Assembly: GCA_965228895.1 (NCBI GenBank)
Contig: OZ245842.1
Coordinates: 4,064,001-4,128,000, forward strand
Length of the DNA: 64,000 nucleotides
DNA from: Alphaproteobacteria bacterium
GTDB lineage: Bacteria; Pseudomonadota; Alphaproteobacteria; SP197
Direction: 5' to 3'
Made by a program: the position numbers and the translations under genes
The notes under the pieces: model-generated
Databases searched by the model: none
What the model was told of the DNA's origin: nothing
Seen by the model: the letters and a program-made list of their open reading frames with translations, nothing else
In this document: positions 1-64,000 of the stretch, in pieces
How positions within the stretch are numbered: position 1 is the stretch's first letter
Layout of the letters: the number at the start of each line of letters is the position of its first letter

Positions 1-2417
1 CCGATAATGGCGTTGAGCGGCGTTCTGAGTTCGTGGCTCATGTTGGCGACAAACTCGCTCTTCGCGCGGTTGGCCGACTCGGCTTCGTCACGCGCGGTGC
101 GCATTTCGTCTTCGTGGCGCAAACGCTCGGTGATATCGCGCAGCACGACGACCCAGCGCGCGATGTGGTTTTCCGGCATGCGTGAGGCGGCGACCTCAAC
201 GTCGATCGCCTCGCCTTCCAGGCGCAGCAATCGGGCCTGGGCCAACGACGCGGCGCGCGCGGCGTCATCCAGGAACGTACGAATGGCCGAGCTGGAATCA
301 ATGCCGATCGGGCGCACGACCTCCAAGACATCGGTGATCGGACGGCCAATGACCTCAGTCGGCTCGCCGACGCCAATCAGGTCGACAAAAGCCTTGTTGA
401 CATAGGTGACGCGCTCTTGCTCGGTCAGCATGACCGGGTCAGGCAGCATACGCACCAGTTGCTCAAAGCGCTGCTCACTCTGGCGGCGACCCTCTTCGGC
501 ATCACGCAGCCGGCTGATGTCCTCGATCGCGCAGATCACGCGCGACCACGTGCCAGCGTGGGATTCCGGCAGAACACTGACAGCTCTGACGGCAAAGTCG
601 CGCCCGTCGAGGGTCTGGTCAATCGCCTCGATTTCCGCGCGCGAGCCGCCACGCGCCATGACAGACACCATGTTGGCGTGAATCGGCGCCCATCTGATGC
701 GCCAGTCGCTTTGGCGCGCGGCGTCGACGACGCTTGATGCGTTGATGCCACCATAGAGGTCGACGGTCACCTGGTTGACGTCGATCACCCTGATCAACTC
801 GCTCAGTTCTTCGACCACCTCCGGGTGCTCGTCGAGATAGCTGCCGATGTCGGTGATGCCGAACTCGCGCAGCTCATCGATGCGCGATTTGACCAGCGAG
901 AAATCCTCTTCCCAAATGCTGATCGGTGTCTGGTCGAACAGATCGCGGTAGCGCGCCTGGCTCGACTGGAGCGCCGCTTCGGTGCGCTTGCGCACGGTGA
1001 CGTCTTCGAACGTGGTGATCACACGCGACCATGTGCTGGCGTGGGCATCGGGCAACAGCGTCACCGACTTGATGTCAAACGTGGTGTCGTCGAAGGCCGT
1101 CTCTTGCAGTTCGGTCAAATAGCGGTGATGGCCGTTCAACAAGTGGCCGAGTTCGCGGGCGTATCGCGTCGCCCACTCGTAGCTCGCCTTTTGCCGATCC
1201 AGATAGGCCACCAGGCTTTCCTGGTCCGGCGCGCCGAACATGTCCAACAGGGCCTGGTTGACCGCGACGACACGCGCCATGCCGCTGATGCGCTTTGCCT
1301 CGTCGGGCCGTTCAAGCAGATAGGTCTCGATGTTGTGGATACCGGAATCCACGAGCGCGTCGACCGCGAGCTTCACCAGCGAATAGTCTTCTTCAAGAAT
1401 GCCGACCGGCGTTTCGTCAAACAGCGAGCGATACCTGTCCTCGCTGGCCTTGCGTTCGACCATGGCCTGATGGTTCTCCGTCACATCGAGAACACAAGAC
1501 GTGACGCACTCCCAGGTCGACTTGAACTCATCGGCCACGAACGAAACGGATCGAATACGCAGCGACAAGCCATCAAAGGCAAGGTCCTCGTAGTCGACGA
1601 CCGGACGACTTTCGCCAGCGGCCAGCAGCGCCAATTCCTGCTTGTGAAACCGGCGCCAAAACTTGCGCCGTTCCGGGCGTTCGACCTCGTCGATGAACGC
1701 CTGTCGACCCATCGATCCGGCCTTGTAGATATCCAGCACCGCCTGATTGACGTCGACGACCTGGATCAGATCGATGGCCTTGTCCAGATCTTCGGGGTGT
1801 TTGTCGAAATGCTCATCGAAATCCGTCACGCCGTCGTCGCGCAATTGGTCAAGGAAGACCTTGGTTGCCGAATAGTTCTCCTGCCAAATGCCGGCAGGCG
1901 CGGATGTGAAGAGATTGCGGAAGCGTTGTTCGCTTGCCCTCAGGGCCTGCTCGGCATCCTTGCGCCGTGTGATATCGAAACTCGAGCCGACCAACCCCTT
2001 GAACTTGCCGGACTCATCAAAGCGTTGCCGCATGTCTTCGTAAAGCCAGCGATAGACGCCATCGCTGCGCCGTACGCGGTACTCGAGCCTGATCGGCTCG
2101 TGCTCCTTTATGGCGCGGCGCCATGCCTTGCCATAGTTGGCCCTATCGTCGGGATGCAGGGCTCCGCTCCAGGCCTGCTCGATATCGTCGTCAGCTGAGA
2201 TTGCCAGATAGGTACGCCAAGCGTTGTTGCCGTAAATTGTCGTGCCTTCGGCGTCAGTCATCCAAAGCATGGTGGAGACATTGCGGGTAACGTCGGAGAT
2301 CAGACTTTCCCGAACGGGTCGCTTTGGCAGCAACAACCGCGCACCGACACCGGCCGCTAAACCTAACAGCAGCCCGGCCAGACTCGGTATCAGCCAGTTC
2401 GACCACAGATCGACCAT
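1..2417 (-). CDS. Multi-PAS sensor histidine kinase (partial, 3' end runs off the left edge)
   Basis: Not in the ORF track because no stop lies in the window. Manual minus-strand translation from ATG 2417 gives an N-terminal hydrophobic segment (LIPSLAGLLLGLAAGVGA), about five PAS/PAC units (e.g. LHPDD...EYRVRRSDGVYRW...DIT) and the HisKA H-box ANRAKSEFVANMSHELRTPLNAII at positions ~3-75. Confidence 0.9.
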   Translation of the reverse strand, partial: MVDLWSNWLIPSLAGLLLGLAAGVGARLLLPKRPVRESLISDVTRNVSTMLWMTDAEGTTIYGNNAWRTYLAISADDDIEQAWSGALHPDDRANYGKAWRRAIKEHEPIRLEYRVRRSDGVYRWLYEDMRQRFDESGKFKGLVGSSFDITRRKDAEQALRASEQRFRNLFTSAPAGIWQENYSATKVFLDQLRDDGVTDFDEHFDKHPEDLDKAIDLIQVVDVNQAVLDIYKAGSMGRQAFIDEVERPERRKFWRRFHKQELALLAAGESRPVVDYEDLAFDGLSLRIRSVSFVADEFKSTWECVTSCVLDVTENHQAMVERKASEDRYRSLFDETPVGILEEDYSLVKLAVDALVDSGIHNIETYLLERPDEAKRISGMARVVAVNQALLDMFGAPDQESLVAYLDRQKASYEWATRYARELGHLLNGHHRYLTELQETAFDDTTFDIKSVTLLPDAHASTWSRVITTFEDVTVRKRTEAALQSSQARYRDLFDQTPISIWEEDFSLVKSRIDELREFGITDIGSYLDEHPEVVEELSELIRVIDVNQVTVDLYGGINASSVVDAARQSDWRIRWAPIHANMVSVMARGGSRAEIEAIDQTLDGRDFAVRAVSVLPESHAGTWSRVICAIEDISRLRDAEEGRRQSEQRFEQLVRMLPDPVMLTEQERVTYVNKAFVDLIGVGEPTEVIGRPITDVLEVVRPIGIDSSSAIRTFLDDAARAASLAQARLLRLEGEAIDVEVAASRMPENHIARWVVVLRDITERLRHEDEMRTARDEAESANRAKSEFVANMSHELRTPLNAII

Positions 2418-2632
2418 CGGTTATCCGCTGCTGCTCCTCTGCCGTCCGCAGGCTCGGTCAGATCACGCAATCAAGGCCCCGTTTGCCGTTGCCCAATCGC
2501 GATCAAGTATACATCCTTACGCACGAACAAAATGTCATAAGATCTACTTATGATTGCGCGAAAGAATGTCGACGATATCGACCAATAAGCAAGGTTTGCA
2601 ATGACGGGCGTCACGCCATAGTACGAAGGCCC

Positions 2633-4174
2633 ATGGACGCAAACTCAGACACAATGCTGACAAACACGCTGATTCGCTTGATTTCGGCCGGTGACAACGA
2701 TGCCTCGGCTATCGGCGCGCCGGATCGCGATTGGCTGACCTATGGGGTCCTTCGTGAACAGACGGTGGGCACCGTTTCGACGCTCAATCGCCTCGGAGTC
2801 GGCCGAAACGACAGGGTTGCCATTGTCCTGCCCAATGGACCGGAGATGGCCGCGGCCTTTGTCGCCATCGCCGCCGGCGCCACGACGGCACCGCTCAATC
2901 CGGCCTATCGCAGCGACGAGTTCCGCTTTTACCTGGATGACCTGGACGCCAAGGCCCTGGTTGTCGAGCGCGGCAGCACGTCCGAAGCCGTCCCAGTCGC
3001 CCGGGACCTCTCGATCCCCGTGTTCGAGCTGGATGCCGCCGCTGACGGCCCCGCCGGCTCATTCACGCTGGAAGGTGAGCCGATCGGCGCAACGTCCGGC
3101 AAGACCGGCTTTGCCGAAGCCGATGACACGGCACTGGTGCTGCACACATCAGGGACGACGTCGCGGCCAAAGATCGTGCCGCTCAGTCACACCAACGTCT
3201 GCAGCTCGGCCAGACATATCGCGGCGACGCTGGCGCTGACGCCTTCTGACCGCTGCCTCAACGTGATGCCGCTGTTCCACATTCACGGCCTTATCGCTGC
3301 GGTCCTGTCGACCCTTAGCGCCGGCGCCGCGATCTCCTGTTCGCCGGGGTTCAATGCGCTGAAGTTCTTTCCCTGGCTCGAAGCGGTCGCGCCGACCTGG
3401 TACACCGCCGTCCCGACCATGCATCAGGCAATCCTGTCGCGTGCCGGTCGCAACCAGGACATCGTCAAGGCGAACCGCCTGCGCTTTATCCGCTCGTCAT
3501 CATCGTCGCTGCCGCCGCAGGTAATGGCCGCGCTGGAGGAGACGTTCGACGCACCGGTCATCGAGGCCTACGGCATGACCGAAGCCGCCCATCAGATGGC
3601 GAGCAACCCGCTGCCGCCGGCTGAGCGCAAGCCGGGTACGGTCGGGCTCGCGGCGGGCCCGGAAGTCGCGGTCATGGACGATGCGGGAACGCTTCTGGAC
3701 CAAGGCGCCGTCGGCGAGATCGTCATCCGCGGGCCCAACGTCACCAGCGGTTACGAAAACAATCCCAAGGCCAACGCCGAAGCGTTCTCTCATGGCTGGT
3801 TTCATACCGGCGACCAGGGCCAGATCGACGAGGACGGATACCTGCGTCTAACCGGGCGCTTGAAGGAGATCATCAACCGAGGTGGCGAAAAGATCTCACC
3901 GCGCGAGGTTGATGAGGTGTTGATGGATCATCCCGCGGTCGAGCAGGTCGTCACCTTCGCGCGACCGCACGACAAGCTGGGTGAAGACGTCGCCGCCGCC
4001 GTGGTGCTGCGCGACGGCGAAGAAGCGGACGCCCAAGCGATACGGGACTTTGCACGCGAGCGGCTGGCCGACTTCAAGGTACCGCGCACGGTAATCTTCC
4101 TGGACGAGATCCCCAAGGGCGCCACCGGCAAGCTGCAACGTATCGGCTTGGCGGAAAAGCTGGGCTTGGCATGA
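2633..4174 (+). CDS. Acyl-CoA synthetase, oxalate-CoA ligase (AAE3/Pcs60)-like
   Basis: AMP-binding motif LHTSGTTSRPK, PLFHIHGL, EAYGMTEAAHQM, TGD, RGGEKISP, PKGATGK. Start at ATG 2633 or 2654 rather than the ORF-track 2324. Confidence 0.85.
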   Translation: MDANSDTMLTNTLIRLISAGDNDASAIGAPDRDWLTYGVLREQTVGTVSTLNRLGVGRNDRVAIVLPNGPEMAAAFVAIAAGATTAPLNPAYRSDEFRFYLDDLDAKALVVERGSTSEAVPVARDLSIPVFELDAAADGPAGSFTLEGEPIGATSGKTGFAEADDTALVLHTSGTTSRPKIVPLSHTNVCSSARHIAATLALTPSDRCLNVMPLFHIHGLIAAVLSTLSAGAAISCSPGFNALKFFPWLEAVAPTWYTAVPTMHQAILSRAGRNQDIVKANRLRFIRSSSSSLPPQVMAALEETFDAPVIEAYGMTEAAHQMASNPLPPAERKPGTVGLAAGPEVAVMDDAGTLLDQGAVGEIVIRGPNVTSGYENNPKANAEAFSHGWFHTGDQGQIDEDGYLRLTGRLKEIINRGGEKISPREVDEVLMDHPAVEQVVTFARPHDKLGEDVAAAVVLRDGEEADAQAIRDFARERLADFKVPRTVIFLDEIPKGATGKLQRIGLAEKLGLA

Positions 4175-5154
4175 CCCGGATCGCGATTTACGGCGCCGGC
4201 GCCATCGGCGGGCTGATGGGCGCGCGCCTGACCAAGACCGATGTCGACCTCTCGTTGATCGCCCGGGGCCCGCATTTGGCGGCCATTCGCGACAACGGCC
4301 TGACGATGATCGAAGAAGACGGCACGCGCGAGACCGCCACCGTCAACGCGACCGACAACCCCGCCGACCTGGGCATCCAGGACTATGTCATCGTGACGCT
4401 GAAGGCCCACTCGGTGCCGGCTGTGGTCGATGCCATGCAGCCACTTCTGGGGGCCCAGACCGCCGTCGTGATGGCCGTCAACGGCTTCCCGTGGTGGTAC
4501 TTTCATGACCTGGAGGGGCCCTGGCGCGACCGACGTGTCGAAAGCGTCGATCCGGGCGGGTCTTTATGGGACGGCATCGGACCGGAGCGCGCGATCGGCT
4601 GTGTCGTCTATCCGGCCAGCGACGTGCCGGAACCCGGCGTCATCCGCCATATCAGTGGCGATCGTTTCTCTCTCGGTGAACCGTCGGGCGAACGCACGGA
4701 GCGGCTCGATTCGCTGTCACAGATTCTGCGCGACGCGGGTTTCAAGGCGCCGATCAAACCGCGCCTGCGCGACGAGATCTGGATCAAGCTGTGGGGCAAT
4801 CTGTGTTTCAATCCGATCAGCGCCCTCACCCATGCGACGTTGGATATCATCTGTACCGACCCTGGCACGCGGGCGATCAGCCGCGCGATGATGCTCGAAG
4901 CCCAGGCGATCGGTGAAGCGCTCGGCGCGCGATTTGCGATCGATGTGGAAAAACGTATCGATGGCGGTGCTGCCGTCGGCGCGCACCGAACCAGCATGCT
5001 GCAGGATCTTGAGATGGGGAGGCCAATGGAAATCGACGCCCTGGTTACGGTCGTGCAGGAATTGGGCATCATGACCGGGATCGAAACACCGACCATCGAC
5101 ATGATTTTGTCGTTGATCCAACAGCGCGGCCGCATGGCCGGCGTTTACGGCTAA
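4171..5154 (+). CDS. panE: Ketopantoate reductase family protein (PanE/ApbA; probable oxalyl-CoA reductase PanE2 type)
   Basis: GAGAIG Rossmann motif, W-x-KL-x-x-N, TSMLQD...E-I-D motif. 4-bp ATGA overlap with the CoA ligase. Confidence 0.85.
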   Translation: MTRIAIYGAGAIGGLMGARLTKTDVDLSLIARGPHLAAIRDNGLTMIEEDGTRETATVNATDNPADLGIQDYVIVTLKAHSVPAVVDAMQPLLGAQTAVVMAVNGFPWWYFHDLEGPWRDRRVESVDPGGSLWDGIGPERAIGCVVYPASDVPEPGVIRHISGDRFSLGEPSGERTERLDSLSQILRDAGFKAPIKPRLRDEIWIKLWGNLCFNPISALTHATLDIICTDPGTRAISRAMMLEAQAIGEALGARFAIDVEKRIDGGAAVGAHRTSMLQDLEMGRPMEIDALVTVVQELGIMTGIETPTIDMILSLIQQRGRMAGVYG

Positions 5155-5216
5155 AATGAAACGTCAAAAGGCGGTCGTTGAAATGTGATGCCACCGATCG
5201 GCGGTAACGCATAACA

Positions 5217-5290
5217 TGGAGCGGGTGAGGGGAATCGAACCCCTGTCTCGAGCTTGGGAAGCTTGCGTTCTACCATTGAACTACACCCGC
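5217..5290 (-). tRNA. tRNA-Gly(CCC)
   Basis: Reverse complement GCGGGTGTAGTTCAATGGTAGAACGCAAGCTTCCCAAGCTCGAGACAGGGGTTCGATTCCCCTCACCCGCTCCA: acceptor stem, D-loop, CCC anticodon, GTTCGA T-loop and encoded CCA. Confidence 0.97.
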
Positions 5291-5357
5291 CTCCGTATGA
5301 TCTAATTACGATGGTCGTCGAAGGCGATCAAGGCATCCAAGGACCTATTGAACTGCC

Positions 5358-5750
5358 ATGTACCAAGAAACCACGCGCGATATCACCATCACGGTCGAAC
5401 CGATCTACTTGGAAGATCAGTCCGACCCCACGCAGAACCACTTCGTCTGGGCCTATCAGGTCTCGATCACCAACGAGGGTCCGGAGACGGTTCAGCTGTT
5501 GACCCGCCATTGGAAGATCACCGACAGTGCCGGCCGGACCCAGGAGGTGCGTGGCCCCGGCGTGGTTGGCGAACAGCCCGTGCTGAAGCCCGGCGAAAGC
5601 TATGAATACGCCAGCGGCACGCCGCTCAGCACCCCGTCGGGCATCATGGTCGGCACCTATCAGATGCAATGCACGGGCGGCGAAACCTTCGATGTCGCCA
5701 TTCCGGCGTTTTCGCTCGACAGCCCCCACCAGCCGGCGGCGCTTAACTGA
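5358..5750 (+). CDS. apaG: ApaG protein
   Basis: AY-x-V-x-I-x-N, QLLTRHWKITD, GPGVVGEQP, Y-x-SGTPLSTPSG-x-M-x-G-x-Y motifs. Confidence 0.95.
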   Translation: MYQETTRDITITVEPIYLEDQSDPTQNHFVWAYQVSITNEGPETVQLLTRHWKITDSAGRTQEVRGPGVVGEQPVLKPGESYEYASGTPLSTPSGIMVGTYQMQCTGGETFDVAIPAFSLDSPHQPAALN

Positions 5751-5841
5751 TCCGCTTGCCGCCCACCGGCGTGTGGGCTAGAACGCCGCGCCCGACAGCG
5801 CCTGGCTTTGGCAGGCGCGGTGTCGGCGAAAGGACGGTACC

Positions 5842-6453
5842 GTGACAGGCGACAAGGCAAAACCCGCCCGCCCAAGCCGCGAAGAGGCTGAGGCGGCGGT
5901 ACGAACGTTGATAGCGTGGGCCGGCGACGACCCAACACGCGAGGGTCTGGCCGACACGCCCCGGCGGGTCACGACAGCCTATGATGAGTGGTTTTCCGGC
6001 TACGGCAAGAACCCGTCCGACGTGCTGGGCACCACCTTCAGCGAGACCGACGGCTATGACGAGATGGTCACGTTGCGTAATGTTCGCTTCGAGTCCCATT
6101 GCGAACATCACCTGGCGCCGATTATCGGGCGCATCCACGTCGGCTACATGCCGCGCAATCGCGTGATCGGCATTTCCAAGATCGCGCGGCTGATCGAGGT
6201 CTACGCCAAGCGCATGCAGATCCAGGAGCGGCTGACGGCGCAGATTGCCGATACGCTCAACAACACGTTGGAGCCCAAAGGAGTCGCCGTGGTGGTCGAA
6301 GCGACCCACCACTGTATGACGACACGCGGCGTCCACAAGTCCGGCGTCGTCATGGTAACCAGCCGCATGTTGGGCGATTTCCGGACAAAAGCGGCGACCA
6401 GGCGCGAGTTCCTGGCCCATATCGGCAACCCCGTGACGTCCGAGCTGTCCTGA
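5842..6453 (+). CDS. folE: GTP cyclohydrolase I
   Basis: [44 protein letters not shown] motifs. Confidence 0.96.
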
Positions 6454-6549
6454 GCCAGCATTGAGGCTGACCGATAGCGGCCTTGCCAGTCCCGGTCGCG
6501 ACAGCCACGATGACGGCGCCTTGATCATGAACGCAGGAACACCCTTCAG

Positions 6550-7995
6550 GTGATCGACTTCCGGCCCATTCTCCAGGTCGTCGGCATCCTTCTGACGACC
6601 CTGGCGCTGGCCATGTTTGTGCCGGCGCTGGCCGACTTGGTGGCGTCCAATCCCGATTGGCAGGTGTTCCTGGGCGCCGGTTTCCTGACCTTGTTCATCG
6701 GCATGGGCCTGTTCCTGACCAACCGGTCGGGCGCAACGGGTCTGACCGTGCGCCAGGCGTTCCTGCTGACAACCTTAAGTTGGGTCGTCCTGGCCGCGTT
6801 TGCCGCGCTTCCCTTCACCTTCGCCGGGCTGGGCCTTGACTACGGCGATGCGTATTTCGAGGCCGTTGCGGGACTGACGACGACCGGCGCGACGGTGGTG
6901 ACGAACCTGCAAAACGCGCCGCCAGGTATTCTTGTATGGCGCGCACTGCTTCAGTGGCTGGGCGGCATCGGTATCATCGTGATGGCCGTCGCACTGTTGC
7001 CGATGCTGCGCATCGCCGGCATGCAGCTCTTTCAGACGGAATCGTCGGACCAGGAGAAGATCCTGCCGCGCACCGCGCGCATTTCGTTCTCGATCTCCGT
7101 TATCTACCTGGTTTTTACAATCTCATGCTTCGTCGCCTACTGGGCGACCGGCATGCGGCCTTTCGATGCCTTGATGCATGCCATGACAACGGTGTCGACC
7201 GCCGGATTCTCGACCCATGATTCGTCGATCGGTGTCTTCGACAGCACCGGCATCGAGATCGTCGCCATCATTTTCATGCTGCTCGGCACGATGCCGTTCG
7301 TCATCTATATCCAGATGGTGCGCGGCCGCTTCGTACCTTTGTGGCGCGACTTTCAGGTCAGGTGGTTTTTTGCCGTCGCGCTTTCAGCGATGGCGCTGTT
7401 GATTGTGTGGCGTCTGGTAACCAGCGACGATGCGTTCTGGATCGTCGTTCGCGAAGTCGCCTTCAACGTCACCGCCATTGCGACGACGACCGGCTACGCC
7501 TCCGACGATTTCAGCGCCTGGGGCGGTTTCGCCATTGCTATCTTCTTCGTCCTCTTCTTCCTGGGCGGCTGCACCGGATCGACATCCGGCGGCATCAAGA
7601 TGTTTCGCGTCCATGTGCTTGCCGCCAACATCTATTCCCAGCTCAAACGGCTGACCCAGCCTCACGGCGTCTTTGTCGCGCATTTCAACAAGGTTCAGAT
7701 TTCCGACGTGGTCTCCCAGTCCGTCACCACCTTTTTCGTCATCTATATCGGCGCGTTCTTTGTGCTCACCGTCGGCCTTGCCGCCCACGACCTGGATTTC
7801 CTGACCAGCATCTCCGGCGCTGCCGCGGCGCTGGGCAATATCGGACCCGGACTGGGACCTGTTATCGGGCCCGCCGGCAACTACGCGAGTCTGCCCGACA
7901 GCGCGAAGTTCCTGCTGTGCGCCGGCATGCTGCTCGGCCGTCTTGAGCTCTTCACCATCCTTGTCCTGCTTACCCCCCGTTTCTGGCGCGAGTGA
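6550..7995 (+). CDS. trkH: Trk potassium uptake membrane protein
   Basis: Multi-TM protein with pore-loop motifs GLTTTGAT, STAGFS, TTTGY, GGCTGSTSGGIK, LGNIGPGLG and MLLGRLE. Confidence 0.95.
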   Translation: MIDFRPILQVVGILLTTLALAMFVPALADLVASNPDWQVFLGAGFLTLFIGMGLFLTNRSGATGLTVRQAFLLTTLSWVVLAAFAALPFTFAGLGLDYGDAYFEAVAGLTTTGATVVTNLQNAPPGILVWRALLQWLGGIGIIVMAVALLPMLRIAGMQLFQTESSDQEKILPRTARISFSISVIYLVFTISCFVAYWATGMRPFDALMHAMTTVSTAGFSTHDSSIGVFDSTGIEIVAIIFMLLGTMPFVIYIQMVRGRFVPLWRDFQVRWFFAVALSAMALLIVWRLVTSDDAFWIVVREVAFNVTAIATTTGYASDDFSAWGGFAIAIFFVLFFLGGCTGSTSGGIKMFRVHVLAANIYSQLKRLTQPHGVFVAHFNKVQISDVVSQSVTTFFVIYIGAFFVLTVGLAAHDLDFLTSISGAAAALGNIGPGLGPVIGPAGNYASLPDSAKFLLCAGMLLGRLELFTILVLLTPRFWRE

Positions 7996-7999
7996 CACC

Positions 8000-9157
8000 A
8001 TGGCCCCGACCTATTCCCCACGTGAGATGATCGAACGTCTGATTGCGTTCGATACGACCAGCCGCCACTCCAATCTCGAGCTGATCGATTTTGTCGCGGA
8101 CTACCTGAAGCGTTACGACATCAGCTCGTCGCTCAGTCACGATCGTGACGGCGGCAAGGCCAACCTGTTCGCTACCATCGGTCCGGCCGGCGACGGCGGT
8201 ATCGTGCTGTCAGGCCATACCGACGTCGTGCCCGTCGACGGCCAGGACTGGACCAGCAATCCGTTTAAGGTGGTCGAGCGCGACGGCAAGCTCTACGGAC
8301 GCGGCACGTCGGACATGAAGAGCTTCATCGCCATTGTTCTGGCGCTGGTACCCGACTTTCTGGCTCAGCCGCTATCGCAGCCCATCCACTTCGCGTTTTC
8401 CTATGACGAAGAGATCGGCTGTCTGGGCGTTCATGGCCTCATCAAAGACATTCGCGCCCAAGGACTGCGGCCCCAAGCGGCGATCATCGGCGAACCCACA
8501 AGTATGGAGGTGGTCGACGCGCATAAGGGGATCGCCGGCTATCGGACCCAGTTTCGCGGTGTCGCAGCCCACTCCAGCGCGACCCATATCGGCATCAGCG
8601 CGACCCATGCGGCCGGCCGCTTCGTCACCTTTCTGGACGATCTGTTCGAGGAAATGCAAGGCCGTGCGCGGCCCGATCTCGGGTTCGTGCCGCCCTATAC
8701 GACGATCCAGGTCGGCATTGTCGACGGCGGCACCGCCAGCAACATCATTGCCCAGGACTGCCTGGTTGACTGGCACTTCCGCGCCATGCCGACGGACAGC
8801 CCGCAGGACATTACCGACCGCTCCCTGGAGTTCCTGGACCGTCAGCGTCAGCGCATGCAAGCGCACCACAGCGCCGCGGACATCACGACGGAGCAACGCG
8901 CCAGCGTACCGCCGCTGAAACCCGATGACGCCTCGCCGGCGACCAGCCTGGCGCTCGCGCTGACCGGCAGCAACGCGGTCGCCAAGGCAAGCTTCGCGAC
9001 CGAGGCCGGTATTTTTCAGGAGGACGGCATCGCCGCGGTCGTGTGCGGCCCCGGCGACATCGCCCAGGCCCATCAACCCGACGAGTTCATCAGCCTGGAC
9101 CAGGTCGAGGCCGGCACCGCCTTCGTCAAGCGTTTGATCGAAAGACTCAGGACCTAG
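8000..9157 (+). CDS. argE: Acetylornithine deacetylase (M20 family)
   Basis: LSGHTDVVP, GRGTSDMK, DEEIGCLG, IIGEPT, TEAG, AHQPDEF. ATG at 8000 just after the trkH stop. Confidence 0.9.
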   Translation: MAPTYSPREMIERLIAFDTTSRHSNLELIDFVADYLKRYDISSSLSHDRDGGKANLFATIGPAGDGGIVLSGHTDVVPVDGQDWTSNPFKVVERDGKLYGRGTSDMKSFIAIVLALVPDFLAQPLSQPIHFAFSYDEEIGCLGVHGLIKDIRAQGLRPQAAIIGEPTSMEVVDAHKGIAGYRTQFRGVAAHSSATHIGISATHAAGRFVTFLDDLFEEMQGRARPDLGFVPPYTTIQVGIVDGGTASNIIAQDCLVDWHFRAMPTDSPQDITDRSLEFLDRQRQRMQAHHSAADITTEQRASVPPLKPDDASPATSLALALTGSNAVAKASFATEAGIFQEDGIAAVVCGPGDIAQAHQPDEFISLDQVEAGTAFVKRLIERLRT

Positions 9158-9178
9158 TTGTAGGCGTTGCGATCTCGG

Positions 9179-9251
9179 CACCAGCCCACTCCCCCACCCG
9201 GCCACCCATGACAGCATCCTCGGGGTGGCCGGGTGGGGGAGCGGGCTGGTG
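9179..9251. repeat. Long GC-rich inverted repeat (REP-like hairpin) between convergent genes
   Basis: Arms CACCAGCCCACTCCCCCACCCGGCCACCC (9179-9207) and 9223-9251 are reverse complements at 28/29 nt, with a 15-nt loop. Confidence 0.85.
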
Positions 9252-9275
9252 ATGCCGGCCGGCGAGAAAGCTCCA

Positions 9276-9866
9276 TCAGACCAGAAAGACCGACATCTTG
9301 CTGCGCATCTCTTGCTCCAGGCGTTCGTCGAGTGCCCGGGTCATCGAGGCGACCATGTCGTAGAGCGTCTGTTCGCGCTGATTGAGCGTGTAGTCCTCGG
9401 GAACCGTGCGTTTGGACGCCGCACGCGCCTGGACGAAGCCTGATCGCATGGGATCGCCAACGATCTCGATCCTGACCGTCATCAGACCTTCGTAACGTTC
9501 CGACTGGTCTGTGGTGAACAACCCTTGGACACCCCTGGTCAGATCCAGCGGTGTCTCGACGAATTTGTTTTCGATGATCGAGACGCGCGCAACACCCGGA
9601 CCGCCAGCGGCGACCAGCCGATCGCTCGCCCAGTTCGACATGGCGGCCAACGGCGACACGGGGAGACTGGCGCGAATGTCGCGCTGCGGCGGCTCAACGG
9701 TGCCGGTCGCCGCACTCTCGATGACCTCGATCCGGCTGACATCCAAACGCAGGGGCGCTTTGTGCTGAAACGTGATGTCGGGATAGACCGGCAAAGACAC
9801 CGGTGTGTTACAGGCCGTCACAAGCAAACCGCCACCCAAACCGAGCAGGACCTCACGCCGTCTCAT
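9276..9866 (-). CDS. Conserved hypothetical lipoprotein
   Basis: Likely start MRRREVLLGLGGGLLVTAC (lipobox, ATG 9866) overlapping the hslO stop codon. Confidence 0.75.
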   Translation of the reverse strand: MRRREVLLGLGGGLLVTACNTPVSLPVYPDITFQHKAPLRLDVSRIEVIESAATGTVEPPQRDIRASLPVSPLAAMSNWASDRLVAAGGPGVARVSIIENKFVETPLDLTRGVQGLFTTDQSERYEGLMTVRIEIVGDPMRSGFVQARAASKRTVPEDYTLNQREQTLYDMVASMTRALDERLEQEMRSKMSVFLV

Positions 9867-10819
9867 CAGCCACCTCGTTGTTGTTGTGCACGTTGTGTTG
9901 CGGCCGCTTCGACATCGGCCAGGGTGAACTTCTGACTGCGGTTGCAGAATTGGCAAGTGACGTCGATGACGCCGTCATCAACGAGTTCGTCGAGTTCGCT
10001 TGCGGGCATTGACTGCAGCACCGCCATGGCGCGGTCGTCCGAACAGGTGCAGCCAAATCGCACGGCGCGGCGGTCATAGACCCTGACGCCGTCCTCGTGG
10101 AACAGGCGATAGAGCAGCGTGTTGGTGTCCAAGCCGGGATCGGTCAGTTCGTCGCCGGTCGCCGTCGACAGCAGAATGACGGCCTTGCGCCAGTCATCCT
10201 CGCGGTCGGCCGAAGTGATTGCAACATCGCCGGGTCCCAGTTCCGCCAAGCGCTGCATGGTGAGGGCGCCAGCCCGCCAACCTTCATCATGGCGCGCCAC
10301 GGCGAGCTTGATCGCGGAATCGACCTGATCCGACTGCTGGAAATAGAGGTGGGCGCTGTCGGCTAGTGTGGCACCGTCCAGGCTAACAATGCCTTGATAA
10401 AGCTCCATGTCGGCGCCCTGGTCCACCGTCAGGACCAGCACGCCCGAACCCAACAGATGGGGCACCGAATTGCTCGACTCGAGCCCGGCCTTTTCCACCT
10501 CGGCGATCCTCTCGCGGTCGAAGCTGGCATAGCCGCGCATGCGCCCGTCGCTCATGAAATCCACCGCCAACAGGCGGATCGGACCGTCACCCCGGGTCTC
10601 CGCGGTCATCCGACCGTCGAACTTGAGCCCGCTTCCCAGGGCAGCAGCCAGCGCCATCAACTCGCCCAGCATGACAGAAACCGGCTCGGGATAGGCGTGC
10701 TGGGTCAGCACGCGGTTGACCGACTCGCCCAGACGCACCAGACGACCGCTCAGTCCAAGATTAACGATCTGAAACGGCTGGATCAGATCGTCGGCAGGTG
10801 TGTTCAGGTCAAGCACCAT
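9866..10819 (-). CDS. hslO: Hsp33 redox-regulated chaperone
   Basis: YQGIV, YF-x-QSDQ and C-terminal zinc motif CTCS...CQFC. Confidence 0.95.
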   Translation of the reverse strand: MVLDLNTPADDLIQPFQIVNLGLSGRLVRLGESVNRVLTQHAYPEPVSVMLGELMALAAALGSGLKFDGRMTAETRGDGPIRLLAVDFMSDGRMRGYASFDRERIAEVEKAGLESSNSVPHLLGSGVLVLTVDQGADMELYQGIVSLDGATLADSAHLYFQQSDQVDSAIKLAVARHDEGWRAGALTMQRLAELGPGDVAITSADREDDWRKAVILLSTATGDELTDPGLDTNTLLYRLFHEDGVRVYDRRAVRFGCTCSDDRAMAVLQSMPASELDELVDDGVIDVTCQFCNRSQKFTLADVEAAATQRAQQQRGG

Positions 10820-11724
10820 TTCAGAATGGCCTTCTGCGCGTGCAGTCGGTTCTCGGCCTCATCAAAAATCACCGATTGCGGCCCGTCAGCCACCTCGCTG
10901 GTGACCTCGTTGCCTCGATAAACCGGCATGCAGTGCAGGAATATGGCATCCTTGTCGGCCATTGCCATGGTCTGCCCGTCGATACGAAACGGTTCGAGCA
11001 AATTGGTATCGATGGGGGCGGCCTCGGCGCGTTCGTCGCTCATGGATTTCCAGGTATCGGTGACCACGCAGTCCGCGCCGGTTACGGCCTCCTCGACCGT
11101 ATCGACGATGTGCACGTCGCCCTGGTGTTGTTCGGCCCACGCCAGGACGTCGCTCGCCGGACGGTACTTTTCCGGACAGGCGATGTTGAGCCGAAAGCTG
11201 AAACGCACGGCCGCATGGATCCATGACGACGCCATGTTGTTGCCGTCGCCGGCCCAGGCGATGGTCTTACCGGCGATCGGGCCGCGATGTTCCTCAACCG
11301 TTTGGATATCGGCCATGAGCTGGCAGGGATGGGTCCGGTCGGTCAGGCCGTTGATGATCGGCACCGTGCCGGCGTCGGCCAGATCCAACAGCCGCTGATG
11401 GCTTACGGTCCTGATCATGATCGCGTCGACATAGCGCGACAAGACGCCCGCCGTATCCGCAACGGTTTCGCCCCGGCCAAGCTGCATGTCGGCCGGCGAC
11501 AGGTTGATCACCTCGCCGCCCAACTGGCGCATGCCCAGGTCGAACGATACGCGGGTACGCGTCGACGGCTTCTCGAAGATGGTCGCCAGCACCCGGTGTT
11601 TCAGGATCGGCTCGCGGTCGCCGCGCTTCCATGCGGCCTTCAGCGCGTGCGCGTCATCCATGATGGCGCGCAAGGTCGCCGCATCCAGCGCGTCGAGATC
11701 CAGAAAGTGCTTGGGCGCGGTCAT
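10804..11724 (-). CDS. argF: Ornithine carbamoyltransferase
   Basis: [34 protein letters not shown]. Confidence 0.96.
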
Positions 11725-12893
11725 GGCTTAAGCGCGACGCACGCGTCCTCCAGCGCCGTGATCGCCTCGTCGATATGGCTGTCCTCGATCACCAGCGGCG
11801 GCAGAAACCGCATAACGTTGTCGCCCGCCGGTACGGCCAGCACATGGCGATCGCGCATGGCGGCCACCAGATCGCCCGCCGGCACCACGGCCTTGATGCC
11901 GAGCATCATGCCGAGGCCCCGGACCTCTTCCAGCACATCGGGATGCTTGGCGATGGTCTCTTCCAGGCGCTTGCGCAGGGTCTTGGCGCGTTGCTCGACG
12001 CCCGCCATGAAGCCGGGCGCTTCCATGACATCCAGCACCGCGTTGCCGACCGCGGTCGCCAGCGGATTGCCGCCGAATGTCGAACCATGGGTGCCCGGCA
12101 CCATGCCGGATGCGGCCTTCTCGGTCGCCAGGCAGGCACCGATCGGCATGCCGCCGCCAAGCGCCTTGGCGACCGCCATGATATCGGGCGCCACGCCCGA
12201 CCATTCGTAGGCGAAGAGCTTGCCCGTGCGTCCCATGCCACACTGGATCTCGTCATAGATGACCAGCAGGCCGAACTCGTCGGCCGCCGCGCGGATCGCC
12301 TTCAGGAACTCAGGATCGACCGGATAGATACCGCCCTCGCCCAGCACCGGCTCGATGATGATGGCCGCCGTCTCGCCCGTGATCGCCGCGCGCAGAGCGT
12401 TCGAGTCATGCAGCGGCACCTGATCGAAACCGTCGGCCGCCGGGCCGAAGCCTTCCAGGTGTTTGGCCTGACCGCCGGCCGCGATGGTGGCGAGCGTGCG
12501 GCCATGGAAGGCGCCGGTGAACGTGATGGTGCGGAAGCGCTCCGGCTGACCGTTGGCGAAGTGGTAACGGCGCGCGGTCTTCAGCGCGCACTCGATCGCC
12601 TCGGCGCCGGAATTGCCGAAGAAGACAGTGTCCGCGAAGCTGTCGGCGACCAGGCGCTCGGCCAGGCGTTCCTGGCCCTCAATTCGGTAGAGGTTCGACG
12701 TGTGCCACAGGCGCTCGGCCTGCCCCTTCAGCGCCTCGACCAGATGCGGATGGGCGTGACCCAGGCTGGTCACGGCAATGCCGCAGCCGAAATCGAGATA
12801 GCGCTCGCCATCGGCGGTATAGAGGTAGGGTCCTTCGCCCCGCTCGAAAACCAGGTCGGCGCGGGCGTATGTCGGCATCACGGATGCGGTCAC
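11721..12893 (-). CDS. argD: Acetylornithine aminotransferase
   Basis: [29 protein letters not shown] (PLP lysine), [18 protein letters not shown] upstream of GTG. Confidence 0.95.
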
Positions 12894-12933
12894 CGCAGCC
12901 TCTCCTTCATCGTTCAGCTATGGAAAAAGTGAC

Positions 12934-12960
12934 AAAACCCGGCGGATTTCCGCCGCCGGG
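12934..12960 (-). terminator. Intrinsic-terminator-like hairpin upstream of argD
   Basis: Minus strand CCCGGCGG-CGGAAAT-CCGCCGGG followed by TTTTGTCACTTTTT. Confidence 0.6.
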
Positions 12961-12967
12961 GCCTTGG

Positions 12968-12996
12968 CTAGTATCGCGCCCACAGGGGCCTGTCAA
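12968..12996 (-). promoter_or_regulatory. Sigma70-type promoter of argD-argF-hslO
   Basis: Minus strand TTGACA (12991-12996), 17-nt spacer, TACTAG (12968-12973). Confidence 0.6.
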
Positions 12997-13026
12997 TTGG
13001 CGGAGGCGGGCCTTTGGCGGCTTCCG

Positions 13027-13845
13027 TCACGACTTCAGGCGCCAGCCGGTGGCCAGCAGGCGATAACTGACCAGCGCCAAGACCAGATTGGTGCCGATCA
13101 GGACCAGGGCGCCGGTCAGAAGCGGGGCGTCGGCGCGGTCGATGAAACCGTAGCGAAAGCCGTCGATAGCATAAAAGAAGGGATTGGCGGCGGCGACCGC
13201 GCGCAACGCCTCCGGCAGGCGGTCGATGGAGTAGAACGTGCCCGACAGGAAGGTCAGCGGCGTTACGACGAAGTTTGTCAGGGCCGCGATCTGATCGAAC
13301 TTCTCGGCCCAGATACCGACCAAAAGGCCAATCAGCCCCATCATCATCGAGCCTGCGACGCCATAGAACAGCACCGCCCACAGATGGACCGGCATGACGT
13401 TGACGAAAAACTGCATGGCGACAAGCGTCACCAGGCCGACCACCAAGCCGCGCGTCACCGCGCCCAGGCCGAAGCCGACCAATAGCTCAAAGGCCGACAA
13501 GGGCGGCATCAGCGTATCGATGATGTTGCCCTGGACCTTGGCGATGATCAGCGACGACGACGCGTTGGCGAACGCGTTCTGCAGGATCGCCATCATGACG
13601 AGACCCGGCGCCAGGAAGAGCAGGAAGGGGATACCGTCCTTAGGCTCGACGGCGCGGTCCAGCGCCAGCGAGAAGATGGCCAGGAACAGCATACTGGTCA
13701 CCACAGGCGCCAGCAGCGTCTGGCCCGGCACTTTCATAAAGCGTCGGACCTCACGCAGGTAAAGCGTAAGTAGCCCTAGGGCAGATCGTGATTTGATGGA
13801 GTCGCTACGCGACTCCATCAAATCGGGTGAATCTGCCCTACTCAT
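13027..13845 (-). CDS. ABC-2 type transporter permease (YadH-like); N-terminus now encoded by an inserted palindromic element
   Basis: LYLREVRRF, FLAPGL-x-MM, QNAFANASSS, PLTFLSGTFY, NPFFYAIDGFRYGF. The first ~22 codons lie within the hairpin insertion. Confidence 0.9.
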   Translation of the reverse strand: MSRADSPDLMESRSDSIKSRSALGLLTLYLREVRRFMKVPGQTLLAPVVTSMLFLAIFSLALDRAVEPKDGIPFLLFLAPGLVMMAILQNAFANASSSLIIAKVQGNIIDTLMPPLSAFELLVGFGLGAVTRGLVVGLVTLVAMQFFVNVMPVHLWAVLFYGVAGSMMMGLIGLLVGIWAEKFDQIAALTNFVVTPLTFLSGTFYSIDRLPEALRAVAAANPFFYAIDGFRYGFIDRADAPLLTGALVLIGTNLVLALVSYRLLATGWRLKS

Positions 13846-13915
13846 CGATCGAGAGCGGATTCACATGGTTAAGTGGAACCGTTGATCGGTTCCACTTAAC
13901 CATGATCCGCTCTAG
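13776..13915. mobile_element. Miniature non-autonomous element: two inverted 65-nt hairpin units, flanked by direct repeat TAGCCCT
   Basis: Unit A (13776-13840) and unit B (13851-13915) align ungapped in opposite orientation (41/65 identical) with 8 compensatory base-pair changes. TAGCCCT occurs at 13771-13777 and 13913-13919. Confidence 0.75.
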
Positions 13916-13957
13916 CCCTCTAACGGTCTGGGCAGCTTGGTGGTCTGCCTGATGCAT
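13838..13957 (-). CDS. Orphaned original N-terminus of the ABC permease (39-aa peptide ending inside the insertion)
   Basis: ATG 13957 with AGGGA SD-like sequence upstream. MHQADHQAAQTVRGL joins in frame to LTLYLREVRRF if the 142-bp insertion is removed. Confidence 0.55.
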   Translation of the reverse strand: MHQADHQAAQTVRGLERIMVKWNRSTVPLNHVNPLSIDE

Positions 13958-14050
13958 CGTGGTTATCCCTGGGCCGCCTGCGCGCTTGCACAGGCCCGGC
14001 CGGCGGCCGCACCATAACGCCAACGGCCAAAGACCGGCAACCGGAGCACC

Positions 14051-15097
14051 ATGTCCCCTTTGCGTTTCGTTTTCGTGTGTGGCGCGCTGATGGTCGTCAT
14101 CGCCGGTTGCGCCCCCACCGTTGCCCCGCCGGGGCCGAAGATCGTCGAGCCGTCAATAGCCAGCGATACCCTGGTCATGGCAGACGGCAACGAACGCACC
14201 CTTCAAGCCTGGCTGCCGGACGGCGAGCCGCGCGCGGTGATTCTGGCGCTGCACGGCTTCAACGACTACGCCAACGCGTTCGCCGCGCCGGGCGCGGCAT
14301 GGGCGGCGCGCGGCATCGCAACGTTCGCCTATGACCAGCGCGGTTTTGGCCGCGACGCCGAACCGGGCATCTGGCACGGCGAAGCCATTATGATCGACGA
14401 TGCGCTTGCCGCGCTCTCGTTGCTGCGGCGCCGCTACCCCGGCACCCCCGTCTATCTTTTGGGCGAGAGCATGGGTGGCGCGGTGGCGACACTCACCGCC
14501 GCGCACAACCCGGCGCCACCCATCGACGGCCTGATCCTGGTCGCGCCCGCGGTTTGGGCGCGCAGCACCATGCCGGTCAGCTATCGTGTCGGCCTGTGGC
14601 TGGGCGCGCATCTGGCACCGTCGATGACATTGCGTGGCTCGAACCTGGAAATCTGGCCCTCCGACAACATCGAGATGCTGCGGGCGCTATCGGCCGATCC
14701 GCTGATCATCAAGGAAAGCCGGGTCGATGCGATCTACGGTCTGGTCAACCTGATGGACGCGGCGCTGCTCGGGCCGGGCGACATCGGTTTTCCGACGCTG
14801 GTGGTCTATGGCGCGAACGACCAGATCGTGCCGGCCGAGCCGGTCGGCCTGTTCGTCGCCGGCTTGCCGCCGGGCAACCGGGTCGCCGTCTACGAAGCCG
14901 GCTATCACATGCTGCTGCGTGACCTTGAGGCCCAGATCGTGCTCGACGATATCGCCGCCTGGGTCACGGCGCCCCACGCGCCCCTGCCGTCGGACGCGGA
15001 AGTCTTGGCGGCGACGTTTTTCATCGCACCGCCGGAACCACCGACCGCACCACGTTTCGTCATGGGGCCGCCCGACCCGCCACAACGCGGGTCTTAG
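14051..15097 (+). CDS. Alpha/beta hydrolase (lysophospholipase-like) lipoprotein
   Basis: Lipobox IAGC, LHGFNDY, DQRGFG, GESMGG nucleophile elbow, D...H catalytic residues, Pro-rich tail. Confidence 0.88.
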   Translation: MSPLRFVFVCGALMVVIAGCAPTVAPPGPKIVEPSIASDTLVMADGNERTLQAWLPDGEPRAVILALHGFNDYANAFAAPGAAWAARGIATFAYDQRGFGRDAEPGIWHGEAIMIDDALAALSLLRRRYPGTPVYLLGESMGGAVATLTAAHNPAPPIDGLILVAPAVWARSTMPVSYRVGLWLGAHLAPSMTLRGSNLEIWPSDNIEMLRALSADPLIIKESRVDAIYGLVNLMDAALLGPGDIGFPTLVVYGANDQIVPAEPVGLFVAGLPPGNRVAVYEAGYHMLLRDLEAQIVLDDIAAWVTAPHAPLPSDAEVLAATFFIAPPEPPTAPRFVMGPPDPPQRGS

Positions 15098-15175
15098 AGA
15101 ACGGGCGTCGGGATTGTTTCAAACCGTGCGGAAACTCCTTTAGGATCGCGCCAACCACGCCGTAGCGGGAGCCCC

Positions 15176-18100
15176 ATGAGCGTTGCGCCTGAAGCCGGTC
15201 GCTGGCAATTCTGGATCGACCGGGGCGGCACGTTCACCGACGTTGTCGCCCAACGTCCGGACGGCGACCTGATCACCCACAAACTGCTGTCGGAGAACCC
15301 GGAGCGTTATGCCGACGCGGCCCTGCAGGGTATTCGCGACATCCTGGGTATCGACACCGGCGCTGTGATCCCGACAGACGCCATCGACGCGGTCAAGATG
15401 GGCACGACCGTCGCGACCAACGCGCTTCTGGAACGCAAGGGCGACCGGACCTTGCTTGCCATCAGCCGTGGCTTCCACGACGCCCTGCGCATCGCCTATC
15501 AAAACCGGCCCGACATCTTTGCGCGCCATATCATCCTCCCCGATTTGCTTTACGAGCGCGTGGTCGAGGTCGACGAACGGATCGACGCCCACGGCGACGT
15601 GGTCACGTCACTGGACCGTGATGCCGCGCGGTCCAGCCTGCAGCAGGCCTATGACGACGGCATTCGTGCCATCGCCATCGTCCTGATGCACGGCTATCGG
15701 CATGCCGCACACGAGAGAGAAGTGGCCGAGATCGCGCGCGACATCGGCTTCACGCAGATCTCGACATCGCACGCGACGACACCGCTGATGAAACTGGTGA
15801 GCCGCGGCGACACGACCGTGGTCGACGCCTATCTCTCGCCCATCCTGCGCCGCTATATCGACCGGGTGTCGTCGGAGCTGGGCGATACCCGCCTGCTCTT
15901 CATGCAGTCCAATGGCGGCCTGGTCGATGCCTTCCGCTTCCAGGGCAAGGACGCCATCCTGTCAGGGCCCGCGGGCGGTGTCGTTGGTGCGGTCAGAACC
16001 AGCGAAATGGCGGGGTTCGAGCGCATTATCGGCTTCGACATGGGCGGCACATCGACCGACGTCTCCCACTACAACGGCGTCTTCGAGCGCACCAGCGACA
16101 CCGAGATCGGCGGTGTTCGCATGCGCGCGCCGATGATGATGATCAAGACGGTCGCGGCCGGCGGCGGCTCGATCCTCTATTTCGACGGCCAGCGGCTGCG
16201 TGTCGGCCCCCAATCGGCCGGCGCCGATCCCGGCCCGGCGTGTTACCGGCGCGGCGGTCCGCTGGCAATCACCGACGCCAACGTGATGACCGGCAAGATC
16301 CTGCCCGACCTCTTCCCGAACGTTTTCGGGCCAGAAGGCGACCGGCCGCTCGATGCCGAGGCGGTCACAAATGCCTTCGAGACGCTGACCGCCGAGATCA
16401 ACGCCGCGTCGTCCGACACCAAGACACCGCAGGAGGTCGCCGACGGTTTTCTGATGATCGCGGTCGAGAACATGGCGCGCGCCATCAAGGAAATCTCGGT
16501 GCAGCGCGGTTACGCGATCTCTGACTACGCGCTCTGCTGTTTTGGCGGTGCCGCAGGGCAACACGCCTGCCTGGTCGCCGACGCGCTCGGCATGACGACG
16601 GTCTTCCTGCATCCTTTCGCAGGCGTTCTGTCGGCCTATGGCATGGGCCTGGCCGAACTGCGCGTCATCCATCAGGCGCCGGTCAACGACGGCCTGGACG
16701 ACGCCGTGATGCCCCATCTGGCCGAAACCATCGGCAAGCTGGAGCAGCAGGGCCGGGACGAACTGGAAAGCCAAGGCGTCGATCCCGCCGACATCACCGT
16801 CGCCGCGACGTTGCAAGTCCGTTATGACGGCACCGACAGCACGCTCGAGATCAACTATGGCGACCTAGCGACCATCAAGGAAGGCTTCGAAACGGCGCAT
16901 CGCCTGCGTTACGGTTTCGCAGCGCCCGACAAACCGCTCATCGTCGAGTCCCTTGCTGTCGAGACGATCGGCCAGGGCTCTGATGTGCGCGAGACGGTGG
17001 CGCCCAGCGCCGCGGGCGATCAGGCTGAAGCCGCGCAGCGTACGTCGATGTTCACGGCGGGCGCCGCCCACGACACCCCGGTCTTCCGGCGCGACGACCT
17101 GAAGCCCGGCCACCGCATCGCCGGTCCCGCCATCGTCGCGGAGGCCAACAGCACCACGGTGGTCGAGCCGGGCTGGACGCTTGAGGTGACAGACCACGAT
17201 CATCTTGTGATCAACCGAACGGAAGCGCGACCGGTCCAACATGCGATCGGCACCGAGGCCGACCCGATCATGTTGGAGGTTTTCAACAACCTCTTCATGT
17301 CGATCGCCGAACAGATGGGCCGGACGCTGGAGAACACCGCGTTCTCCGTCAACATGAAGGAACGGCTCGACTTTTCCTGCGCCATCTTCGACGGCGACGG
17401 CGAACTGATCGCCAACGCGCCGCACATGCCGGTGCATCTGGGTTCCATGGGCGAGACGGTGCGCGCGATCAACGCGTCACGGCGTGGCATCATGAAACCG
17501 GGCGACGTTTACGCCCACAACGCGCCCTATAACGGCGGCACCCACCTGCCCGATGTCACGATCGTGACGCCGGTGTTCGACGATGACGGGACGACCTTGC
17601 TGTTCTTCGTCGCCTCGCGCGGCCACCACGCGGACATCGGCGGCCTGACGCCAGGCTCCATGCCGCCCAACAGCCACACTGTCGAGGAAGAAGGCATTCT
17701 GTTCGACGATGTGGAGATCGTCGCCGAGGGACGCTTCCTGGAAGACGAGATCCGCCAGTTGCTGGGTTCCGGCCCCTACCCCTCCCGAAACGCCGATCAA
17801 AACATCGCCGACCTGAAAGCCCAGATCGCGTCGTGCGAAAAGGGCGTCCAGGAGCTCCATCGCATGGTCGCGCAGTTCTCATTGCCCGTGGTCCAGGCCT
17901 ATATGGGACACGTCCAGGACAACGCGGAGGAATCCGTCAGGCGCGTGATCGATGTCCTCAAGGACGGTCACTTCCGCTATCAGCTCGATAACGGCAGCGC
18001 GATCGAAGTGACGATCACGATCGACAGCCAGGCGCGCCGCGCACGTATCGACTTCGCGGGCACCTCGCCGCAACTGACCAGCAACTTCAATGCGCCCAGC

Positions 18101-18787
18101 GCGGTCGCCATGGCGGCCGTGCTCTATGTCTTCCGCAGCCTGGTCGATGACGACATACCGCTCAACGCCGGCTGTCTGAAGCCGATCGATATCGTGATCC
18201 CGCCGCATTCCATGCTGTCACCGGAGTATCCGGCGGCCGTCGTCGCCGGCAATGTCGAGACGTCGCAATGCATTGTCGACACGCTCTATGGCGCGCTCGG
18301 CGCCATGGCGGGGTCTCAGGGCACCATGAACAACCTGACCTTCGGCAACGCGCGCTACCAATACTACGAGACGATCTGCGGCGGGTCGGGCGCAGGCCCG
18401 GACTTCGACGGCACCGATGCCGTCCATACGCACATGACGAACTCCCGACTGACCGATCCGGAAGTGCTGGAATGGCGATTCCCCGTCCTGTTGGACGACT
18501 TCGCCATACGCCACGGCAGCGGCGGCGCCGGCGCGCACAAGGGCGGCGACGGCGTCAGACGGCGGCTGATCTTCCGCGAGGCCATGACGGCAGCGATCTT
18601 GTCGAACCACCGCCGCATCGCGCCGTTCGGCTTTGCCGGCGGGACCGACGCGTCAACCGGCCTCAATCGGGTCGAACGGGCCGACGGCAGTGTCGAACCG
18701 TTGGATGGCGCCGATCAGGCGGAGTTGGAACCTGGCGACGCGCTGGTGATCGAAACGCCCGGCGGCGGCGGTTACGGGGCGCCATGA
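15176..18787 (+). CDS. 5-oxoprolinase / hydantoinase A-B fusion
   Basis: [71 protein letters not shown]. Confidence 0.93.
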
Positions 18788-20055
18788 ACGACGCGCCATC
18801 GATCCGGAAAATCCTGATCGCGCTTGCGGCGCTGATCCTGGCAACCGCCATTTTGAACATCGCGAACGGCGCGATGTTCACGCTGATCGGCATCAGGCTC
18901 GCCAACGAGTTGTCGACCGGCTTGGTCGGTCTCATCACATCCGGCCACTTTATTGGCCTTTTGGCAGGCTCGATCACCGCCACCGGGATCATCGTACGGG
19001 TCGGCCACATCCGCGCCTTCACCGTGTTCGCTGCCGTCGCGGCGTGCGCCATCCTGTTGATGGGGCTTATCTTTTCGGTCCCCACCTGGTTCGTCTTCCG
19101 GTTCATCATCGGTTACTGCATGGCCGGACTCTTCATGGTGCTGGAGAGCTGGTTCAACGACCGGGCGACCAACGAGACCCGGGGACGCATTTTTGCGTCG
19201 TACCTGGTCGCGACATCCGGCGCCTTCGCCGTCGGACCGCTGTTGATCAACCTGGGCGACCCCATGAAGTACGCCCTGTTCGCCATGACGGCGATCTTGT
19301 TCAACATCTGCTTGCTGCCGATCGCCTTGACGCGTGAAGGCAATCCCACGATCGCCAAGGAAGGCCGGTTGTCGCTTAAGGAACTGATCGCGATATCGCC
19401 GCTTGGCGTGTTCGGCTGCTTCGCCGCGGGCCTGGCCAACAGCGCGGTCTACGGCCTGGGCGCGGTCTATGCCGACCTGATCGACCTTGAGCCTGCGGAA
19501 ATCTCGTTCATTTTCACTGCATTGATCGCCGGCGGCCTGGTCATGCAGTTGCCGATGGGCTGGCTGTCGGACCGTTTTGACCGGCGCACGGCGCTGATGA
19601 CGCTCACGGTGTCCGCCGTTGTTGCCGCCGGCCTTATCGTCGCATTTGGCGCTCATTCGTTCACGGCGCTGATCGTCCTGATCTTCATCTACGGCGGCGT
19701 GGCCGGTCCGATTTATGGCCTCTGCGTCGCCCAGACCAACGACTATGTCGATCGCGATCAGTTCGTCGCCGCCAGCAGCGGTTTGCTGATCGTCTATTCG
19801 ATCGGCGCCATTGCCGGTCCGAACATCGCGTCCTGGGTGATGGACTTGTTCGGCCCCTGGAGCCTGTGGCTCTATGTCGGCGTTGTCCTGCTTTGCCTCA
19901 GCGGTCTGGTCATGTATCGCAAGAAACGACGCGCGCCCCTGCCGGTCGAAGACCAGGGTGCCTATGTGCCGAGTGCGGTCGAATCACTGGCGACGGCCGA
20001 GATCGACCCGCGTGCCGCGCCGCCTCACCAACCGGCCAAAGACGGCGGAACGTGA
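18784..20055 (+). CDS. MFS transporter (YcaD-like)
   Basis: About 12 TM helices, [13 protein letters not shown]...[16 protein letters not shown] 18784 overlaps the oxoprolinase stop. Confidence 0.88.
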
Positions 20056-20245
20056 AGGGAACGCCCCGCCAACTCCTTGATTCTTAACGACTTACGGTCC
20101 TGGTGTAAATTGGCAACACGGTGGCCGTTAGATCACGGTCACAGGTGGTTCAAGTGGACGTGAGGCGCCGGGCTATGCTATCCGACCATTCGTTCACCAA
20201 TGGATCTCCACTGGTGGCGTGGGATCGTGTGGCGCCTGAGGCGGC

Positions 20246-21118
20246 ATGAAGCGCGATCCTGAAAATCGAGCGTCCGTGGTTGTCAGGGCAGTTGTCTTGG
20301 GCTTTTCAGGTTTCGCGGCACGACTACTACGACTTGCGATCTCAACCGGCGGCGCTATCACGCTTGTTCTGGGGATGGCCGCTTGCGCGACGCCGCCGGA
20401 AGATCCGGTTGCGCGTCAGGCGTTTGAGGAAACCAACGATCCTCTGGAACCGCTGAACCGCTACATCTTCGACGTCAATCTTGCGATCGACGAGCTGGTC
20501 CTGACGCCGATTTCGACCATGTACGTCGAGGGTGTTCCGGAACCCTACCGCAACGGGGTCAGAAACTTTCTCCAGAACCTCAGCATGCCGATCACGATCC
20601 TGAACAGCGCGCTTCAAGGAGACGGAGAGAACACGGTCGATGCTTCGGTCTCGTTTTTCATCAACACGACTGCCGGTCTTGGTGGCATCTTCGATATACC
20701 CGGCAACTTCGATGAGGAACCGCGCCGCGAAGACTTTGGTCAGACACTTGCTGTCTGGGGCGCCGAACCCGGCCCCTATCTGGTTCTGCCTCTTATCGGC
20801 CCTTCGGATGTGCGCGATACGGTCGGCCTGGGCGTCGACATCGCCACCGACCCGACAACCTATGTCTTTTCGCCAGCCTTCAACTACGTGACGACCGGCG
20901 TGACCGCGGTTCAGTTCCGCGCCGATCAGCGGGTCGAATACGAGAATTTGAAGCGCACATCGGTTGACTTCTACGCGACGCTGCGTTCTCTCTACCGTCA
21001 GATTCGCCAGCAACAGATCAACAACGGCAATCTCGATACATCGACACTGGATTATGAACTGTCGGGCGTTGATGACTTCGATACCACTGACGATAGCGAC
21101 TCTGCGGAAGCACCGTGA
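20246..21118 (+). CDS. mlaA: VacJ/MlaA phospholipid transport lipoprotein
   Basis: Lipobox MAAC, NDPLEPLNR, INTTAGLGG, EDFGQTL, GPYLVLP-x-x-GPS-x-x-RD. Confidence 0.93.
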   Translation: MKRDPENRASVVVRAVVLGFSGFAARLLRLAISTGGAITLVLGMAACATPPEDPVARQAFEETNDPLEPLNRYIFDVNLAIDELVLTPISTMYVEGVPEPYRNGVRNFLQNLSMPITILNSALQGDGENTVDASVSFFINTTAGLGGIFDIPGNFDEEPRREDFGQTLAVWGAEPGPYLVLPLIGPSDVRDTVGLGVDIATDPTTYVFSPAFNYVTTGVTAVQFRADQRVEYENLKRTSVDFYATLRSLYRQIRQQQINNGNLDTSTLDYELSGVDDFDTTDDSDSAEAP

Positions 21119-21732
21119 TTGAACGCCGCCACATCATCAGATCTGGAGTTGGCCTGGTCGCGTTGACCGCCGCGCCATCCGTGGCGCTGGCTGATCAAGT
21201 CGGTGACGCCGAGTCATTCATCGAAGATCGCGGCAACAAGCTGCTCGACATCCTCGGCATGGCGCCGGGCGATGCGCGGCGCAGCGCCTTTCGCGACTGG
21301 CTGAACGGTTCGTTCAACTTGACGCTGATCGGCAAGCTTGCGCTGGGCCCGTTTCTGCATCAGGCCACGCCGGACCAGCTCGAAGCCTACACCAAGGCGT
21401 TTAGCGACTATATCGTGGTGACCTACGAATCGCGTTTCGACACCTTCACCGGTTACAACCTGGAAGTCCTGAGGGGCCGGCCGGCAGGCAGCAAGGACAG
21501 CATTGTCCAAACGCTGATTTCTTATGGAAACGACACGTTCCACGTTGATTTCCGCGTCCGCCAGGACACAGGCGACGAATTGGATGTTATCGACGTCATG
21601 GTACAGAACGTGTCGATGCTGAAGACCCAGCAGGACGAGTTCCGCTCTGTCATTCAGCGTAGCGGTCTGGAGGGCCTGATCGACGGCCTGAAGAAACAGA
21701 CCGCCGACATTGAAGCGGACGCCCAAAGCTAG
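21115..21732 (+). CDS. mlaC: MlaC/Ttg2D periplasmic phospholipid-binding protein
   Basis: Signal peptide with RR, C-terminal IDV-x-V-x-NVSML...EF-x-S motif, coupled to mlaA. Confidence 0.88.
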   Translation: MIERRHIIRSGVGLVALTAAPSVALADQVGDAESFIEDRGNKLLDILGMAPGDARRSAFRDWLNGSFNLTLIGKLALGPFLHQATPDQLEAYTKAFSDYIVVTYESRFDTFTGYNLEVLRGRPAGSKDSIVQTLISYGNDTFHVDFRVRQDTGDELDVIDVMVQNVSMLKTQQDEFRSVIQRSGLEGLIDGLKKQTADIEADAQS

Positions 21733-21755
21733 ATCTTTCCATCGTGATGTGGTCG

Positions 21756-23129
21756 CTAGGGCGTGAGCCAGCCGCGCGCCTGTTGCTCGCGCACCAAATC
21801 TGAACGCTTTGCACCGAACGCTATGGCCTCGCCAAGGGTCGTTACGCCCTGCGCCGCCAGCGCATCGACCAGGCGGATATAGAGCTCGGCGGTCACCAGC
21901 GCGTCGCCCAACGCGGTGTGTCGGCCTTCGATCGTGATGCCGAATTCTTCGGCCAGGCCATCAAGAGACAAGTCCTTACGGGCCGGATCAAGGGCTGCGG
22001 CCAACAACAACGTGTCGATGATCGACGGCGGATGCCATGACGACCCGATGCGTTCGACCTCATGGACAAGCACAGTCGCATCAAAGCCGATGTTGTGGCC
22101 GACCACCACCAGATCCTCCAGCGATGTTTCGATCGCCGGCCAGCGTTCGGCAAAGTCCGGCGCGCCGGACACCATCGCATCGGTAATGCCATGGACCGCC
22201 ACCGACCGCTTGGGAATAACGACGCCGGGATTGACCAGCAGATCCTGGGTCAGGGCCCGGTAAACCTGTGTGCCGTGCACGCGAACCGAACCGTATGACA
22301 AGACGCGATCGTGCTTTGCGTTAAGGCCCGTCGTTTCCGTGTCGATCACAGCGACCGAGAGATCGGCGAGCGGCGTGTCAGGACCGGCCGTCGCTGCAGG
22401 CGGTGGCAGGTCGTGCAGATCAAGCGCCAGTTCGACATGACGGCCGGCCGAGGGGCCTGTCTCCTGGAACCAGAGGACGGCGCCGCCGTGACGGACCAGG
22501 GGCACATAGCGGGCCCGGACCAAACGCCCGCCGATGATCTGAAGCTCGACATCTACACCGTTTTCGTTTGACGCTGCCTTGGCCCGCGCCTCGGCCATGG
22601 TGTGGCGGGTGAAAACGTCGTAGATGGTGGTGCCGGTGTTGGTGCCGTGTTCGCCCAGGGTGTCGCGGGCGGCGTCGTTGATGACGCTGACCAGCCCATT
22701 CTCGGTGATCACCAGAAGGCCACCGCCGACCGCTGCGACCACGTCGCGCAAACGCTCATCGGGTGCGGCGCGCTCGGTAGCCAGGCGGCCAATGTATTGA
22801 CCGAGCGTGTTGTGAAGTGCCGCCAGTTCCCCACCCGCCTGATCACCTTCGGCCGGCAGAACCCGGTGTGCGGGATCGCTCAACAAAACGGCGACCGCAC
22901 CGCGCAACCGCTCGACTTCGGTAAAGTGCCGTCGCACCCAGACAACGCCCGTGCCGCACAGGACGACAGCAAAGACAGCGACAAAAAAGAGGGCGGCCTG
23001 CGGCACGCCGATAAAGTCGAGCGCCAGGCTCAGGACGATCAGCAAGCCAGCCGCGGCAAAACAAGCGATCAGCCGGGCTGCCGTACTGTGCGGCCCTTGG
23101 TTCACGTCTGCCCCATCAAAAAACGTCAC
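21756..23129 (-). CDS. Membrane-anchored DEDDh 3'-5' exonuclease (DnaQ-like) with PAS-like middle domain
   Basis: Two N-terminal TM segments, a PAS-like region, and Exo I VIDTETTG, Exo II GHNIGFD, Exo III HTALGDA motifs. Confidence 0.85.
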   Translation of the reverse strand: MTFFDGADVNQGPHSTAARLIACFAAAGLLIVLSLALDFIGVPQAALFFVAVFAVVLCGTGVVWVRRHFTEVERLRGAVAVLLSDPAHRVLPAEGDQAGGELAALHNTLGQYIGRLATERAAPDERLRDVVAAVGGGLLVITENGLVSVINDAARDTLGEHGTNTGTTIYDVFTRHTMAEARAKAASNENGVDVELQIIGGRLVRARYVPLVRHGGAVLWFQETGPSAGRHVELALDLHDLPPPAATAGPDTPLADLSVAVIDTETTGLNAKHDRVLSYGSVRVHGTQVYRALTQDLLVNPGVVIPKRSVAVHGITDAMVSGAPDFAERWPAIETSLEDLVVVGHNIGFDATVLVHEVERIGSSWHPPSIIDTLLLAAALDPARKDLSLDGLAEEFGITIEGRHTALGDALVTAELYIRLVDALAAQGVTTLGEAIAFGAKRSDLVREQQARGWLTP

Positions 23130-24585
23130 CGGTCAGGTCAGCCTTGATCCGTCCGCGCAAACGGTCAACCGCCTTGAGCCGGTCGACCAGCATGTCGCGT
23201 TCGCGCTTGGTCAGCGTATGCGGGTCGACAAAATAGCTTACCTTGTTGCCGGCACGAAAATCCCTGATCTGCTGACGCAGGACGATATCGGTCAAGAGCC
23301 GATAGGCGGCGCTCAGGTAGTCTTGCTCGTCGGCGCCCAACACACCGATCTCGAGTAAGGCGTCCATGCGTTTGCGGGTCGATGTGTCGACGATGCCATG
23401 TTTCAGCGCCAACAGGCGCACGGGGGCGATCAACGGCAGCAGGCCCTGATGCTTCAGGTTCATTTTTCCCTTCAGGTCGCCGGAACGCACCGTCACGAAA
23501 CGGCCGAACCATCCAAGCGCCACATCGCCCTCCGCGTCATCGTGATACATGCTGCGCAGGAAGTGATGCTGGCGCGGCATCAAGGCTGCGATGAAACGGC
23601 GAAGCTCCTGAACGAAGTCCTGACGTCCGTAGACCGGACGAAAATCAAAGAAGATATCGGCCAAACGCGCCAGATTGAGGTTGTCGCGGCTCATCCACAG
23701 CTTCAGCTGCGCCTGCCACTGGCTACGTGTCTTGCGCCACAGCGGGTTGGTCGCCATGACGTTGCCGGGGCAATAGACAAACCCCAGTTCGTTCAGCATG
23801 TCGGTCATACGCGTCGCCAGTTCGATGAACCAGGCATCGATCGCGTTATGGTCATCGTCGGGATAGTCATCCAGGACGAAGCCGTTATCCTGATCGGGGA
23901 ACAGGAAACTCTCACCGCGCCCCGCCGAACCCATGACCAGAACCGCGAAGGCGACCGGCGGCTCGCCAAAACCGTCATCGCGCATCGTCTGTATGGAGAT
24001 GTCGACAGTACGGTGCATGACATCCAGGTTAATCTCGCTTAGCGCCTGTTGGATGTCGTCGGCATGCACGCCGTCAGCGAACAGCGTGTCGGCAATATCG
24101 ACCTGAGCCTGTTTGATCTTCTTCAGGCCCGCCACCGTGTCGTCGGCGGCGAGCATGTCGATCAGGGTCAGCGTCTGGCCGGCCGCGACTTCCAAGGCGT
24201 CTTCCAACCACAGCATGCCGACCGCGAACCCGGCATCGTCCAGCACCGGCATCTGATGCACGTTGGCGTGGCGCATCCGGACAATGGCCTGGTGCATGTT
24301 GTCGTGCGGATAGGTGCTCTTGATGGGCGCCGTCATCACCCGTTCAACGGGCCCGGTGCGGTCATCCATCAGCGCGATGCGGGTCACCACGTCCCGCTCG
24401 GTGAGCAGGCCGGTGGGCAGGCCGTGTTCATCGGCCACCAACAGGCAACTCGCGCCGTTTTTCGCCAACGACGCCACCGCGTCACCGATGCTGGTGGTTG
24501 CCGGCACGATCAGCGGATCGGTTTTCATACGATCGCTTACTTTGCGGCGAAAGATATCGATTTGTGATGGCGCTTGTCGGTTCAT
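23116..24585 (-). CDS. CBS-domain / DUF294 putative nucleotidyltransferase
   Basis: Tandem CBS domains (GLLTERD; MPVLD) followed by MGSAGRGE...PDQDNG, CPGNVMATNPLW, IFFDFR and a DUF294_C-like region (NLKHQG). Confidence 0.9.
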   Translation of the reverse strand: MNRQAPSQIDIFRRKVSDRMKTDPLIVPATTSIGDAVASLAKNGASCLLVADEHGLPTGLLTERDVVTRIALMDDRTGPVERVMTAPIKSTYPHDNMHQAIVRMRHANVHQMPVLDDAGFAVGMLWLEDALEVAAGQTLTLIDMLAADDTVAGLKKIKQAQVDIADTLFADGVHADDIQQALSEINLDVMHRTVDISIQTMRDDGFGEPPVAFAVLVMGSAGRGESFLFPDQDNGFVLDDYPDDDHNAIDAWFIELATRMTDMLNELGFVYCPGNVMATNPLWRKTRSQWQAQLKLWMSRDNLNLARLADIFFDFRPVYGRQDFVQELRRFIAALMPRQHHFLRSMYHDDAEGDVALGWFGRFVTVRSGDLKGKMNLKHQGLLPLIAPVRLLALKHGIVDTSTRKRMDALLEIGVLGADEQDYLSAAYRLLTDIVLRQQIRDFRAGNKVSYFVDPHTLTKRERDMLVDRLKAVDRLRGRIKADLTGDVF

Positions 24586-24888
24586 CGTCGATCAATGATA
24601 ACGCAGTGGCGGCAAGATGTTCTGATTTAGGACAGAATAAGTTCTCGTGATGAAAAAAGCTTTCACATGATAACGACTTATCGCCGGTGTGCAGATTGTG
24701 TGATTTGTCACGACCGCCCCACTTTGGTATAAACAATATGGGTTTGGGGGTGGCTTTTTCTCACTGACATTAAGATCAGGCTCAATCCGTCACCTCCTTA
24801 ACTGACGAATGTTGGGGCGCGAACGTTTGTCGCGCGCCGAACTTTCGTCGGTCTTTTTGCCTGGCGAGGCAGATAGGGGAGAAGTTCG

Positions 24889-26928
24889 GTGGAAGCAAAA
24901 GTCTATTGGCTCTTTGCGTTCGTGTTGCTGTACTGGTGCTACTGTATCTTCTGGGGCATCAAGAGTGCACGTACGGCCAAGACGGCAAGCGATTACTTTA
25001 TCGCAGGCCGCCGTCTGGGCATGTGGGTATTTGTTCTGGCGGCGACGGCGACGTCGTTCTCGGGCTGGACCTTCATGGGTCATCCCGGCCTGATTTATCG
25101 CGATGGCTTCCAGTACGCCTACGCGTCCTTCTACGCCATCACCATCCCGTTCACCGGCGTCATGTTCTTGAAGCGTCAGTGGATGCTCGGCAAACGCTTC
25201 GGCTATGTGACGCCGGGCGAAATGCTGTCGGACTATTTCCGCGGTGACGGCATACGCATTCTGACCGTTATTGTCGCCCTGCTCTTCTCGATTCCCTATC
25301 TGGGTGTCCAGCTTGGCGCCTCCGGGTTCTTGTTCTCGGTCCTGACCGACGGCGTCGTCGACAAGGACTTCGGCATGTGGATCCTGTCGCTGGTCGTCTT
25401 GATCTATGTTGCCTCCGGCGGCCTACGCGCTGTCGCCTATGTGGATACGCTGCAATGTATCCTGCTGGCGGTCGGCATCATGATCACGGGTGTCATCGCG
25501 CTCAATCTTGCCGGCGGCTGGGGCGCTCTCAACGAAGCTTACGGTGCGCTCGCCGCGACCGGCATCGGCAAATGGGGTGTGACGGAGGCTGGCCATAACG
25601 CCTACTTCGCCATACCCGGCGTCATCCAGTTCACCGCGGGCCTGGGTCAGGAGACGCCTGTCGGCGGCTTGTGGACCGGCGTCATGGTGCTGACCTACAT
25701 GTTTGCCCTGATGGGCATCCAGTCAGCGCCCGCCTTCACCATGTGGTCCTTCGGCAACACGAGCCCGAAGCCGTTCGCGCCGCAGCAGGTCTGGGCCTCG
25801 TCGTTCGCGATCGGCCTGATCCTGTTCTTCTTTACGGCGGTTCAGGGCATGGGCGCCAATGTGTTGGGCGCCAACGTTCCGGTAAACGACGAGAACCTGG
25901 CAATCTCGCAGGGTCTCAATCTGGAACTCGGCAACACCGACCCGGCGCTGATCCTGGGCCGGCCGTTGGCCGAGGATGAGATCATCACCACCACCGGTCA
26001 GATCATCATGGCCAAGCCGGACTCGCTGGTGCCGTTCTACTTCAACACCATCGGCGAATCGATGCCGTGGCTGGTCGGTATTCTGGCGGTCTGTGCTCTG
26101 GCGGCGATGCAGTCGACGGGTGCGGCTTACATGTCGACTGCCGGCGCGATGCTGACCCGTGACCTCTACAAGAAGTACCTGAACCCATCGGCATCCCATA
26201 CCCAGCAGAAGTTCCTGGGCCGTGTCGGTGTCGCGTTCATCGTGTTTGCCGCCCTGCTGGTGGCGACGTTCAGTTCCGATGCTCTTGTGCTCTTGGGCGG
26301 TCTGGCGGTCGCCTTCGGCTTCCAGATGTGGCCGTCGCTGGCGGCGGTGTGTTGGATTCCCTGGATCACCAAGGCTGGTGCGACGTGGGGCCTGGCCGTT
26401 GGCCTTCTGGCGGTCATCTTCACCGAGACCTTCGGTGCGACGATAGCCGGCTGGTTCGGTTTCGAACTGCCATGGGGCCGCTGGCCGTGGACCATCCACA
26501 GCGCCGGTTGGGGCATCTTGTTCAATGTCATTGTCGTGGTCCTGGTTTCCGCGGCGACGCAGAACAGCGAAGCCCGTGCCCACAGGGAGACCTATCACAG
26601 CTTCCTGCGTGAACATGCCGGCCTGTCGGAGAGCAAGCGCAAGCTGATCCCGACGGCATGGATCGTCACCATCGCGTGGCTGATCTTCGGCATCGGCCCG
26701 GGTGCCGTCATCGGCAACACCATCTTCGGTACGCCTAACGATGCCTCGACCTGGATCTTCGGCATTCCGTCGATCTGGGCCTGGCAGATCCTGTTCTGGA
26801 TCCTGGGCGTCGCGATGATGTGGTTCCTGGCCTACAAGATGGAAATGTCGACCGTGCCGGACAAGGAAGTCGAGTCGTTGACCGACGACATCGGCGACCT
26901 GGCTGCCGGCAAAGCCGCGGCCGACTAA
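24889..26928 (+). CDS. Sodium:solute symporter (SSS family)
   Basis: DYFIAGR, ATSFSGWTFMG-x-PG, GGLRAVAYVD, AAMQST and many TM helices. GTG start with GGGGAG RBS. Confidence 0.92.
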   Translation: MEAKVYWLFAFVLLYWCYCIFWGIKSARTAKTASDYFIAGRRLGMWVFVLAATATSFSGWTFMGHPGLIYRDGFQYAYASFYAITIPFTGVMFLKRQWMLGKRFGYVTPGEMLSDYFRGDGIRILTVIVALLFSIPYLGVQLGASGFLFSVLTDGVVDKDFGMWILSLVVLIYVASGGLRAVAYVDTLQCILLAVGIMITGVIALNLAGGWGALNEAYGALAATGIGKWGVTEAGHNAYFAIPGVIQFTAGLGQETPVGGLWTGVMVLTYMFALMGIQSAPAFTMWSFGNTSPKPFAPQQVWASSFAIGLILFFFTAVQGMGANVLGANVPVNDENLAISQGLNLELGNTDPALILGRPLAEDEIITTTGQIIMAKPDSLVPFYFNTIGESMPWLVGILAVCALAAMQSTGAAYMSTAGAMLTRDLYKKYLNPSASHTQQKFLGRVGVAFIVFAALLVATFSSDALVLLGGLAVAFGFQMWPSLAAVCWIPWITKAGATWGLAVGLLAVIFTETFGATIAGWFGFELPWGRWPWTIHSAGWGILFNVIVVVLVSAATQNSEARAHRETYHSFLREHAGLSESKRKLIPTAWIVTIAWLIFGIGPGAVIGNTIFGTPNDASTWIFGIPSIWAWQILFWILGVAMMWFLAYKMEMSTVPDKEVESLTDDIGDLAAGKAAAD

Positions 26929-26956
26929 CCGTCACAGCCCAGGATGTGGCAACATG

Positions 26957-26990
26957 CGGGGGAGGGCCTAGCCCTCCCCCGTTTTTCTTT
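26957..26990 (+). terminator. Rho-independent terminator after the SSS gene
   Basis: CGGGGGAGGGC-CTA-GCCCTCCCCCG followed by TTTTTCTTT. Confidence 0.85.
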
Positions 26991-27005
26991 GGTAGATAGT
27001 GTTTT

Positions 27006-27236
27006 ATGGCCGATCTAGCTTCGCCCGAGTTCGCGCCCTATTGGGCTATTCTTCTGGCCGTCGTGCTGTTCTTTCCGGTGCGGCAGCTGATCTGGGTGAT
27101 GTCCGTCAGACGCGCCGAACGCGACGGCAACGAAGATGAGGAACGCCGGCAATCGTTGCGCCGACGGGCAAGTTTCACCGCTGCCCTTCTGTGTTTCATC
27201 GTCGCCTTCCTCTACGCCAACACCTGGAATCCGTGA
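27006..27236 (+). CDS. Small two-TM membrane protein
   Basis: 76 aa, two hydrophobic segments flanking a charged loop, coding-like codon pattern. Confidence 0.7.
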   Translation: MADLASPEFAPYWAILLAVVLFFPVRQLIWVMSVRRAERDGNEDEERRQSLRRRASFTAALLCFIVAFLYANTWNP

Positions 27237-27249
27237 CACCTAGAACGGC

Positions 27250-27858
27250 ATGAACGAAGCAGTCCTCAGACGTTTCATTAAGATCACGATCGTGACGATC
27301 CTGGTCGGCGGTGTCGCCATCCTGGGCTATGACTGGTTCCAAAGTCAGGAACCCGGCGACTACTATGTGCGCGAGGGCGACATCCGCCTGAGTGACGGCA
27401 AGTTCGACGAAGCGCTGGTGAGTTTCGACAAGGCGCTTCAGGAAATGCCCGACCATCGCGGCGCCCTGATGGGCCGCGCCATCGTGTTCATTCAAACCGA
27501 ACGTTACGACGATGCCATCGTCGAACTCAACTACCTCATCGACTTTCTGAACCGGACCCTGGTCGAGGAGGACCTGACCGGCAAGGGAACATTGGCCGCC
27601 GCCCACGCCAACCTGGGCATCGTCTATGATCGGCTGGGCCGCTACGAGGAGGCGCTCGACGAATACGCCCGGGCGCTCAACACCGACGAAGAATCGGTGG
27701 AGGGGCCGGGTCTGGTGCAGAAGATTTTGCATGACGCCGACCCGTCGACGGTGCGCGACCGCGCCATCTATATCTACGAGCAGCTCCAGTTGCCCGAAGA
27801 CGAACGCCTGATGTCGGTCCCCGAGCTCGACGCCGAAGAACGCATGTACAAACCCTGA
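27250..27858 (+). CDS. Membrane-anchored tetratricopeptide repeat protein
   Basis: N-terminal TM then TPR-like units (GKFDEALVSFDKAL; AHANLGIVYDRLGRYEEALDEYARAL). Confidence 0.85.
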   Translation: MNEAVLRRFIKITIVTILVGGVAILGYDWFQSQEPGDYYVREGDIRLSDGKFDEALVSFDKALQEMPDHRGALMGRAIVFIQTERYDDAIVELNYLIDFLNRTLVEEDLTGKGTLAAAHANLGIVYDRLGRYEEALDEYARALNTDEESVEGPGLVQKILHDADPSTVRDRAIYIYEQLQLPEDERLMSVPELDAEERMYKP

Positions 27859-27866
27859 CGTCGGGT

Positions 27867-28067
27867 TCAGAACTCGACGACGCCCAGGACATCCTGCAAC
27901 AGGACAAGACAGAAGAAGACGGCGGCAATACAGCCGAACAGCTGATGCACGAAGTCGCCGTTGCCGTCCTCGTCGCGGAACCGTATGCCGCGCCAGGCGA
28001 TAAATGCGGTCACGGCCAGAAACAGAACGTTGAGGGGCATCTCCCACTCGCCGGCGGACTCAAACAT
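27867..28067 (-). CDS. Small two-TM membrane protein
   Basis: 66 aa with two hydrophobic helices, directly downstream of the 28074-28550 gene. Confidence 0.65.
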   Translation of the reverse strand: MFESAGEWEMPLNVLFLAVTAFIAWRGIRFRDEDGNGDFVHQLFGCIAAVFFCLVLLQDVLGVVEF

Positions 28068-28073
28068 GATGCC

Positions 28074-28550
28074 TCAATCGCTGGTTTGGCCTGACTGCAG
28101 GTCGTCGGATTCGAAGAACGGCGGCAAGACGGATGTCGCGCGTGTCTCCGGCGCCAGTTGCGCCAGGGCGAGGCTACCGGCCATGGCGAAGACAATCCAG
28201 AACACGGCCATACCGAAGCGGCGATAGCCCTGCGGCGGTGTGCGGTAGTAATCGCAGTCGTAGCGGTGAAAGCCCGGCTGGCTGTCATCCAGTTCGTCGC
28301 GCTCGTCGGCCTCGATGATGCTGCGTGCATAGTGGCGCGCCCAGATCGGCACCTCGCCTTTGAACATGTAACGCTCGAACAGCCCGTCGACCATGGATTC
28401 CGGCATCTCTTCGCCATGCCACGATGCATAGGCGAGCTGCAGCAATTGAAACTCGCCGATCTGCAGCAGGTTCGCCGCCTGCGCGACGTCACCACGATCG
28501 GACGGCTCCTCTTGGTCGGGACGCAGCAGCGTCTGGAAAAAACCAGCCAT
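28074..28550 (-). CDS. Hypothetical protein with C-terminal TM helix
   Basis: 158 aa ORF with protein-like composition (AANLLQIGEFQLLQLAY...PIWARHYAR) and a TM segment near the C-terminus. Confidence 0.7.
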   Translation of the reverse strand: MAGFFQTLLRPDQEEPSDRGDVAQAANLLQIGEFQLLQLAYASWHGEEMPESMVDGLFERYMFKGEVPIWARHYARSIIEADERDELDDSQPGFHRYDCDYYRTPPQGYRRFGMAVFWIVFAMAGSLALAQLAPETRATSVLPPFFESDDLQSGQTSD

Positions 28551-28615
28551 GGCCTATCATACCGCCGAATGGCCGGGCGGCGAATGCTACGATTTTGTGA
28601 TCGCGCACGTGTCGT

Positions 28616-29404
28616 TTAAGGGCGTCGTGCGTCGATATGGAGGTGCAAAGCGCCTCGCGCCTCCAGGGCTTCGGCGCGCAGGGCGCTCAGCTTCACCCGC
28701 ACGTTGAAATAGTCCTCACCCAGGGCCTCGCGCACATGACGGCCCTCGTCGCTGGTCGCGAAAGCGTGCTCGCGCCGCGCCACCTCGGCCGAATTGGCGG
28801 TGTGGTCCTTGATCGCCACGTCCACAAACCCGGCATCGGCCAGCGCTGCCTCATAGGCCGGCCGACCCTCATAGTGGAAACTCAGACCGAACGTCTTCAG
28901 CATACCCACCCAATCCGCGAACAGCGCGGCAGCTTTGCCATCGGCCTCGCCATCCAGAAAATCGGCGCACAGGAAGCGGCCACCGGGTTTTAGGACGCGG
29001 AAGACGTCGGCGAACAACGCCGGTTTGTCGGCGACATGGCAGATCACGTCCTTGGTAAAGACGATGTCGACAGAGCCGTCAGGCGCCGGCAGCGCACCGG
29101 GCACCATGTGCACGAAGTCTACGCGATCGCCCAGGCCGGCCTCCTGGGCCGCGACCGTGGCGCGTGCAATGGAGTCGGCCTCGATGTCGACGCCGATCAC
29201 GTGCTTGGCGCCGAAGGCATCGGCCAGCATCAAGGCCGCGCCGCCAATGCCGCAGCCAAGATCCAGGACGTCGAGCCCGGCGATGTCGACGCCTTCCAGA
29301 ATCTCCACCACCTCCGGTGCGGCGCCCGGTGACAGGAAACCCTTGCCATAGACCATCTGCATCCCGGCGATCACACGGTCACTGTACTGGCTCTGAAACG
29401 ACAT
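28616..29404 (-). CDS. Class I SAM-dependent methyltransferase (phosphoethanolamine / sarcosine N-methyltransferase-like)
   Basis: YGKGFLSPG, VLDLGCGIGG, FRVLKPGG. Probable start ATG 29404. Confidence 0.85.
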   Translation of the reverse strand: MSFQSQYSDRVIAGMQMVYGKGFLSPGAAPEVVEILEGVDIAGLDVLDLGCGIGGAALMLADAFGAKHVIGVDIEADSIARATVAAQEAGLGDRVDFVHMVPGALPAPDGSVDIVFTKDVICHVADKPALFADVFRVLKPGGRFLCADFLDGEADGKAAALFADWVGMLKTFGLSFHYEGRPAYEAALADAGFVDVAIKDHTANSAEVARREHAFATSDEGRHVREALGEDYFNVRVKLSALRAEALEARGALHLHIDARRP

Positions 29405-29484
29405 ACCCGCTGTTCTCCCGACGCCATGCATGACTCTGATCTGAGACGCGCTAATCTATCGCCCAATCCAGGGAGGCTCATACC

Positions 29485-31290
29485 ATGGTGATGTCACGTC
29501 CGGAAATCGTTGGCACCTTCGGTGTCGTCACCTCGACACACTGGCTGGCCAGCGCCGCCGGCATGGCGATGCTTGAGAAAGGCGGCAACGCGTTCGATGC
29601 CGCCGTCGCCGTGGGCTGCGTTCTGCACATTGTTGAACCCGAACAGAACGGTCCGGGCGGCGATTGCCCGCTCATCCTGTGGAGCGCGACGAAGGAGAAG
29701 GTCGAGGTGATCTGCGGTCAGGGCGTGGCACCCCGGGCGATCTCCAGCGGTGCGTTGCGCGATATGGGCCTCGACGTCATGCCCGGCGTCGGTCACCTGC
29801 CGGCGGTCGTTCCCGGCAGCTTCGGCGCCTGGATGCGCCTGCTGCACGACTATGGCTCGCTCACGGTACGTGACGTCCTGGAACCGGCGATAACGGCCGC
29901 GCGCGACGGTTTTCTGATGAAACCCGGTGTCGCCAACGTCATCGCACGGTCCGGCGGCTTCATGAAGCAGTACTGGCCGAGCTCGGCGGAGGTCTACCTG
30001 GTCAACGGCGAAGCGCCGGAGGCCGGCGGCCTCTACAGCCTGCCCGCCCAGGGCGACACCTATGCCCGTATCGTTGAAGAGGCGGAAGCCGCAGGCAGCG
30101 ACCGTGAAGCGCAGGTCGAAGCGGCGCGGCGCGCCTGGTACGAGGGGTTTGTCGCCGAAGCCATCGACCAGTTCATGCGCGAACCGGTGATGGACACCTC
30201 CGGCGAAAGCCACAGCGGCTACATGACCGGCGACGATTTGGCCGGGTGGCGCGCCGAGGTCGAGGAGCCCGTCACCTACGACTACGGCGACTACAAAGTC
30301 TGCAAGGCCGGGCCCTGGGCGCAGAGCCCGATCTTCCTGCAGCAATTGGCACTGCTCAAAGACTATGACCTTCAGGCCATGGATCCGGTGGGACCGGAGT
30401 TCATCCATACGGTCCAGGAATGCGCTAAACTCGCGATCGCCGACCGCGAGGCCTTCTATGGCGATCCGAAATTTGTCGACGTGCCGCTCGCCGAACTCCT
30501 GTCCGACGACTACAACGCCGAGCGGCGCAAGCTGGTCGGCGAGGACGCCCGTCTCGACCTGCCGCCGGGCCACATCGACGGTTATGGCGGCGAGGTGCGG
30601 CTGAGGGCGCACGGCTCGACCAACGTCGCCCATCACGAGATGACCATGGAAGGTGAAGGCGGTGAACAGAAGAACCCTGACTGGGCGCAGTTCATCGCCG
30701 AAAACCACGGCGATACCTGCCATTTCGACATCATCGACCGCTGGGGCAACATGATTTCGGGCACGCCGAGCGGCGGCTGGCTTTCCGGCTCGCCGGTGGT
30801 CCCCGGTCTGGGTTTCCCCGTGTCCGTGCGCGGCCAGATGTTCTGGCTCGACGACGATCATCCCAACGGCCTGGCGCCCGGCAAACGTCCGCGCACCACG
30901 CTGACACCGACGCTGGCGCTGCACAACGACGAGCCCTATCTGGTGTTTGGCACACCCGGCGGCGACCAGCAGGATCAGTGGGCGCTGCACGCCTTCCTGC
31001 GCCATGTGCACCATGGCATGAACCTGCAGGAAGCCTGCGACGCCCCCTCGTTCTACACCGACCACGTGCCCAGCTCGTTCTATCCGCGCGAATGGCTGCC
31101 GGGTCATCTGGCCGTCGAAAGCGACCTGCCACGCGGTACCATGGCCGAGCTCGACCGCCGTGGGCACAAGCTGGAGATCTTCGGCAAGTGGGGCCACTAC
31201 AACTCGATCACCATGGCGTCCAAACGCGGCAAGACGCTGCGCGCCGGCGCCAGCCCCCGCCGCGAGCAATGCTATGCGATAGGCCGGTGA
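29485..31290 (+). CDS. Gamma-glutamyltransferase family (Ntn hydrolase), cytoplasmic
   Basis: GGNAFDAAVA, DTCH nucleophile Thr, PGKRPRTTLTP, GTPGGDQQDQ. No signal peptide. Confidence 0.9.
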   Translation: MVMSRPEIVGTFGVVTSTHWLASAAGMAMLEKGGNAFDAAVAVGCVLHIVEPEQNGPGGDCPLILWSATKEKVEVICGQGVAPRAISSGALRDMGLDVMPGVGHLPAVVPGSFGAWMRLLHDYGSLTVRDVLEPAITAARDGFLMKPGVANVIARSGGFMKQYWPSSAEVYLVNGEAPEAGGLYSLPAQGDTYARIVEEAEAAGSDREAQVEAARRAWYEGFVAEAIDQFMREPVMDTSGESHSGYMTGDDLAGWRAEVEEPVTYDYGDYKVCKAGPWAQSPIFLQQLALLKDYDLQAMDPVGPEFIHTVQECAKLAIADREAFYGDPKFVDVPLAELLSDDYNAERRKLVGEDARLDLPPGHIDGYGGEVRLRAHGSTNVAHHEMTMEGEGGEQKNPDWAQFIAENHGDTCHFDIIDRWGNMISGTPSGGWLSGSPVVPGLGFPVSVRGQMFWLDDDHPNGLAPGKRPRTTLTPTLALHNDEPYLVFGTPGGDQQDQWALHAFLRHVHHGMNLQEACDAPSFYTDHVPSSFYPREWLPGHLAVESDLPRGTMAELDRRGHKLEIFGKWGHYNSITMASKRGKTLRAGASPRREQCYAIGR

Positions 31291-31326
31291 AACGCGGCCG
31301 CGCGTAGGAAACGGCGCGCGCCGCCG

Positions 31327-32247
31327 TTGAAAGACATGGCCAAGCGTTTCTTCAACCTGCTGGCGGCGGCCTTGACGCTGGCTGCTGCACTCCTGCGGGC
31401 AGGGCTGGCCCAGGCCGACACTCTGGAGCATGGCGGCCTCGAACGTGCCTTTGAGGTCTATGTGCCCGACGGCATCGCCATGCCGGCACCGGCCGTCGTG
31501 TTGCTCCACGGCGGTGGTGGTTCGGGTAAGCAGTTGCGCCGGCACACCGACTTCAACGATCTGGCCGACGAGGCCGGCTTTATCGTCATCTATCCCGAAG
31601 GCATCGACGGCCACTGGAACGACGGACGCGACGATCCCTGGCTCGACAGTCAGGCGGCGGCGCAACACGACGACGTCGGTTTCATTACCGCCATGCTGGA
31701 CCGTCTTATCGCTGACGGCCTGATCGACCCACAGCGCGTCGGCGTTGCCGGCATATCGAACGGCGGCATGATGACGCAGCGCCTGGCCTGCGAAACACCC
31801 GAACGGTTCATCGGTTTCGCGGTCGTCGCCGCGAACATCGCGGTCGGCCAGGAATGCCCTGGCGGTAGACCAGCGCCGATGCTGTTCATCCATGGCAGCA
31901 ACGATCGGCTGGTTCCCTATGACGGCGGTCCCATCGGCCTTCCCGGCGGCAAGGCGCGCGGCACCGCCTGGTCGGTACGGGATACGCTGGATGCCTGGGC
32001 GGCGCGAAACCGCTGTACCGGCCGGGTGCTTAGCGCCCGTATCGATGACCGGCCGCTGGACGGCACCGCCGTCGACGTCATCGACTACACGGGCTGCACA
32101 GTTCCGCTACGCCATATCCTGATCGACGGCGGCGGCCACACCTGGCCTGGCACCGGAGCACGGCTGGTCAACCTGATCACCGGACGCTCGAGCCGCGAGA
32201 TCGACGGAAACGTCGCCATCTGGGCGTTCTTCGCCGCCCAGCCCTGA
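31327..32247 (+). CDS. Secreted esterase, LpqC / PHB-depolymerase-like family
   Basis: Signal peptide, LHGGGG, DDVGF, GISNGG lipase box, HG-x-x-D, GGGHTWPG. Alternative start ATG 31336. Confidence 0.82.
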   Translation: MKDMAKRFFNLLAAALTLAAALLRAGLAQADTLEHGGLERAFEVYVPDGIAMPAPAVVLLHGGGGSGKQLRRHTDFNDLADEAGFIVIYPEGIDGHWNDGRDDPWLDSQAAAQHDDVGFITAMLDRLIADGLIDPQRVGVAGISNGGMMTQRLACETPERFIGFAVVAANIAVGQECPGGRPAPMLFIHGSNDRLVPYDGGPIGLPGGKARGTAWSVRDTLDAWAARNRCTGRVLSARIDDRPLDGTAVDVIDYTGCTVPLRHILIDGGGHTWPGTGARLVNLITGRSSREIDGNVAIWAFFAAQP

Positions 32248-32342
32248 TCGCCCCCGTCATCTGCCGTCGGGCGGTGGACCGGCACGAAAGGACTGACCTT
32301 CCGTGCCGGCACCACGTGGCCGTAACCGATTGATGCGGCCTT

Positions 32343-33497
32343 TCAGCAACGCAGGCGCAACAGGCCGAATGTTGCGGCGAGCACGGCATAGGACCCCGCC
32401 AGCAAAAGGTAACCAGCCTGCCAGCCGACGGCCGCACCGACCGTCCCCACAACGAGTGGTCCGAGGAAGTAGCCGACACCCCACGCCACATAGTAGCCAC
32501 CCGAGACCGTCGCTCTCAGGGACACATCGACGGTCTCGCAGAGATAGGCCATCGACGCGACGCAGAATGTGCCGAGTCCGATGCTGGCAAGCATGAACGG
32601 TCCGTAAACCCAGGGATGGGGTGCCCACGGCAGCACACCGAAACCTAGTGCTGCAAAGGCAAGACCCGCCGCCATGAAGCGGTGCCGGCCGTGCCTGTCC
32701 GACAGGGGACCGACGATCAGCTGGGCGACGCTGATCGAGAGATAGAACACGACAAAAAAGACACCGACATCCTGGTTGTCGAACGCCCTGTGAAGGACGA
32801 GCGAGGCCGGCAGCACGCTGATCACGACACCGTATCCCGCGCCAAAGAGCAAGATGCCGACGAGCGCGATGATCGGACCGCTCGTGGTCAGAAGGCGCAC
32901 GAGGTGACGCCACGACGGCACCGATCCGATGGCCCGCCCGGCATGCCTGGGCGTTCGCGCCAGGAAGACCAACACCGTGACGCCAGCCGCGAAACACAGG
33001 CCGGCAAAGACCAGAAAGGGACCGCTGCCTTCGCCTGTCGGAAACAGAAGAATGCCGAGCATTGGACCAGCCGTCAGACCACCATGGATCGCGGCGTTAT
33101 AGATGCCGATGGCCCTGCCCTTGGCCTCGGCATACATGAGCGATAGCAGGGCCGGACCCAGGGCCCAGACCGGTGCCTCGCCGACTCCCTGAATGAGACG
33201 GCCCAACAAAATGGCAACCGACGAACCGGCAAAGGCAAACACGAGGCCGGCGGCGCAACAAAAAGCACAGCCGATAACCAGGAAGGTCTTGGCGCCAAAC
33301 CGATCGGCCAGAGCACCAATCGGCAGCAGCACCAGGACATAAGACACCGCGAAGACCGAGGCGATAAGACCGACATCGCGCAACGATCCGGAAAACACCA
33401 GCATCCGCTGAGGCAAGATGGCAACGATCATGCCGACTCCAATCATCAGCAAGAACGCCGCAAGGCACACAACAAGGAGAGACCGTTCTCCCGACAT
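32343..33497 (-). CDS. MFS transporter
   Basis: GALADRFGAK and GPLSDRHGRH loop motifs, about 12 TM. Probable start ATG 33497. Confidence 0.85.
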   Translation of the reverse strand: MSGERSLLVVCLAAFLLMIGVGMIVAILPQRMLVFSGSLRDVGLIASVFAVSYVLVLLPIGALADRFGAKTFLVIGCAFCCAAGLVFAFAGSSVAILLGRLIQGVGEAPVWALGPALLSLMYAEAKGRAIGIYNAAIHGGLTAGPMLGILLFPTGEGSGPFLVFAGLCFAAGVTVLVFLARTPRHAGRAIGSVPSWRHLVRLLTTSGPIIALVGILLFGAGYGVVISVLPASLVLHRAFDNQDVGVFFVVFYLSISVAQLIVGPLSDRHGRHRFMAAGLAFAALGFGVLPWAPHPWVYGPFMLASIGLGTFCVASMAYLCETVDVSLRATVSGGYYVAWGVGYFLGPLVVGTVGAAVGWQAGYLLLAGSYAVLAATFGLLRLRC

Positions 33498-33998
33498 GAC
33501 ATGAACTCCACATAGGCGACCGCACGCCGCCGCATCGAAGCGGCGTCGATTTGGTCGCGATGACAATGTGAAGGGCTTGGGAAACCGACAGCGTATCGCC
33601 CGACCGCTTGCACACGGCGTGCGGCAACGGCGTCAATCAAGTCGATCGACAAACGCTAGTTAGCTATGTCCCTGCCTGCCCTTCGGCGAAGGGCGCGTGT
33701 GGCGGTCGAACCGCCCGATGACGACGCCCTAGAGCGCGTCCGGTGGTGGCGGGGAGGAAAGAGACATTCGAATGGTGAACGTCTGGTCCATAACCTGTCG
33801 GCCTTTGTGTGGCGTGATCATCTCGCCTAGGCGAGCGACAGCGGTTATAGCTTTTCGTGCGCCTGGCCGGCAAGCCCGATTGACCGGGAAATCCCAACGC
33901 GCAGGTTGAAGCGGGGGTGGTGCCGGCGAACCCGTCACGCTAGGGTCCATGCGGGGTCGAGGCACGACAGATACGGATCAATCCGCTAGGGGGACAGC

Positions 33999-35711
33999 AT
34001 GGCAGACTGCCACACCACGATCGGCGACTATCTTGGCCAGCGTCTGCGCGACATCGGTATCGAGCACTATTTCGCGGTTCCCGGCGACTACAACCTGATC
34101 CTGTTGGATGAGCTTTTGAAGGTCGACGGCCTGGAGATGATCGGCTGCTGCAACGAGCTCAATGCCGGTTATGCGGCCGACGGCTATGCGCGCGAACGCA
34201 ACGGTCCGTCAGCCCTGGTCGTGACGTTCAGCGTCGGCGGCCTGAGCGCGGTCAACGCTGTGGCCGGCGCCTATGCCGAGGACATGCCGCTGATCGCGAT
34301 CTCCGGCGGCCCCAACACCAATTCCGAAGCCGAGTACGAATATCTGCACCACTCGCTCGGCGAGCTCGACTACAAGTATCAGCGCGAGATCTTTTCGCGG
34401 GTCACGGTCGAAAGCGTCATCGTGACCGATCCCATGCGCGCGCCGATCCAGATAGACCGGGCCATCGAGACGGCGTTGAAGCTGCGCAAGCCGGTCTACA
34501 TCGAAATCGCGTGCAACATCGCCGGCGCGCTGACGTCCGAGCCGCCGAAACGGACGTTCACGCCCCACATTCCGAGCGACCCGGCCGCGCTGGAAGCCGC
34601 GGTCGAGCATGCCGCACGCTTGCTGAACGGCGCCGAAAAGCCGGTGCTGCTGGCCGGCGTCAAGATGCGGCCTGCCGGCGCGATCGAGGCGACGCGCAAG
34701 CTGCTGGATGCGACGTCCTATCCCGCGGCCAGCATGCCCAACGCCAAGTCGATGATCGAGGAGGATCATGATGGCTACATGGGGATCTATTGGGGTCCTG
34801 TGAGCGATCCCGGCTGTAGCGAAATTGTCGAGTCGGCCGATGTCTGTCTGGCCGTCGGGCCGGTCTTCACCGACTACACGACGACCGGCCATCGTGCCGC
34901 GCTCAATATTGATCACGTCATCAGGGTTGATCCGACCTGTGTCCGCTTCCCCGACATGGTCTACAGCCGGGTCGCAATGGCCGAGTTCCTGGAGGCGCTG
35001 ACGCCGAAGCTCAACAAGAACGATAGCGCGCTGGTCAACTATCGCCGCATCGCCGACACACCGCAGCCGCGCGCCGGTGACGCGTCAGACAAGGACCTGA
35101 CGGTCCGCTTCCTGTTCGATAGGGTACGCGACCTCATCACCAGCGACAGCACCTTGCTAGTCGAAACCGGCGATTCCTGGTTCAACGGCATGGACGTGCC
35201 GCTGCCCGGCGGCGCCCGGTTCGAAATCCAGATGCAATACGGCTCCATCGGCTGGTCTGTCGGCGCGGTGCTTGGCTATGCCATCTCGAACCCGGACAAA
35301 CGCCTGGTGGCCTGTATCGGCGACGGCTCGTTCCAGCTGACGGCGCAGGAAATCTCGACCATGATCCGCTACGGCATGAAGCCGATCATCTTCCTGATCA
35401 ACAACGGCGGTTACACGATCGAGGTCGAGATCCACGACGGCCCCTATAACGTCATCAACAACTGGAACTACACCGGCCTGATTGACGTCTTCAACAGCGA
35501 CAGCGGCAAGGGCTGGGCGACCAAGGTGACGACCGAGGCCGAGCTGGACGCCGCCGTCGAGAAGGCGACCCAGCATGACGGGCTTTCCTTCATCGAAGTC
35601 GTCATCGATCGCGACGACTGCAACAAGAACCTGCTGCGCTGGGGCAACCGTGTCGCGCGCAACAACGGCCGTCCGCCACGCTCGACCGGGGACTCGATCG
35701 GCACCCGCTGA
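33999..35711 (+). CDS. pdc: ThDP-dependent 2-keto-acid decarboxylase, pyruvate decarboxylase type
   Basis: VPGDYNL, CCNELNAGYAADGYAR, LHH, ETGDSWFN, QMQYGSIGWSVG, GDGSFQ...NNGGYTIEVEIHDGPYN. Confidence 0.85.
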   Translation: MADCHTTIGDYLGQRLRDIGIEHYFAVPGDYNLILLDELLKVDGLEMIGCCNELNAGYAADGYARERNGPSALVVTFSVGGLSAVNAVAGAYAEDMPLIAISGGPNTNSEAEYEYLHHSLGELDYKYQREIFSRVTVESVIVTDPMRAPIQIDRAIETALKLRKPVYIEIACNIAGALTSEPPKRTFTPHIPSDPAALEAAVEHAARLLNGAEKPVLLAGVKMRPAGAIEATRKLLDATSYPAASMPNAKSMIEEDHDGYMGIYWGPVSDPGCSEIVESADVCLAVGPVFTDYTTTGHRAALNIDHVIRVDPTCVRFPDMVYSRVAMAEFLEALTPKLNKNDSALVNYRRIADTPQPRAGDASDKDLTVRFLFDRVRDLITSDSTLLVETGDSWFNGMDVPLPGGARFEIQMQYGSIGWSVGAVLGYAISNPDKRLVACIGDGSFQLTAQEISTMIRYGMKPIIFLINNGGYTIEVEIHDGPYNVINNWNYTGLIDVFNSDSGKGWATKVTTEAELDAAVEKATQHDGLSFIEVVIDRDDCNKNLLRWGNRVARNNGRPPRSTGDSIGTR

Positions 35712-35733
35712 CACAGCGACCAGAAGAGGTGGC

Positions 35734-37557
35734 TCAGTCGGCCGCAGCCAGAGCCGGCGATGCCGACTGGATCGGCGGGAAATCGTCCGGTGTGATCGTC
35801 TCGCGTTCCAGCAACAGCTTGGCGCCGTCCTCAAGATCCGTGGCGTGCTTGCCGAGCAGCGCCTTGGCCTTGTCATAGGCCTCGTCAAGCAACTGGCGTA
35901 CCGCCAAGTCGACTTCGCGCGCGGTGGCTTCGGAATAGTCCTTGGGCCGCATGTTGACGATGTTGTCGCCGAGATAGCTTGAACGTTCGCCTTCCAGCAC
36001 CGCCTGGCCAAGCTCCGCTGTCATGCCGAAGCGCGTCACCAGTTGGCGCGCGACATCGGTCGCCTTGGCCAGGTCGTCGGCGGCGCCGGTCGAGATGTTG
36101 CCGAAGGTAATCTCCTCGGCCGCGCGGCCGGCGAGCAGCACGGTCATGCGATGCTTCAATTCGTCGGTCGTGATCAGGAACCGGTCCTCGGTCGGACGCT
36201 GCAGCGTGTAACCCAAAGCGCCGATAGAGCGCGGAATGATCGAGACCTTGTGCACGGGATCCATGCCGGGCAAGGACGCTGCGGCCAACGCGTGGCCCAT
36301 TTCGTGATAGGCGACGCGCTTGCGTTCTTCGGGCTTCAGCAGCCGGCTCTTTTGTTCCGAACCCGCGACGATCCGTTCGACCGCGTGCGTGAAGTCCTCC
36401 ATGATGACGTCGTTGCCGCCACGCCGCGTGGCGACGATCGCGGCCTCGTTGACCAGATTGGCCAGGTCGGCGCCGGTGAATCCCGCCGTGATGCCGGCGA
36501 TCACGTCAGGGTCGATCTCGGTGGCCGCTTCAATCTTCTTCAGATGCACCCTGAGGATCGCCGCGCGGCCGAGCTTGTCGGGCCGGTCGACCACCACCTG
36601 ACGGTCGAAACGTCCCGCGCGCAGCAGCGCGGGATCCAGGATTTCCGGCCGGTTGGTGGCGGCCAGCAACACGATGCCGCCACGCGGGTCAAAACCATCG
36701 AGCTCGGCCAGGAGCTGGTTCAGCGTCTGCTCCTTTTCGTCGTGGCCGCCCATGCCGCCGATGGCGGAGCGGGCGCGGCCGAGGGCATCGAGTTCATCGA
36801 TAAAGATGATGCACGGTGCGGCCTTGCGCGCCTGTTCGAAGAGATCCCGGACGCGCGCCGCGCCGACACCGACGAACATCTCGACGAATTCGGAGCCCGA
36901 GATGGAAAAGAACGGAACGCCCGCCTCACCAGCGACGGCACGCGCCAGAAGCGTTTTGCCGGTGCCGGGAGGCCCGACCAGTAAGGTTCCCTTGGGCACG
37001 TGGGCGCCCAGGCGTTCGTATTTCGACTTGTCGGTCAGGAACGCGACGACCTCCTGCAGCTCCGCCTTCGCCTCGTCGACACCGGCGACATCGGCGAACG
37101 TCACGCCGGTCTCCTTTTCGACATAGACCTTGGCCTTTGACTTGCCGACGCTCATCATGCCGCCGAAACCCTGCTTGTCAGCGACCTTGCGAAAGATGAA
37201 CAGCCACAGGCCCAGGAACAGCAGCATGGGCAGAATCCAGGCGAGGATCGACGACAGCCAGTTCTGGTCTGTGCCGCCGGTGATCTTGACGCCGTACTTT
37301 TCGAGCTCGGCCGCGAAATCGGGTTCAACCCGGTTGGTCCTGAAGAACTCCCGGCCATCCTGAGGCGAGACGAAACGGCCCTCGATCCGGGTCTCCGTCA
37401 CCGTCACCTCGGCGACCTTCCCATCTTGTAGTGCGGTCATGAACTCGCTGTAGGAAAGGTCGACGACCTGTTGGGCCGCGAACCAAAACTGAAAAGCAAA
37501 AATCATCGCGAATGCGATGATCAGGTAGACAAGATTAAACCGATGTTTTGGGTTCAC
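35734..37557 (-). CDS. ftsH: ATP-dependent zinc metalloprotease FtsH (probable secondary paralog)
   Basis: Two TM, Walker A GPPGTGKT, Walker B IIFIDE, SRH ([20 protein letters not shown]), HEMGH zinc motif. Not in the usual tilS context. Confidence 0.93.
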
Positions 37558-37606
37558 CGCCCGCGCTCCGGGGTGTTGTCGTTTGCTTTATCGCGCCTTT
37601 CCGGCG

Positions 37607-37879
37607 TCAGTCGTCGTCGACCGGCTCCTTGCCCATGACGCGCATCACGTCACCGGAGCTAATGTCGTCACTCGACATCAATTGCTTGACGATCGGGTCG
37701 GCAAGCACTTCGTCAAGCGCGGGTTCGCTCCGCAAATCGTCGCGGCCCTGGGCTTGGCGAACCAGCGCGTTCAACCTGTCGGCCTCAGGCGGCGTTGGAT
37801 CGGCGACACGTTGCGCCGATTCGGGACCGCGTACCGCGCGCAAGGCAAATCCGGTCAAGAAGTCCAGTTGTCGAATCAT
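37607..37879 (-). CDS. Small hypothetical protein
   Basis: ATG 37879 with GGGGA RBS, C-terminal EPALDEVLADPIVKQLM-x-x-D segment; lies between the FNR box and ftsH. Confidence 0.6.
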   Translation of the reverse strand: MIRQLDFLTGFALRAVRGPESAQRVADPTPPEADRLNALVRQAQGRDDLRSEPALDEVLADPIVKQLMSSDDISSGDVMRVMGKEPVDDD

Positions 37880-38022
37880 CGGCGTGCATCCCCCAATAGA
37901 TGCGCCGCCACGGCGATTTGCCTCATGGACCGGTCTTTGCGCCGATACCGCCGTCAGCGGGTGATATGCGCTCGACAAACCAATCGCGACACCCTTCGCC
38001 CGTTGTTCCAGGTGCCAGGGAA

Positions 38023-38067
38023 ATCATAGCGCAGAGCCCGGTTCCACGGTTTGATTTCGATCAAACC
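38023..38067 (-). promoter_or_regulatory. FNR/FixK box with class II promoter
   Basis: TTGAT-TTCG-ATCAA at 38051-38064 (extended palindrome 38048-38067). Minus-strand -10 TATGAT at 38023-38028 puts the box centre at about -41.5. Confidence 0.8.
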
Positions 38068-38135
38068 CTGCGTTTTCAAAGGGTTACGCAGTCATAACGT
38101 GGACTAATGGGGGTCAGAGACCCGTTTTCGAGTCG

Positions 38136-39368
38136 CTAGGAAGCGCCGAACCGCGCGTAGTCGATGGCGGTATCCTTGTCGAGCGCACGGTCGACCGGCG
38201 CCATCGGGTACTTCAAGCCGGTGGCGCAGTTGTAGAGCACCGCCGTCTCGTCCGGCTTGACCCTGCCGTCGGCCAACGCGCGGGCATAGGCAGCAACCGT
38301 TGCGGCACCTTCCGGGCACAGCAAAAGGCCGTCTTCGGCGGCGACCTTGTCGCGGGCGGCGAGGATTTCGTCATCGGGTAGCGCCACGGCAAAACCGCCG
38401 GATTCGTTGACCGCGCGGATGATCAGGAAGTCACCGACGGCGATCGGCACACGGATACCGGCGGCAACCGTATGCGCGTCTTCCCACAGCGGCGCATGTT
38501 CCTCACCGGCTTCCCAGGCCCGCACGATGGGCGCACAGCCCTCTGCCTGCACCGCGACCATGCGCGGCATCGGCCCATCGATCCAGCCCATGGCTTTGAG
38601 CTCATGAAACGCCTTCCACATGCCGATCAGGCCGGTGCCACCGCCGGTCGGGTAGAAGATGACATCAGGCAAACGCCAGCCCAGCTGCTCGGCCAGTTCC
38701 AGCCCCATCGTCTTCTTGCCTTCGATGCGATAGGGCTCCTTCAAGGTCGAAACATCGAACCAGCCGACCGCCTCCTTGCCCTCACCGACAATGCGGCCGC
38801 AATCGTTGATCAGGCCGTTGACCTTCCAGACTTCCGCGCCCTGCTGCTGGATCTCGCGCACGTTGATGTCCGGCGTATCGGCGGGGCAGAAGACCGTCGC
38901 ACGCTGGCCGGCGCGGCGTGCGTAGGCCGCCATCGCGGCCCCGGCGTTGCCGTTGGTCGGGATTGCCAGGTGCTGCAGTCCGAACTCCTTGGCCATCGAC
39001 ACGGCCAGGCACAGCCCGCGGGCCTTGAACGAGCCGGTCGGCAGACGCCCCTCGTCCTTGATTATCGCCTTGCCCGGCTCTGCGCCAAACGCCGGTGCTG
39101 ACCGTTCAAGTGGGATCAGCGGTGTCACGACCTCGCCCAGTGAAACCCGGTTCTCCGGATTGGTCACCGGCAAGAAAGGCGCGTAACGCCAGAATCCCGG
39201 TGCCTTCGATGCTGCGATATCGTCCTTCGAGACGGCTGACGCCAACGCATCGAGATCGTAACGGACCAAGAGCGGACGACCGACCTCCGAAAGGCCATGA
39301 ACCCGACCGGCCTCATAGCGCTCGCCGGTCATCGAGCACTCCAGATGGGTCACGAATGTCTGCGTCAT
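38136..39368 (-). CDS. Threonine synthase-like PLP enzyme (fold type II)
   Basis: KDEGRLPTGSFKARG (PLP Lys), TNGNAG, EGKKTMGLE, PTGGGTG, CPEGAA, TGLKY. Confidence 0.85.
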   Translation of the reverse strand: MTQTFVTHLECSMTGERYEAGRVHGLSEVGRPLLVRYDLDALASAVSKDDIAASKAPGFWRYAPFLPVTNPENRVSLGEVVTPLIPLERSAPAFGAEPGKAIIKDEGRLPTGSFKARGLCLAVSMAKEFGLQHLAIPTNGNAGAAMAAYARRAGQRATVFCPADTPDINVREIQQQGAEVWKVNGLINDCGRIVGEGKEAVGWFDVSTLKEPYRIEGKKTMGLELAEQLGWRLPDVIFYPTGGGTGLIGMWKAFHELKAMGWIDGPMPRMVAVQAEGCAPIVRAWEAGEEHAPLWEDAHTVAAGIRVPIAVGDFLIIRAVNESGGFAVALPDDEILAARDKVAAEDGLLLCPEGAATVAAYARALADGRVKPDETAVLYNCATGLKYPMAPVDRALDKDTAIDYARFGAS

Positions 39369-40591
39369 GTCAGGTCTGCCATTTCCTCAGCAACAATCTC
39401 GACGATCAATCGGCAATCGTCTTCGTCGAAGGTCAGCGGGACACGCATATCGCAGGTCTTCGACAGCACGGCCAGTGTCTTCGGCAAGGCAGGTTGTTCG
39501 CCCAGGTAATGCCAACTGTCATAGCGGCTGGTGAAACCGCGGGGTTCGTCGTCGCCGAACCACTTGAGCTCGACGCCACGGTCCAGGCAGCGCGCGACAA
39601 GCACCGGCACCTGGTCGTGCGGGAGACCTTCGGCGAAGAATTGGATGGAACTGCCGACATAGTCTTCGCGGCCATCGCGTTCGGGCACATGGACGCCCGG
39701 AATGGCGCGCAGACCGGCTTCCAGCACGCGATAGCGCGCGTTCCAGCGGGCGACCTGGTGGTCGAGATCGCCGAGTTGGGCGTTCAAGATGGCGGCACGC
39801 AGGTTGTCCATACGGCCGCTGAAGTTGGCCGTCTCCAGACGCACCTTGCGGAACACCTCTTCCGACGGCGCGGCGCCATGGCGTTCATAGAGCATGTACG
39901 ACCCCGAATGGACGATCGCGCGTGCGGCGATCTCCGGATCATCGGTGGTCAGCAACCCGCCCTCGCCCGAGTTGATGTGTTTGTAAGTCTGGGCGCTGAA
40001 ACAGGCGACCCGCCCGAAGTTGCCCGAGCGCACGCCGTCCCAGCGCGCGCCCATGGTGTGAGCGCAATCCTCGATCAGCGTGATGTCGAATTCGTCACAG
40101 ATCGCCACGATGGCCGCCATGTCGCCGATATGGCCGCGCATGTGGGAGAGCATCAGGAACCGCGCGCCGCTGGCCTCGGCCTTGGCCCTCAAGTCGTCGA
40201 GGTCGATGTGATAGCCGGCGTCGATCTCGATCAGCACCGGTATGCCGCCGGCGGCATGAATGGCGCCGGGTACGGGCGCCAGCGTATAGGCGTTGGCCAG
40301 CACCTTGTCGCCGGGTTTGAGGCCGGCCGAACGCATGGCGAGATGCAGCGCGTAGCCGCCGGACGTGCATGCCAGGCAATAGGCCGTGCCCTGAAAGGCG
40401 GCGTAGGCAGCCTCCAGCTTCGAGGCCTCGGAGACTTCGCCCGGCTCGGTGTTGTAGCGGTGCAGCCGGCCGGACTGCAGGACCTCGAGCGCGCGCGCGA
40501 TACCCGCTTCGGGAATCGGCTCCTGTTGCGTAAAGGACTTGGTGAAGCGCCGGGGCGGCGCCTCACTCGTAGCGTTTCTGCTCGTAGACAT
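39365..40591 (-). CDS. DegT/DnrJ/EryC1/StrS family PLP aminotransferase
   Basis: LSHMRG, IEDCAH, FSAQTYKHINSGEGG. Probable start ATG 40591, overlapping the upstream gene. Confidence 0.88.
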   Translation of the reverse strand: MSTSRNATSEAPPRRFTKSFTQQEPIPEAGIARALEVLQSGRLHRYNTEPGEVSEASKLEAAYAAFQGTAYCLACTSGGYALHLAMRSAGLKPGDKVLANAYTLAPVPGAIHAAGGIPVLIEIDAGYHIDLDDLRAKAEASGARFLMLSHMRGHIGDMAAIVAICDEFDITLIEDCAHTMGARWDGVRSGNFGRVACFSAQTYKHINSGEGGLLTTDDPEIAARAIVHSGSYMLYERHGAAPSEEVFRKVRLETANFSGRMDNLRAAILNAQLGDLDHQVARWNARYRVLEAGLRAIPGVHVPERDGREDYVGSSIQFFAEGLPHDQVPVLVARCLDRGVELKWFGDDEPRGFTSRYDSWHYLGEQPALPKTLAVLSKTCDMRVPLTFDEDDCRLIVEIVAEEMADLT

Positions 40592-41870
40592 CGAACTCCC
40601 AGTTCTGGCCGGGGTAGTACTTACGCAAGCGCCAGTCGCAGGCGCGCGCATGGCCTTCCATGCCCTCGATGCGAGAGATCCGCGATCCCGCCGCGCTGAA
40701 GGTCAGGTTCGCCGCTTCATCGAGCTGCTGATAGGTTAAGACCTTCATGAACTTCTGGACGTTCAGCCCGCCGGTGTAACGCGCCGCGCGCCTTGTCGGC
40801 AGGATGTGATTGGTGCCCGAACACTTGTCGCCATGGGTCACCGTGCTGCCCTCGCCCAAGAACAGCGAACCGTAGCAGCGCAGGTTGTCGCGCCACCAAT
40901 TGAGATCCTCGGCGATCACCTGCAGATGCTCCGGCGCGTATCGGTCGGCGACCGCGCAGGTTTCCTCGCGGCTGTCGCACACGACGATCTCGCCATAGTC
41001 GCGCCAGGCGTCGTGGACCACCTGCGGTTCCGGCATGTCATCGGCAACATCGGGCAGGATGCGCGTGACGGTCTCGGCGATGTCGCGCGATGTCGTGAAG
41101 AGCCAGACCGGCGAGTTCGGCCCATGCTCGGCCTGAGACACCAGGTCGACGGCGATGGTCATGGGATCGGCGCTGTCATCGGCGATGATCGCCGACTCGG
41201 TGGGCCCCGCGAAAAGATCAATGCCGACCTCGCCGAACAGCAGGCGCTTGGCTTCGGCGACATAGGCATTGCCGGGACCGGCCAGGATATCCGCCGGTCG
41301 GCAGCCAAAGAGACCGAACGCCATGGTCGCGATCGCATGAACGCCGCCCATCTCCAGGATCATGTCGGCACCGGCCAGGTCCATGGCAAACGCGACTGCC
41401 GGATCGATGGAATCGCCGCGCGGCGGCGAACTGGCAACCACCATGGGTACGCCCGCCACTTTCGACGTCGAGACGCTCATGATCGCTGATGCCGCATGGG
41501 CATAACGCCCGCCAGGCACATAACAGCCGGCGCAATCGACCGGCACCAACCGCTGACCCAGTTTGACGCCGGGCACGGTCTCGATCTCGAACCCGTGCAG
41601 ACTGTCACGCTGAGCTTCGGCAAAGCGGCGCACCTGGTCATGGGCAAACCGGATGTCGTCCTTGACCGTCTCCGGCACGGTCGCAATCAGATCCCGTCGT
41701 TTCTGATCGGACAACACGAAGTCGCCACCGCGCCCGTCAAATTTTTCAGCGTATTCGGCGACCGCCGCCTCACCACGCGCGCGGATGTCATCCAGCATCG
41801 ACGCCACCGTCGCTTTGACAGCGACATCGTCGGCTTCCGGTTCCCGCGCTGCCTTCTTGAAGTGGTCCAT
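40563..41870 (-). CDS. Histidinol dehydrogenase-family protein (HisD/HpsN-like)
   Basis: GCYVPGG, GPGNAYVAEAKR, AGPTE, SQAEHG, APEHL, SGTNHILPT, EGMEGH. Start ATG 41870. No his operon context. Confidence 0.85.
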   Translation of the reverse strand: MDHFKKAAREPEADDVAVKATVASMLDDIRARGEAAVAEYAEKFDGRGGDFVLSDQKRRDLIATVPETVKDDIRFAHDQVRRFAEAQRDSLHGFEIETVPGVKLGQRLVPVDCAGCYVPGGRYAHAASAIMSVSTSKVAGVPMVVASSPPRGDSIDPAVAFAMDLAGADMILEMGGVHAIATMAFGLFGCRPADILAGPGNAYVAEAKRLLFGEVGIDLFAGPTESAIIADDSADPMTIAVDLVSQAEHGPNSPVWLFTTSRDIAETVTRILPDVADDMPEPQVVHDAWRDYGEIVVCDSREETCAVADRYAPEHLQVIAEDLNWWRDNLRCYGSLFLGEGSTVTHGDKCSGTNHILPTRRAARYTGGLNVQKFMKVLTYQQLDEAANLTFSAAGSRISRIEGMEGHARACDWRLRKYYPGQNWEFDVYEQKRYE

Positions 41871-41883
41871 AACGTCGTTCCTT

Positions 41884-44298
41884 CTAAGCGCGCGGCCGTT
41901 CGTTGGCCGGATCGAAGATCGGCTCTGCGACCACCGTTGCGGGATACCGCGTGCCGATGATCTGGATTTCGAGCTGCGTGCCTTCGCCGGCGCTATCGAC
42001 CGGCAGGAAACCCATGGCGATATTCTTGTCGACGGTGAAACCGTAACCGGCCGATGTGACGGCACCCAGGAGCCGCTCGCCGTCATAGATGGGATCGCCT
42101 GCGTGGGCCGACGCGATGTCGCAGTCGACGATCATCGGTACGAAACGGCTGGCGACGCCCTCCTGCTTCTGCTGCATCAAAGCGCCCCGACCGATGAAGT
42201 CGCCCTTGTCGAATCGGACGAACCGTTCAAGACAGGTTTCAAGCGGTGTGCGTTCGGTGATCAGGTCCGCCTTCCAGTGGCGGTAGCATTTCTCGAGCCG
42301 CATGGCCTCGTTGGCGAGCGAGCCGAAGTGGACGAGACCCAGGTCCGCGCCGGCCGCGACAACGCGATCATAGACCACCTGCTCGTGGTCGGCGGGCATG
42401 TGGATTTCCCAGGCGAGTTCGCCGGTGAAACCGACGCGCATAACCTCGGCCTCGCACGATCCGACATCGATGCGCTGCGCACTCAGCCACGGGAAGGCTG
42501 GGTTCGACAGGTCGGCATCGGTCAGCCGCCCCAGCAGCTCGCGCGAGCGTGGCCCGGCGATCGCCAGACACTGATGGCTTGCGGTCAGGTTCATCAGCGT
42601 GACGTCTTCGCCGGCCAGGTTCTGATTGAGCCAATCCCAATCGTGATACTCGGCGGGCGCGGCGCTCAACAGCCAGAAGCGGTCCTCGGCCAGGCGGTTG
42701 ACCGTGGCCTCGCCGACGACGCGTCCGTTCTCGTTGCAGAAATAGGCGAGGCCTACGCGCCCAATCTTGGGCAACCGATTTGTGCTGAGACGGTCGAGAT
42801 AGGCCGCAGCGTCCGGGCCGGCCAGCTCGAAGCGGGTGAAACCGCTGATCTCCATGACCCCCACCCGCTCGCGCACGGCCTTGCATTCGCCGGCCACCAC
42901 ATCGAACCATGTGGAGTGGCGGAAACTCGGCACATGCGTGAAGTCCGGATCGTCGGGTCTGTAGTAGAGCGCGCGCTCCCAGCCGTTGATCACGCCGAAC
43001 TCCGCGCGTGCTTCCTTCAGCACCGGATAAAGCTGCGTGGTCTTGGCGGGCCGACCGGCAGGCCGATGCTCGTCGGGCATGTGGAAGCGAAACTCGTTCT
43101 GGTAGTCCTCGATGGCGATCGCCGTCGTGTAGGCAATGTCGACGTGACCGGTGAAACGGCGGGGGTCGAGCGCCCAGGTATCCCACTCGGCTTCGCCATG
43201 CACCATGATCTCGGCCAAGAGCTTGCCGTGGCCGCCGCCTTCGCCGATACCGGCGCGCAGGCCGAGACACGCATAGGCGTTATCGACGCCGGGGACCTTG
43301 CCGATCAGCGGTAAACCGTCAGCCGAATAGGTGATCGGGCCGTTGATGTTGCGCTTGATGCCAGTCTCTGCCAGTACCGGCAAGCGCTCGAAGACGCGGT
43401 CCATGTTATCGAGCAGACGATCGAGATCGTCGGGACACAGCGACATCGTGAAATCAGGCGAAATGCCGTCGAGCCCCCAGGTCTTGCAACCCTGTTCGTA
43501 GATACCGACCAACAGGCCCGTGCGTTCCTGGCGGCTGTAGAAGTCGTCGCCGGGATCACGGATGATCGGCACCCGGCGGTCCATGGCGGCGAGTTCCGGG
43601 ATCTCCTCGGTCACGAAGTACTGGTGCTCCATCGACATGACCGGATGGGTGACGCCGATCATCGCGCCGACCTCGTTGACCCGGTAGCCCGTCGCGTTGA
43701 CGATCTTCTCGCAGGTGATGTCGCCGTCCTTGGTGTGGACGACCCACTCGCCGCTTGCCTTGCGGTCGATCGCCTCGACCGGGTTGAAGCGGTAGATTTC
43801 GGCACCGGCGTTGCGTGCGCCGCGCGCCAGCGCCTGGGTCAGGCCGCTGGGATCGATATCGCCGTCAACGGGATCCCACAGCGCGCCCATGAGACCATCG
43901 GTCTTCATCAAGGGGTGGCGCCGCCCACATTCGTCAGCGGGCAACAGCTCGAAGTCGACACCCATGCCTTTGGCCATGCCGATGAAGTGGTTGTAGCCGT
44001 CGATATGGTCCTGGGTGTGGGCCAGCCGGATGCCGCCGGTGATGTGGTAGGTGATCGGGAAATCCGCGTCGGCGGCCAGCTCGGCATAAAGCTGGGTCGA
44101 ATACTTCTTGAGCCCGACCATCACCTGGATCGCGCCGAACTGTGTGACCTGGGCGGCCGCATGCCAGGTCGATCCGGACGTCAGCTCGTCGCGCTCGACA
44201 AGCACGACGTCGTCCCAGCCCTCTTTGGTCAGGTGATAGAGCGTGCTGCATCCCCCGATGCCACCGCCAATCACGACCACCCGCGCATGTGTTTTCAC
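41884..44298 (-). CDS. GcvT-family FAD-dependent dehydrogenase (dimethylglycine/sarcosine dehydrogenase-like)
   Basis: GGGIGG, ELTSGSTWHAA, NGPITYSAD, GWER, GFTGELAWEIH, RLEK, C-terminal aminomethyltransferase domain. Confidence 0.92.
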   Translation of the reverse strand: MKTHARVVVIGGGIGGCSTLYHLTKEGWDDVVLVERDELTSGSTWHAAAQVTQFGAIQVMVGLKKYSTQLYAELAADADFPITYHITGGIRLAHTQDHIDGYNHFIGMAKGMGVDFELLPADECGRRHPLMKTDGLMGALWDPVDGDIDPSGLTQALARGARNAGAEIYRFNPVEAIDRKASGEWVVHTKDGDITCEKIVNATGYRVNEVGAMIGVTHPVMSMEHQYFVTEEIPELAAMDRRVPIIRDPGDDFYSRQERTGLLVGIYEQGCKTWGLDGISPDFTMSLCPDDLDRLLDNMDRVFERLPVLAETGIKRNINGPITYSADGLPLIGKVPGVDNAYACLGLRAGIGEGGGHGKLLAEIMVHGEAEWDTWALDPRRFTGHVDIAYTTAIAIEDYQNEFRFHMPDEHRPAGRPAKTTQLYPVLKEARAEFGVINGWERALYYRPDDPDFTHVPSFRHSTWFDVVAGECKAVRERVGVMEISGFTRFELAGPDAAAYLDRLSTNRLPKIGRVGLAYFCNENGRVVGEATVNRLAEDRFWLLSAAPAEYHDWDWLNQNLAGEDVTLMNLTASHQCLAIAGPRSRELLGRLTDADLSNPAFPWLSAQRIDVGSCEAEVMRVGFTGELAWEIHMPADHEQVVYDRVVAAGADLGLVHFGSLANEAMRLEKCYRHWKADLITERTPLETCLERFVRFDKGDFIGRGALMQQKQEGVASRFVPMIVDCDIASAHAGDPIYDGERLLGAVTSAGYGFTVDKNIAMGFLPVDSAGEGTQLEIQIIGTRYPATVVAEPIFDPANERPRA

Positions 44299-44384
44299 CG
44301 GCGCCTTCCTCCCATAACCGCGCCCTTTGAGCGCTAATTGCCACCCGCGGCAACGTCAAACGGCTTCGGCGATTCTGACCTGCC

Positions 44385-44403
44385 GCTTCGGTTTTCTCGA
44401 AGC
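44385..44403. promoter_or_regulatory. Putative LysR-type operator (T-N11-A) in the divergent promoter region
   Basis: GCTTCG-N7-CGAAGC palindrome containing T-N11-A between the divergent dehydrogenase and MttB-family genes. A LysR gene lies at 46053-47057. Confidence 0.5.
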
Positions 44404-44488
44404 ACCAATTCGGAGTCGTTGCGGACGGTCAAAATCATGCAAAAATCACCCCTGGAGACACGAACGTGGACGGGAGATACGGCCTGCC

Positions 44489-46042
44489 ATGTCATCTGAA
44501 GAACCGAGAGCGGGACGGCGCGGCAGGGCCGCGCGAGTCGCCGCGCGGACCGCTGACCAACCAGAGGTCAATCCCTGCCCGCCGGGCCAAAAGGGCGGTC
44601 AGTACCGGCCCCTGACCGATGACGGATTGCGGGCGGTCTATCAAACGGCACTCCGCATCCTCGACGAGATCGGTATGGCCGAGGTACCGGCGGCGCTGCA
44701 CGAAAAGGCGCTTGAAGGCGGTGCCCAAGTCAACGCGCTCGGCCGCCTATCCTTCCCGCAAGCCATGGTCGAGGACATCATCGACGGCGCGGCGAAGTCC
44801 TTCGTTTTTCATGGCCGCGATGCCCGGCACGACTTCGAGGTCGGCGGCGACCGGGTGTTCTATGGCACCGGCGGCGCGGCCGTGCAGACGCTGGACCTGG
44901 ATACCGGCCTTTACCGTCCCTCGACGCTGGTCGACCTCTACGACTTCACGCGCCTGGTCGACACGCTGACCAATATCAGCTGGTTCACGCGCTGCTGTGT
45001 CGCGACCGACGTGCCGGACAACCTGGATCTCGACATCAACACCGCCTACGCGCTTGCCGCCGGCACCACCAAACCGGTCGGCACCAGCTTTACCATCGGC
45101 GACTACCTCGACCCCATCGTCGACATGTTCGACATGGTGCTGGGCGGCGAAGGACGGTTCCGCGAACGGCCGTTCTGCAAGGCCCATATCAGCCCGGTCA
45201 TCTCGCCGCTGCGGTATGGCGAAGACGCGTTCGACGTGACGCTCGCCGCGATCCGCCACGGCATGCCGATCAACACGATCATCGCCGCGCAGTCGGGCGC
45301 GACCGCACCGGCGACACTCGCCGGCATGCTGGCGCAGACCACGGCGGAAACCCTGGCGGCGCTCATCATGGTGAACCTGTTCGCACCCGGTCATCCCGTC
45401 ATCTTTTCCAACTGGCCCTTTGTGATCGATCTCAGGACCGGCGCGTTTTCCGGCAGCGGCGGCGAGATCTCGGTGATGAACGCGGCATCGGCCCAGATCG
45501 GCAACTGGCTTGGTCTGCCGACCGGCGTCGCTTCGTCCATGGCCGACGCCAAGGCGGTCGATGCGCAGATGGGCGCGGAGAAGGGCATGTCGGCGCTCGC
45601 CGCCGGTCTCGCCGGCGCCAACATGATCTATGAGTCCGCAGGCATGATGGCGAGCTTGCTGGGCGTGTCCTATGAAGCCTTCGTGCTGGATGACGAGATG
45701 CTGAGCCACATGAACCGCGCCGTGCGCGGCATCGAGATCGATGAAGAAACGCTCGGGTTCGACGCCATCCGCGAAGCCGTCACCGGCGAGGGCCACTTCC
45801 TGGGCGGCGCCCACACCATGGCCGCCATGCAGCGCGACTATTTCTATCCGACGCTTGCCGATCGCGATGCGCCGGTGACCTGGGCCGAGGCCGGCGCGCC
45901 AGACATCTGGACGAAGGCCAACGAGAAGGCCCGCGAGATCCTGTCTGCCAACCACCCCGCCTACATCGAACCGGCGGTCGACGCGCGCATCCGCGAGCGT
46001 TTCAAGATCCTGCTTTCGCCTGAACAGATGATGCCGGGATAG
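44489..46042 (+). CDS. Trimethylamine methyltransferase (MttB/MtgB) family protein, non-pyrrolysine
   Basis: RRGRAAR N-terminus, ISPLRY, GATAPATLAG, DLRTG, D-x-K-x-x-DAQ-x-G-x-E, GHFLG. No in-frame amber codon. Confidence 0.9.
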   Translation: MSSEEPRAGRRGRAARVAARTADQPEVNPCPPGQKGGQYRPLTDDGLRAVYQTALRILDEIGMAEVPAALHEKALEGGAQVNALGRLSFPQAMVEDIIDGAAKSFVFHGRDARHDFEVGGDRVFYGTGGAAVQTLDLDTGLYRPSTLVDLYDFTRLVDTLTNISWFTRCCVATDVPDNLDLDINTAYALAAGTTKPVGTSFTIGDYLDPIVDMFDMVLGGEGRFRERPFCKAHISPVISPLRYGEDAFDVTLAAIRHGMPINTIIAAQSGATAPATLAGMLAQTTAETLAALIMVNLFAPGHPVIFSNWPFVIDLRTGAFSGSGGEISVMNAASAQIGNWLGLPTGVASSMADAKAVDAQMGAEKGMSALAAGLAGANMIYESAGMMASLLGVSYEAFVLDDEMLSHMNRAVRGIEIDEETLGFDAIREAVTGEGHFLGGAHTMAAMQRDYFYPTLADRDAPVTWAEAGAPDIWTKANEKAREILSANHPAYIEPAVDARIRERFKILLSPEQMMPG

Positions 46043-46052
46043 CTCTTCGCAG

Positions 46053-47057
46053 CTAGTCGCCGAGCATACGGAAGTCAGCCTCGGCCCATGGTGCTATCTG
46101 CAGGAACTGTGATCGCAGCCGCTCGTCGATCAACCGGCGGCACAACTGCGCGAGTTTCTCCGGCAGCTTGCCGAGTTCGTCGCGGCGCGCGATCAACGAG
46201 ATCGTCCGTGAGAAGCCGGAGAACGGCAGCGGCATGACATCGAGTTCCGGCGGGAAACGCTCGCTGTCCAGAACCGAAAGCGGCGTCGTGATTGTCCAGC
46301 CCCGGCAGCTGCGCACCATGGCGAAAACCGAGCGCGACACGTTGAACGAATAGCGCTGCGGCGGGTCGAGCTTGAGGCGCCTCAGATGCCGCGTGATGGC
46401 GCGCCCCATGGGCATCGCCGGACTGAAGTGGACATAGGGCCTGGCCATCAACTGGTCGAGCACGTCGTGGCTTTGATCGATGACACCCGGTGCGGCAGCG
46501 GCGATAAACGGCTCCTGCAGCAGCGGATGCAGATCGAGCCCGTCGATATCGGAGGGCATTTCAGCGCTGACGGCAATGTCGGCCGCGCGCGCGCGAAGCG
46601 CCTGGTTGACCCCGTCCGATCCATCGGAGGTCGCGGAAAACAGGCATTTGGGATAGAGCCCCTGCAGATGGCCGACCAGATCGGGTGTGATCGATGCATC
46701 GAGATCATCGATGATCGCGAGCCGCAGCTCCGGCAGCGCCGACAAGCTCAGTTCCATCAGCTCGGTGCGCGCTTCGCTGACCGCTTCGAGGATGCGATGG
46801 GCGTGACGGCGCAACAGCAGGCCGACCGGCGTCAAGGCGACCGGCTTGGCAGATCGGTCGAAAACGCGCGCGCCGACCGACCGTTCGAGATTGGAGATCT
46901 GCTGCGACACCGTCGAGGGACTGGCGCCGATGCGCGCCGCCGCGGCGGTCAGCGAGCCGGCCTCCTCGACCGCCATGAAGATCCTGAGCGCCCGCAAGGT
47001 CAGCCCCGGCGCGTCGGTGGCGTCGTCCCCGTCAGGACGCAGGCTTTCGCTCGCCAT
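46053..47057 (-). CDS. LysR-family transcriptional regulator
   Basis: HTH LRIFMAVEEAGSLTAAA...SPSTVSQQISNLE...FDRS and a substrate-binding domain. Confidence 0.92.
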   Translation of the reverse strand: MASESLRPDGDDATDAPGLTLRALRIFMAVEEAGSLTAAAARIGASPSTVSQQISNLERSVGARVFDRSAKPVALTPVGLLLRRHAHRILEAVSEARTELMELSLSALPELRLAIIDDLDASITPDLVGHLQGLYPKCLFSATSDGSDGVNQALRARAADIAVSAEMPSDIDGLDLHPLLQEPFIAAAAPGVIDQSHDVLDQLMARPYVHFSPAMPMGRAITRHLRRLKLDPPQRYSFNVSRSVFAMVRSCRGWTITTPLSVLDSERFPPELDVMPLPFSGFSRTISLIARRDELGKLPEKLAQLCRRLIDERLRSQFLQIAPWAEADFRMLGD

Positions 47058-48064
47058 CAGTCCAACCGGTAGACGCGCACGGCGGTATCGTGGAAGAGCG
47101 CGCGCCGCTCATCCGACGAGAAACCTTCGGCGATACGTTTGAAGGCGTTCCACATGACACCATAGGAACACGACACCTTGTCGACGGGGAAGTTACTTTC
47201 GAACATGCAGCGATCGGGGCCGAAGAGATCGATGGTGTGCAGGAACCAGTCGCGGCTTGCTTCTGCGAGCTCGGCCGATGTCGGCGGTTTCTCCCTGTGC
47301 TCCCAACCGTAACCGTTCAGTGCCATCCACAGACCGCCGATCTTGGCGACGACATTGGGACACTCGGCCAAAGCGGCGACGTCGCGTTGCCACTGTTTGA
47401 AGACGTCGTCGCGCTTTCCTTCATAGGATCCGATGCCAAGGGGGCCGCCGAAGTGATCGAAGATGATCGTCACATCCGGTTGGCTCCTGGCTAGCGCGGT
47501 CAACTCAGAGATCTGCGGGTGGTAGAGCCAGGCGTCGAACGTCAGTCCATGCGCCTTCAAGCGCGAAAATCCTTCACGGAACGTCGCATCGGCCATCAGG
47601 CCTTGCGGCGAGTTCTTGTAACCGATGATGGATTCGTTGCTGTCCCAGGCGACGGAATGGCGGATGCCGCGAAGGCGTGCGGGCGCCGCGGCGCGATGCG
47701 CCTCCAACACCTCGTCGACCGCGGCACCGAGCGTCAGGTCCGCAAAACTGACGATACCCTTGCAGGGGCGGATGTCGCCGTAACTGCCGCTGGCGCCTTG
47801 GGCGGCGATCCCGTTGACGAACTCGGTCTCGCCGACCGGCGCCAAGTGTTCGGAGCCATCGGCGCGGTACATGGATGACGCTTCGACATAGACCGTGGCG
47901 ACAACGTTGTGGCCGCTGTCGATGTCAGCCAGGAGCTCGTCCAGCATGTAACGGTCGCGCGGGTAGTCCCAGAGATGATGATGCGGATCGATGATCGGCA
48001 GATCCGGATCCAACGCCTCTTCGTTGACCTGAGCCAGCCAGCTTTGATTGATCGGCATGATCAC
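47057..48064 (-). CDS. Amidohydrolase_2 family protein
   Basis: IDPHHHLW, RGIRH, DHFGGP, FESNFPVDK, YRL. Alternative start 48058. Confidence 0.88.
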   Translation of the reverse strand: MIMPINQSWLAQVNEEALDPDLPIIDPHHHLWDYPRDRYMLDELLADIDSGHNVVATVYVEASSMYRADGSEHLAPVGETEFVNGIAAQGASGSYGDIRPCKGIVSFADLTLGAAVDEVLEAHRAAAPARLRGIRHSVAWDSNESIIGYKNSPQGLMADATFREGFSRLKAHGLTFDAWLYHPQISELTALARSQPDVTIIFDHFGGPLGIGSYEGKRDDVFKQWQRDVAALAECPNVVAKIGGLWMALNGYGWEHREKPPTSAELAEASRDWFLHTIDLFGPDRCMFESNFPVDKVSCSYGVMWNAFKRIAEGFSSDERRALFHDTAVRVYRLD

Positions 48065-49380
48065 TCCTTACCATGGCGTAACACGCCGGCGAGCGCCGCG
48101 CCAATCGGGCACGGCGACACATCGAGGTGACGGCGCATCAGAACCGAGAAAGTAATGCCGGAGGCGGCAAGCACCAGAGCGGTACCGGCAGCGGCACCGT
48201 TGATGCCATATGGCGGAATAAGGAGAAAATTCAGGACGATGCTGGCAAGCAGAACACTGAGCATCACCCACATCACCCGTTGTTCGTTCCCGGCATACTG
48301 CAGCCACACGGCCGACAAAGCGAGCACCGTGCTGACAAAGTAACCACTGACCAGGATTGTCAACGCCGGTGCGGCAACAGTGTAGTCGGACCCGAACAAG
48401 GACAGGATTTGGGGCGCCAAGATGACAAGCCCCAACGCGGTCGGTATCGCCAAACACAACAAAATCCTGAAACCTCGAACATGAAGATCGGCAACCGCCT
48501 CGGTGCCGTCCTGCAACGCGCCGGCGATCAGCGGCGCCAGTAAGCCAACGCCCGTGGTCTGGGCCAGCACGATGAGATGGACAGATGTCGAGGCAGCGCC
48601 GAAGTAGCCGACATCGGATTCGTCCGCCAGCACTTCGATCATGAACAGATCGACCTGGCTTAGACCGACTTGCAATATCATGACCAGCATCATCGGTATG
48701 GACGCACGCAGCCAGTCCTTAGGCTTGGCGAGCTCGCGATCACGACGTATCGGCACCAGCACCAACCGCTGGGCATAGACAATCTGAAACGCAAGTAACA
48801 GGATCGCCGTGACGAAAGCCAGCCACAGCACCCGAATGTCCGTCATTTCGCCGACAACATAGGCAACGACCAAGACCAGAACGAGTTTGGCCAGCGGGAA
48901 CCCGACGCGCCATGGCAGGTTGGCAAGATCGACGCGTTTGGCCGCCAGGAAGATGCGGCCCAATAGCGTCGACGCCGCACCAAGGGGGATGACAAGCGAA
49001 GCGACCAGTAGCGGATGACGGTTGGCGAGATCGGTCGGGCCGAAATGCAGCAGGCTGATGACAATCGTCAACGCGATAAGCACGAGCGACAGCCCTACCA
49101 TGATGACCAGGTAGAGTCGCACATACTCCCAAACACCGGCCCGGTCGTCCGACTCCAAGCGGGCCGCGAGAAAACGCGGCGCAGCACGGTCACCGCCCAA
49201 CAGGACGGCCATGGCGGAGATGTTGAGGAACGCCATGGCGACTTTGAAGTCACCGTAGTCGTACGGCGCCAGGAAACGCGCGACACCGAGGTTGAGGGCG
49301 TAGTCGGCGAAGAACCCACCGACGCCCGCGGCGATCATGATGATCGTACCGCGTTCGAGATACTTGGTGTCTGCCGTCAT
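48061..49380 (-). CDS. Wzx/MOP-superfamily flippase-like membrane protein (paralog B)
   Basis: Start MTADTKY (ATG 49380), ARFL...DYGDF, D-x-FMI...VG-x-F, LNFLLIPPYGINGAA. Confidence 0.82.
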   Translation of the reverse strand: MTADTKYLERGTIIMIAAGVGGFFADYALNLGVARFLAPYDYGDFKVAMAFLNISAMAVLLGGDRAAPRFLAARLESDDRAGVWEYVRLYLVIMVGLSLVLIALTIVISLLHFGPTDLANRHPLLVASLVIPLGAASTLLGRIFLAAKRVDLANLPWRVGFPLAKLVLVLVVAYVVGEMTDIRVLWLAFVTAILLLAFQIVYAQRLVLVPIRRDRELAKPKDWLRASIPMMLVMILQVGLSQVDLFMIEVLADESDVGYFGAASTSVHLIVLAQTTGVGLLAPLIAGALQDGTEAVADLHVRGFRILLCLAIPTALGLVILAPQILSLFGSDYTVAAPALTILVSGYFVSTVLALSAVWLQYAGNEQRVMWVMLSVLLASIVLNFLLIPPYGINGAAAGTALVLAASGITFSVLMRRHLDVSPCPIGAALAGVLRHGKE

Positions 49381-49448
49381 TTGCACGACCGATAGGGCGC
49401 CGACGCCAGTGTAGACGCCGACGGCGTCGCAGCGCACGCTCCCGACAT

Positions 49449-50486
49449 TCAGACCGCGATGGCAACGTGGTTCAGGCCACCGTAGTGCTGTCGCGTTTCG
49501 GCAAGGGCCTGGTCGATGGCGTCGAGCGAAAAGGTCGTCGCCGTGACCTTCGACAAATCGAGTTGACCGCTGGCAATCATGTTGACCAGCCGCGCGCCGG
49601 CCCAGCGCGGGAACCACAGCGAGCCGTGAACACTGACCTCGTTGACCAGGAGCCAGCCGAGCGACACCGGCAGGGGCTGGCCTGTCGGACCGATAATGGC
49701 GACCTGGCCGAAACGTCTGAGCGACGGCAACAGCGCCTCGATGCTGGAGGCATCCGATGCCTCGACTGACGAGAACAATACGTCGACCTTGGCCCCGTCC
49801 GGCAGTTTCGTACCAGCAACAACGCGGTCGTCGAGCGCGGCGAGCTGATCCAAGATGTCGCGTCTGCGGCCAAGGGCGTAGACACGCGAAGCACCCATGG
49901 CGAGCGCCAAGAGGACCGCAGACGTGCCGAGAACGCCGGTTGCCCCGACGATTGCCACGTCTTGGCCGGCCTCCAATCCGGCATGCAGGAAACCGCCATA
50001 GGCCGTACCGATCCAACCGAGACGGCACAAGATTTCCGGTTTGATAGCGACATCGTCGGGTATGGGCACCGCGCATTCGGCGGGCAGCCGCATCTTTTCG
50101 GCGTAGCCGCCATCCCGCCACTTGGCCAGCATGCGCGAAGCCTCTGGACCCACACCGAAACTGCCGATGAAACCGTAGTCCTGGTCTCCGGCGCGCCCGG
50201 CCGAATAGTACAGCGGATCGGCATAGATCCGTGTTCCCACCTTCAGTCCCTCGACATCGTCGGCGACGGCGCTGATGACGCCGATGACGTCCATGCCCGG
50301 AGTAAACGGGCGCGGCGGCATCACGTAGCGACCTTCTCCGGCGACCATCTGAGCGACAAACGGCGATAAGAAACAGGCCTCGACGTCGATGACCACTGTG
50401 CCCGGCGTCGCTACCGGGTCATCGACCTCCTCAACCACCAAAGCCGTCGCACCGTCGTGCAGCCGTGCCGCTTTCATACCTCGCAT
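49449..50486 (-). CDS. MDR-family (alcohol dehydrogenase / quinone oxidoreductase-like) protein
   Basis: GroES-like N-terminus, DGGYAE, GATGVLG nucleotide-binding motif. GMD replaces the zinc-binding GHE. Confidence 0.8.
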   Translation of the reverse strand: MRGMKAARLHDGATALVVEEVDDPVATPGTVVIDVEACFLSPFVAQMVAGEGRYVMPPRPFTPGMDVIGVISAVADDVEGLKVGTRIYADPLYYSAGRAGDQDYGFIGSFGVGPEASRMLAKWRDGGYAEKMRLPAECAVPIPDDVAIKPEILCRLGWIGTAYGGFLHAGLEAGQDVAIVGATGVLGTSAVLLALAMGASRVYALGRRRDILDQLAALDDRVVAGTKLPDGAKVDVLFSSVEASDASSIEALLPSLRRFGQVAIIGPTGQPLPVSLGWLLVNEVSVHGSLWFPRWAGARLVNMIASGQLDLSKVTATTFSLDAIDQALAETRQHYGGLNHVAIAV

Positions 50487-50536
50487 CCTCCCTGTCTTCG
50501 TTGTCGCGCCAGCGCGCGTTAATCGAAACGTTTCCC

Positions 50537-51856
50537 CTAACTCTTGCGCGACATCAGACCGGTAAAGGCCAACAATAGCGGCCAGGGCGACACGTCGAGG
50601 TTACGGCGCAACAGCACCGACAGCGCCACGGCCGCCACGAGCAATGCAACCGTGGTGCTTATCGCCGCACCGTCCATGCCCATCAGCGGCACAAGAACGG
50701 CGTTGAGCGCGAGGTTGGCTAAGAACACACCCAACGTAACCCACATCGTTGCGCGCTCCTTGCCGGCGAACTGTAGCCACAACGGCGAAAGGGCCAGCAC
50801 GGAGCTGACGCCGTAGCCAACGGCCAGAATCTGCAGCGCACGCGTGGCGGCCAGATATTCTTGCCCGAACAAGGACAGGATGAAAGGCGCGAACACAATG
50901 ATTGCGATGCTTAGTGGGGCGACGAGCCAAAACAGCAAGCGGAAACCACGCTCGTGAAGGTCACGAATACCATCAGTTTCTTTGGCCAGTGCACCCGTAA
51001 TCAAGGGCGATATCACACTGACGCCCACCGTCTGCGCCAGGATGATGACGTAAACCGTGGTCGTCGCAGCGCCATAGAAGCCAACGACCGATTCATCACT
51101 CAGCACCAGTTCGATCATGAAGATGTCGGTCTGGCTCATGCCAATCTGCAGCAAGCCGACCAGCATCATCGGGATCGAGGCCACGATCCATTGCCTTGGT
51201 TCGGCAAGGTGTGGATGGCTTTGCATGGGCATCAACCTGTGCCGAAACACGAAAAAGAGCTGGACGATGATGACCAGGAAAGCCACGACCATGACGATCC
51301 AAAGCACGTCCACATCCGTCACGTCATCGAACACCATGGTCGCGACCAGAACGAAAACCAGCAGCAGGAGTGGATAGGCAATTCGCCAGGGCAATTGTGC
51401 CAAACCAACGCGCTTGGCTGCCAGAAACAACCGGCCGAGAAGCGTTACAACCGCGGCCAAAGGCGCCACCAGCGACGCGACGACCAGGGGATGATGGTCT
51501 TGTGGATCGAGCCCTTCATAATACAGAAAGCTGAGGGAGATCGTCACTGCGGCGACCATGACCGACAGGCCGAAAACGGCAAACAGATAGGTCCGCATAT
51601 AGTCCCACACACCGCCGCGGTGATCAGTTTCTAGAAACTTGGGGAGGAAACGCGGTGCGGCGCGGTCGCCTCCCAAAATCACAACCAGGGTGGCAAGTGC
51701 CAGAAACGACATGGCGACCTTGAAGTCACCGTAGTCGTGATTTGACAGTGTACGGGCAAGGAACAGGTTGAGGGCGTACTCGAGCGCAAAACCGCCAATG
51801 CCGGCGCCAAGCATGATGAACGTACTGCGCCGAATATAGGACTGTTCTTCCGTCAT
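50537..51856 (-). CDS. Wzx/MOP-superfamily flippase-like membrane protein (paralog A)
   Basis: ARTL...DYGDF, LGGDRAAPRFL, DIFMI...VGFY, LNAVLVPLMGMDGAA. GGGAGG-like sequence upstream. Confidence 0.85.
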   Translation of the reverse strand: MTEEQSYIRRSTFIMLGAGIGGFALEYALNLFLARTLSNHDYGDFKVAMSFLALATLVVILGGDRAAPRFLPKFLETDHRGGVWDYMRTYLFAVFGLSVMVAAVTISLSFLYYEGLDPQDHHPLVVASLVAPLAAVVTLLGRLFLAAKRVGLAQLPWRIAYPLLLLVFVLVATMVFDDVTDVDVLWIVMVVAFLVIIVQLFFVFRHRLMPMQSHPHLAEPRQWIVASIPMMLVGLLQIGMSQTDIFMIELVLSDESVVGFYGAATTTVYVIILAQTVGVSVISPLITGALAKETDGIRDLHERGFRLLFWLVAPLSIAIIVFAPFILSLFGQEYLAATRALQILAVGYGVSSVLALSPLWLQFAGKERATMWVTLGVFLANLALNAVLVPLMGMDGAAISTTVALLVAAVALSVLLRRNLDVSPWPLLLAFTGLMSRKS

Positions 51857-52200
51857 CTGACGTTGACCAAGGCCGACACGACCACCCTCCCCAAATGCAA
51901 CACGGCGAACCTAGATCAGAACCTGGGGTGAAGATGTGCTCACCGTCAACGATGACGCCAATTCGCCAGAGATGGAGCGGGATGCCAGCTTCCAGGTTTC
52001 AGCCTGTCGCACCCCCACGATCTCCCTAGCGTCCTGATGAAATCGCAACCCCCGACCTACCTGGGTCATGCGAACACATTCGCCGAAGGGCAGCAAGGGC
52101 CGATCCGCTCACGAGGCCCTCCGGTCTGGCTTAACTGCCTGATGCCAGCCAATTGAACCGCGTGGTCACAGACCGGCCAACAGGAACCGGCAGGCGACCC

Positions 52201-53520
52201 TTACGCCAACTGATCGGCCACGGCCGTTGCCGTCTCCATACCGGAGTTCAGGGCGCCCGCCGCCGTCGCCCAAAGCAGCCTGTCGCACGCCTCACCAGCA
52301 AAATAGACGCGGTCGCCGACGGGCCGGCGTAACGTGTCGCGCATGTGGTAGTAGCCGGGATCGGCGGAAGCGTAGGAGCCCAGGGTCCACGGGTCCTTGT
52401 CCCACATGGTGTAGTTGCCTTTGACAAACGCTTTCTCGATGTCGTTGCCGATATGCTGTTTGAGCTTTTCCAGACCAAACGCGATCGCCGCGTCGTTGCC
52501 TTCGGCAATCAACTGCCGGCCGAAAGAACCGCCGACAAAACCAAAATTCAGATGCGTTCCCGAGATGTTGGTGAGGAAACCCACCGCATCGGTCGTGTCG
52601 GGTTTGTATTCCCAGTACGTGTCGTCACCCAGCCCGAAGATGTCCTCGGAAAACTGCAACGCGATGTGGTTATAGGTTCCCATCGAAATACGTTGAAACG
52701 ATTCCCGTTTGTCTTCCGGCAGCGCAGGCGTGAAGCGGATAATGTCGGCGCCCAGAACACCGGTCGACACGGTGACAATGACGGCCTTGGTTTGAATCGT
52801 CCCAGCGGCGGTTTCCACGGTCACACCATTGCCGCTCCAGTCGATGGCGACAACCGGCGTATCAAGCTGCACCGGCAGATCCTGACCGTAATGAGCGACA
52901 AGCGCACCGAAACCTTGTTTGCAGAACCAGTTCTCCGAACCCGCTTCGCCGTTCCAGTAGTCCAGCGTCGAAATGCCGTCGAGGTCCTTCCCCATATTCC
53001 AGCCGCCGATGTAACAGGCGACGAGTGGCGCCCACGGCCCGTCGCTCGGGACGACTGACGCGGCATCGACGTCGCGGCCTTCTCGGCCGGCATCGTAGAT
53101 TGCGTTGATGGTAGCCTCGTACTGCTGTCCGACGGCTGCGTAGTCGGCATCGGACAGTTCGACCGTGCCGTCGACCGTCACGCCGCCGCCGGGCGCCGGA
53201 TAGACATCGAAACCGTTTTCCTCGCCATAACCGACAAACGGGTTCATGTAGGCGTTGTGCAGCCAGTGACAGCCCTGATCGTAAGGCACGCCGAAGGTCT
53301 CTGACTCGGTATAGGCGCGCCCGCCAATGCGGTCGCGTGCTTCCAGGACAACGACCGTCAACCCACGATCGAGCAAGGTACGCGCCGCCGCCAGCCCGGC
53401 GGCACCCGCACCGACCACGACGACATCGGGATTCGTTGGCGGCTGCGCAAAGGCCGGCGTTGCAGCGACGGATGCAAGGCCGCCCAGAACGGTGCGGCGT
53501 GATAGTCGAAGGCTGGTCAC
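52201..53520 (-). CDS. Tat-exported flavin amine oxidase family protein
   Basis: GTG 53520 with GGAG RBS, SRRTVL Tat signal, GAGAAGL...EARDRIGGR, W-x-x-DPW-x-x-GSY, FAGEA. Confidence 0.87.
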   Translation of the reverse strand: MTSLRLSRRTVLGGLASVAATPAFAQPPTNPDVVVVGAGAAGLAAARTLLDRGLTVVVLEARDRIGGRAYTESETFGVPYDQGCHWLHNAYMNPFVGYGEENGFDVYPAPGGGVTVDGTVELSDADYAAVGQQYEATINAIYDAGREGRDVDAASVVPSDGPWAPLVACYIGGWNMGKDLDGISTLDYWNGEAGSENWFCKQGFGALVAHYGQDLPVQLDTPVVAIDWSGNGVTVETAAGTIQTKAVIVTVSTGVLGADIIRFTPALPEDKRESFQRISMGTYNHIALQFSEDIFGLGDDTYWEYKPDTTDAVGFLTNISGTHLNFGFVGGSFGRQLIAEGNDAAIAFGLEKLKQHIGNDIEKAFVKGNYTMWDKDPWTLGSYASADPGYYHMRDTLRRPVGDRVYFAGEACDRLLWATAAGALNSGMETATAVADQLA

Positions 53521-53667
53521 GGTGTTGTCTCCACGTCGGTCGTCGACATGCTTGTCGGCGCAGCCCCAGGTTGCACGCCTTCCTCTACGGTGTCGAGGCC
53601 GGACTTTGGGCGCCTCACCCTGCGTAGTAATGTGGGCGTCGTTGGCTCGGTTGATCGGAGTGCGGCA

Positions 53668-54312
53668 ATGTACCTGCAAGCGGCGTTTCGCGAGGAAGAC
53701 TTGGCGACCATGCACGCGGCCATGCGCGCGACCAACCTGATGACCCTGGTGACCCAAGGCGCCGACGGTTTGCAGGCGAGCCACGTTCCCGTCTTGCTCG
53801 ATGAAACCAACGGTCTCAACGGCACGATTACCGGCCACCTGTCGCGCGCCAACGAGCAGTGGCAAAAGACCGACACCAGCCTGCCGGCGCTGGCGATGTT
53901 CCGGGGACCGGACGCCTATATCAGCCCGTCGTGGTACGCGACAAAACGCGAGCACGGCAAGGTCGTGCCGACCTGGAACTATGTCGCCGTGCACGCCCAC
54001 GGCCCCATCAAGTTCTTTGACGACCGCGAACAACTGCGCGGTATCGTCACGGGGCTGACCGATCGCCACGAAGCCGGCCGCGCCGAACCGTGGGCCGTCG
54101 CCGACGCGCCCGACGATTACGTCGAGGCCATGCTGAAAGGCATCATCGGATTCGAACTCGTCATCGACCGCCTGGAAGGCAAGTGGAAGATGAGTCAAAA
54201 CCGCGGCGAAGCCGATCGCCGCGGCGTTGTCGACGGTCTGAATGCCACAAAGACGCCCGACGAAGACGCGGTGGCCTCCATCATGGATCGGCAGTTGACG
54301 GATCCCAGCTAA
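53668..54312 (+). CDS. paiB: PaiB-like FMN-binding protein
   Basis: MY-x-x-x-x-F start, SHVP, GHLSRAN, GPDAYISPSWY, VPTWNY, KMSQN. Confidence 0.9.
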   Translation: MYLQAAFREEDLATMHAAMRATNLMTLVTQGADGLQASHVPVLLDETNGLNGTITGHLSRANEQWQKTDTSLPALAMFRGPDAYISPSWYATKREHGKVVPTWNYVAVHAHGPIKFFDDREQLRGIVTGLTDRHEAGRAEPWAVADAPDDYVEAMLKGIIGFELVIDRLEGKWKMSQNRGEADRRGVVDGLNATKTPDEDAVASIMDRQLTDPS

Positions 54313-54453
54313 GGCACAGGTGCTATCGCGCCATCGTGCGGCAGTACGCCCTACCCCTATGCACACTTGGCCGGACAGTAAGGCTGTCTAGAATAGTGGC
54401 CGCGATTCGCCTGAAACGGCGGCGCGGTAAGATTACCGAAGGGGGACGGTGCC

Positions 54454-57189
54454 TTGCGACGTTTCGTACAATCCTTGATTCTTGTCATTGGTTTGATTGG
54501 CCTGCCGATCACCACACATGCGGCCGACGATACGGTCGCCGTCGTCCTGGATTTCTCCAACAGCATGTGGGGACAGGTCGACGAGGTCGCCAAGATCGAG
54601 ATCGCACGCGACGTCTTCGCCGATATGTTGCAGAACTGGGACGCGACCCGTCCCCTGGGTGTCGTCGCCTACGGCCATCGTAGCAAGGACGACTGCGCGG
54701 ATATCGAGGTCATCCAGCCGGTCGGACCGGTCGACGCAGACGCGCTGATCGCCGAGATCGGGGATCTACGCCCGACCGGCAAGACACCGCTGACGGAAGC
54801 GGTACGCCAGGCCGCCGACCTCTTACGCTACCGCGACGCACCGGCAACCGTGGTGCTGCTTTCTGACGGCATCGAGACCTGCAACGCGGACCCCTGCGCC
54901 GTTGCCGCGGAACTCGAACGAAGTGGCATCGCGTTTACCGCCCACGTCATCGGATTCGATGTCAGTGAGGAAGATCAGGCCGGGCTGATGTGCATCGCCG
55001 AGGCCACGGGCGGCCGCTACTATACCGCCGCCAACGCCGCCGATCTGGCCGGCGCGCTAACCGCCGCGACCAAGGTCGAAGCCCCGGCGACCTACGAAAC
55101 CAATCTGCGCGCCATCAATGCCATCACGGGCAAGCCAGTGACCGGCAACGTCACGTGGACCATCACCGACAGCGGCGGCAAGACGGTCCCGGCGCCCAGC
55201 AGTGGCGCGGAGATTGTCCTCGATCTGCTGCCCGGTGACTTCAGCGTCTCGGTGGCGACAGATGACGGCGAAGGCAAAGCCGCGTTCACGGTCGCCGAAG
55301 CCGGCAGTACCGTCGACGTACCCGTTGGCTCGACCTTGCCGGAGGCTACTGTCGAGACACAGAAGGAAGCGCCGTCCGGCTCCGACCTCACGGTCGCCTG
55401 GACTGGACCCGACGGCGGCGGAGACTACATCACCATCGTCGAGGTCGGCACGCCGGACGGTGAGTTCGGCAACTACACCTACACCAACCGCGGCAGCCCG
55501 CTGACGGTCACCGCGCCCATTGCACTCGGCGCCTTCGAAGTTCGCTACATGTGGGCCGAAGGCGACCGCACGCTGGCCAGCCAGACGGTTACCCTGACCC
55601 CGATCGAAGCCACACTGGAAGCGCCGCCGGAGATACCGTCCGGCTCCAATGTCGCGGTCACCTGGACCGGGCCCGACTACAACCCGGACTACATCACCAT
55701 CGTCGAAGCGGGCGCGCCCGAAGGCACATTCACCAACTACACCTATACCAATCGCGGCAGTCCACTAACGCTGACCGTCCCCGATGCCTTGGGCGCCTAC
55801 GAGATTCGCTACGTCCTCGGCCAGTCCGACAACACGCTGGCCAGCCTGCCGGTCACGCTGGTGCCGGTCGAGGGCTCGGTCGAAGCGCCGGCCGAGATCC
55901 CGACGGGCTCTCAGTTCGAGGTCACCTGGACCGGCCCGGACAACAATCAGGACTACATCACCATCGTCGAAGCCGGCGCGCCGGAAGGCAGCTACACGAA
56001 CTACACCTACACCAACCGCGGCAGCCCCTTGACCCTGACGGCGCCTGACGGTATCGGCCAATACGAAGTCCGTTACGTCATCAACCAGTCCGACCGCACG
56101 CTCGCCAGTCAGGTGGTGACCGTTGTCGAGAGCAGTGCGACGGTCGAGGCGCCAGCCGAGATTCCATCGGGTTCCGAGTTCGACGTGACCTGGACCGGGC
56201 CGGACAACAACCAGGACTACATCACCATCGTTGAGGCTGGCGCGCCGGAAGGCAGCTACACGACCTACAAGCGCACCAACTGGGGCAACCCCGTCACCCT
56301 GACGGCGCCGGACGGTCTGGGCCAGTACGAGGTTCGCTACGTGCTCAACCAATCCGGCAGGACCTTGGCAAGCCAAACGGTTACCCTGGTACCGGTCGAA
56401 GCGAGCGTGCAGGCGCCCGCCGAGATCCCGGCCGGCGCGACATTTGACGTGACGTGGGTGGGACCGGACAACAACCGCGACTACATCACGATTGTCGAAG
56501 CGGGTGCGCCGGAAGGCAGCTATCTCAACAACAAACGCACCAACCACGGCAGCCCGCTCCCGCTCATCGCACCTGACGCGCTGGGCAACTACGAGGTCCG
56601 CTATGTGCTCGGCGAATCCAACCGCACCATTGCCAGCCAGCCTGTGACGCTGGTGCCGGTCGATGCGACGCTGGAAGTGCTCAACGCGATCGTCCCGGGC
56701 GGCGAGGTTCAGATTGCGTGGACCGGTCCAGGCTACGTCCGCGACTACATCACCATCGTCGAGGCGGGCGCGCCGGAGGGCCACACCCTGGATAACCAGC
56801 GCACCAGTCGCGGCAATCCGATGGTTCTGACGGCACCGGAATCTTTAGGGAATTTCGAAATCCGCTACGTTCTCGGCGATAGCGATCGGACGTTGGCCAG
56901 CCTGCCGATTACCATCGCCCCGGCGTCGGTGACACTCGAGGCGCCGAAGAGCGTCCCGGTCAACAGCGCGTTCGAGGTGACCTGGACCGGACCCGGTAAT
57001 TGGGAGGACTTTATCGAGATCGTGCCGGCGGGCGCCGCCGCCGATGACGCGCCGACCCGCGAGGCCCGGACGTCGCAAGGCAACCCGCTACCGATCTTTG
57101 CCCCGGCCCAGGCCGGCAACTATGAGATCCGCTATATGATGCGCGAAACCGGCGAGATCGCCGCCAGTATCGATCTGGTCGTCGAATAG
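54454..57189 (+). CDS. Secreted VWA-domain protein with seven tandem Ig-like repeats
   Basis: Signal peptide, MIDAS-like DFSNSM, G-x-TPL, SDG-x-ETC, then 7 repeats of ~88 aa. Confidence 0.88.
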   Translation: MRRFVQSLILVIGLIGLPITTHAADDTVAVVLDFSNSMWGQVDEVAKIEIARDVFADMLQNWDATRPLGVVAYGHRSKDDCADIEVIQPVGPVDADALIAEIGDLRPTGKTPLTEAVRQAADLLRYRDAPATVVLLSDGIETCNADPCAVAAELERSGIAFTAHVIGFDVSEEDQAGLMCIAEATGGRYYTAANAADLAGALTAATKVEAPATYETNLRAINAITGKPVTGNVTWTITDSGGKTVPAPSSGAEIVLDLLPGDFSVSVATDDGEGKAAFTVAEAGSTVDVPVGSTLPEATVETQKEAPSGSDLTVAWTGPDGGGDYITIVEVGTPDGEFGNYTYTNRGSPLTVTAPIALGAFEVRYMWAEGDRTLASQTVTLTPIEATLEAPPEIPSGSNVAVTWTGPDYNPDYITIVEAGAPEGTFTNYTYTNRGSPLTLTVPDALGAYEIRYVLGQSDNTLASLPVTLVPVEGSVEAPAEIPTGSQFEVTWTGPDNNQDYITIVEAGAPEGSYTNYTYTNRGSPLTLTAPDGIGQYEVRYVINQSDRTLASQVVTVVESSATVEAPAEIPSGSEFDVTWTGPDNNQDYITIVEAGAPEGSYTTYKRTNWGNPVTLTAPDGLGQYEVRYVLNQSGRTLASQTVTLVPVEASVQAPAEIPAGATFDVTWVGPDNNRDYITIVEAGAPEGSYLNNKRTNHGSPLPLIAPDALGNYEVRYVLGESNRTIASQPVTLVPVDATLEVLNAIVPGGEVQIAWTGPGYVRDYITIVEAGAPEGHTLDNQRTSRGNPMVLTAPESLGNFEIRYVLGDSDRTLASLPITIAPASVTLEAPKSVPVNSAFEVTWTGPGNWEDFIEIVPAGAAADDAPTREARTSQGNPLPIFAPAQAGNYEIRYMMRETGEIAASIDLVVE
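55345..57186 (+). repeat. Seven intragenic tandem repeats, 264-bp period
   Basis: GACTACATCAC(C/G)AT recurs every 264 bp; protein motif WTGPD...DYITIVEAGAPEG...YEVRY...RTLAS. Confidence 0.92.
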
Positions 57190-57315
57190 CCGTCATAGTT
57201 GTGCGCTAGTCTCTCCGCGTGATCGCGCCCGGGTCCCGGTTTTGTGATCGGCACCCGGACAAAGCACCACCATATCGGCCATGTGGGGTCGGGACCGCTG
57301 TGCCCGGGAGAGGTT

Positions 57316-57783
57316 ATGAACCAGCAAGAACGTATGGCGTCGCCGATTGACAACGCCAATGCCATGAAGACGACGCTGCAGAAGCTTTTTCTTGAACCGA
57401 CGAACCATCTTGATCGCGCGGTCGAGGAGCAGAATCTCAACGTCGACTACGCGCGCCGGATCAATGATGTGGTGTTGCGGGCCGCACAATCGCTTACCGC
57501 ACGCCAGGGCATGGTGCTGCGCGAGACCTTTGACGAGCTTTCATCGGTCCTGAAGGACGCCGCAACCAACGGCCAACAGATGGCCTCGGGCGAGGCCCAA
57601 CTGCGTTGCGTCGAACTCTCCGTCGCCCACGGCCTCGAGCAATTGCGCGTCGCGTTTGAGTGGGCGAACGACGTCAACATGTCGTCGTGGGATCTGCTCG
57701 AACAACGGCTGAAACGGTCGCTGGCCGAAGCCCGATCCACCGAGATTGCGCAAGCCGATGAGCGTCCAGCCCTGGAAGGCTGA
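57316..57783 (+). CDS. Phasin-like helical protein
   Basis: ATG 57316 with GGAGAGG RBS, 155 aa, all-helical A/L/E/Q-rich pattern, immediately upstream of bdhA. Confidence 0.55.
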   Translation: MNQQERMASPIDNANAMKTTLQKLFLEPTNHLDRAVEEQNLNVDYARRINDVVLRAAQSLTARQGMVLRETFDELSSVLKDAATNGQQMASGEAQLRCVELSVAHGLEQLRVAFEWANDVNMSSWDLLEQRLKRSLAEARSTEIAQADERPALEG

Positions 57784-57877
57784 CTGACCAACACCTCGGC
57801 CATGGTCAGCCGGCGGCCTTGACCGGCCGCTTCGGCGAACCAACCTTGTCGCCTATGAGATTCAACGAGAGGTCGTC

Positions 57878-58660
57878 ATGACCGAACGCAAGTCCGCGAT
57901 CATCACCGGATCGACCAGCGGCATCGGCCTGGGTATCGCCGAAGCCCTGGCCGGTGCCGGCATAAACATCACCTTGAACGGTTTCGGCGATGCCGCCGAG
58001 ATCGAGTCGACGCGCGCGCAGCTTGAGGCTGACCACGGCATCGAGGCCGCCTATAACGGCGCCGACATGACCAAACCTGATGAGATCGCCGATCTCATCG
58101 CGGCGACCGAGAAACGGTTCGGCGCGGTCGACATCCTCGTCAACAACGCGGGCATTCAGCATGTCGCGCCGATCGAGGACTTCCCGGCCGAGAAGTGGGA
58201 CGCGATCCTGGCGATCAACCTCTCAAGCGCATTTCACACAACGCGTCACGCGGTACCCGGCATGAAACAGCGGCGTTGGGGCCGTATCATCAACCTTGCC
58301 TCGGCCCACGGCCTGGTCGCCTCGCCCTTCAAATCGGCCTATGTCACCGCCAAACACGGTATGATTGGCCTGACCAAAACCGTGGCGCTGGAGACGGCGG
58401 AGTTCGGCATCACCTGCAACGCGATCTGTCCGGGCTACGTGTTGACGCCGTTGGTCGAGAAGCAGATTCCCGACACCGCCAAGGCGCGCGGCATCACGGA
58501 AGAGGAGGTCGTGCGCGACGTCCTGCTGGACGCCCAGGCGACCAAGGAGTTCGTCACGGTCGAACAGTTGGGCGCGCTCGCCGTCTTCTTGTGCACGGAC
58601 GCGGCTGCCCAGATGACCGGCACGGCGCTTCCAGTCGACGGCGGCTGGACCGCCCACTAG
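57878..58660 (+). CDS. bdhA: D-3-hydroxybutyrate dehydrogenase
   Basis: TGSTSGIG, NNAGIQHV, SAHGLVASPFKSAYVTAKHG, CPGYV-x-TPLV, DGGWTA. Confidence 0.93.
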   Translation: MTERKSAIITGSTSGIGLGIAEALAGAGINITLNGFGDAAEIESTRAQLEADHGIEAAYNGADMTKPDEIADLIAATEKRFGAVDILVNNAGIQHVAPIEDFPAEKWDAILAINLSSAFHTTRHAVPGMKQRRWGRIINLASAHGLVASPFKSAYVTAKHGMIGLTKTVALETAEFGITCNAICPGYVLTPLVEKQIPDTAKARGITEEEVVRDVLLDAQATKEFVTVEQLGALAVFLCTDAAAQMTGTALPVDGGWTAH

Positions 58661-58672
58661 GGCGAGGGAACC

Positions 58673-59773
58673 ATGCCGAAGAAGAAGGACAACACCGCTG
58701 CCACAGCCAAGGCGCCGAAGACGCGCAACGGCAAGACGTTCGACAAGTCGATCAACCTGGCGCTTCAAGGCGGCGGTGCCCACGGCGCGTTCACCTGGGG
58801 TGTGCTGGACCGGCTACTGGAAGACGGCCGGATCTTCATCGAAGCGGTCAGCGGCACATCGGCCGGCGCCATGAACGCGGTCGTCATGGCCGACGGCCTG
58901 ATGCGCGGCGGCGAAGATGGCGCGCGCGAGTCGCTCGAAACATTTTGGCGGTCGATCAGCGCCGTCGGTGCCTTGAGCCCCATCCAACGCGGGCCCATCG
59001 ATGTCTTCATGGGCAAGTGGAGCCTGGACAACAGTCCGAGCTACGCGATGTTCGACCTGATCAACCGGGTGACGTCGCCCTATGATCTCAACCCGCTCAA
59101 CATCAACCCGCTGCAGGCCATTCTGGAAGACGCCGTCGACTTCGATCTCGTCCGCTCATGCGACAAGATGAAGGTGTTGATCTCGGCGACCAACGTCGAA
59201 ACCGGCAAAGTCCGTGTCTTCAACCGCCACGAACTGACCGGCGACATGGTCATGGCGTCGGCCTGCATCCCCTTTATCTTTCAAGCGGTCGAGATCGACG
59301 GCGTGCCCTATTGGGATGGCGGTTACATGGGCAATCCCGTGCTCTTCCCTTTTTATGACGAGAGCACGTCCGACGACATCGTCATCGTCCAGATCAACCC
59401 GGTCGAGCGCAAGGGGACGCCGCGCACATCGCGCGAAATCTTCAACCGCGTCAACGAGATCACCTTCAACAGCAGCCTCTTGAAGGAACTGCGCGCCATC
59501 GATTTCGTGCAGCGCCTGCTCGACGACGGCAAGCTCGACCCCGAGCACTACCGGCGTTTGTTCATCCACGTCATCGACGCGCACGACGAGCTCATGCGGC
59601 TGGGTGCGACATCCAAGCTGAACGCGGAATGGGACTTCCTGCATCACCTGTTCAAGATCGGCCGCCAGACGACAGACCAATGGCTTGAGGCCGCCTACGA
59701 CGATCTGGGTGCCCAGTCGACTGTCGATACCCGCGCCCTGTTTCAAGGTTTGGGCGCCGAGCACCATGGCTGA
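58673..59773 (+). CDS. Patatin-like phospholipase
   Basis: QGGGAHGA oxyanion motif, GTSAG nucleophile, WDGGY catalytic Asp. Confidence 0.9.
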   Translation: MPKKKDNTAATAKAPKTRNGKTFDKSINLALQGGGAHGAFTWGVLDRLLEDGRIFIEAVSGTSAGAMNAVVMADGLMRGGEDGARESLETFWRSISAVGALSPIQRGPIDVFMGKWSLDNSPSYAMFDLINRVTSPYDLNPLNINPLQAILEDAVDFDLVRSCDKMKVLISATNVETGKVRVFNRHELTGDMVMASACIPFIFQAVEIDGVPYWDGGYMGNPVLFPFYDESTSDDIVIVQINPVERKGTPRTSREIFNRVNEITFNSSLLKELRAIDFVQRLLDDGKLDPEHYRRLFIHVIDAHDELMRLGATSKLNAEWDFLHHLFKIGRQTTDQWLEAAYDDLGAQSTVDTRALFQGLGAEHHG

Positions 59774-59789
59774 CTGTCGCCCACGATCT

Positions 59790-59948
59790 CCCTCTCCCCT
59801 TGAGGGAGAGGGCCGGGGTGAGGGGTCGCGCGCGATAGCGCGCAAGAAGACCTTTATCGTCACCAGCTAGCCATCCCCCTCACCCAGCTTCGGCTAAGGC
59901 ACTGACGCGCCAAAGCCTGCGCAACCCTCTCCCTCGCTGGGGAGAGGG
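59790..59948. repeat. Pair of inverted REP-like palindromes (CCCTCTCCC...GGGAGAGGG)
   Basis: CCCTCTCCC-CTTGA-GGGAGAGGG-CCGGGGTGAGGGG (59790-59825) and an inverted partner CCCCTCACCC...CCCTCTCCC-TCGCTG-GGGAGAGGG (59876-59948), between convergent genes. Confidence 0.8.
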
Positions 59949-59976
59949 AACCGAAGTCGAGCGTCAAGCTAGACCG

Positions 59977-62010
59977 CTACCTGAGCGCCGCCGCGATGTT
60001 GCCGCCGTCAACGGTGATCACCGCCGCCGTCGTCTTTTCGGCCAGCGCCAGATCGACAAACGCCTGGGCGACGTCTTCCGCCGTGACCTCGCGGTGCAGC
60101 AGGTTGCCTTCCATGTAATCGGCTTCCGACAGACCACGGGCTTTCGACCGCGACTTGATCATCGCGGGCGTCAGGAGGCCGGAGCGGATGCGGTCTGCGT
60201 TGACCGCGTTCGACCGGATGCCGTCGCCGCCATAGTCGAGCGCGTATTGGCGCATCAAAAAGAGCGTCGCCGCCTTGGGCAGACCATAGGGACCGAAATC
60301 CTTACCCGGATTGACCGCCTGCTTGGACGTGTTGAACAGCAGACAGCCGCCCTGCCCCTGCACCGTCATGATCGCGACAGCGTTCTTGGCGACATGCTGG
60401 TGACCCCAGAAATTCAACTCGAAACTGGTGCGCAACACCTTGTCGTCGACATCGCCAATCCGGCCCTGCCAGGCCGCGCCAGCGTTCGACACGACAATAT
60501 CGACACCGCCGAAGGCCGCCGCGACCTTGCCGAATGCCGCCTTGACGGACTTGCCATCGGTGACATCACAGGCCAGCCCCAGACCACCGATCGATGCGGC
60601 CACGGTCTCGGCCGCCTTGGCGTCGCGATCCAGCACGGCGACCACTGCGCCCTCGCCCGCCATGGCGCGCGCCGTCGCCGCGCCGATGCCCGAGCCGCCG
60701 CCGGTGACGACGGCGATCTTACGCTGTAGCGGCTTTTCAGCGGCCTTGCCCAGCTTCGCCTGTTCCAGCGACCAGTATTCGATTTCGAAGATGTCGCGCT
60801 CGGGTATCACGGTGTAGCGGCCGTTACGCTCGGCATCGGTGATAACCGCGATGTTGGTCTCGAACAAATCGGCGGCGATGCCGGCAGCTTTTTTGGAGTT
60901 CCCCAGGCCGATGATACCGAGCCCCGGCACCGCAATCATGCGCGGCATCGGATCAAGCGGCTTCTTCTTGACCTTCGACACCGCGTTGTTGCGTTTGAAG
61001 TAGGCCTCGTAGTCCGAAACGTAGGCGGCGACTGCCTTCTGAGCGCCATCGCGGAAACGATCGAGCTTGCCGGCCTCCGGCGCCGGCACGATCAAGGGTT
61101 TGGCCTTGGTGCGGATGACGTGATCGGGCGTCACCGTTCCCTGCTGGCCATAACGCGCGAGGTCCTTGCCGCCGACGTAATCGCGGATCGCTTTCGACGT
61201 CCGGAAATCGAAGATCAGCCGCTTGCCGTCGTGGCTCGTTAGGCCGCGCAAGATAGGCGCGACATCGCCGGCTGCCGCAATCTTCGCCGGCAGACGTTTC
61301 TGCGCGAAGCTCTTCTTCGCACCTTGCCGCGCGCGCTTCTCGGCCTCTGTCACCGCGCGGATCATGCGCTGATAGGCCTCTTTCGCCGTGTCACCAAAGG
61401 TGAAGATGCCGTGTTTCAGCAGGATCAGGCCTTCGACATCCTCGTTCCGGCGGAACACCTCAAGCGCTCTCATCGAGAGATCGAAACCCGGCATGATGTA
61501 GGGGACGTAGCCGAAGCGATCACCCCAGAGCTCGCGGCACACCGCTTCGCCGTTCTTGAGGTCGGTCAGCGCCAGGACGGCGTTCGAATGGGTATGGTCG
61601 ATAAACTTGTGCGGCAGAAAGGCGTGCAGCAGCGTCTCGACCGAGGGGTTGGGCGATGAGGCGTCCAGCAGGTTGACCCGCTGGGCGTTGACCATCGCCT
61701 CGTCGGAGAGCGACTTGAGTCCGACCATCTTCTGCAAGGGACCCAGGCGCACCGCCGGCAGCCCGGCCGGCTCGATATCGCCCATGTCCCAGCCCGACCC
61801 CTTGACACACAGGACATCGGTCGCCTCGCCCAGGTGGTCCGGCATGACCGTCTTGACCGAGGTGTTGCCGCCGCCGTGCAGCACCAGGCGCGGCTCCTGC
61901 CCCAGAAGCCGCGACGTATAGACGCGCAGCGCCAAGTCAGCGTTGACGCCTTGCTTGCCGTAGAGCTTGACGTAGCTGGCGGCTTCCCGCTCCGACCACA
62001 TGGACTTCAT
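59977..62010 (-). CDS. Bifunctional class II aldolase / short-chain dehydrogenase (RhaD/YuxG-like)
   Basis: LHGGGNTS-x-K, KGSG, PSVETLLH, DHTH, EYWSLEQAKL, then SDR TGGGSGIG, NAG, YGLPK. Confidence 0.9.
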   Translation of the reverse strand: MKSMWSEREAASYVKLYGKQGVNADLALRVYTSRLLGQEPRLVLHGGGNTSVKTVMPDHLGEATDVLCVKGSGWDMGDIEPAGLPAVRLGPLQKMVGLKSLSDEAMVNAQRVNLLDASSPNPSVETLLHAFLPHKFIDHTHSNAVLALTDLKNGEAVCRELWGDRFGYVPYIMPGFDLSMRALEVFRRNEDVEGLILLKHGIFTFGDTAKEAYQRMIRAVTEAEKRARQGAKKSFAQKRLPAKIAAAGDVAPILRGLTSHDGKRLIFDFRTSKAIRDYVGGKDLARYGQQGTVTPDHVIRTKAKPLIVPAPEAGKLDRFRDGAQKAVAAYVSDYEAYFKRNNAVSKVKKKPLDPMPRMIAVPGLGIIGLGNSKKAAGIAADLFETNIAVITDAERNGRYTVIPERDIFEIEYWSLEQAKLGKAAEKPLQRKIAVVTGGGSGIGAATARAMAGEGAVVAVLDRDAKAAETVAASIGGLGLACDVTDGKSVKAAFGKVAAAFGGVDIVVSNAGAAWQGRIGDVDDKVLRTSFELNFWGHQHVAKNAVAIMTVQGQGGCLLFNTSKQAVNPGKDFGPYGLPKAATLFLMRQYALDYGGDGIRSNAVNADRIRSGLLTPAMIKSRSKARGLSEADYMEGNLLHREVTAEDVAQAFVDLALAEKTTAAVITVDGGNIAAALR

Positions 62011-62097
62011 CGGCTTTTCCTGTTCCTCGACCGACCCTGGACAGCCTTTTATAGCGTTCCCGGGGGTCTTGATAAGGCAGAATGGTGGGGCGATCGC

Positions 62098-62730
62098 TTA
62101 GACGTCGCTGAGCACCCGATAAAGCCAGATGCGGTGTTCGACCTCCGGTTCGCCTTTCGGCATGGAATGGAAGGGGTCGCTGACCTCGACCAGTTCCCAG
62201 GCGCCGTCTTCGCTGAGCGAATCCATGACGTCGCCAAAACCCGGCGGCGGCTCGTCATGGCGAAGGGTAAAGCAGATCAGCCCGCCCGGTTTAACGATGC
62301 GCACGAGTTCGTCCAGGCAGGTCGCGGGCGCATGGCCGGGCGTGAAGACGCCGGAACTCAGCACGCCGTCATAACTGTCGGTCTCATAGTCGAGCGCTTC
62401 GCCCAGAACGCCAACCCGGACGTCGCCATAGATGCCACGTGCCCGAGCCTTTTCCAGCATACGGGTTGAGAGATCCACGGCGTCGATCGACGTGAACCCC
62501 GCGACCCTGGCCGCCAACCCGACCGTGCCGCTGCCCGCCCCGGCATCGAGCAGGCGCGCATCGTCGGCCAGATGCGGGCGGACCGCGGCGACGACAAGTT
62601 CGTGCCCGCGATAGCCATAGTCGTCGACGATCTGGGCGTCATAGGCGTCCGCCCATTCGTCGTAGGCCGCGCGCAGCTCTTCCTTCGTCTTGGCGTTGTA
62701 GATTACCGAGAGATCAAGATGATCGGCCAT
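62098..62730 (-). CDS. Class I SAM-dependent methyltransferase
   Basis: Start MADHLD (ATG 62730), YDEWA-x-x-YD, LDAGAGSG, DLS-x-x-ML, GH, RIVKPGG. Confidence 0.87.
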   Translation of the reverse strand: MADHLDLSVIYNAKTKEELRAAYDEWADAYDAQIVDDYGYRGHELVVAAVRPHLADDARLLDAGAGSGTVGLAARVAGFTSIDAVDLSTRMLEKARARGIYGDVRVGVLGEALDYETDSYDGVLSSGVFTPGHAPATCLDELVRIVKPGGLICFTLRHDEPPPGFGDVMDSLSEDGAWELVEVSDPFHSMPKGEPEVEHRIWLYRVLSDV

Positions 62731-62735
62731 GGTGC

Positions 62736-63890
62736 CTAGCGCATCATGCCCGCCATCAGACGCGCGAAGTGCTGGGTCGCCGGGTCCCAGAACGGCGAGA
62801 GGACACCGCCGTCGAAGCCCGGCGAGTTCCTGGCCATCTGCATGTTCTCGACGATCTTGAAATCCTCGGTGTTGAGCTCGTCCCACATGTCGTAGACGGC
62901 CTGACGATGTTTCGCATAGGCCGGTTCGCTCGCCGCCTCGTCGACGAAATACATGTGGATGTGCTCGATGGTGCGGTCTGGCGCCAGCGCATGCAGTTGG
63001 AAGATCGCCATCTGGTCGGGCCAGATCTGGATAGCGGTGGTGGGGAACAGGTGGAAGTACCATTCCGTCTTCTGGCCGACCTCGTCGAGGCCCGGATAGA
63101 ACGGCATGCCGATGCCGCGGCCTTCCTGCGGCTCGGAGATCAGCGAGGTGTTGTGGAACCACGGACCTTCCGTCTGAACGCCGATGCGTTCGGTAATCGG
63201 CGTGAACTCCTCCAGGCGCGGATGGACCGCCGGCACGTGATAGGCATCGTAGAAGTTCTCGTAGATCAGCTTCCAATTGCCCTTGACGTCGAAGTCCAGC
63301 GTCTTAGCATAGCGCAGCGCGCCGAAATCATAGTCCCGTGTGCGCCGCGCGAACGGTTCCCAATGGTCGTTGAAGTCGGGCGCCTCGCCGGAGATGTCGA
63401 CAAAGATCAGGTCATGCCAGACCGCGTGGCGTACCGGCATCATGTCCGACGTGCCGGGCGCAGGATCCGTGTCGTGTTGCCCACCGCCATAGAAATGCGG
63501 GCGCGACCTGAGCTTGCCGTCCAGGCCATAGGCCCAGGCGTGATAGGGACAGGTCAGCATACGCTGGGCGCTGCACTTCTCCGGCACGATGACCGCACCG
63601 CGGTGACGGCAGACGTTGTGAAAGACCCGGATCTCGCCATCGTTGTCGCGCAGGATGACGAGCGGCATGCCGGCCATCCAGACCGGGCTGGCATCGCCTT
63701 TGCCGGGGACGTCGTGGCAGAAACCGGCCAGCATCCACGTCCGCGCAAAGACCTTACGGTTCTCCTCGGCGAGCCATGCGTCGCTGGTGTAGCACTCGTT
63801 CGGCAACCCCGAGCCATCCTCGGTCGCAACGTCGAAACGGCTCAAAACGTCGTCACTCAGAACCGGTTTCTGTGTCGGGACGTTCATCAC
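62736..63890 (-). CDS. Rieske non-heme iron oxygenase alpha subunit (choline monooxygenase / CntA / GbcA-like group)
   Basis: Rieske CRH...CPYH, mononuclear iron NWK...ENFYDAYHVPAVH, distal ED. GAGGAGG RBS. Confidence 0.92.
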   Translation of the reverse strand: MMNVPTQKPVLSDDVLSRFDVATEDGSGLPNECYTSDAWLAEENRKVFARTWMLAGFCHDVPGKGDASPVWMAGMPLVILRDNDGEIRVFHNVCRHRGAVIVPEKCSAQRMLTCPYHAWAYGLDGKLRSRPHFYGGGQHDTDPAPGTSDMMPVRHAVWHDLIFVDISGEAPDFNDHWEPFARRTRDYDFGALRYAKTLDFDVKGNWKLIYENFYDAYHVPAVHPRLEEFTPITERIGVQTEGPWFHNTSLISEPQEGRGIGMPFYPGLDEVGQKTEWYFHLFPTTAIQIWPDQMAIFQLHALAPDRTIEHIHMYFVDEAASEPAYAKHRQAVYDMWDELNTEDFKIVENMQMARNSPGFDGGVLSPFWDPATQHFARLMAGMMR

Positions 63891-64000
63891 AACCTCCTCA
63901 GCATCGGTCGGTTGGCAGCCCGAAAATCATTCCACGAAGTCCAAGGTTGTACAACGGTTCAATAACCAGCCATTGTCGCGCACGCTCAGTCGATGGTTTC

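Follow-up and report, generated by a model that had tools for sequence, protein, structure and literature searches.

Three genes make up the locus, each present in a single copy within the window, the whole 64-kb stretch of DNA that was analysed. P0001 (21756-23129, minus strand) encodes a protein of 457 aa, hereafter EXO, in which a two-TM hairpin and long helices precede a PAS-like domain and a DEDDh exonuclease. The gene overlaps by 14 nt (23116-23129) with P0002 (23116-24585), on the same strand, whose 489-aa product, hereafter NT, has the architecture CBS-CBS-DUF294-DUF294_C. A divergent intergenic region of 303 bp (24586-24888) lies between P0002 and P0003 (24889-26928, plus strand), which encodes a 679-aa symporter of the SSF family (E 3e-30). 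The preliminary description, a CBS-DUF294 nucleotidyltransferase (NTase) and a membrane DEDDh nuclease divergent from an SSS gene, agrees with these findings in every part, including the positions.

P0003 shares 21-26% identity with SSS proteins of the ActP and DUF4212 types. It scores 85.9 against 320.75 for the ActP/VC_2705-type model TIGR03648 and matches no ActP model, and no small DUF485/DUF4212-like partner ORF is found upstream in 24586-24888. An ActP-type identity was therefore rejected. P0003 belongs to an uncharacterised SSS subfamily, the third that accompanies the NT/EXO pair. The earlier statement that such pairs recur near ActP-type symporters holds for other taxa, where ActP occurs with DUF485, but not for the symporter of the window. 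Among related loci, the symporter is the most conserved of the three proteins (61-85% ortholog identity, compared with 45-51% for NT and 36-47% for EXO). The intergenic region contains no Rfam match and no match to a sigma-70-like promoter, and the only motif common to 38 orthologous divergent spacers is the ribosome-binding site of the symporter gene.

Domains of the transferase and the exonuclease

The two CBS domains of NT (Pfam, E 3e-16, 59.9 bits) precede the NTase and occupy residues 16-131 (24193-24540, minus strand). In the AF2 model of the protein (pLDDT 88.2), a Foldseek search shows that their fold resembles CBS pairs bound to AMP, ATP, or SAM. They are presumed to sense adenine nucleotides and may read energy charge. 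The catalytic domain, DUF294 (PF03445; residues 163-301; 23683-24099, minus strand), is matched with an E value of 4e-39 and 134.2 bits, the cut-off being 21. Its active site is intact, the GSxGRxE/DxD motif being represented by G219-S-A-G-R-G-E225 and D231-Q-D233, and residues G219, S220, G222, R223, E225, D231, Q232, and D233 are invariant across 76 homologs. DUF294_C (PF10335; residues 341-482; 23140-23565, minus strand; E 8e-37, 126.7 bits, cut-off 22.5) is a helical 'substrate-binding' domain, assigned to the KNTase_C/GlnD-GlnE type in PMC3710099.

Outside the CBS pair, NT is closest in fold to the GlnE structures 1v4a (E 6.5e-8, 397 columns, TM 0.48/0.55) and 3k7d_B (400 columns), with 14-15% identity in the fold alignments. 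An NCBIfam GlnE match is weak (E 5.6e-7), and the protein lies outside the GlnE equivalog, scoring 28 bits against a cut-off of 625 for PRK14109. Pfam detects no cNMP-binding domain (PF00027) in NT. Such a domain is present in the TM1040 relative, and forms of about 486 aa without it are the majority among the matches listed. The subfamily has 465 relatives among species-representative genomes, and NT is only 25-29% identical to the three annotated relatives compared (Paracoccus, Vibrio, and Ruegeria). A defence system consisting of a CBASS-type CD-NTase and a nuclease effector was considered and rejected, since NT matches no PADLOC family, CD-NTase models included, and EXO matches generic DEDDh models only.

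EXO carries an RNase_T domain (residues 261-417, E 1.5e-29) behind an N-terminal extension of 250 residues with membrane and PAS-like parts. In the AF2 model (pLDDT 88.1), two helices (residues 13-40 and 44-84) precede a PAS-like alpha/beta unit (residues 137-221), which is followed by the exonuclease domain (residues 258-451; 21777-22358, minus strand). The two helices and the hydropathy segments at residues 14-32 and 33-51 define a predicted membrane anchor, a hydrophobic hairpin of approximately residues 13-66 (22932-23093, minus strand). At least two N-terminal hydrophobic helices are present in 57 of 66 partner EXO ORFs, and the long exonucleases of Rhodobacterales also have N-terminal hydrophobic segments. 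The PAS-like domain (22467-22721, minus strand) is matched weakly by Pfam PAS, at residues 126-220 and under the cut-off (E 3e-3); PAS families are precomputed for several homologs. The catalytic residues D263, E265, D350, H404, and D409 are all present. Across 63 exonuclease domains of all length classes, the first four are found in every sequence and D409 in 62.

EXO thus shares the DEDDh fold and all catalytic residues with DnaQ/PolC-type exonucleases, and its closest solved relatives are the DNA exonucleases PolC-exo (2p1j, E 1e-22), DinG, and epsilon. In contrast to these enzymes, it is predicted to be membrane-anchored, has a PAS-like domain, and is linked to a signalling NTase rather than a replicase. 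It also falls far below every dnaQ/epsilon equivalog cut-off (TIGR01406, 81.8 against 222.7; PRK05711, 77.1 against 196). On these grounds, a role as a replication proofreader was rejected, in line with the earlier argument that a membrane-tethered nuclease makes little sense as one.

Linkage, fusions, and related pairs

Among 80 related loci, 62 contain an EXO gene and 58 an SSS ortholog; both are present in 49 and neither in 9. When the count is restricted to loci whose two flanks each reach 6 kb or more (n = 47), EXO is found in 39, SSS in 37, and both in 33, with SSS absent from 10 and EXO from 8. The linkage persists despite variable orientation and spacing, the genes being codirectional, convergent, or separated by kinase genes. 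In eight of ten annotated loci on plasmids or chromids, the gene directly upstream of NT encodes an SSS protein, and in nine an RNase_T exonuclease gene is found no more than three genes downstream; in two of the ten, no SSS gene adjoins the pair. In records from Rhodobacterales, Hyphomicrobiales, and Azospirillaceae, the pair follows two other SSS subfamilies, ActP with DUF485 or DUF4212 with SSS, so that the neighbourhood and co-occurrence analysis suggested earlier ties it to symporters of three subfamilies. Because it recurs in the 80 related loci and in distant annotated records, the arrangement is not a chance juxtaposition.

A fusion query (E ≤ 1e-3) matched 26,594 representative proteins. 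Among the 150 best of these, 76 are single-chain EXO-CBS-NT fusions of constant order (median 705 aa), and 46 of the 76 contain all four motifs. Two clusters hold rarer fusions in which a PHP phosphoesterase takes the place of the DEDDh domain; P0247 and P0248 have the order PHP-Cache-PAS-CBS-NT. Since the two activities are fused in a sizeable family, and since PHP can replace DEDDh, the unit looks like a synthetase/hydrolase pair. The earlier view of transferase and nuclease as one unit is supported by these fusions and by the linkage described above.

The DUF294/COG2905-exonuclease pair is widespread and already known, though uncharacterised, and that of the window is a variant of it. The Pseudomonas operons PP_0354/PP_0353, PA3233/PA3232, and pflu5625, which belong to the CrbS/R (MxtR/ErdR) regulon, combine a COG2905/DUF294 cNMP-CBS-nucleotidyltransferase with an RNase_T exonuclease, so that the two Pfam families and their order, NT before EXO, agree with those of the window. 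In well-studied bacteria, the pair is thus part of the regulon for uptake of acetate, pyruvate, and propionate, and in both settings it is tied to SSS symporters, those of Pseudomonas being monocarboxylate symporters linked to the metabolism of these acids. In loci related to ours, too, the pair is flanked by a receiver protein and an SSS-like histidine kinase. The two forms differ in several respects. NT lacks the cNMP-binding domain of the Pseudomonas and Rhodobacterales form. EXO is distinguished by its membrane hairpin and PAS-like domain, whereas the P. putida exonuclease is presumably soluble. The symporter belongs to a different SSS subfamily, and no kinase, receiver, or ScfR gene is found within the 64-kb window. 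The P. putida proteins are distant relatives of the pair described here. New in the present analysis are the membrane anchor of the exonuclease partner in most alphaproteobacterial versions, the fusion of EXO and NT in a sizeable family, and the ability of a PHP phosphoesterase to stand in for DEDDh.

Published genetics exist for these relatives. In P. putida, the exonuclease mutant Δpp_0353 phenocopies ΔactP-I, both being impaired on pyruvate with a defect that was complemented, whereas the transferase mutant Δpp_0354 is unimpaired; the authors speculated about mRNA degradation (PMC9927547). A September 2026 preprint reports a cNMP-binding domain in the P. putida NT, reduced growth on propionate for both ΔPP_0353 and ΔPP_0354, and PP_0353-0354 among the genes whose dependence on MxtR/ErdR is strongest, and still calls the function of the pair unclear (10.64898/2026.09.07.749794). 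Cofitness with the DUF4212/SSS symporter next to it is described for the 'RNase T domain protein' (Sama_1525, Psest_0349; 10.1101/072470), and PA3232-PA3235 are co-induced (PMC9765439). A pflu5625 mutant showed no phenotype (PMC5715377), and single-mutant phenotypes are mild (PMC9927547, PMC5715377). Our literature search found no demonstrated biochemistry for any member of the DUF294/exonuclease family, as the preliminary description had also held.

Possible functions of the pair

We tentatively propose, as a possibility rather than a probability, that NT and EXO form an antagonistic two-enzyme regulatory switch controlling the neighbouring SSS symporter system. CBS-gated NT would transfer an NMP onto a hydroxyl of a transport-complex protein, or of a regulator bound to the complex, perhaps as a short NMP chain like that made by MntA on HepT, and this mark would lower uptake. 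The membrane-anchored DEDDh enzyme would hydrolyse the nucleotide phosphodiester, releasing 5'-NMP and restoring uptake. NT would therefore be an inhibitory writer and EXO an activating eraser, together resembling a GlnD (NTase plus HD hydrolase) divided between two proteins. The symporter substrate is probably a short monocarboxylate, a context for which we also count the RamB-like ScfR gene adjoining the SSS gene in 12 loci.

Both active sites are intact, and the genes are linked and, in a related family, fused. The predicted structures are also consistent with the switch, with a GlnE-like fold for the catalytic half of NT and, in EXO, a membrane hairpin and a PAS-like sensor instead of a polymerase-binding part. 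In agreement with this, the exonuclease mutant of P. putida, and not the transferase mutant, shares the phenotype of the actP mutant, and cofitness and co-regulation point in the same direction. A further point of the present analysis is that an inhibitory writer and an activating eraser would account for the phenotypes published for single mutants, and the logic of the earlier writer/eraser reading is compatible with the pyruvate genetics (PMC9927547).

Two known systems offer parallels. GlnD and GlnE, which attach uridylyl and adenylyl groups to protein tyrosines and remove them in nitrogen control, likewise combine a Pol-beta-type NTase with a helical C-terminal domain of their type, and pair writing and erasing under small-molecule sensor domains, as proposed here; the removing enzyme would, however, be a DEDDh (or PHP) hydrolase rather than an HD or second NTase domain, and the sensors are CBS and PAS rather than ACT. 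In MntA/HepT (MNT-HEPN), a small Pol-beta NTase acts with a helical domain of the HEPN/KNTase_C clan and places short AMP chains on a protein tyrosine, a precedent for oligo-AMPylation of proteins by Pol-beta NTases (PMC7641770, PMC13000451). These chains have 3'-5' phosphodiester bonds and could in principle be trimmed by a 3'-5' exonuclease. The parallel is mechanistic only, as NT has no toxin-antitoxin context, RNase motif, or PADLOC match.

Several observations speak against the switch. The closest solved relatives of EXO are all DNA exonucleases, and DEDDh enzymes are known only to hydrolyse nucleic acids or oligonucleotides. Fusions of NT with DEDDh or PHP are equally compatible with a polymerase coupled to an exonuclease. 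The propionate defect of both P. putida mutants is not antagonistic, the pflu5625 mutant has no phenotype, and the P. putida proteins are remote from ours. The annotated and full-flank loci that lack an SSS or EXO gene also count against it. The narrower claim, that the DnaQ-fold EXO is a protein de-nucleotidylylase trimming NMP or oligo-NMP marks placed by the CBS-gated GlnE-like transferase on the transport complex, so that short-carboxylate uptake is switched post-translationally, is doubtful. If the target is a protein, the pair would erase nucleotidylylation by a new chemistry and gate transporters in a new way; such a de-nucleotidylylase would be a new class of eraser with a nuclease fold and would explain the gene pair across many Proteobacteria.

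Alternatively, NT could add untemplated nucleotides to the 3' end of a specific RNA (for instance a small RNA, the mRNA of the symporter, or an end resembling that of a tRNA) and EXO could trim them, setting symporter expression in the manner of the CCA-adding enzyme and RNase T in tRNA end turnover. All of EXO's nearest relatives in sequence and fold work on the 3' ends of nucleic acids, NT is a member of the Pol-beta superfamily, and mRNA degradation was the speculation of the P. putida authors (PMC9927547). The Pol-beta NTase with a DEDDh or PHP partner also recalls a polymerase with its proofreader, as in bacterial PolX, in which a PHP exonuclease is coupled to a Pol-beta domain (cf. PMC9226535 and PMC2665239). 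However, outside the CBS pair NT resembles GlnE domains best in fold and not poly(A) or CCA polymerases, its C-terminal domain is of the GlnD/GlnE/KNTase_C type, the two-helix anchor has no obvious role in RNA trimming, and Rfam detects no structured RNA in 20000-30000. We therefore regard a switch at RNA 3' ends as unlikely.

A cycle in which NT makes a diffusible linear or cyclic nucleotide signal, or a nucleotidylated metabolite, and the DEDDh or PHP enzyme degrades it under tuning by PAS, CBS, and cNMP-binding domains, as in GGDEF/EAL or Rel/SpoT, seems quite improbable. A synthetase, a hydrolase, and sensor domains in one chain are the usual layout of messenger-turnover enzymes, and in 31 loci the partner has a receiver protein and an SSS-type histidine kinase around it. 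The DEDDh oligoribonuclease degrades dinucleotides, and the PHP domain of P0247 resembles TrpH-like nucleotide phosphoesterases. Against this, NT matches none of the PADLOC CD-NTase models, its large helical DUF294_C and GlnE-like fold point to a macromolecular acceptor, and a dedicated receptor gene is not conserved in the neighbourhood of related loci.

That EXO is a general DNA/RNA exonuclease whose position is inherited synteny of no regulatory significance is very improbable and already disfavoured. In its favour, the lineages of the 80 loci are related, further genes (ABC-F, MlaA, and MlaC) are syntenic among them, and single-mutant phenotypes are mild, but the linkage survives changes of orientation and spacing, the pair recurs in other orders beside unrelated SSS subfamilies, fusions are common, and the exonuclease mutant has the transporter mutant's phenotype (PMC9927547).

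Genes downstream of the symporter

A terminator-like hairpin of 12 pairs, 10 of them G-C, followed by a T-run, lies 3' of the symporter gene (26956-26982, plus strand). Beyond it, sm76 (27006-27236, plus strand) encodes a small two-TM protein of 76 aa, which is present in 41 loci and is a possible small subunit; in the Pseudomonas loci the small two-TM protein comes before the symporter rather than after it. The next gene (27250-27858, plus strand) encodes a membrane-anchored TPR protein of 202 aa that is found in 37 loci. Both proteins are only candidate parts of the module.

The NT–EXO–symporter module and its relatives

The module comprises NT (P0002; 23116–24585, minus strand, 489 aa), a nucleotidyltransferase in which Pfam identifies two CBS domains, DUF294, and DUF294_C; EXO (P0001; 21756–23129, minus strand, 457 aa), an exonuclease with RNase_T and a sub-threshold PAS; and an SSF-domain symporter (P0003; 24889–26928, plus strand, 679 aa). 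The NT and EXO genes overlap by 14 nt, suggesting a single transcript, and the symporter gene is divergent from NT, with 303 bp between them. The preliminary description of these genes, including their domains and motifs, was right, and the three ORFs match it exactly in position. The GSAGRGE...DQD motif of NT is invariant in 76 homologs, and D263, E265, D350, H404, and D409 of EXO are retained in 62–63 of 63 partner exonucleases. We conclude that NT, EXO, and the symporter form a real, conserved module, which varies on a gene pair that is already known but not yet characterised. Three features set it apart from the known pair: NT lacks a cNMP-binding domain, EXO is of a TM-PAS form, and the symporter belongs to a third SSS subfamily.

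Among 8000 scored candidates, 2021 are homologs of P0002 at E ≤ 1e-3, those listed being mostly CBS-CBS-DUF294 proteins of ~486 aa from Rhodospirillales-like MAGs. A scan of species-representative genomes yielded 465 NT relatives, and the best 80 of the 465 loci were kept; their ORFs were called and clustered, and all three window proteins were used as tblastn queries. The association of the three genes held in this gene-neighbourhood and co-occurrence check, with EXO in 62 and an SSS ortholog in 58 of the 80 loci (both in 49, neither in 9). In the 47 loci whose flanks reach 6 kb or more on either side, the corresponding numbers are 39 for EXO, 37 for the SSS ortholog, and 33 for both. These raw counts overstate independence, since the loci are related and have unrelated syntenic genes in common, including ABC-F, MlaA, and MlaC. 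Identity to the window proteins is 61–85% for the symporter, 45–51% for NT, and 36–47% for EXO.

The arrangement varies across the related loci and the linkage is kept. In 14 loci EXO is codirectional, directly after NT, and ~416–517 aa long as in the window; in others it is convergent (~281–376 or ~480–517 aa), and in further loci it is a PAS-rich form of ~700 aa, several kb away within a receiver-EXO-kinase operon. Such operons, in L011 (10041–15539) and L035, combine a single-domain receiver, a 2TM-PAS-rich exonuclease of ~700 aa, and an SSS-like kinase, so that the exonuclease lies inside a two-component system; convergent copies occur in L013, L017, L030, and others. A cassette of ScfR (RamB-like), receiver, kinase, NT, and EXO, divergent from the symporter, occupies about 2300–9400 in each of L004, L007, L010, L019, L027, L031, L042, L060, L066, and L071. 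The kinase of the related loci has ~12 hydrophobic segments ahead of HisKA and HATPase_c and resembles CrbS/MxtR, kinases with an SSS domain, in architecture, although Pfam SSF gives no match at E ≤ 1e-3. The RamB-like ScfR regulator adjoins the symporter in 12 loci. In contrast to these relatives, the window lacks the whole set, and no kinase, receiver, or ScfR like theirs was found in its 64 kb.

P0002 also matches 65 annotated plasmid or chromid records, 10 of which were examined: H1, H6, and H17, selected by eye, and H4, H7, H10, H13, H16, H19, and H22, taken as every third table row. In 8 of the 10, the gene immediately upstream of NT encodes an SSS protein, in an acs-DUF485-ActP or DUF4212-SSS arrangement. 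An RNase_T exonuclease follows NT by at most three genes in 9 of the 10 (one is annotated ‘hypothetical’, with RNase_T confirmed by Pfam); none was found within this distance in the Skermanella locus. The window symporter is only 21–26% identical to the SSS proteins of these records, and the NT/EXO pair thus occurs alongside members of three SSS subfamilies, each of which has a small membrane protein of its own. In the window, sm76 (27006–27236, plus strand), a two-helix membrane protein of 76 aa kept in 41 related loci, may by analogy be a small subunit comparable to DUF485 or DUF4212, although these precede the other two subfamilies and sm76 follows the symporter. Rhodobacterales and Skermanella loci (L090 7400–7918; L087 7405–7923; L089 7274–7771; L086 7427–7915; L081 8437–9018) carry a gene, either separating NT from the exonuclease gene or otherwise coming after NT, for a protein of 162–193 aa that begins with hydrophobic helices and matches no Pfam family. 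It is absent from the window and may represent a further component.

Architecture of NT and EXO, and their fusions

Outside the CBS pair, the PDB matches listed for the NT model (pLDDT 88.2, pTM 0.83) are only the two halves of GlnE, 1v4a (397 columns, E 6.5e-8) and 3k7d_B (400 columns). One study groups DUF294_C with the C-terminal domains of GlnD and GlnE (PMC3710099). Sequence searches of the PDB returned CBS proteins only, both with P0002 (21 matches) and, in the best 60 of 148 matches, with the A3 profile; no solved DUF294 structure was found in the PDB. A search of the ESM Atlas with the NT half, skipping DUF294 families, gave no usable match. A defence-system reading was discarded, as NT has no PADLOC family.

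The AF2 model of EXO (pLDDT 88.1) begins with two long helices (residues 13–40 and 44–84) whose first parts are hydrophobic, followed by a helix (100–133), a PAS-like unit (137–221), and the exonuclease domain (258–451). In 66 EXO-domain ORFs (the window's included), whose starts are longest-ORF calls and hence uncertain, at least two hydrophobic 19-mers precede the exonuclease domain in 57, one in 2, and none in 7. Judged from these sequences, an N-terminal membrane anchor appears to be the rule among EXO partners and not an oddity. The long Rhodobacterales exonucleases (469–695 aa) have the same N-terminal feature, and the short ones of Rhodobacterales loci (222, 237, and 264 aa) lack it. 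The TM-PAS-exo architecture of EXO is matched with 73–100% query coverage in the 120 homologs listed. Its exonuclease domain has fold matches to PolC-exo, DinG, epsilon, ExoX, RNase T, and TREX1. A role as proofreader was rejected, since EXO falls below the dnaQ equivalog cut-offs and carries the membrane/PAS extension. Complex prediction of NT with EXO residues 120–457 scored 0.00 in both runs, which carries no weight either way on binding.

A search for longer relatives of NT returned three proteins: P0246, which is RNase_T-CBS-CBS-DUF294-DUF294_C, and P0247 (1213 aa) and P0248 (1222 aa), which are PHP-Cache-PAS-PAS-CBS-CBS-DUF294-DUF294_C. In the latter two, a PHP phosphoesterase takes the place of the DEDDh exonuclease, so an unrelated phosphoesterase fold can replace this domain; Cache is an extracytoplasmic sensor. 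P0246 was then used as query against 1.84 billion representatives. Among the best 150 matches, 76 have EXO and NT in one chain, always in this order (median 705 aa), 59 have NT only, and 15 EXO only. Both domains are near-complete, with all four motifs found by pattern, in 46 of the 76 fusions. By these counts, a sizeable protein family joins the two activities. In the annotated plasmids only two-gene versions were found, and no fused NT protein.

A putative writer and eraser of transport

No biochemistry for the NT/EXO pair was found in the literature searched. According to one report, pp_0354 and pp_0353 of P. putida form one operon under MxtR/ErdR, and neither deletion affected growth on 20 mM acetate or succinate; on pyruvate, the pp_0353 (exonuclease) deletion was impaired and could be complemented, the pp_0354 deletion was not impaired, and an actP-I deletion had the same defect as that of pp_0353 (PMC9927547). 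Other studies describe reduced growth on propionate upon either deletion, the function of the pair being called ‘unclear’ (10.64898/2026.09.07.749794); cofitness, on lactate or D-alanine, of a DUF4212/SSS symporter with the adjoining ‘RNase T domain protein’ (Sama_1525, Psest_0349; 10.1101/072470); ~16-fold induction of PA3232–PA3235 on propionate (PMC9765439); and a pflu5625 mutant with no phenotype (PMC5715377).

An eraser mutant that resembles the transporter mutant, together with a writer mutant that resembles the wild type, fits a writer that inhibits and an eraser that activates, as we infer from these mutants of distant relatives. Should the pp_0354 deletion be polar on pp_0353, its outcome would amount to writer epistasis and lead to the same conclusion. 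This mutant pattern, considered with the fusions, the membrane placement, and the resemblance of the NT fold to GlnE, leads us to propose, tentatively, a split GlnD-like switch. CBS-gated NT would modify a protein of the transport system with an NMP or, as MntA does to HepT, with several NMPs in a short chain, and EXO, as an anchored DEDDh hydrolase, would take this mark off.

Having synthetase and hydrolase in one chain is the layout of signalling enzymes such as GlnD, Rel/SpoT, and GGDEF-EAL, but the fusion layout is also that of polymerases with proofreaders. RNA 3'-end tailing by NT and trimming by EXO, which would set expression, is an unlikely alternative, and a cycle in which a nucleotide messenger is made and degraded seems somewhat less probable still. 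That NT and EXO have no joint function is very hard to credit. The writer/eraser idea of the preliminary description is the best-supported reading, with its chemistry and target both putative.

Surroundings of the module

Plus-strand genes upstream encode MlaA, MlaC, an MFS transporter, and a fused hydantoinase/5-oxoprolinase (15176–18787; 1203 aa) whose single ORF contains both the A and the B part. The MFS ORF (18268–20055) overlaps the oxoprolinase by ~500 nt, and its true start is therefore probably later. The genes for the MlaA lipoprotein and the MlaC-like protein (20246–21732, plus strand) directly adjoin EXO; as the same neighbours occur in many related loci, their position appears to reflect clade synteny rather than membership of the module.

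Rfam gave no match in 20000–30000 at E ≤ 0.1, and a promoter scan of 21400–28200 found no sigma-70-like promoter. Across 38 orthologous SSS–NT spacers, no shared regulator site was detected except the symporter ribosome-binding site (AGGGGAGA), which recurs in about 26. A 9-mer seen twice in the window spacer was rejected as a regulator site, being within chance. Between the symporter stop and the sm76 start, a strong terminator-like hairpin (26956–26982, plus strand; 12 pairs, 10 of them G-C, then a T-run) could make expression of the genes beyond it independent or reduce it.

A membrane-anchored TPR protein (27250–27858, plus strand; kept in 37 related loci) comes after sm76 and is followed by a methyltransferase and a gamma-glutamyltranspeptidase (29485–31290, plus strand). 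The latter is 10 kb away from the oxoprolinase and MFS genes, with which it possibly shares a glutathione/5-oxoproline theme. Antisense to it lies an ORF of 799 aa (29494–31893, minus strand) with no Pfam match, most likely a spurious high-GC ORF like several ORF clusters in the locus comparison.
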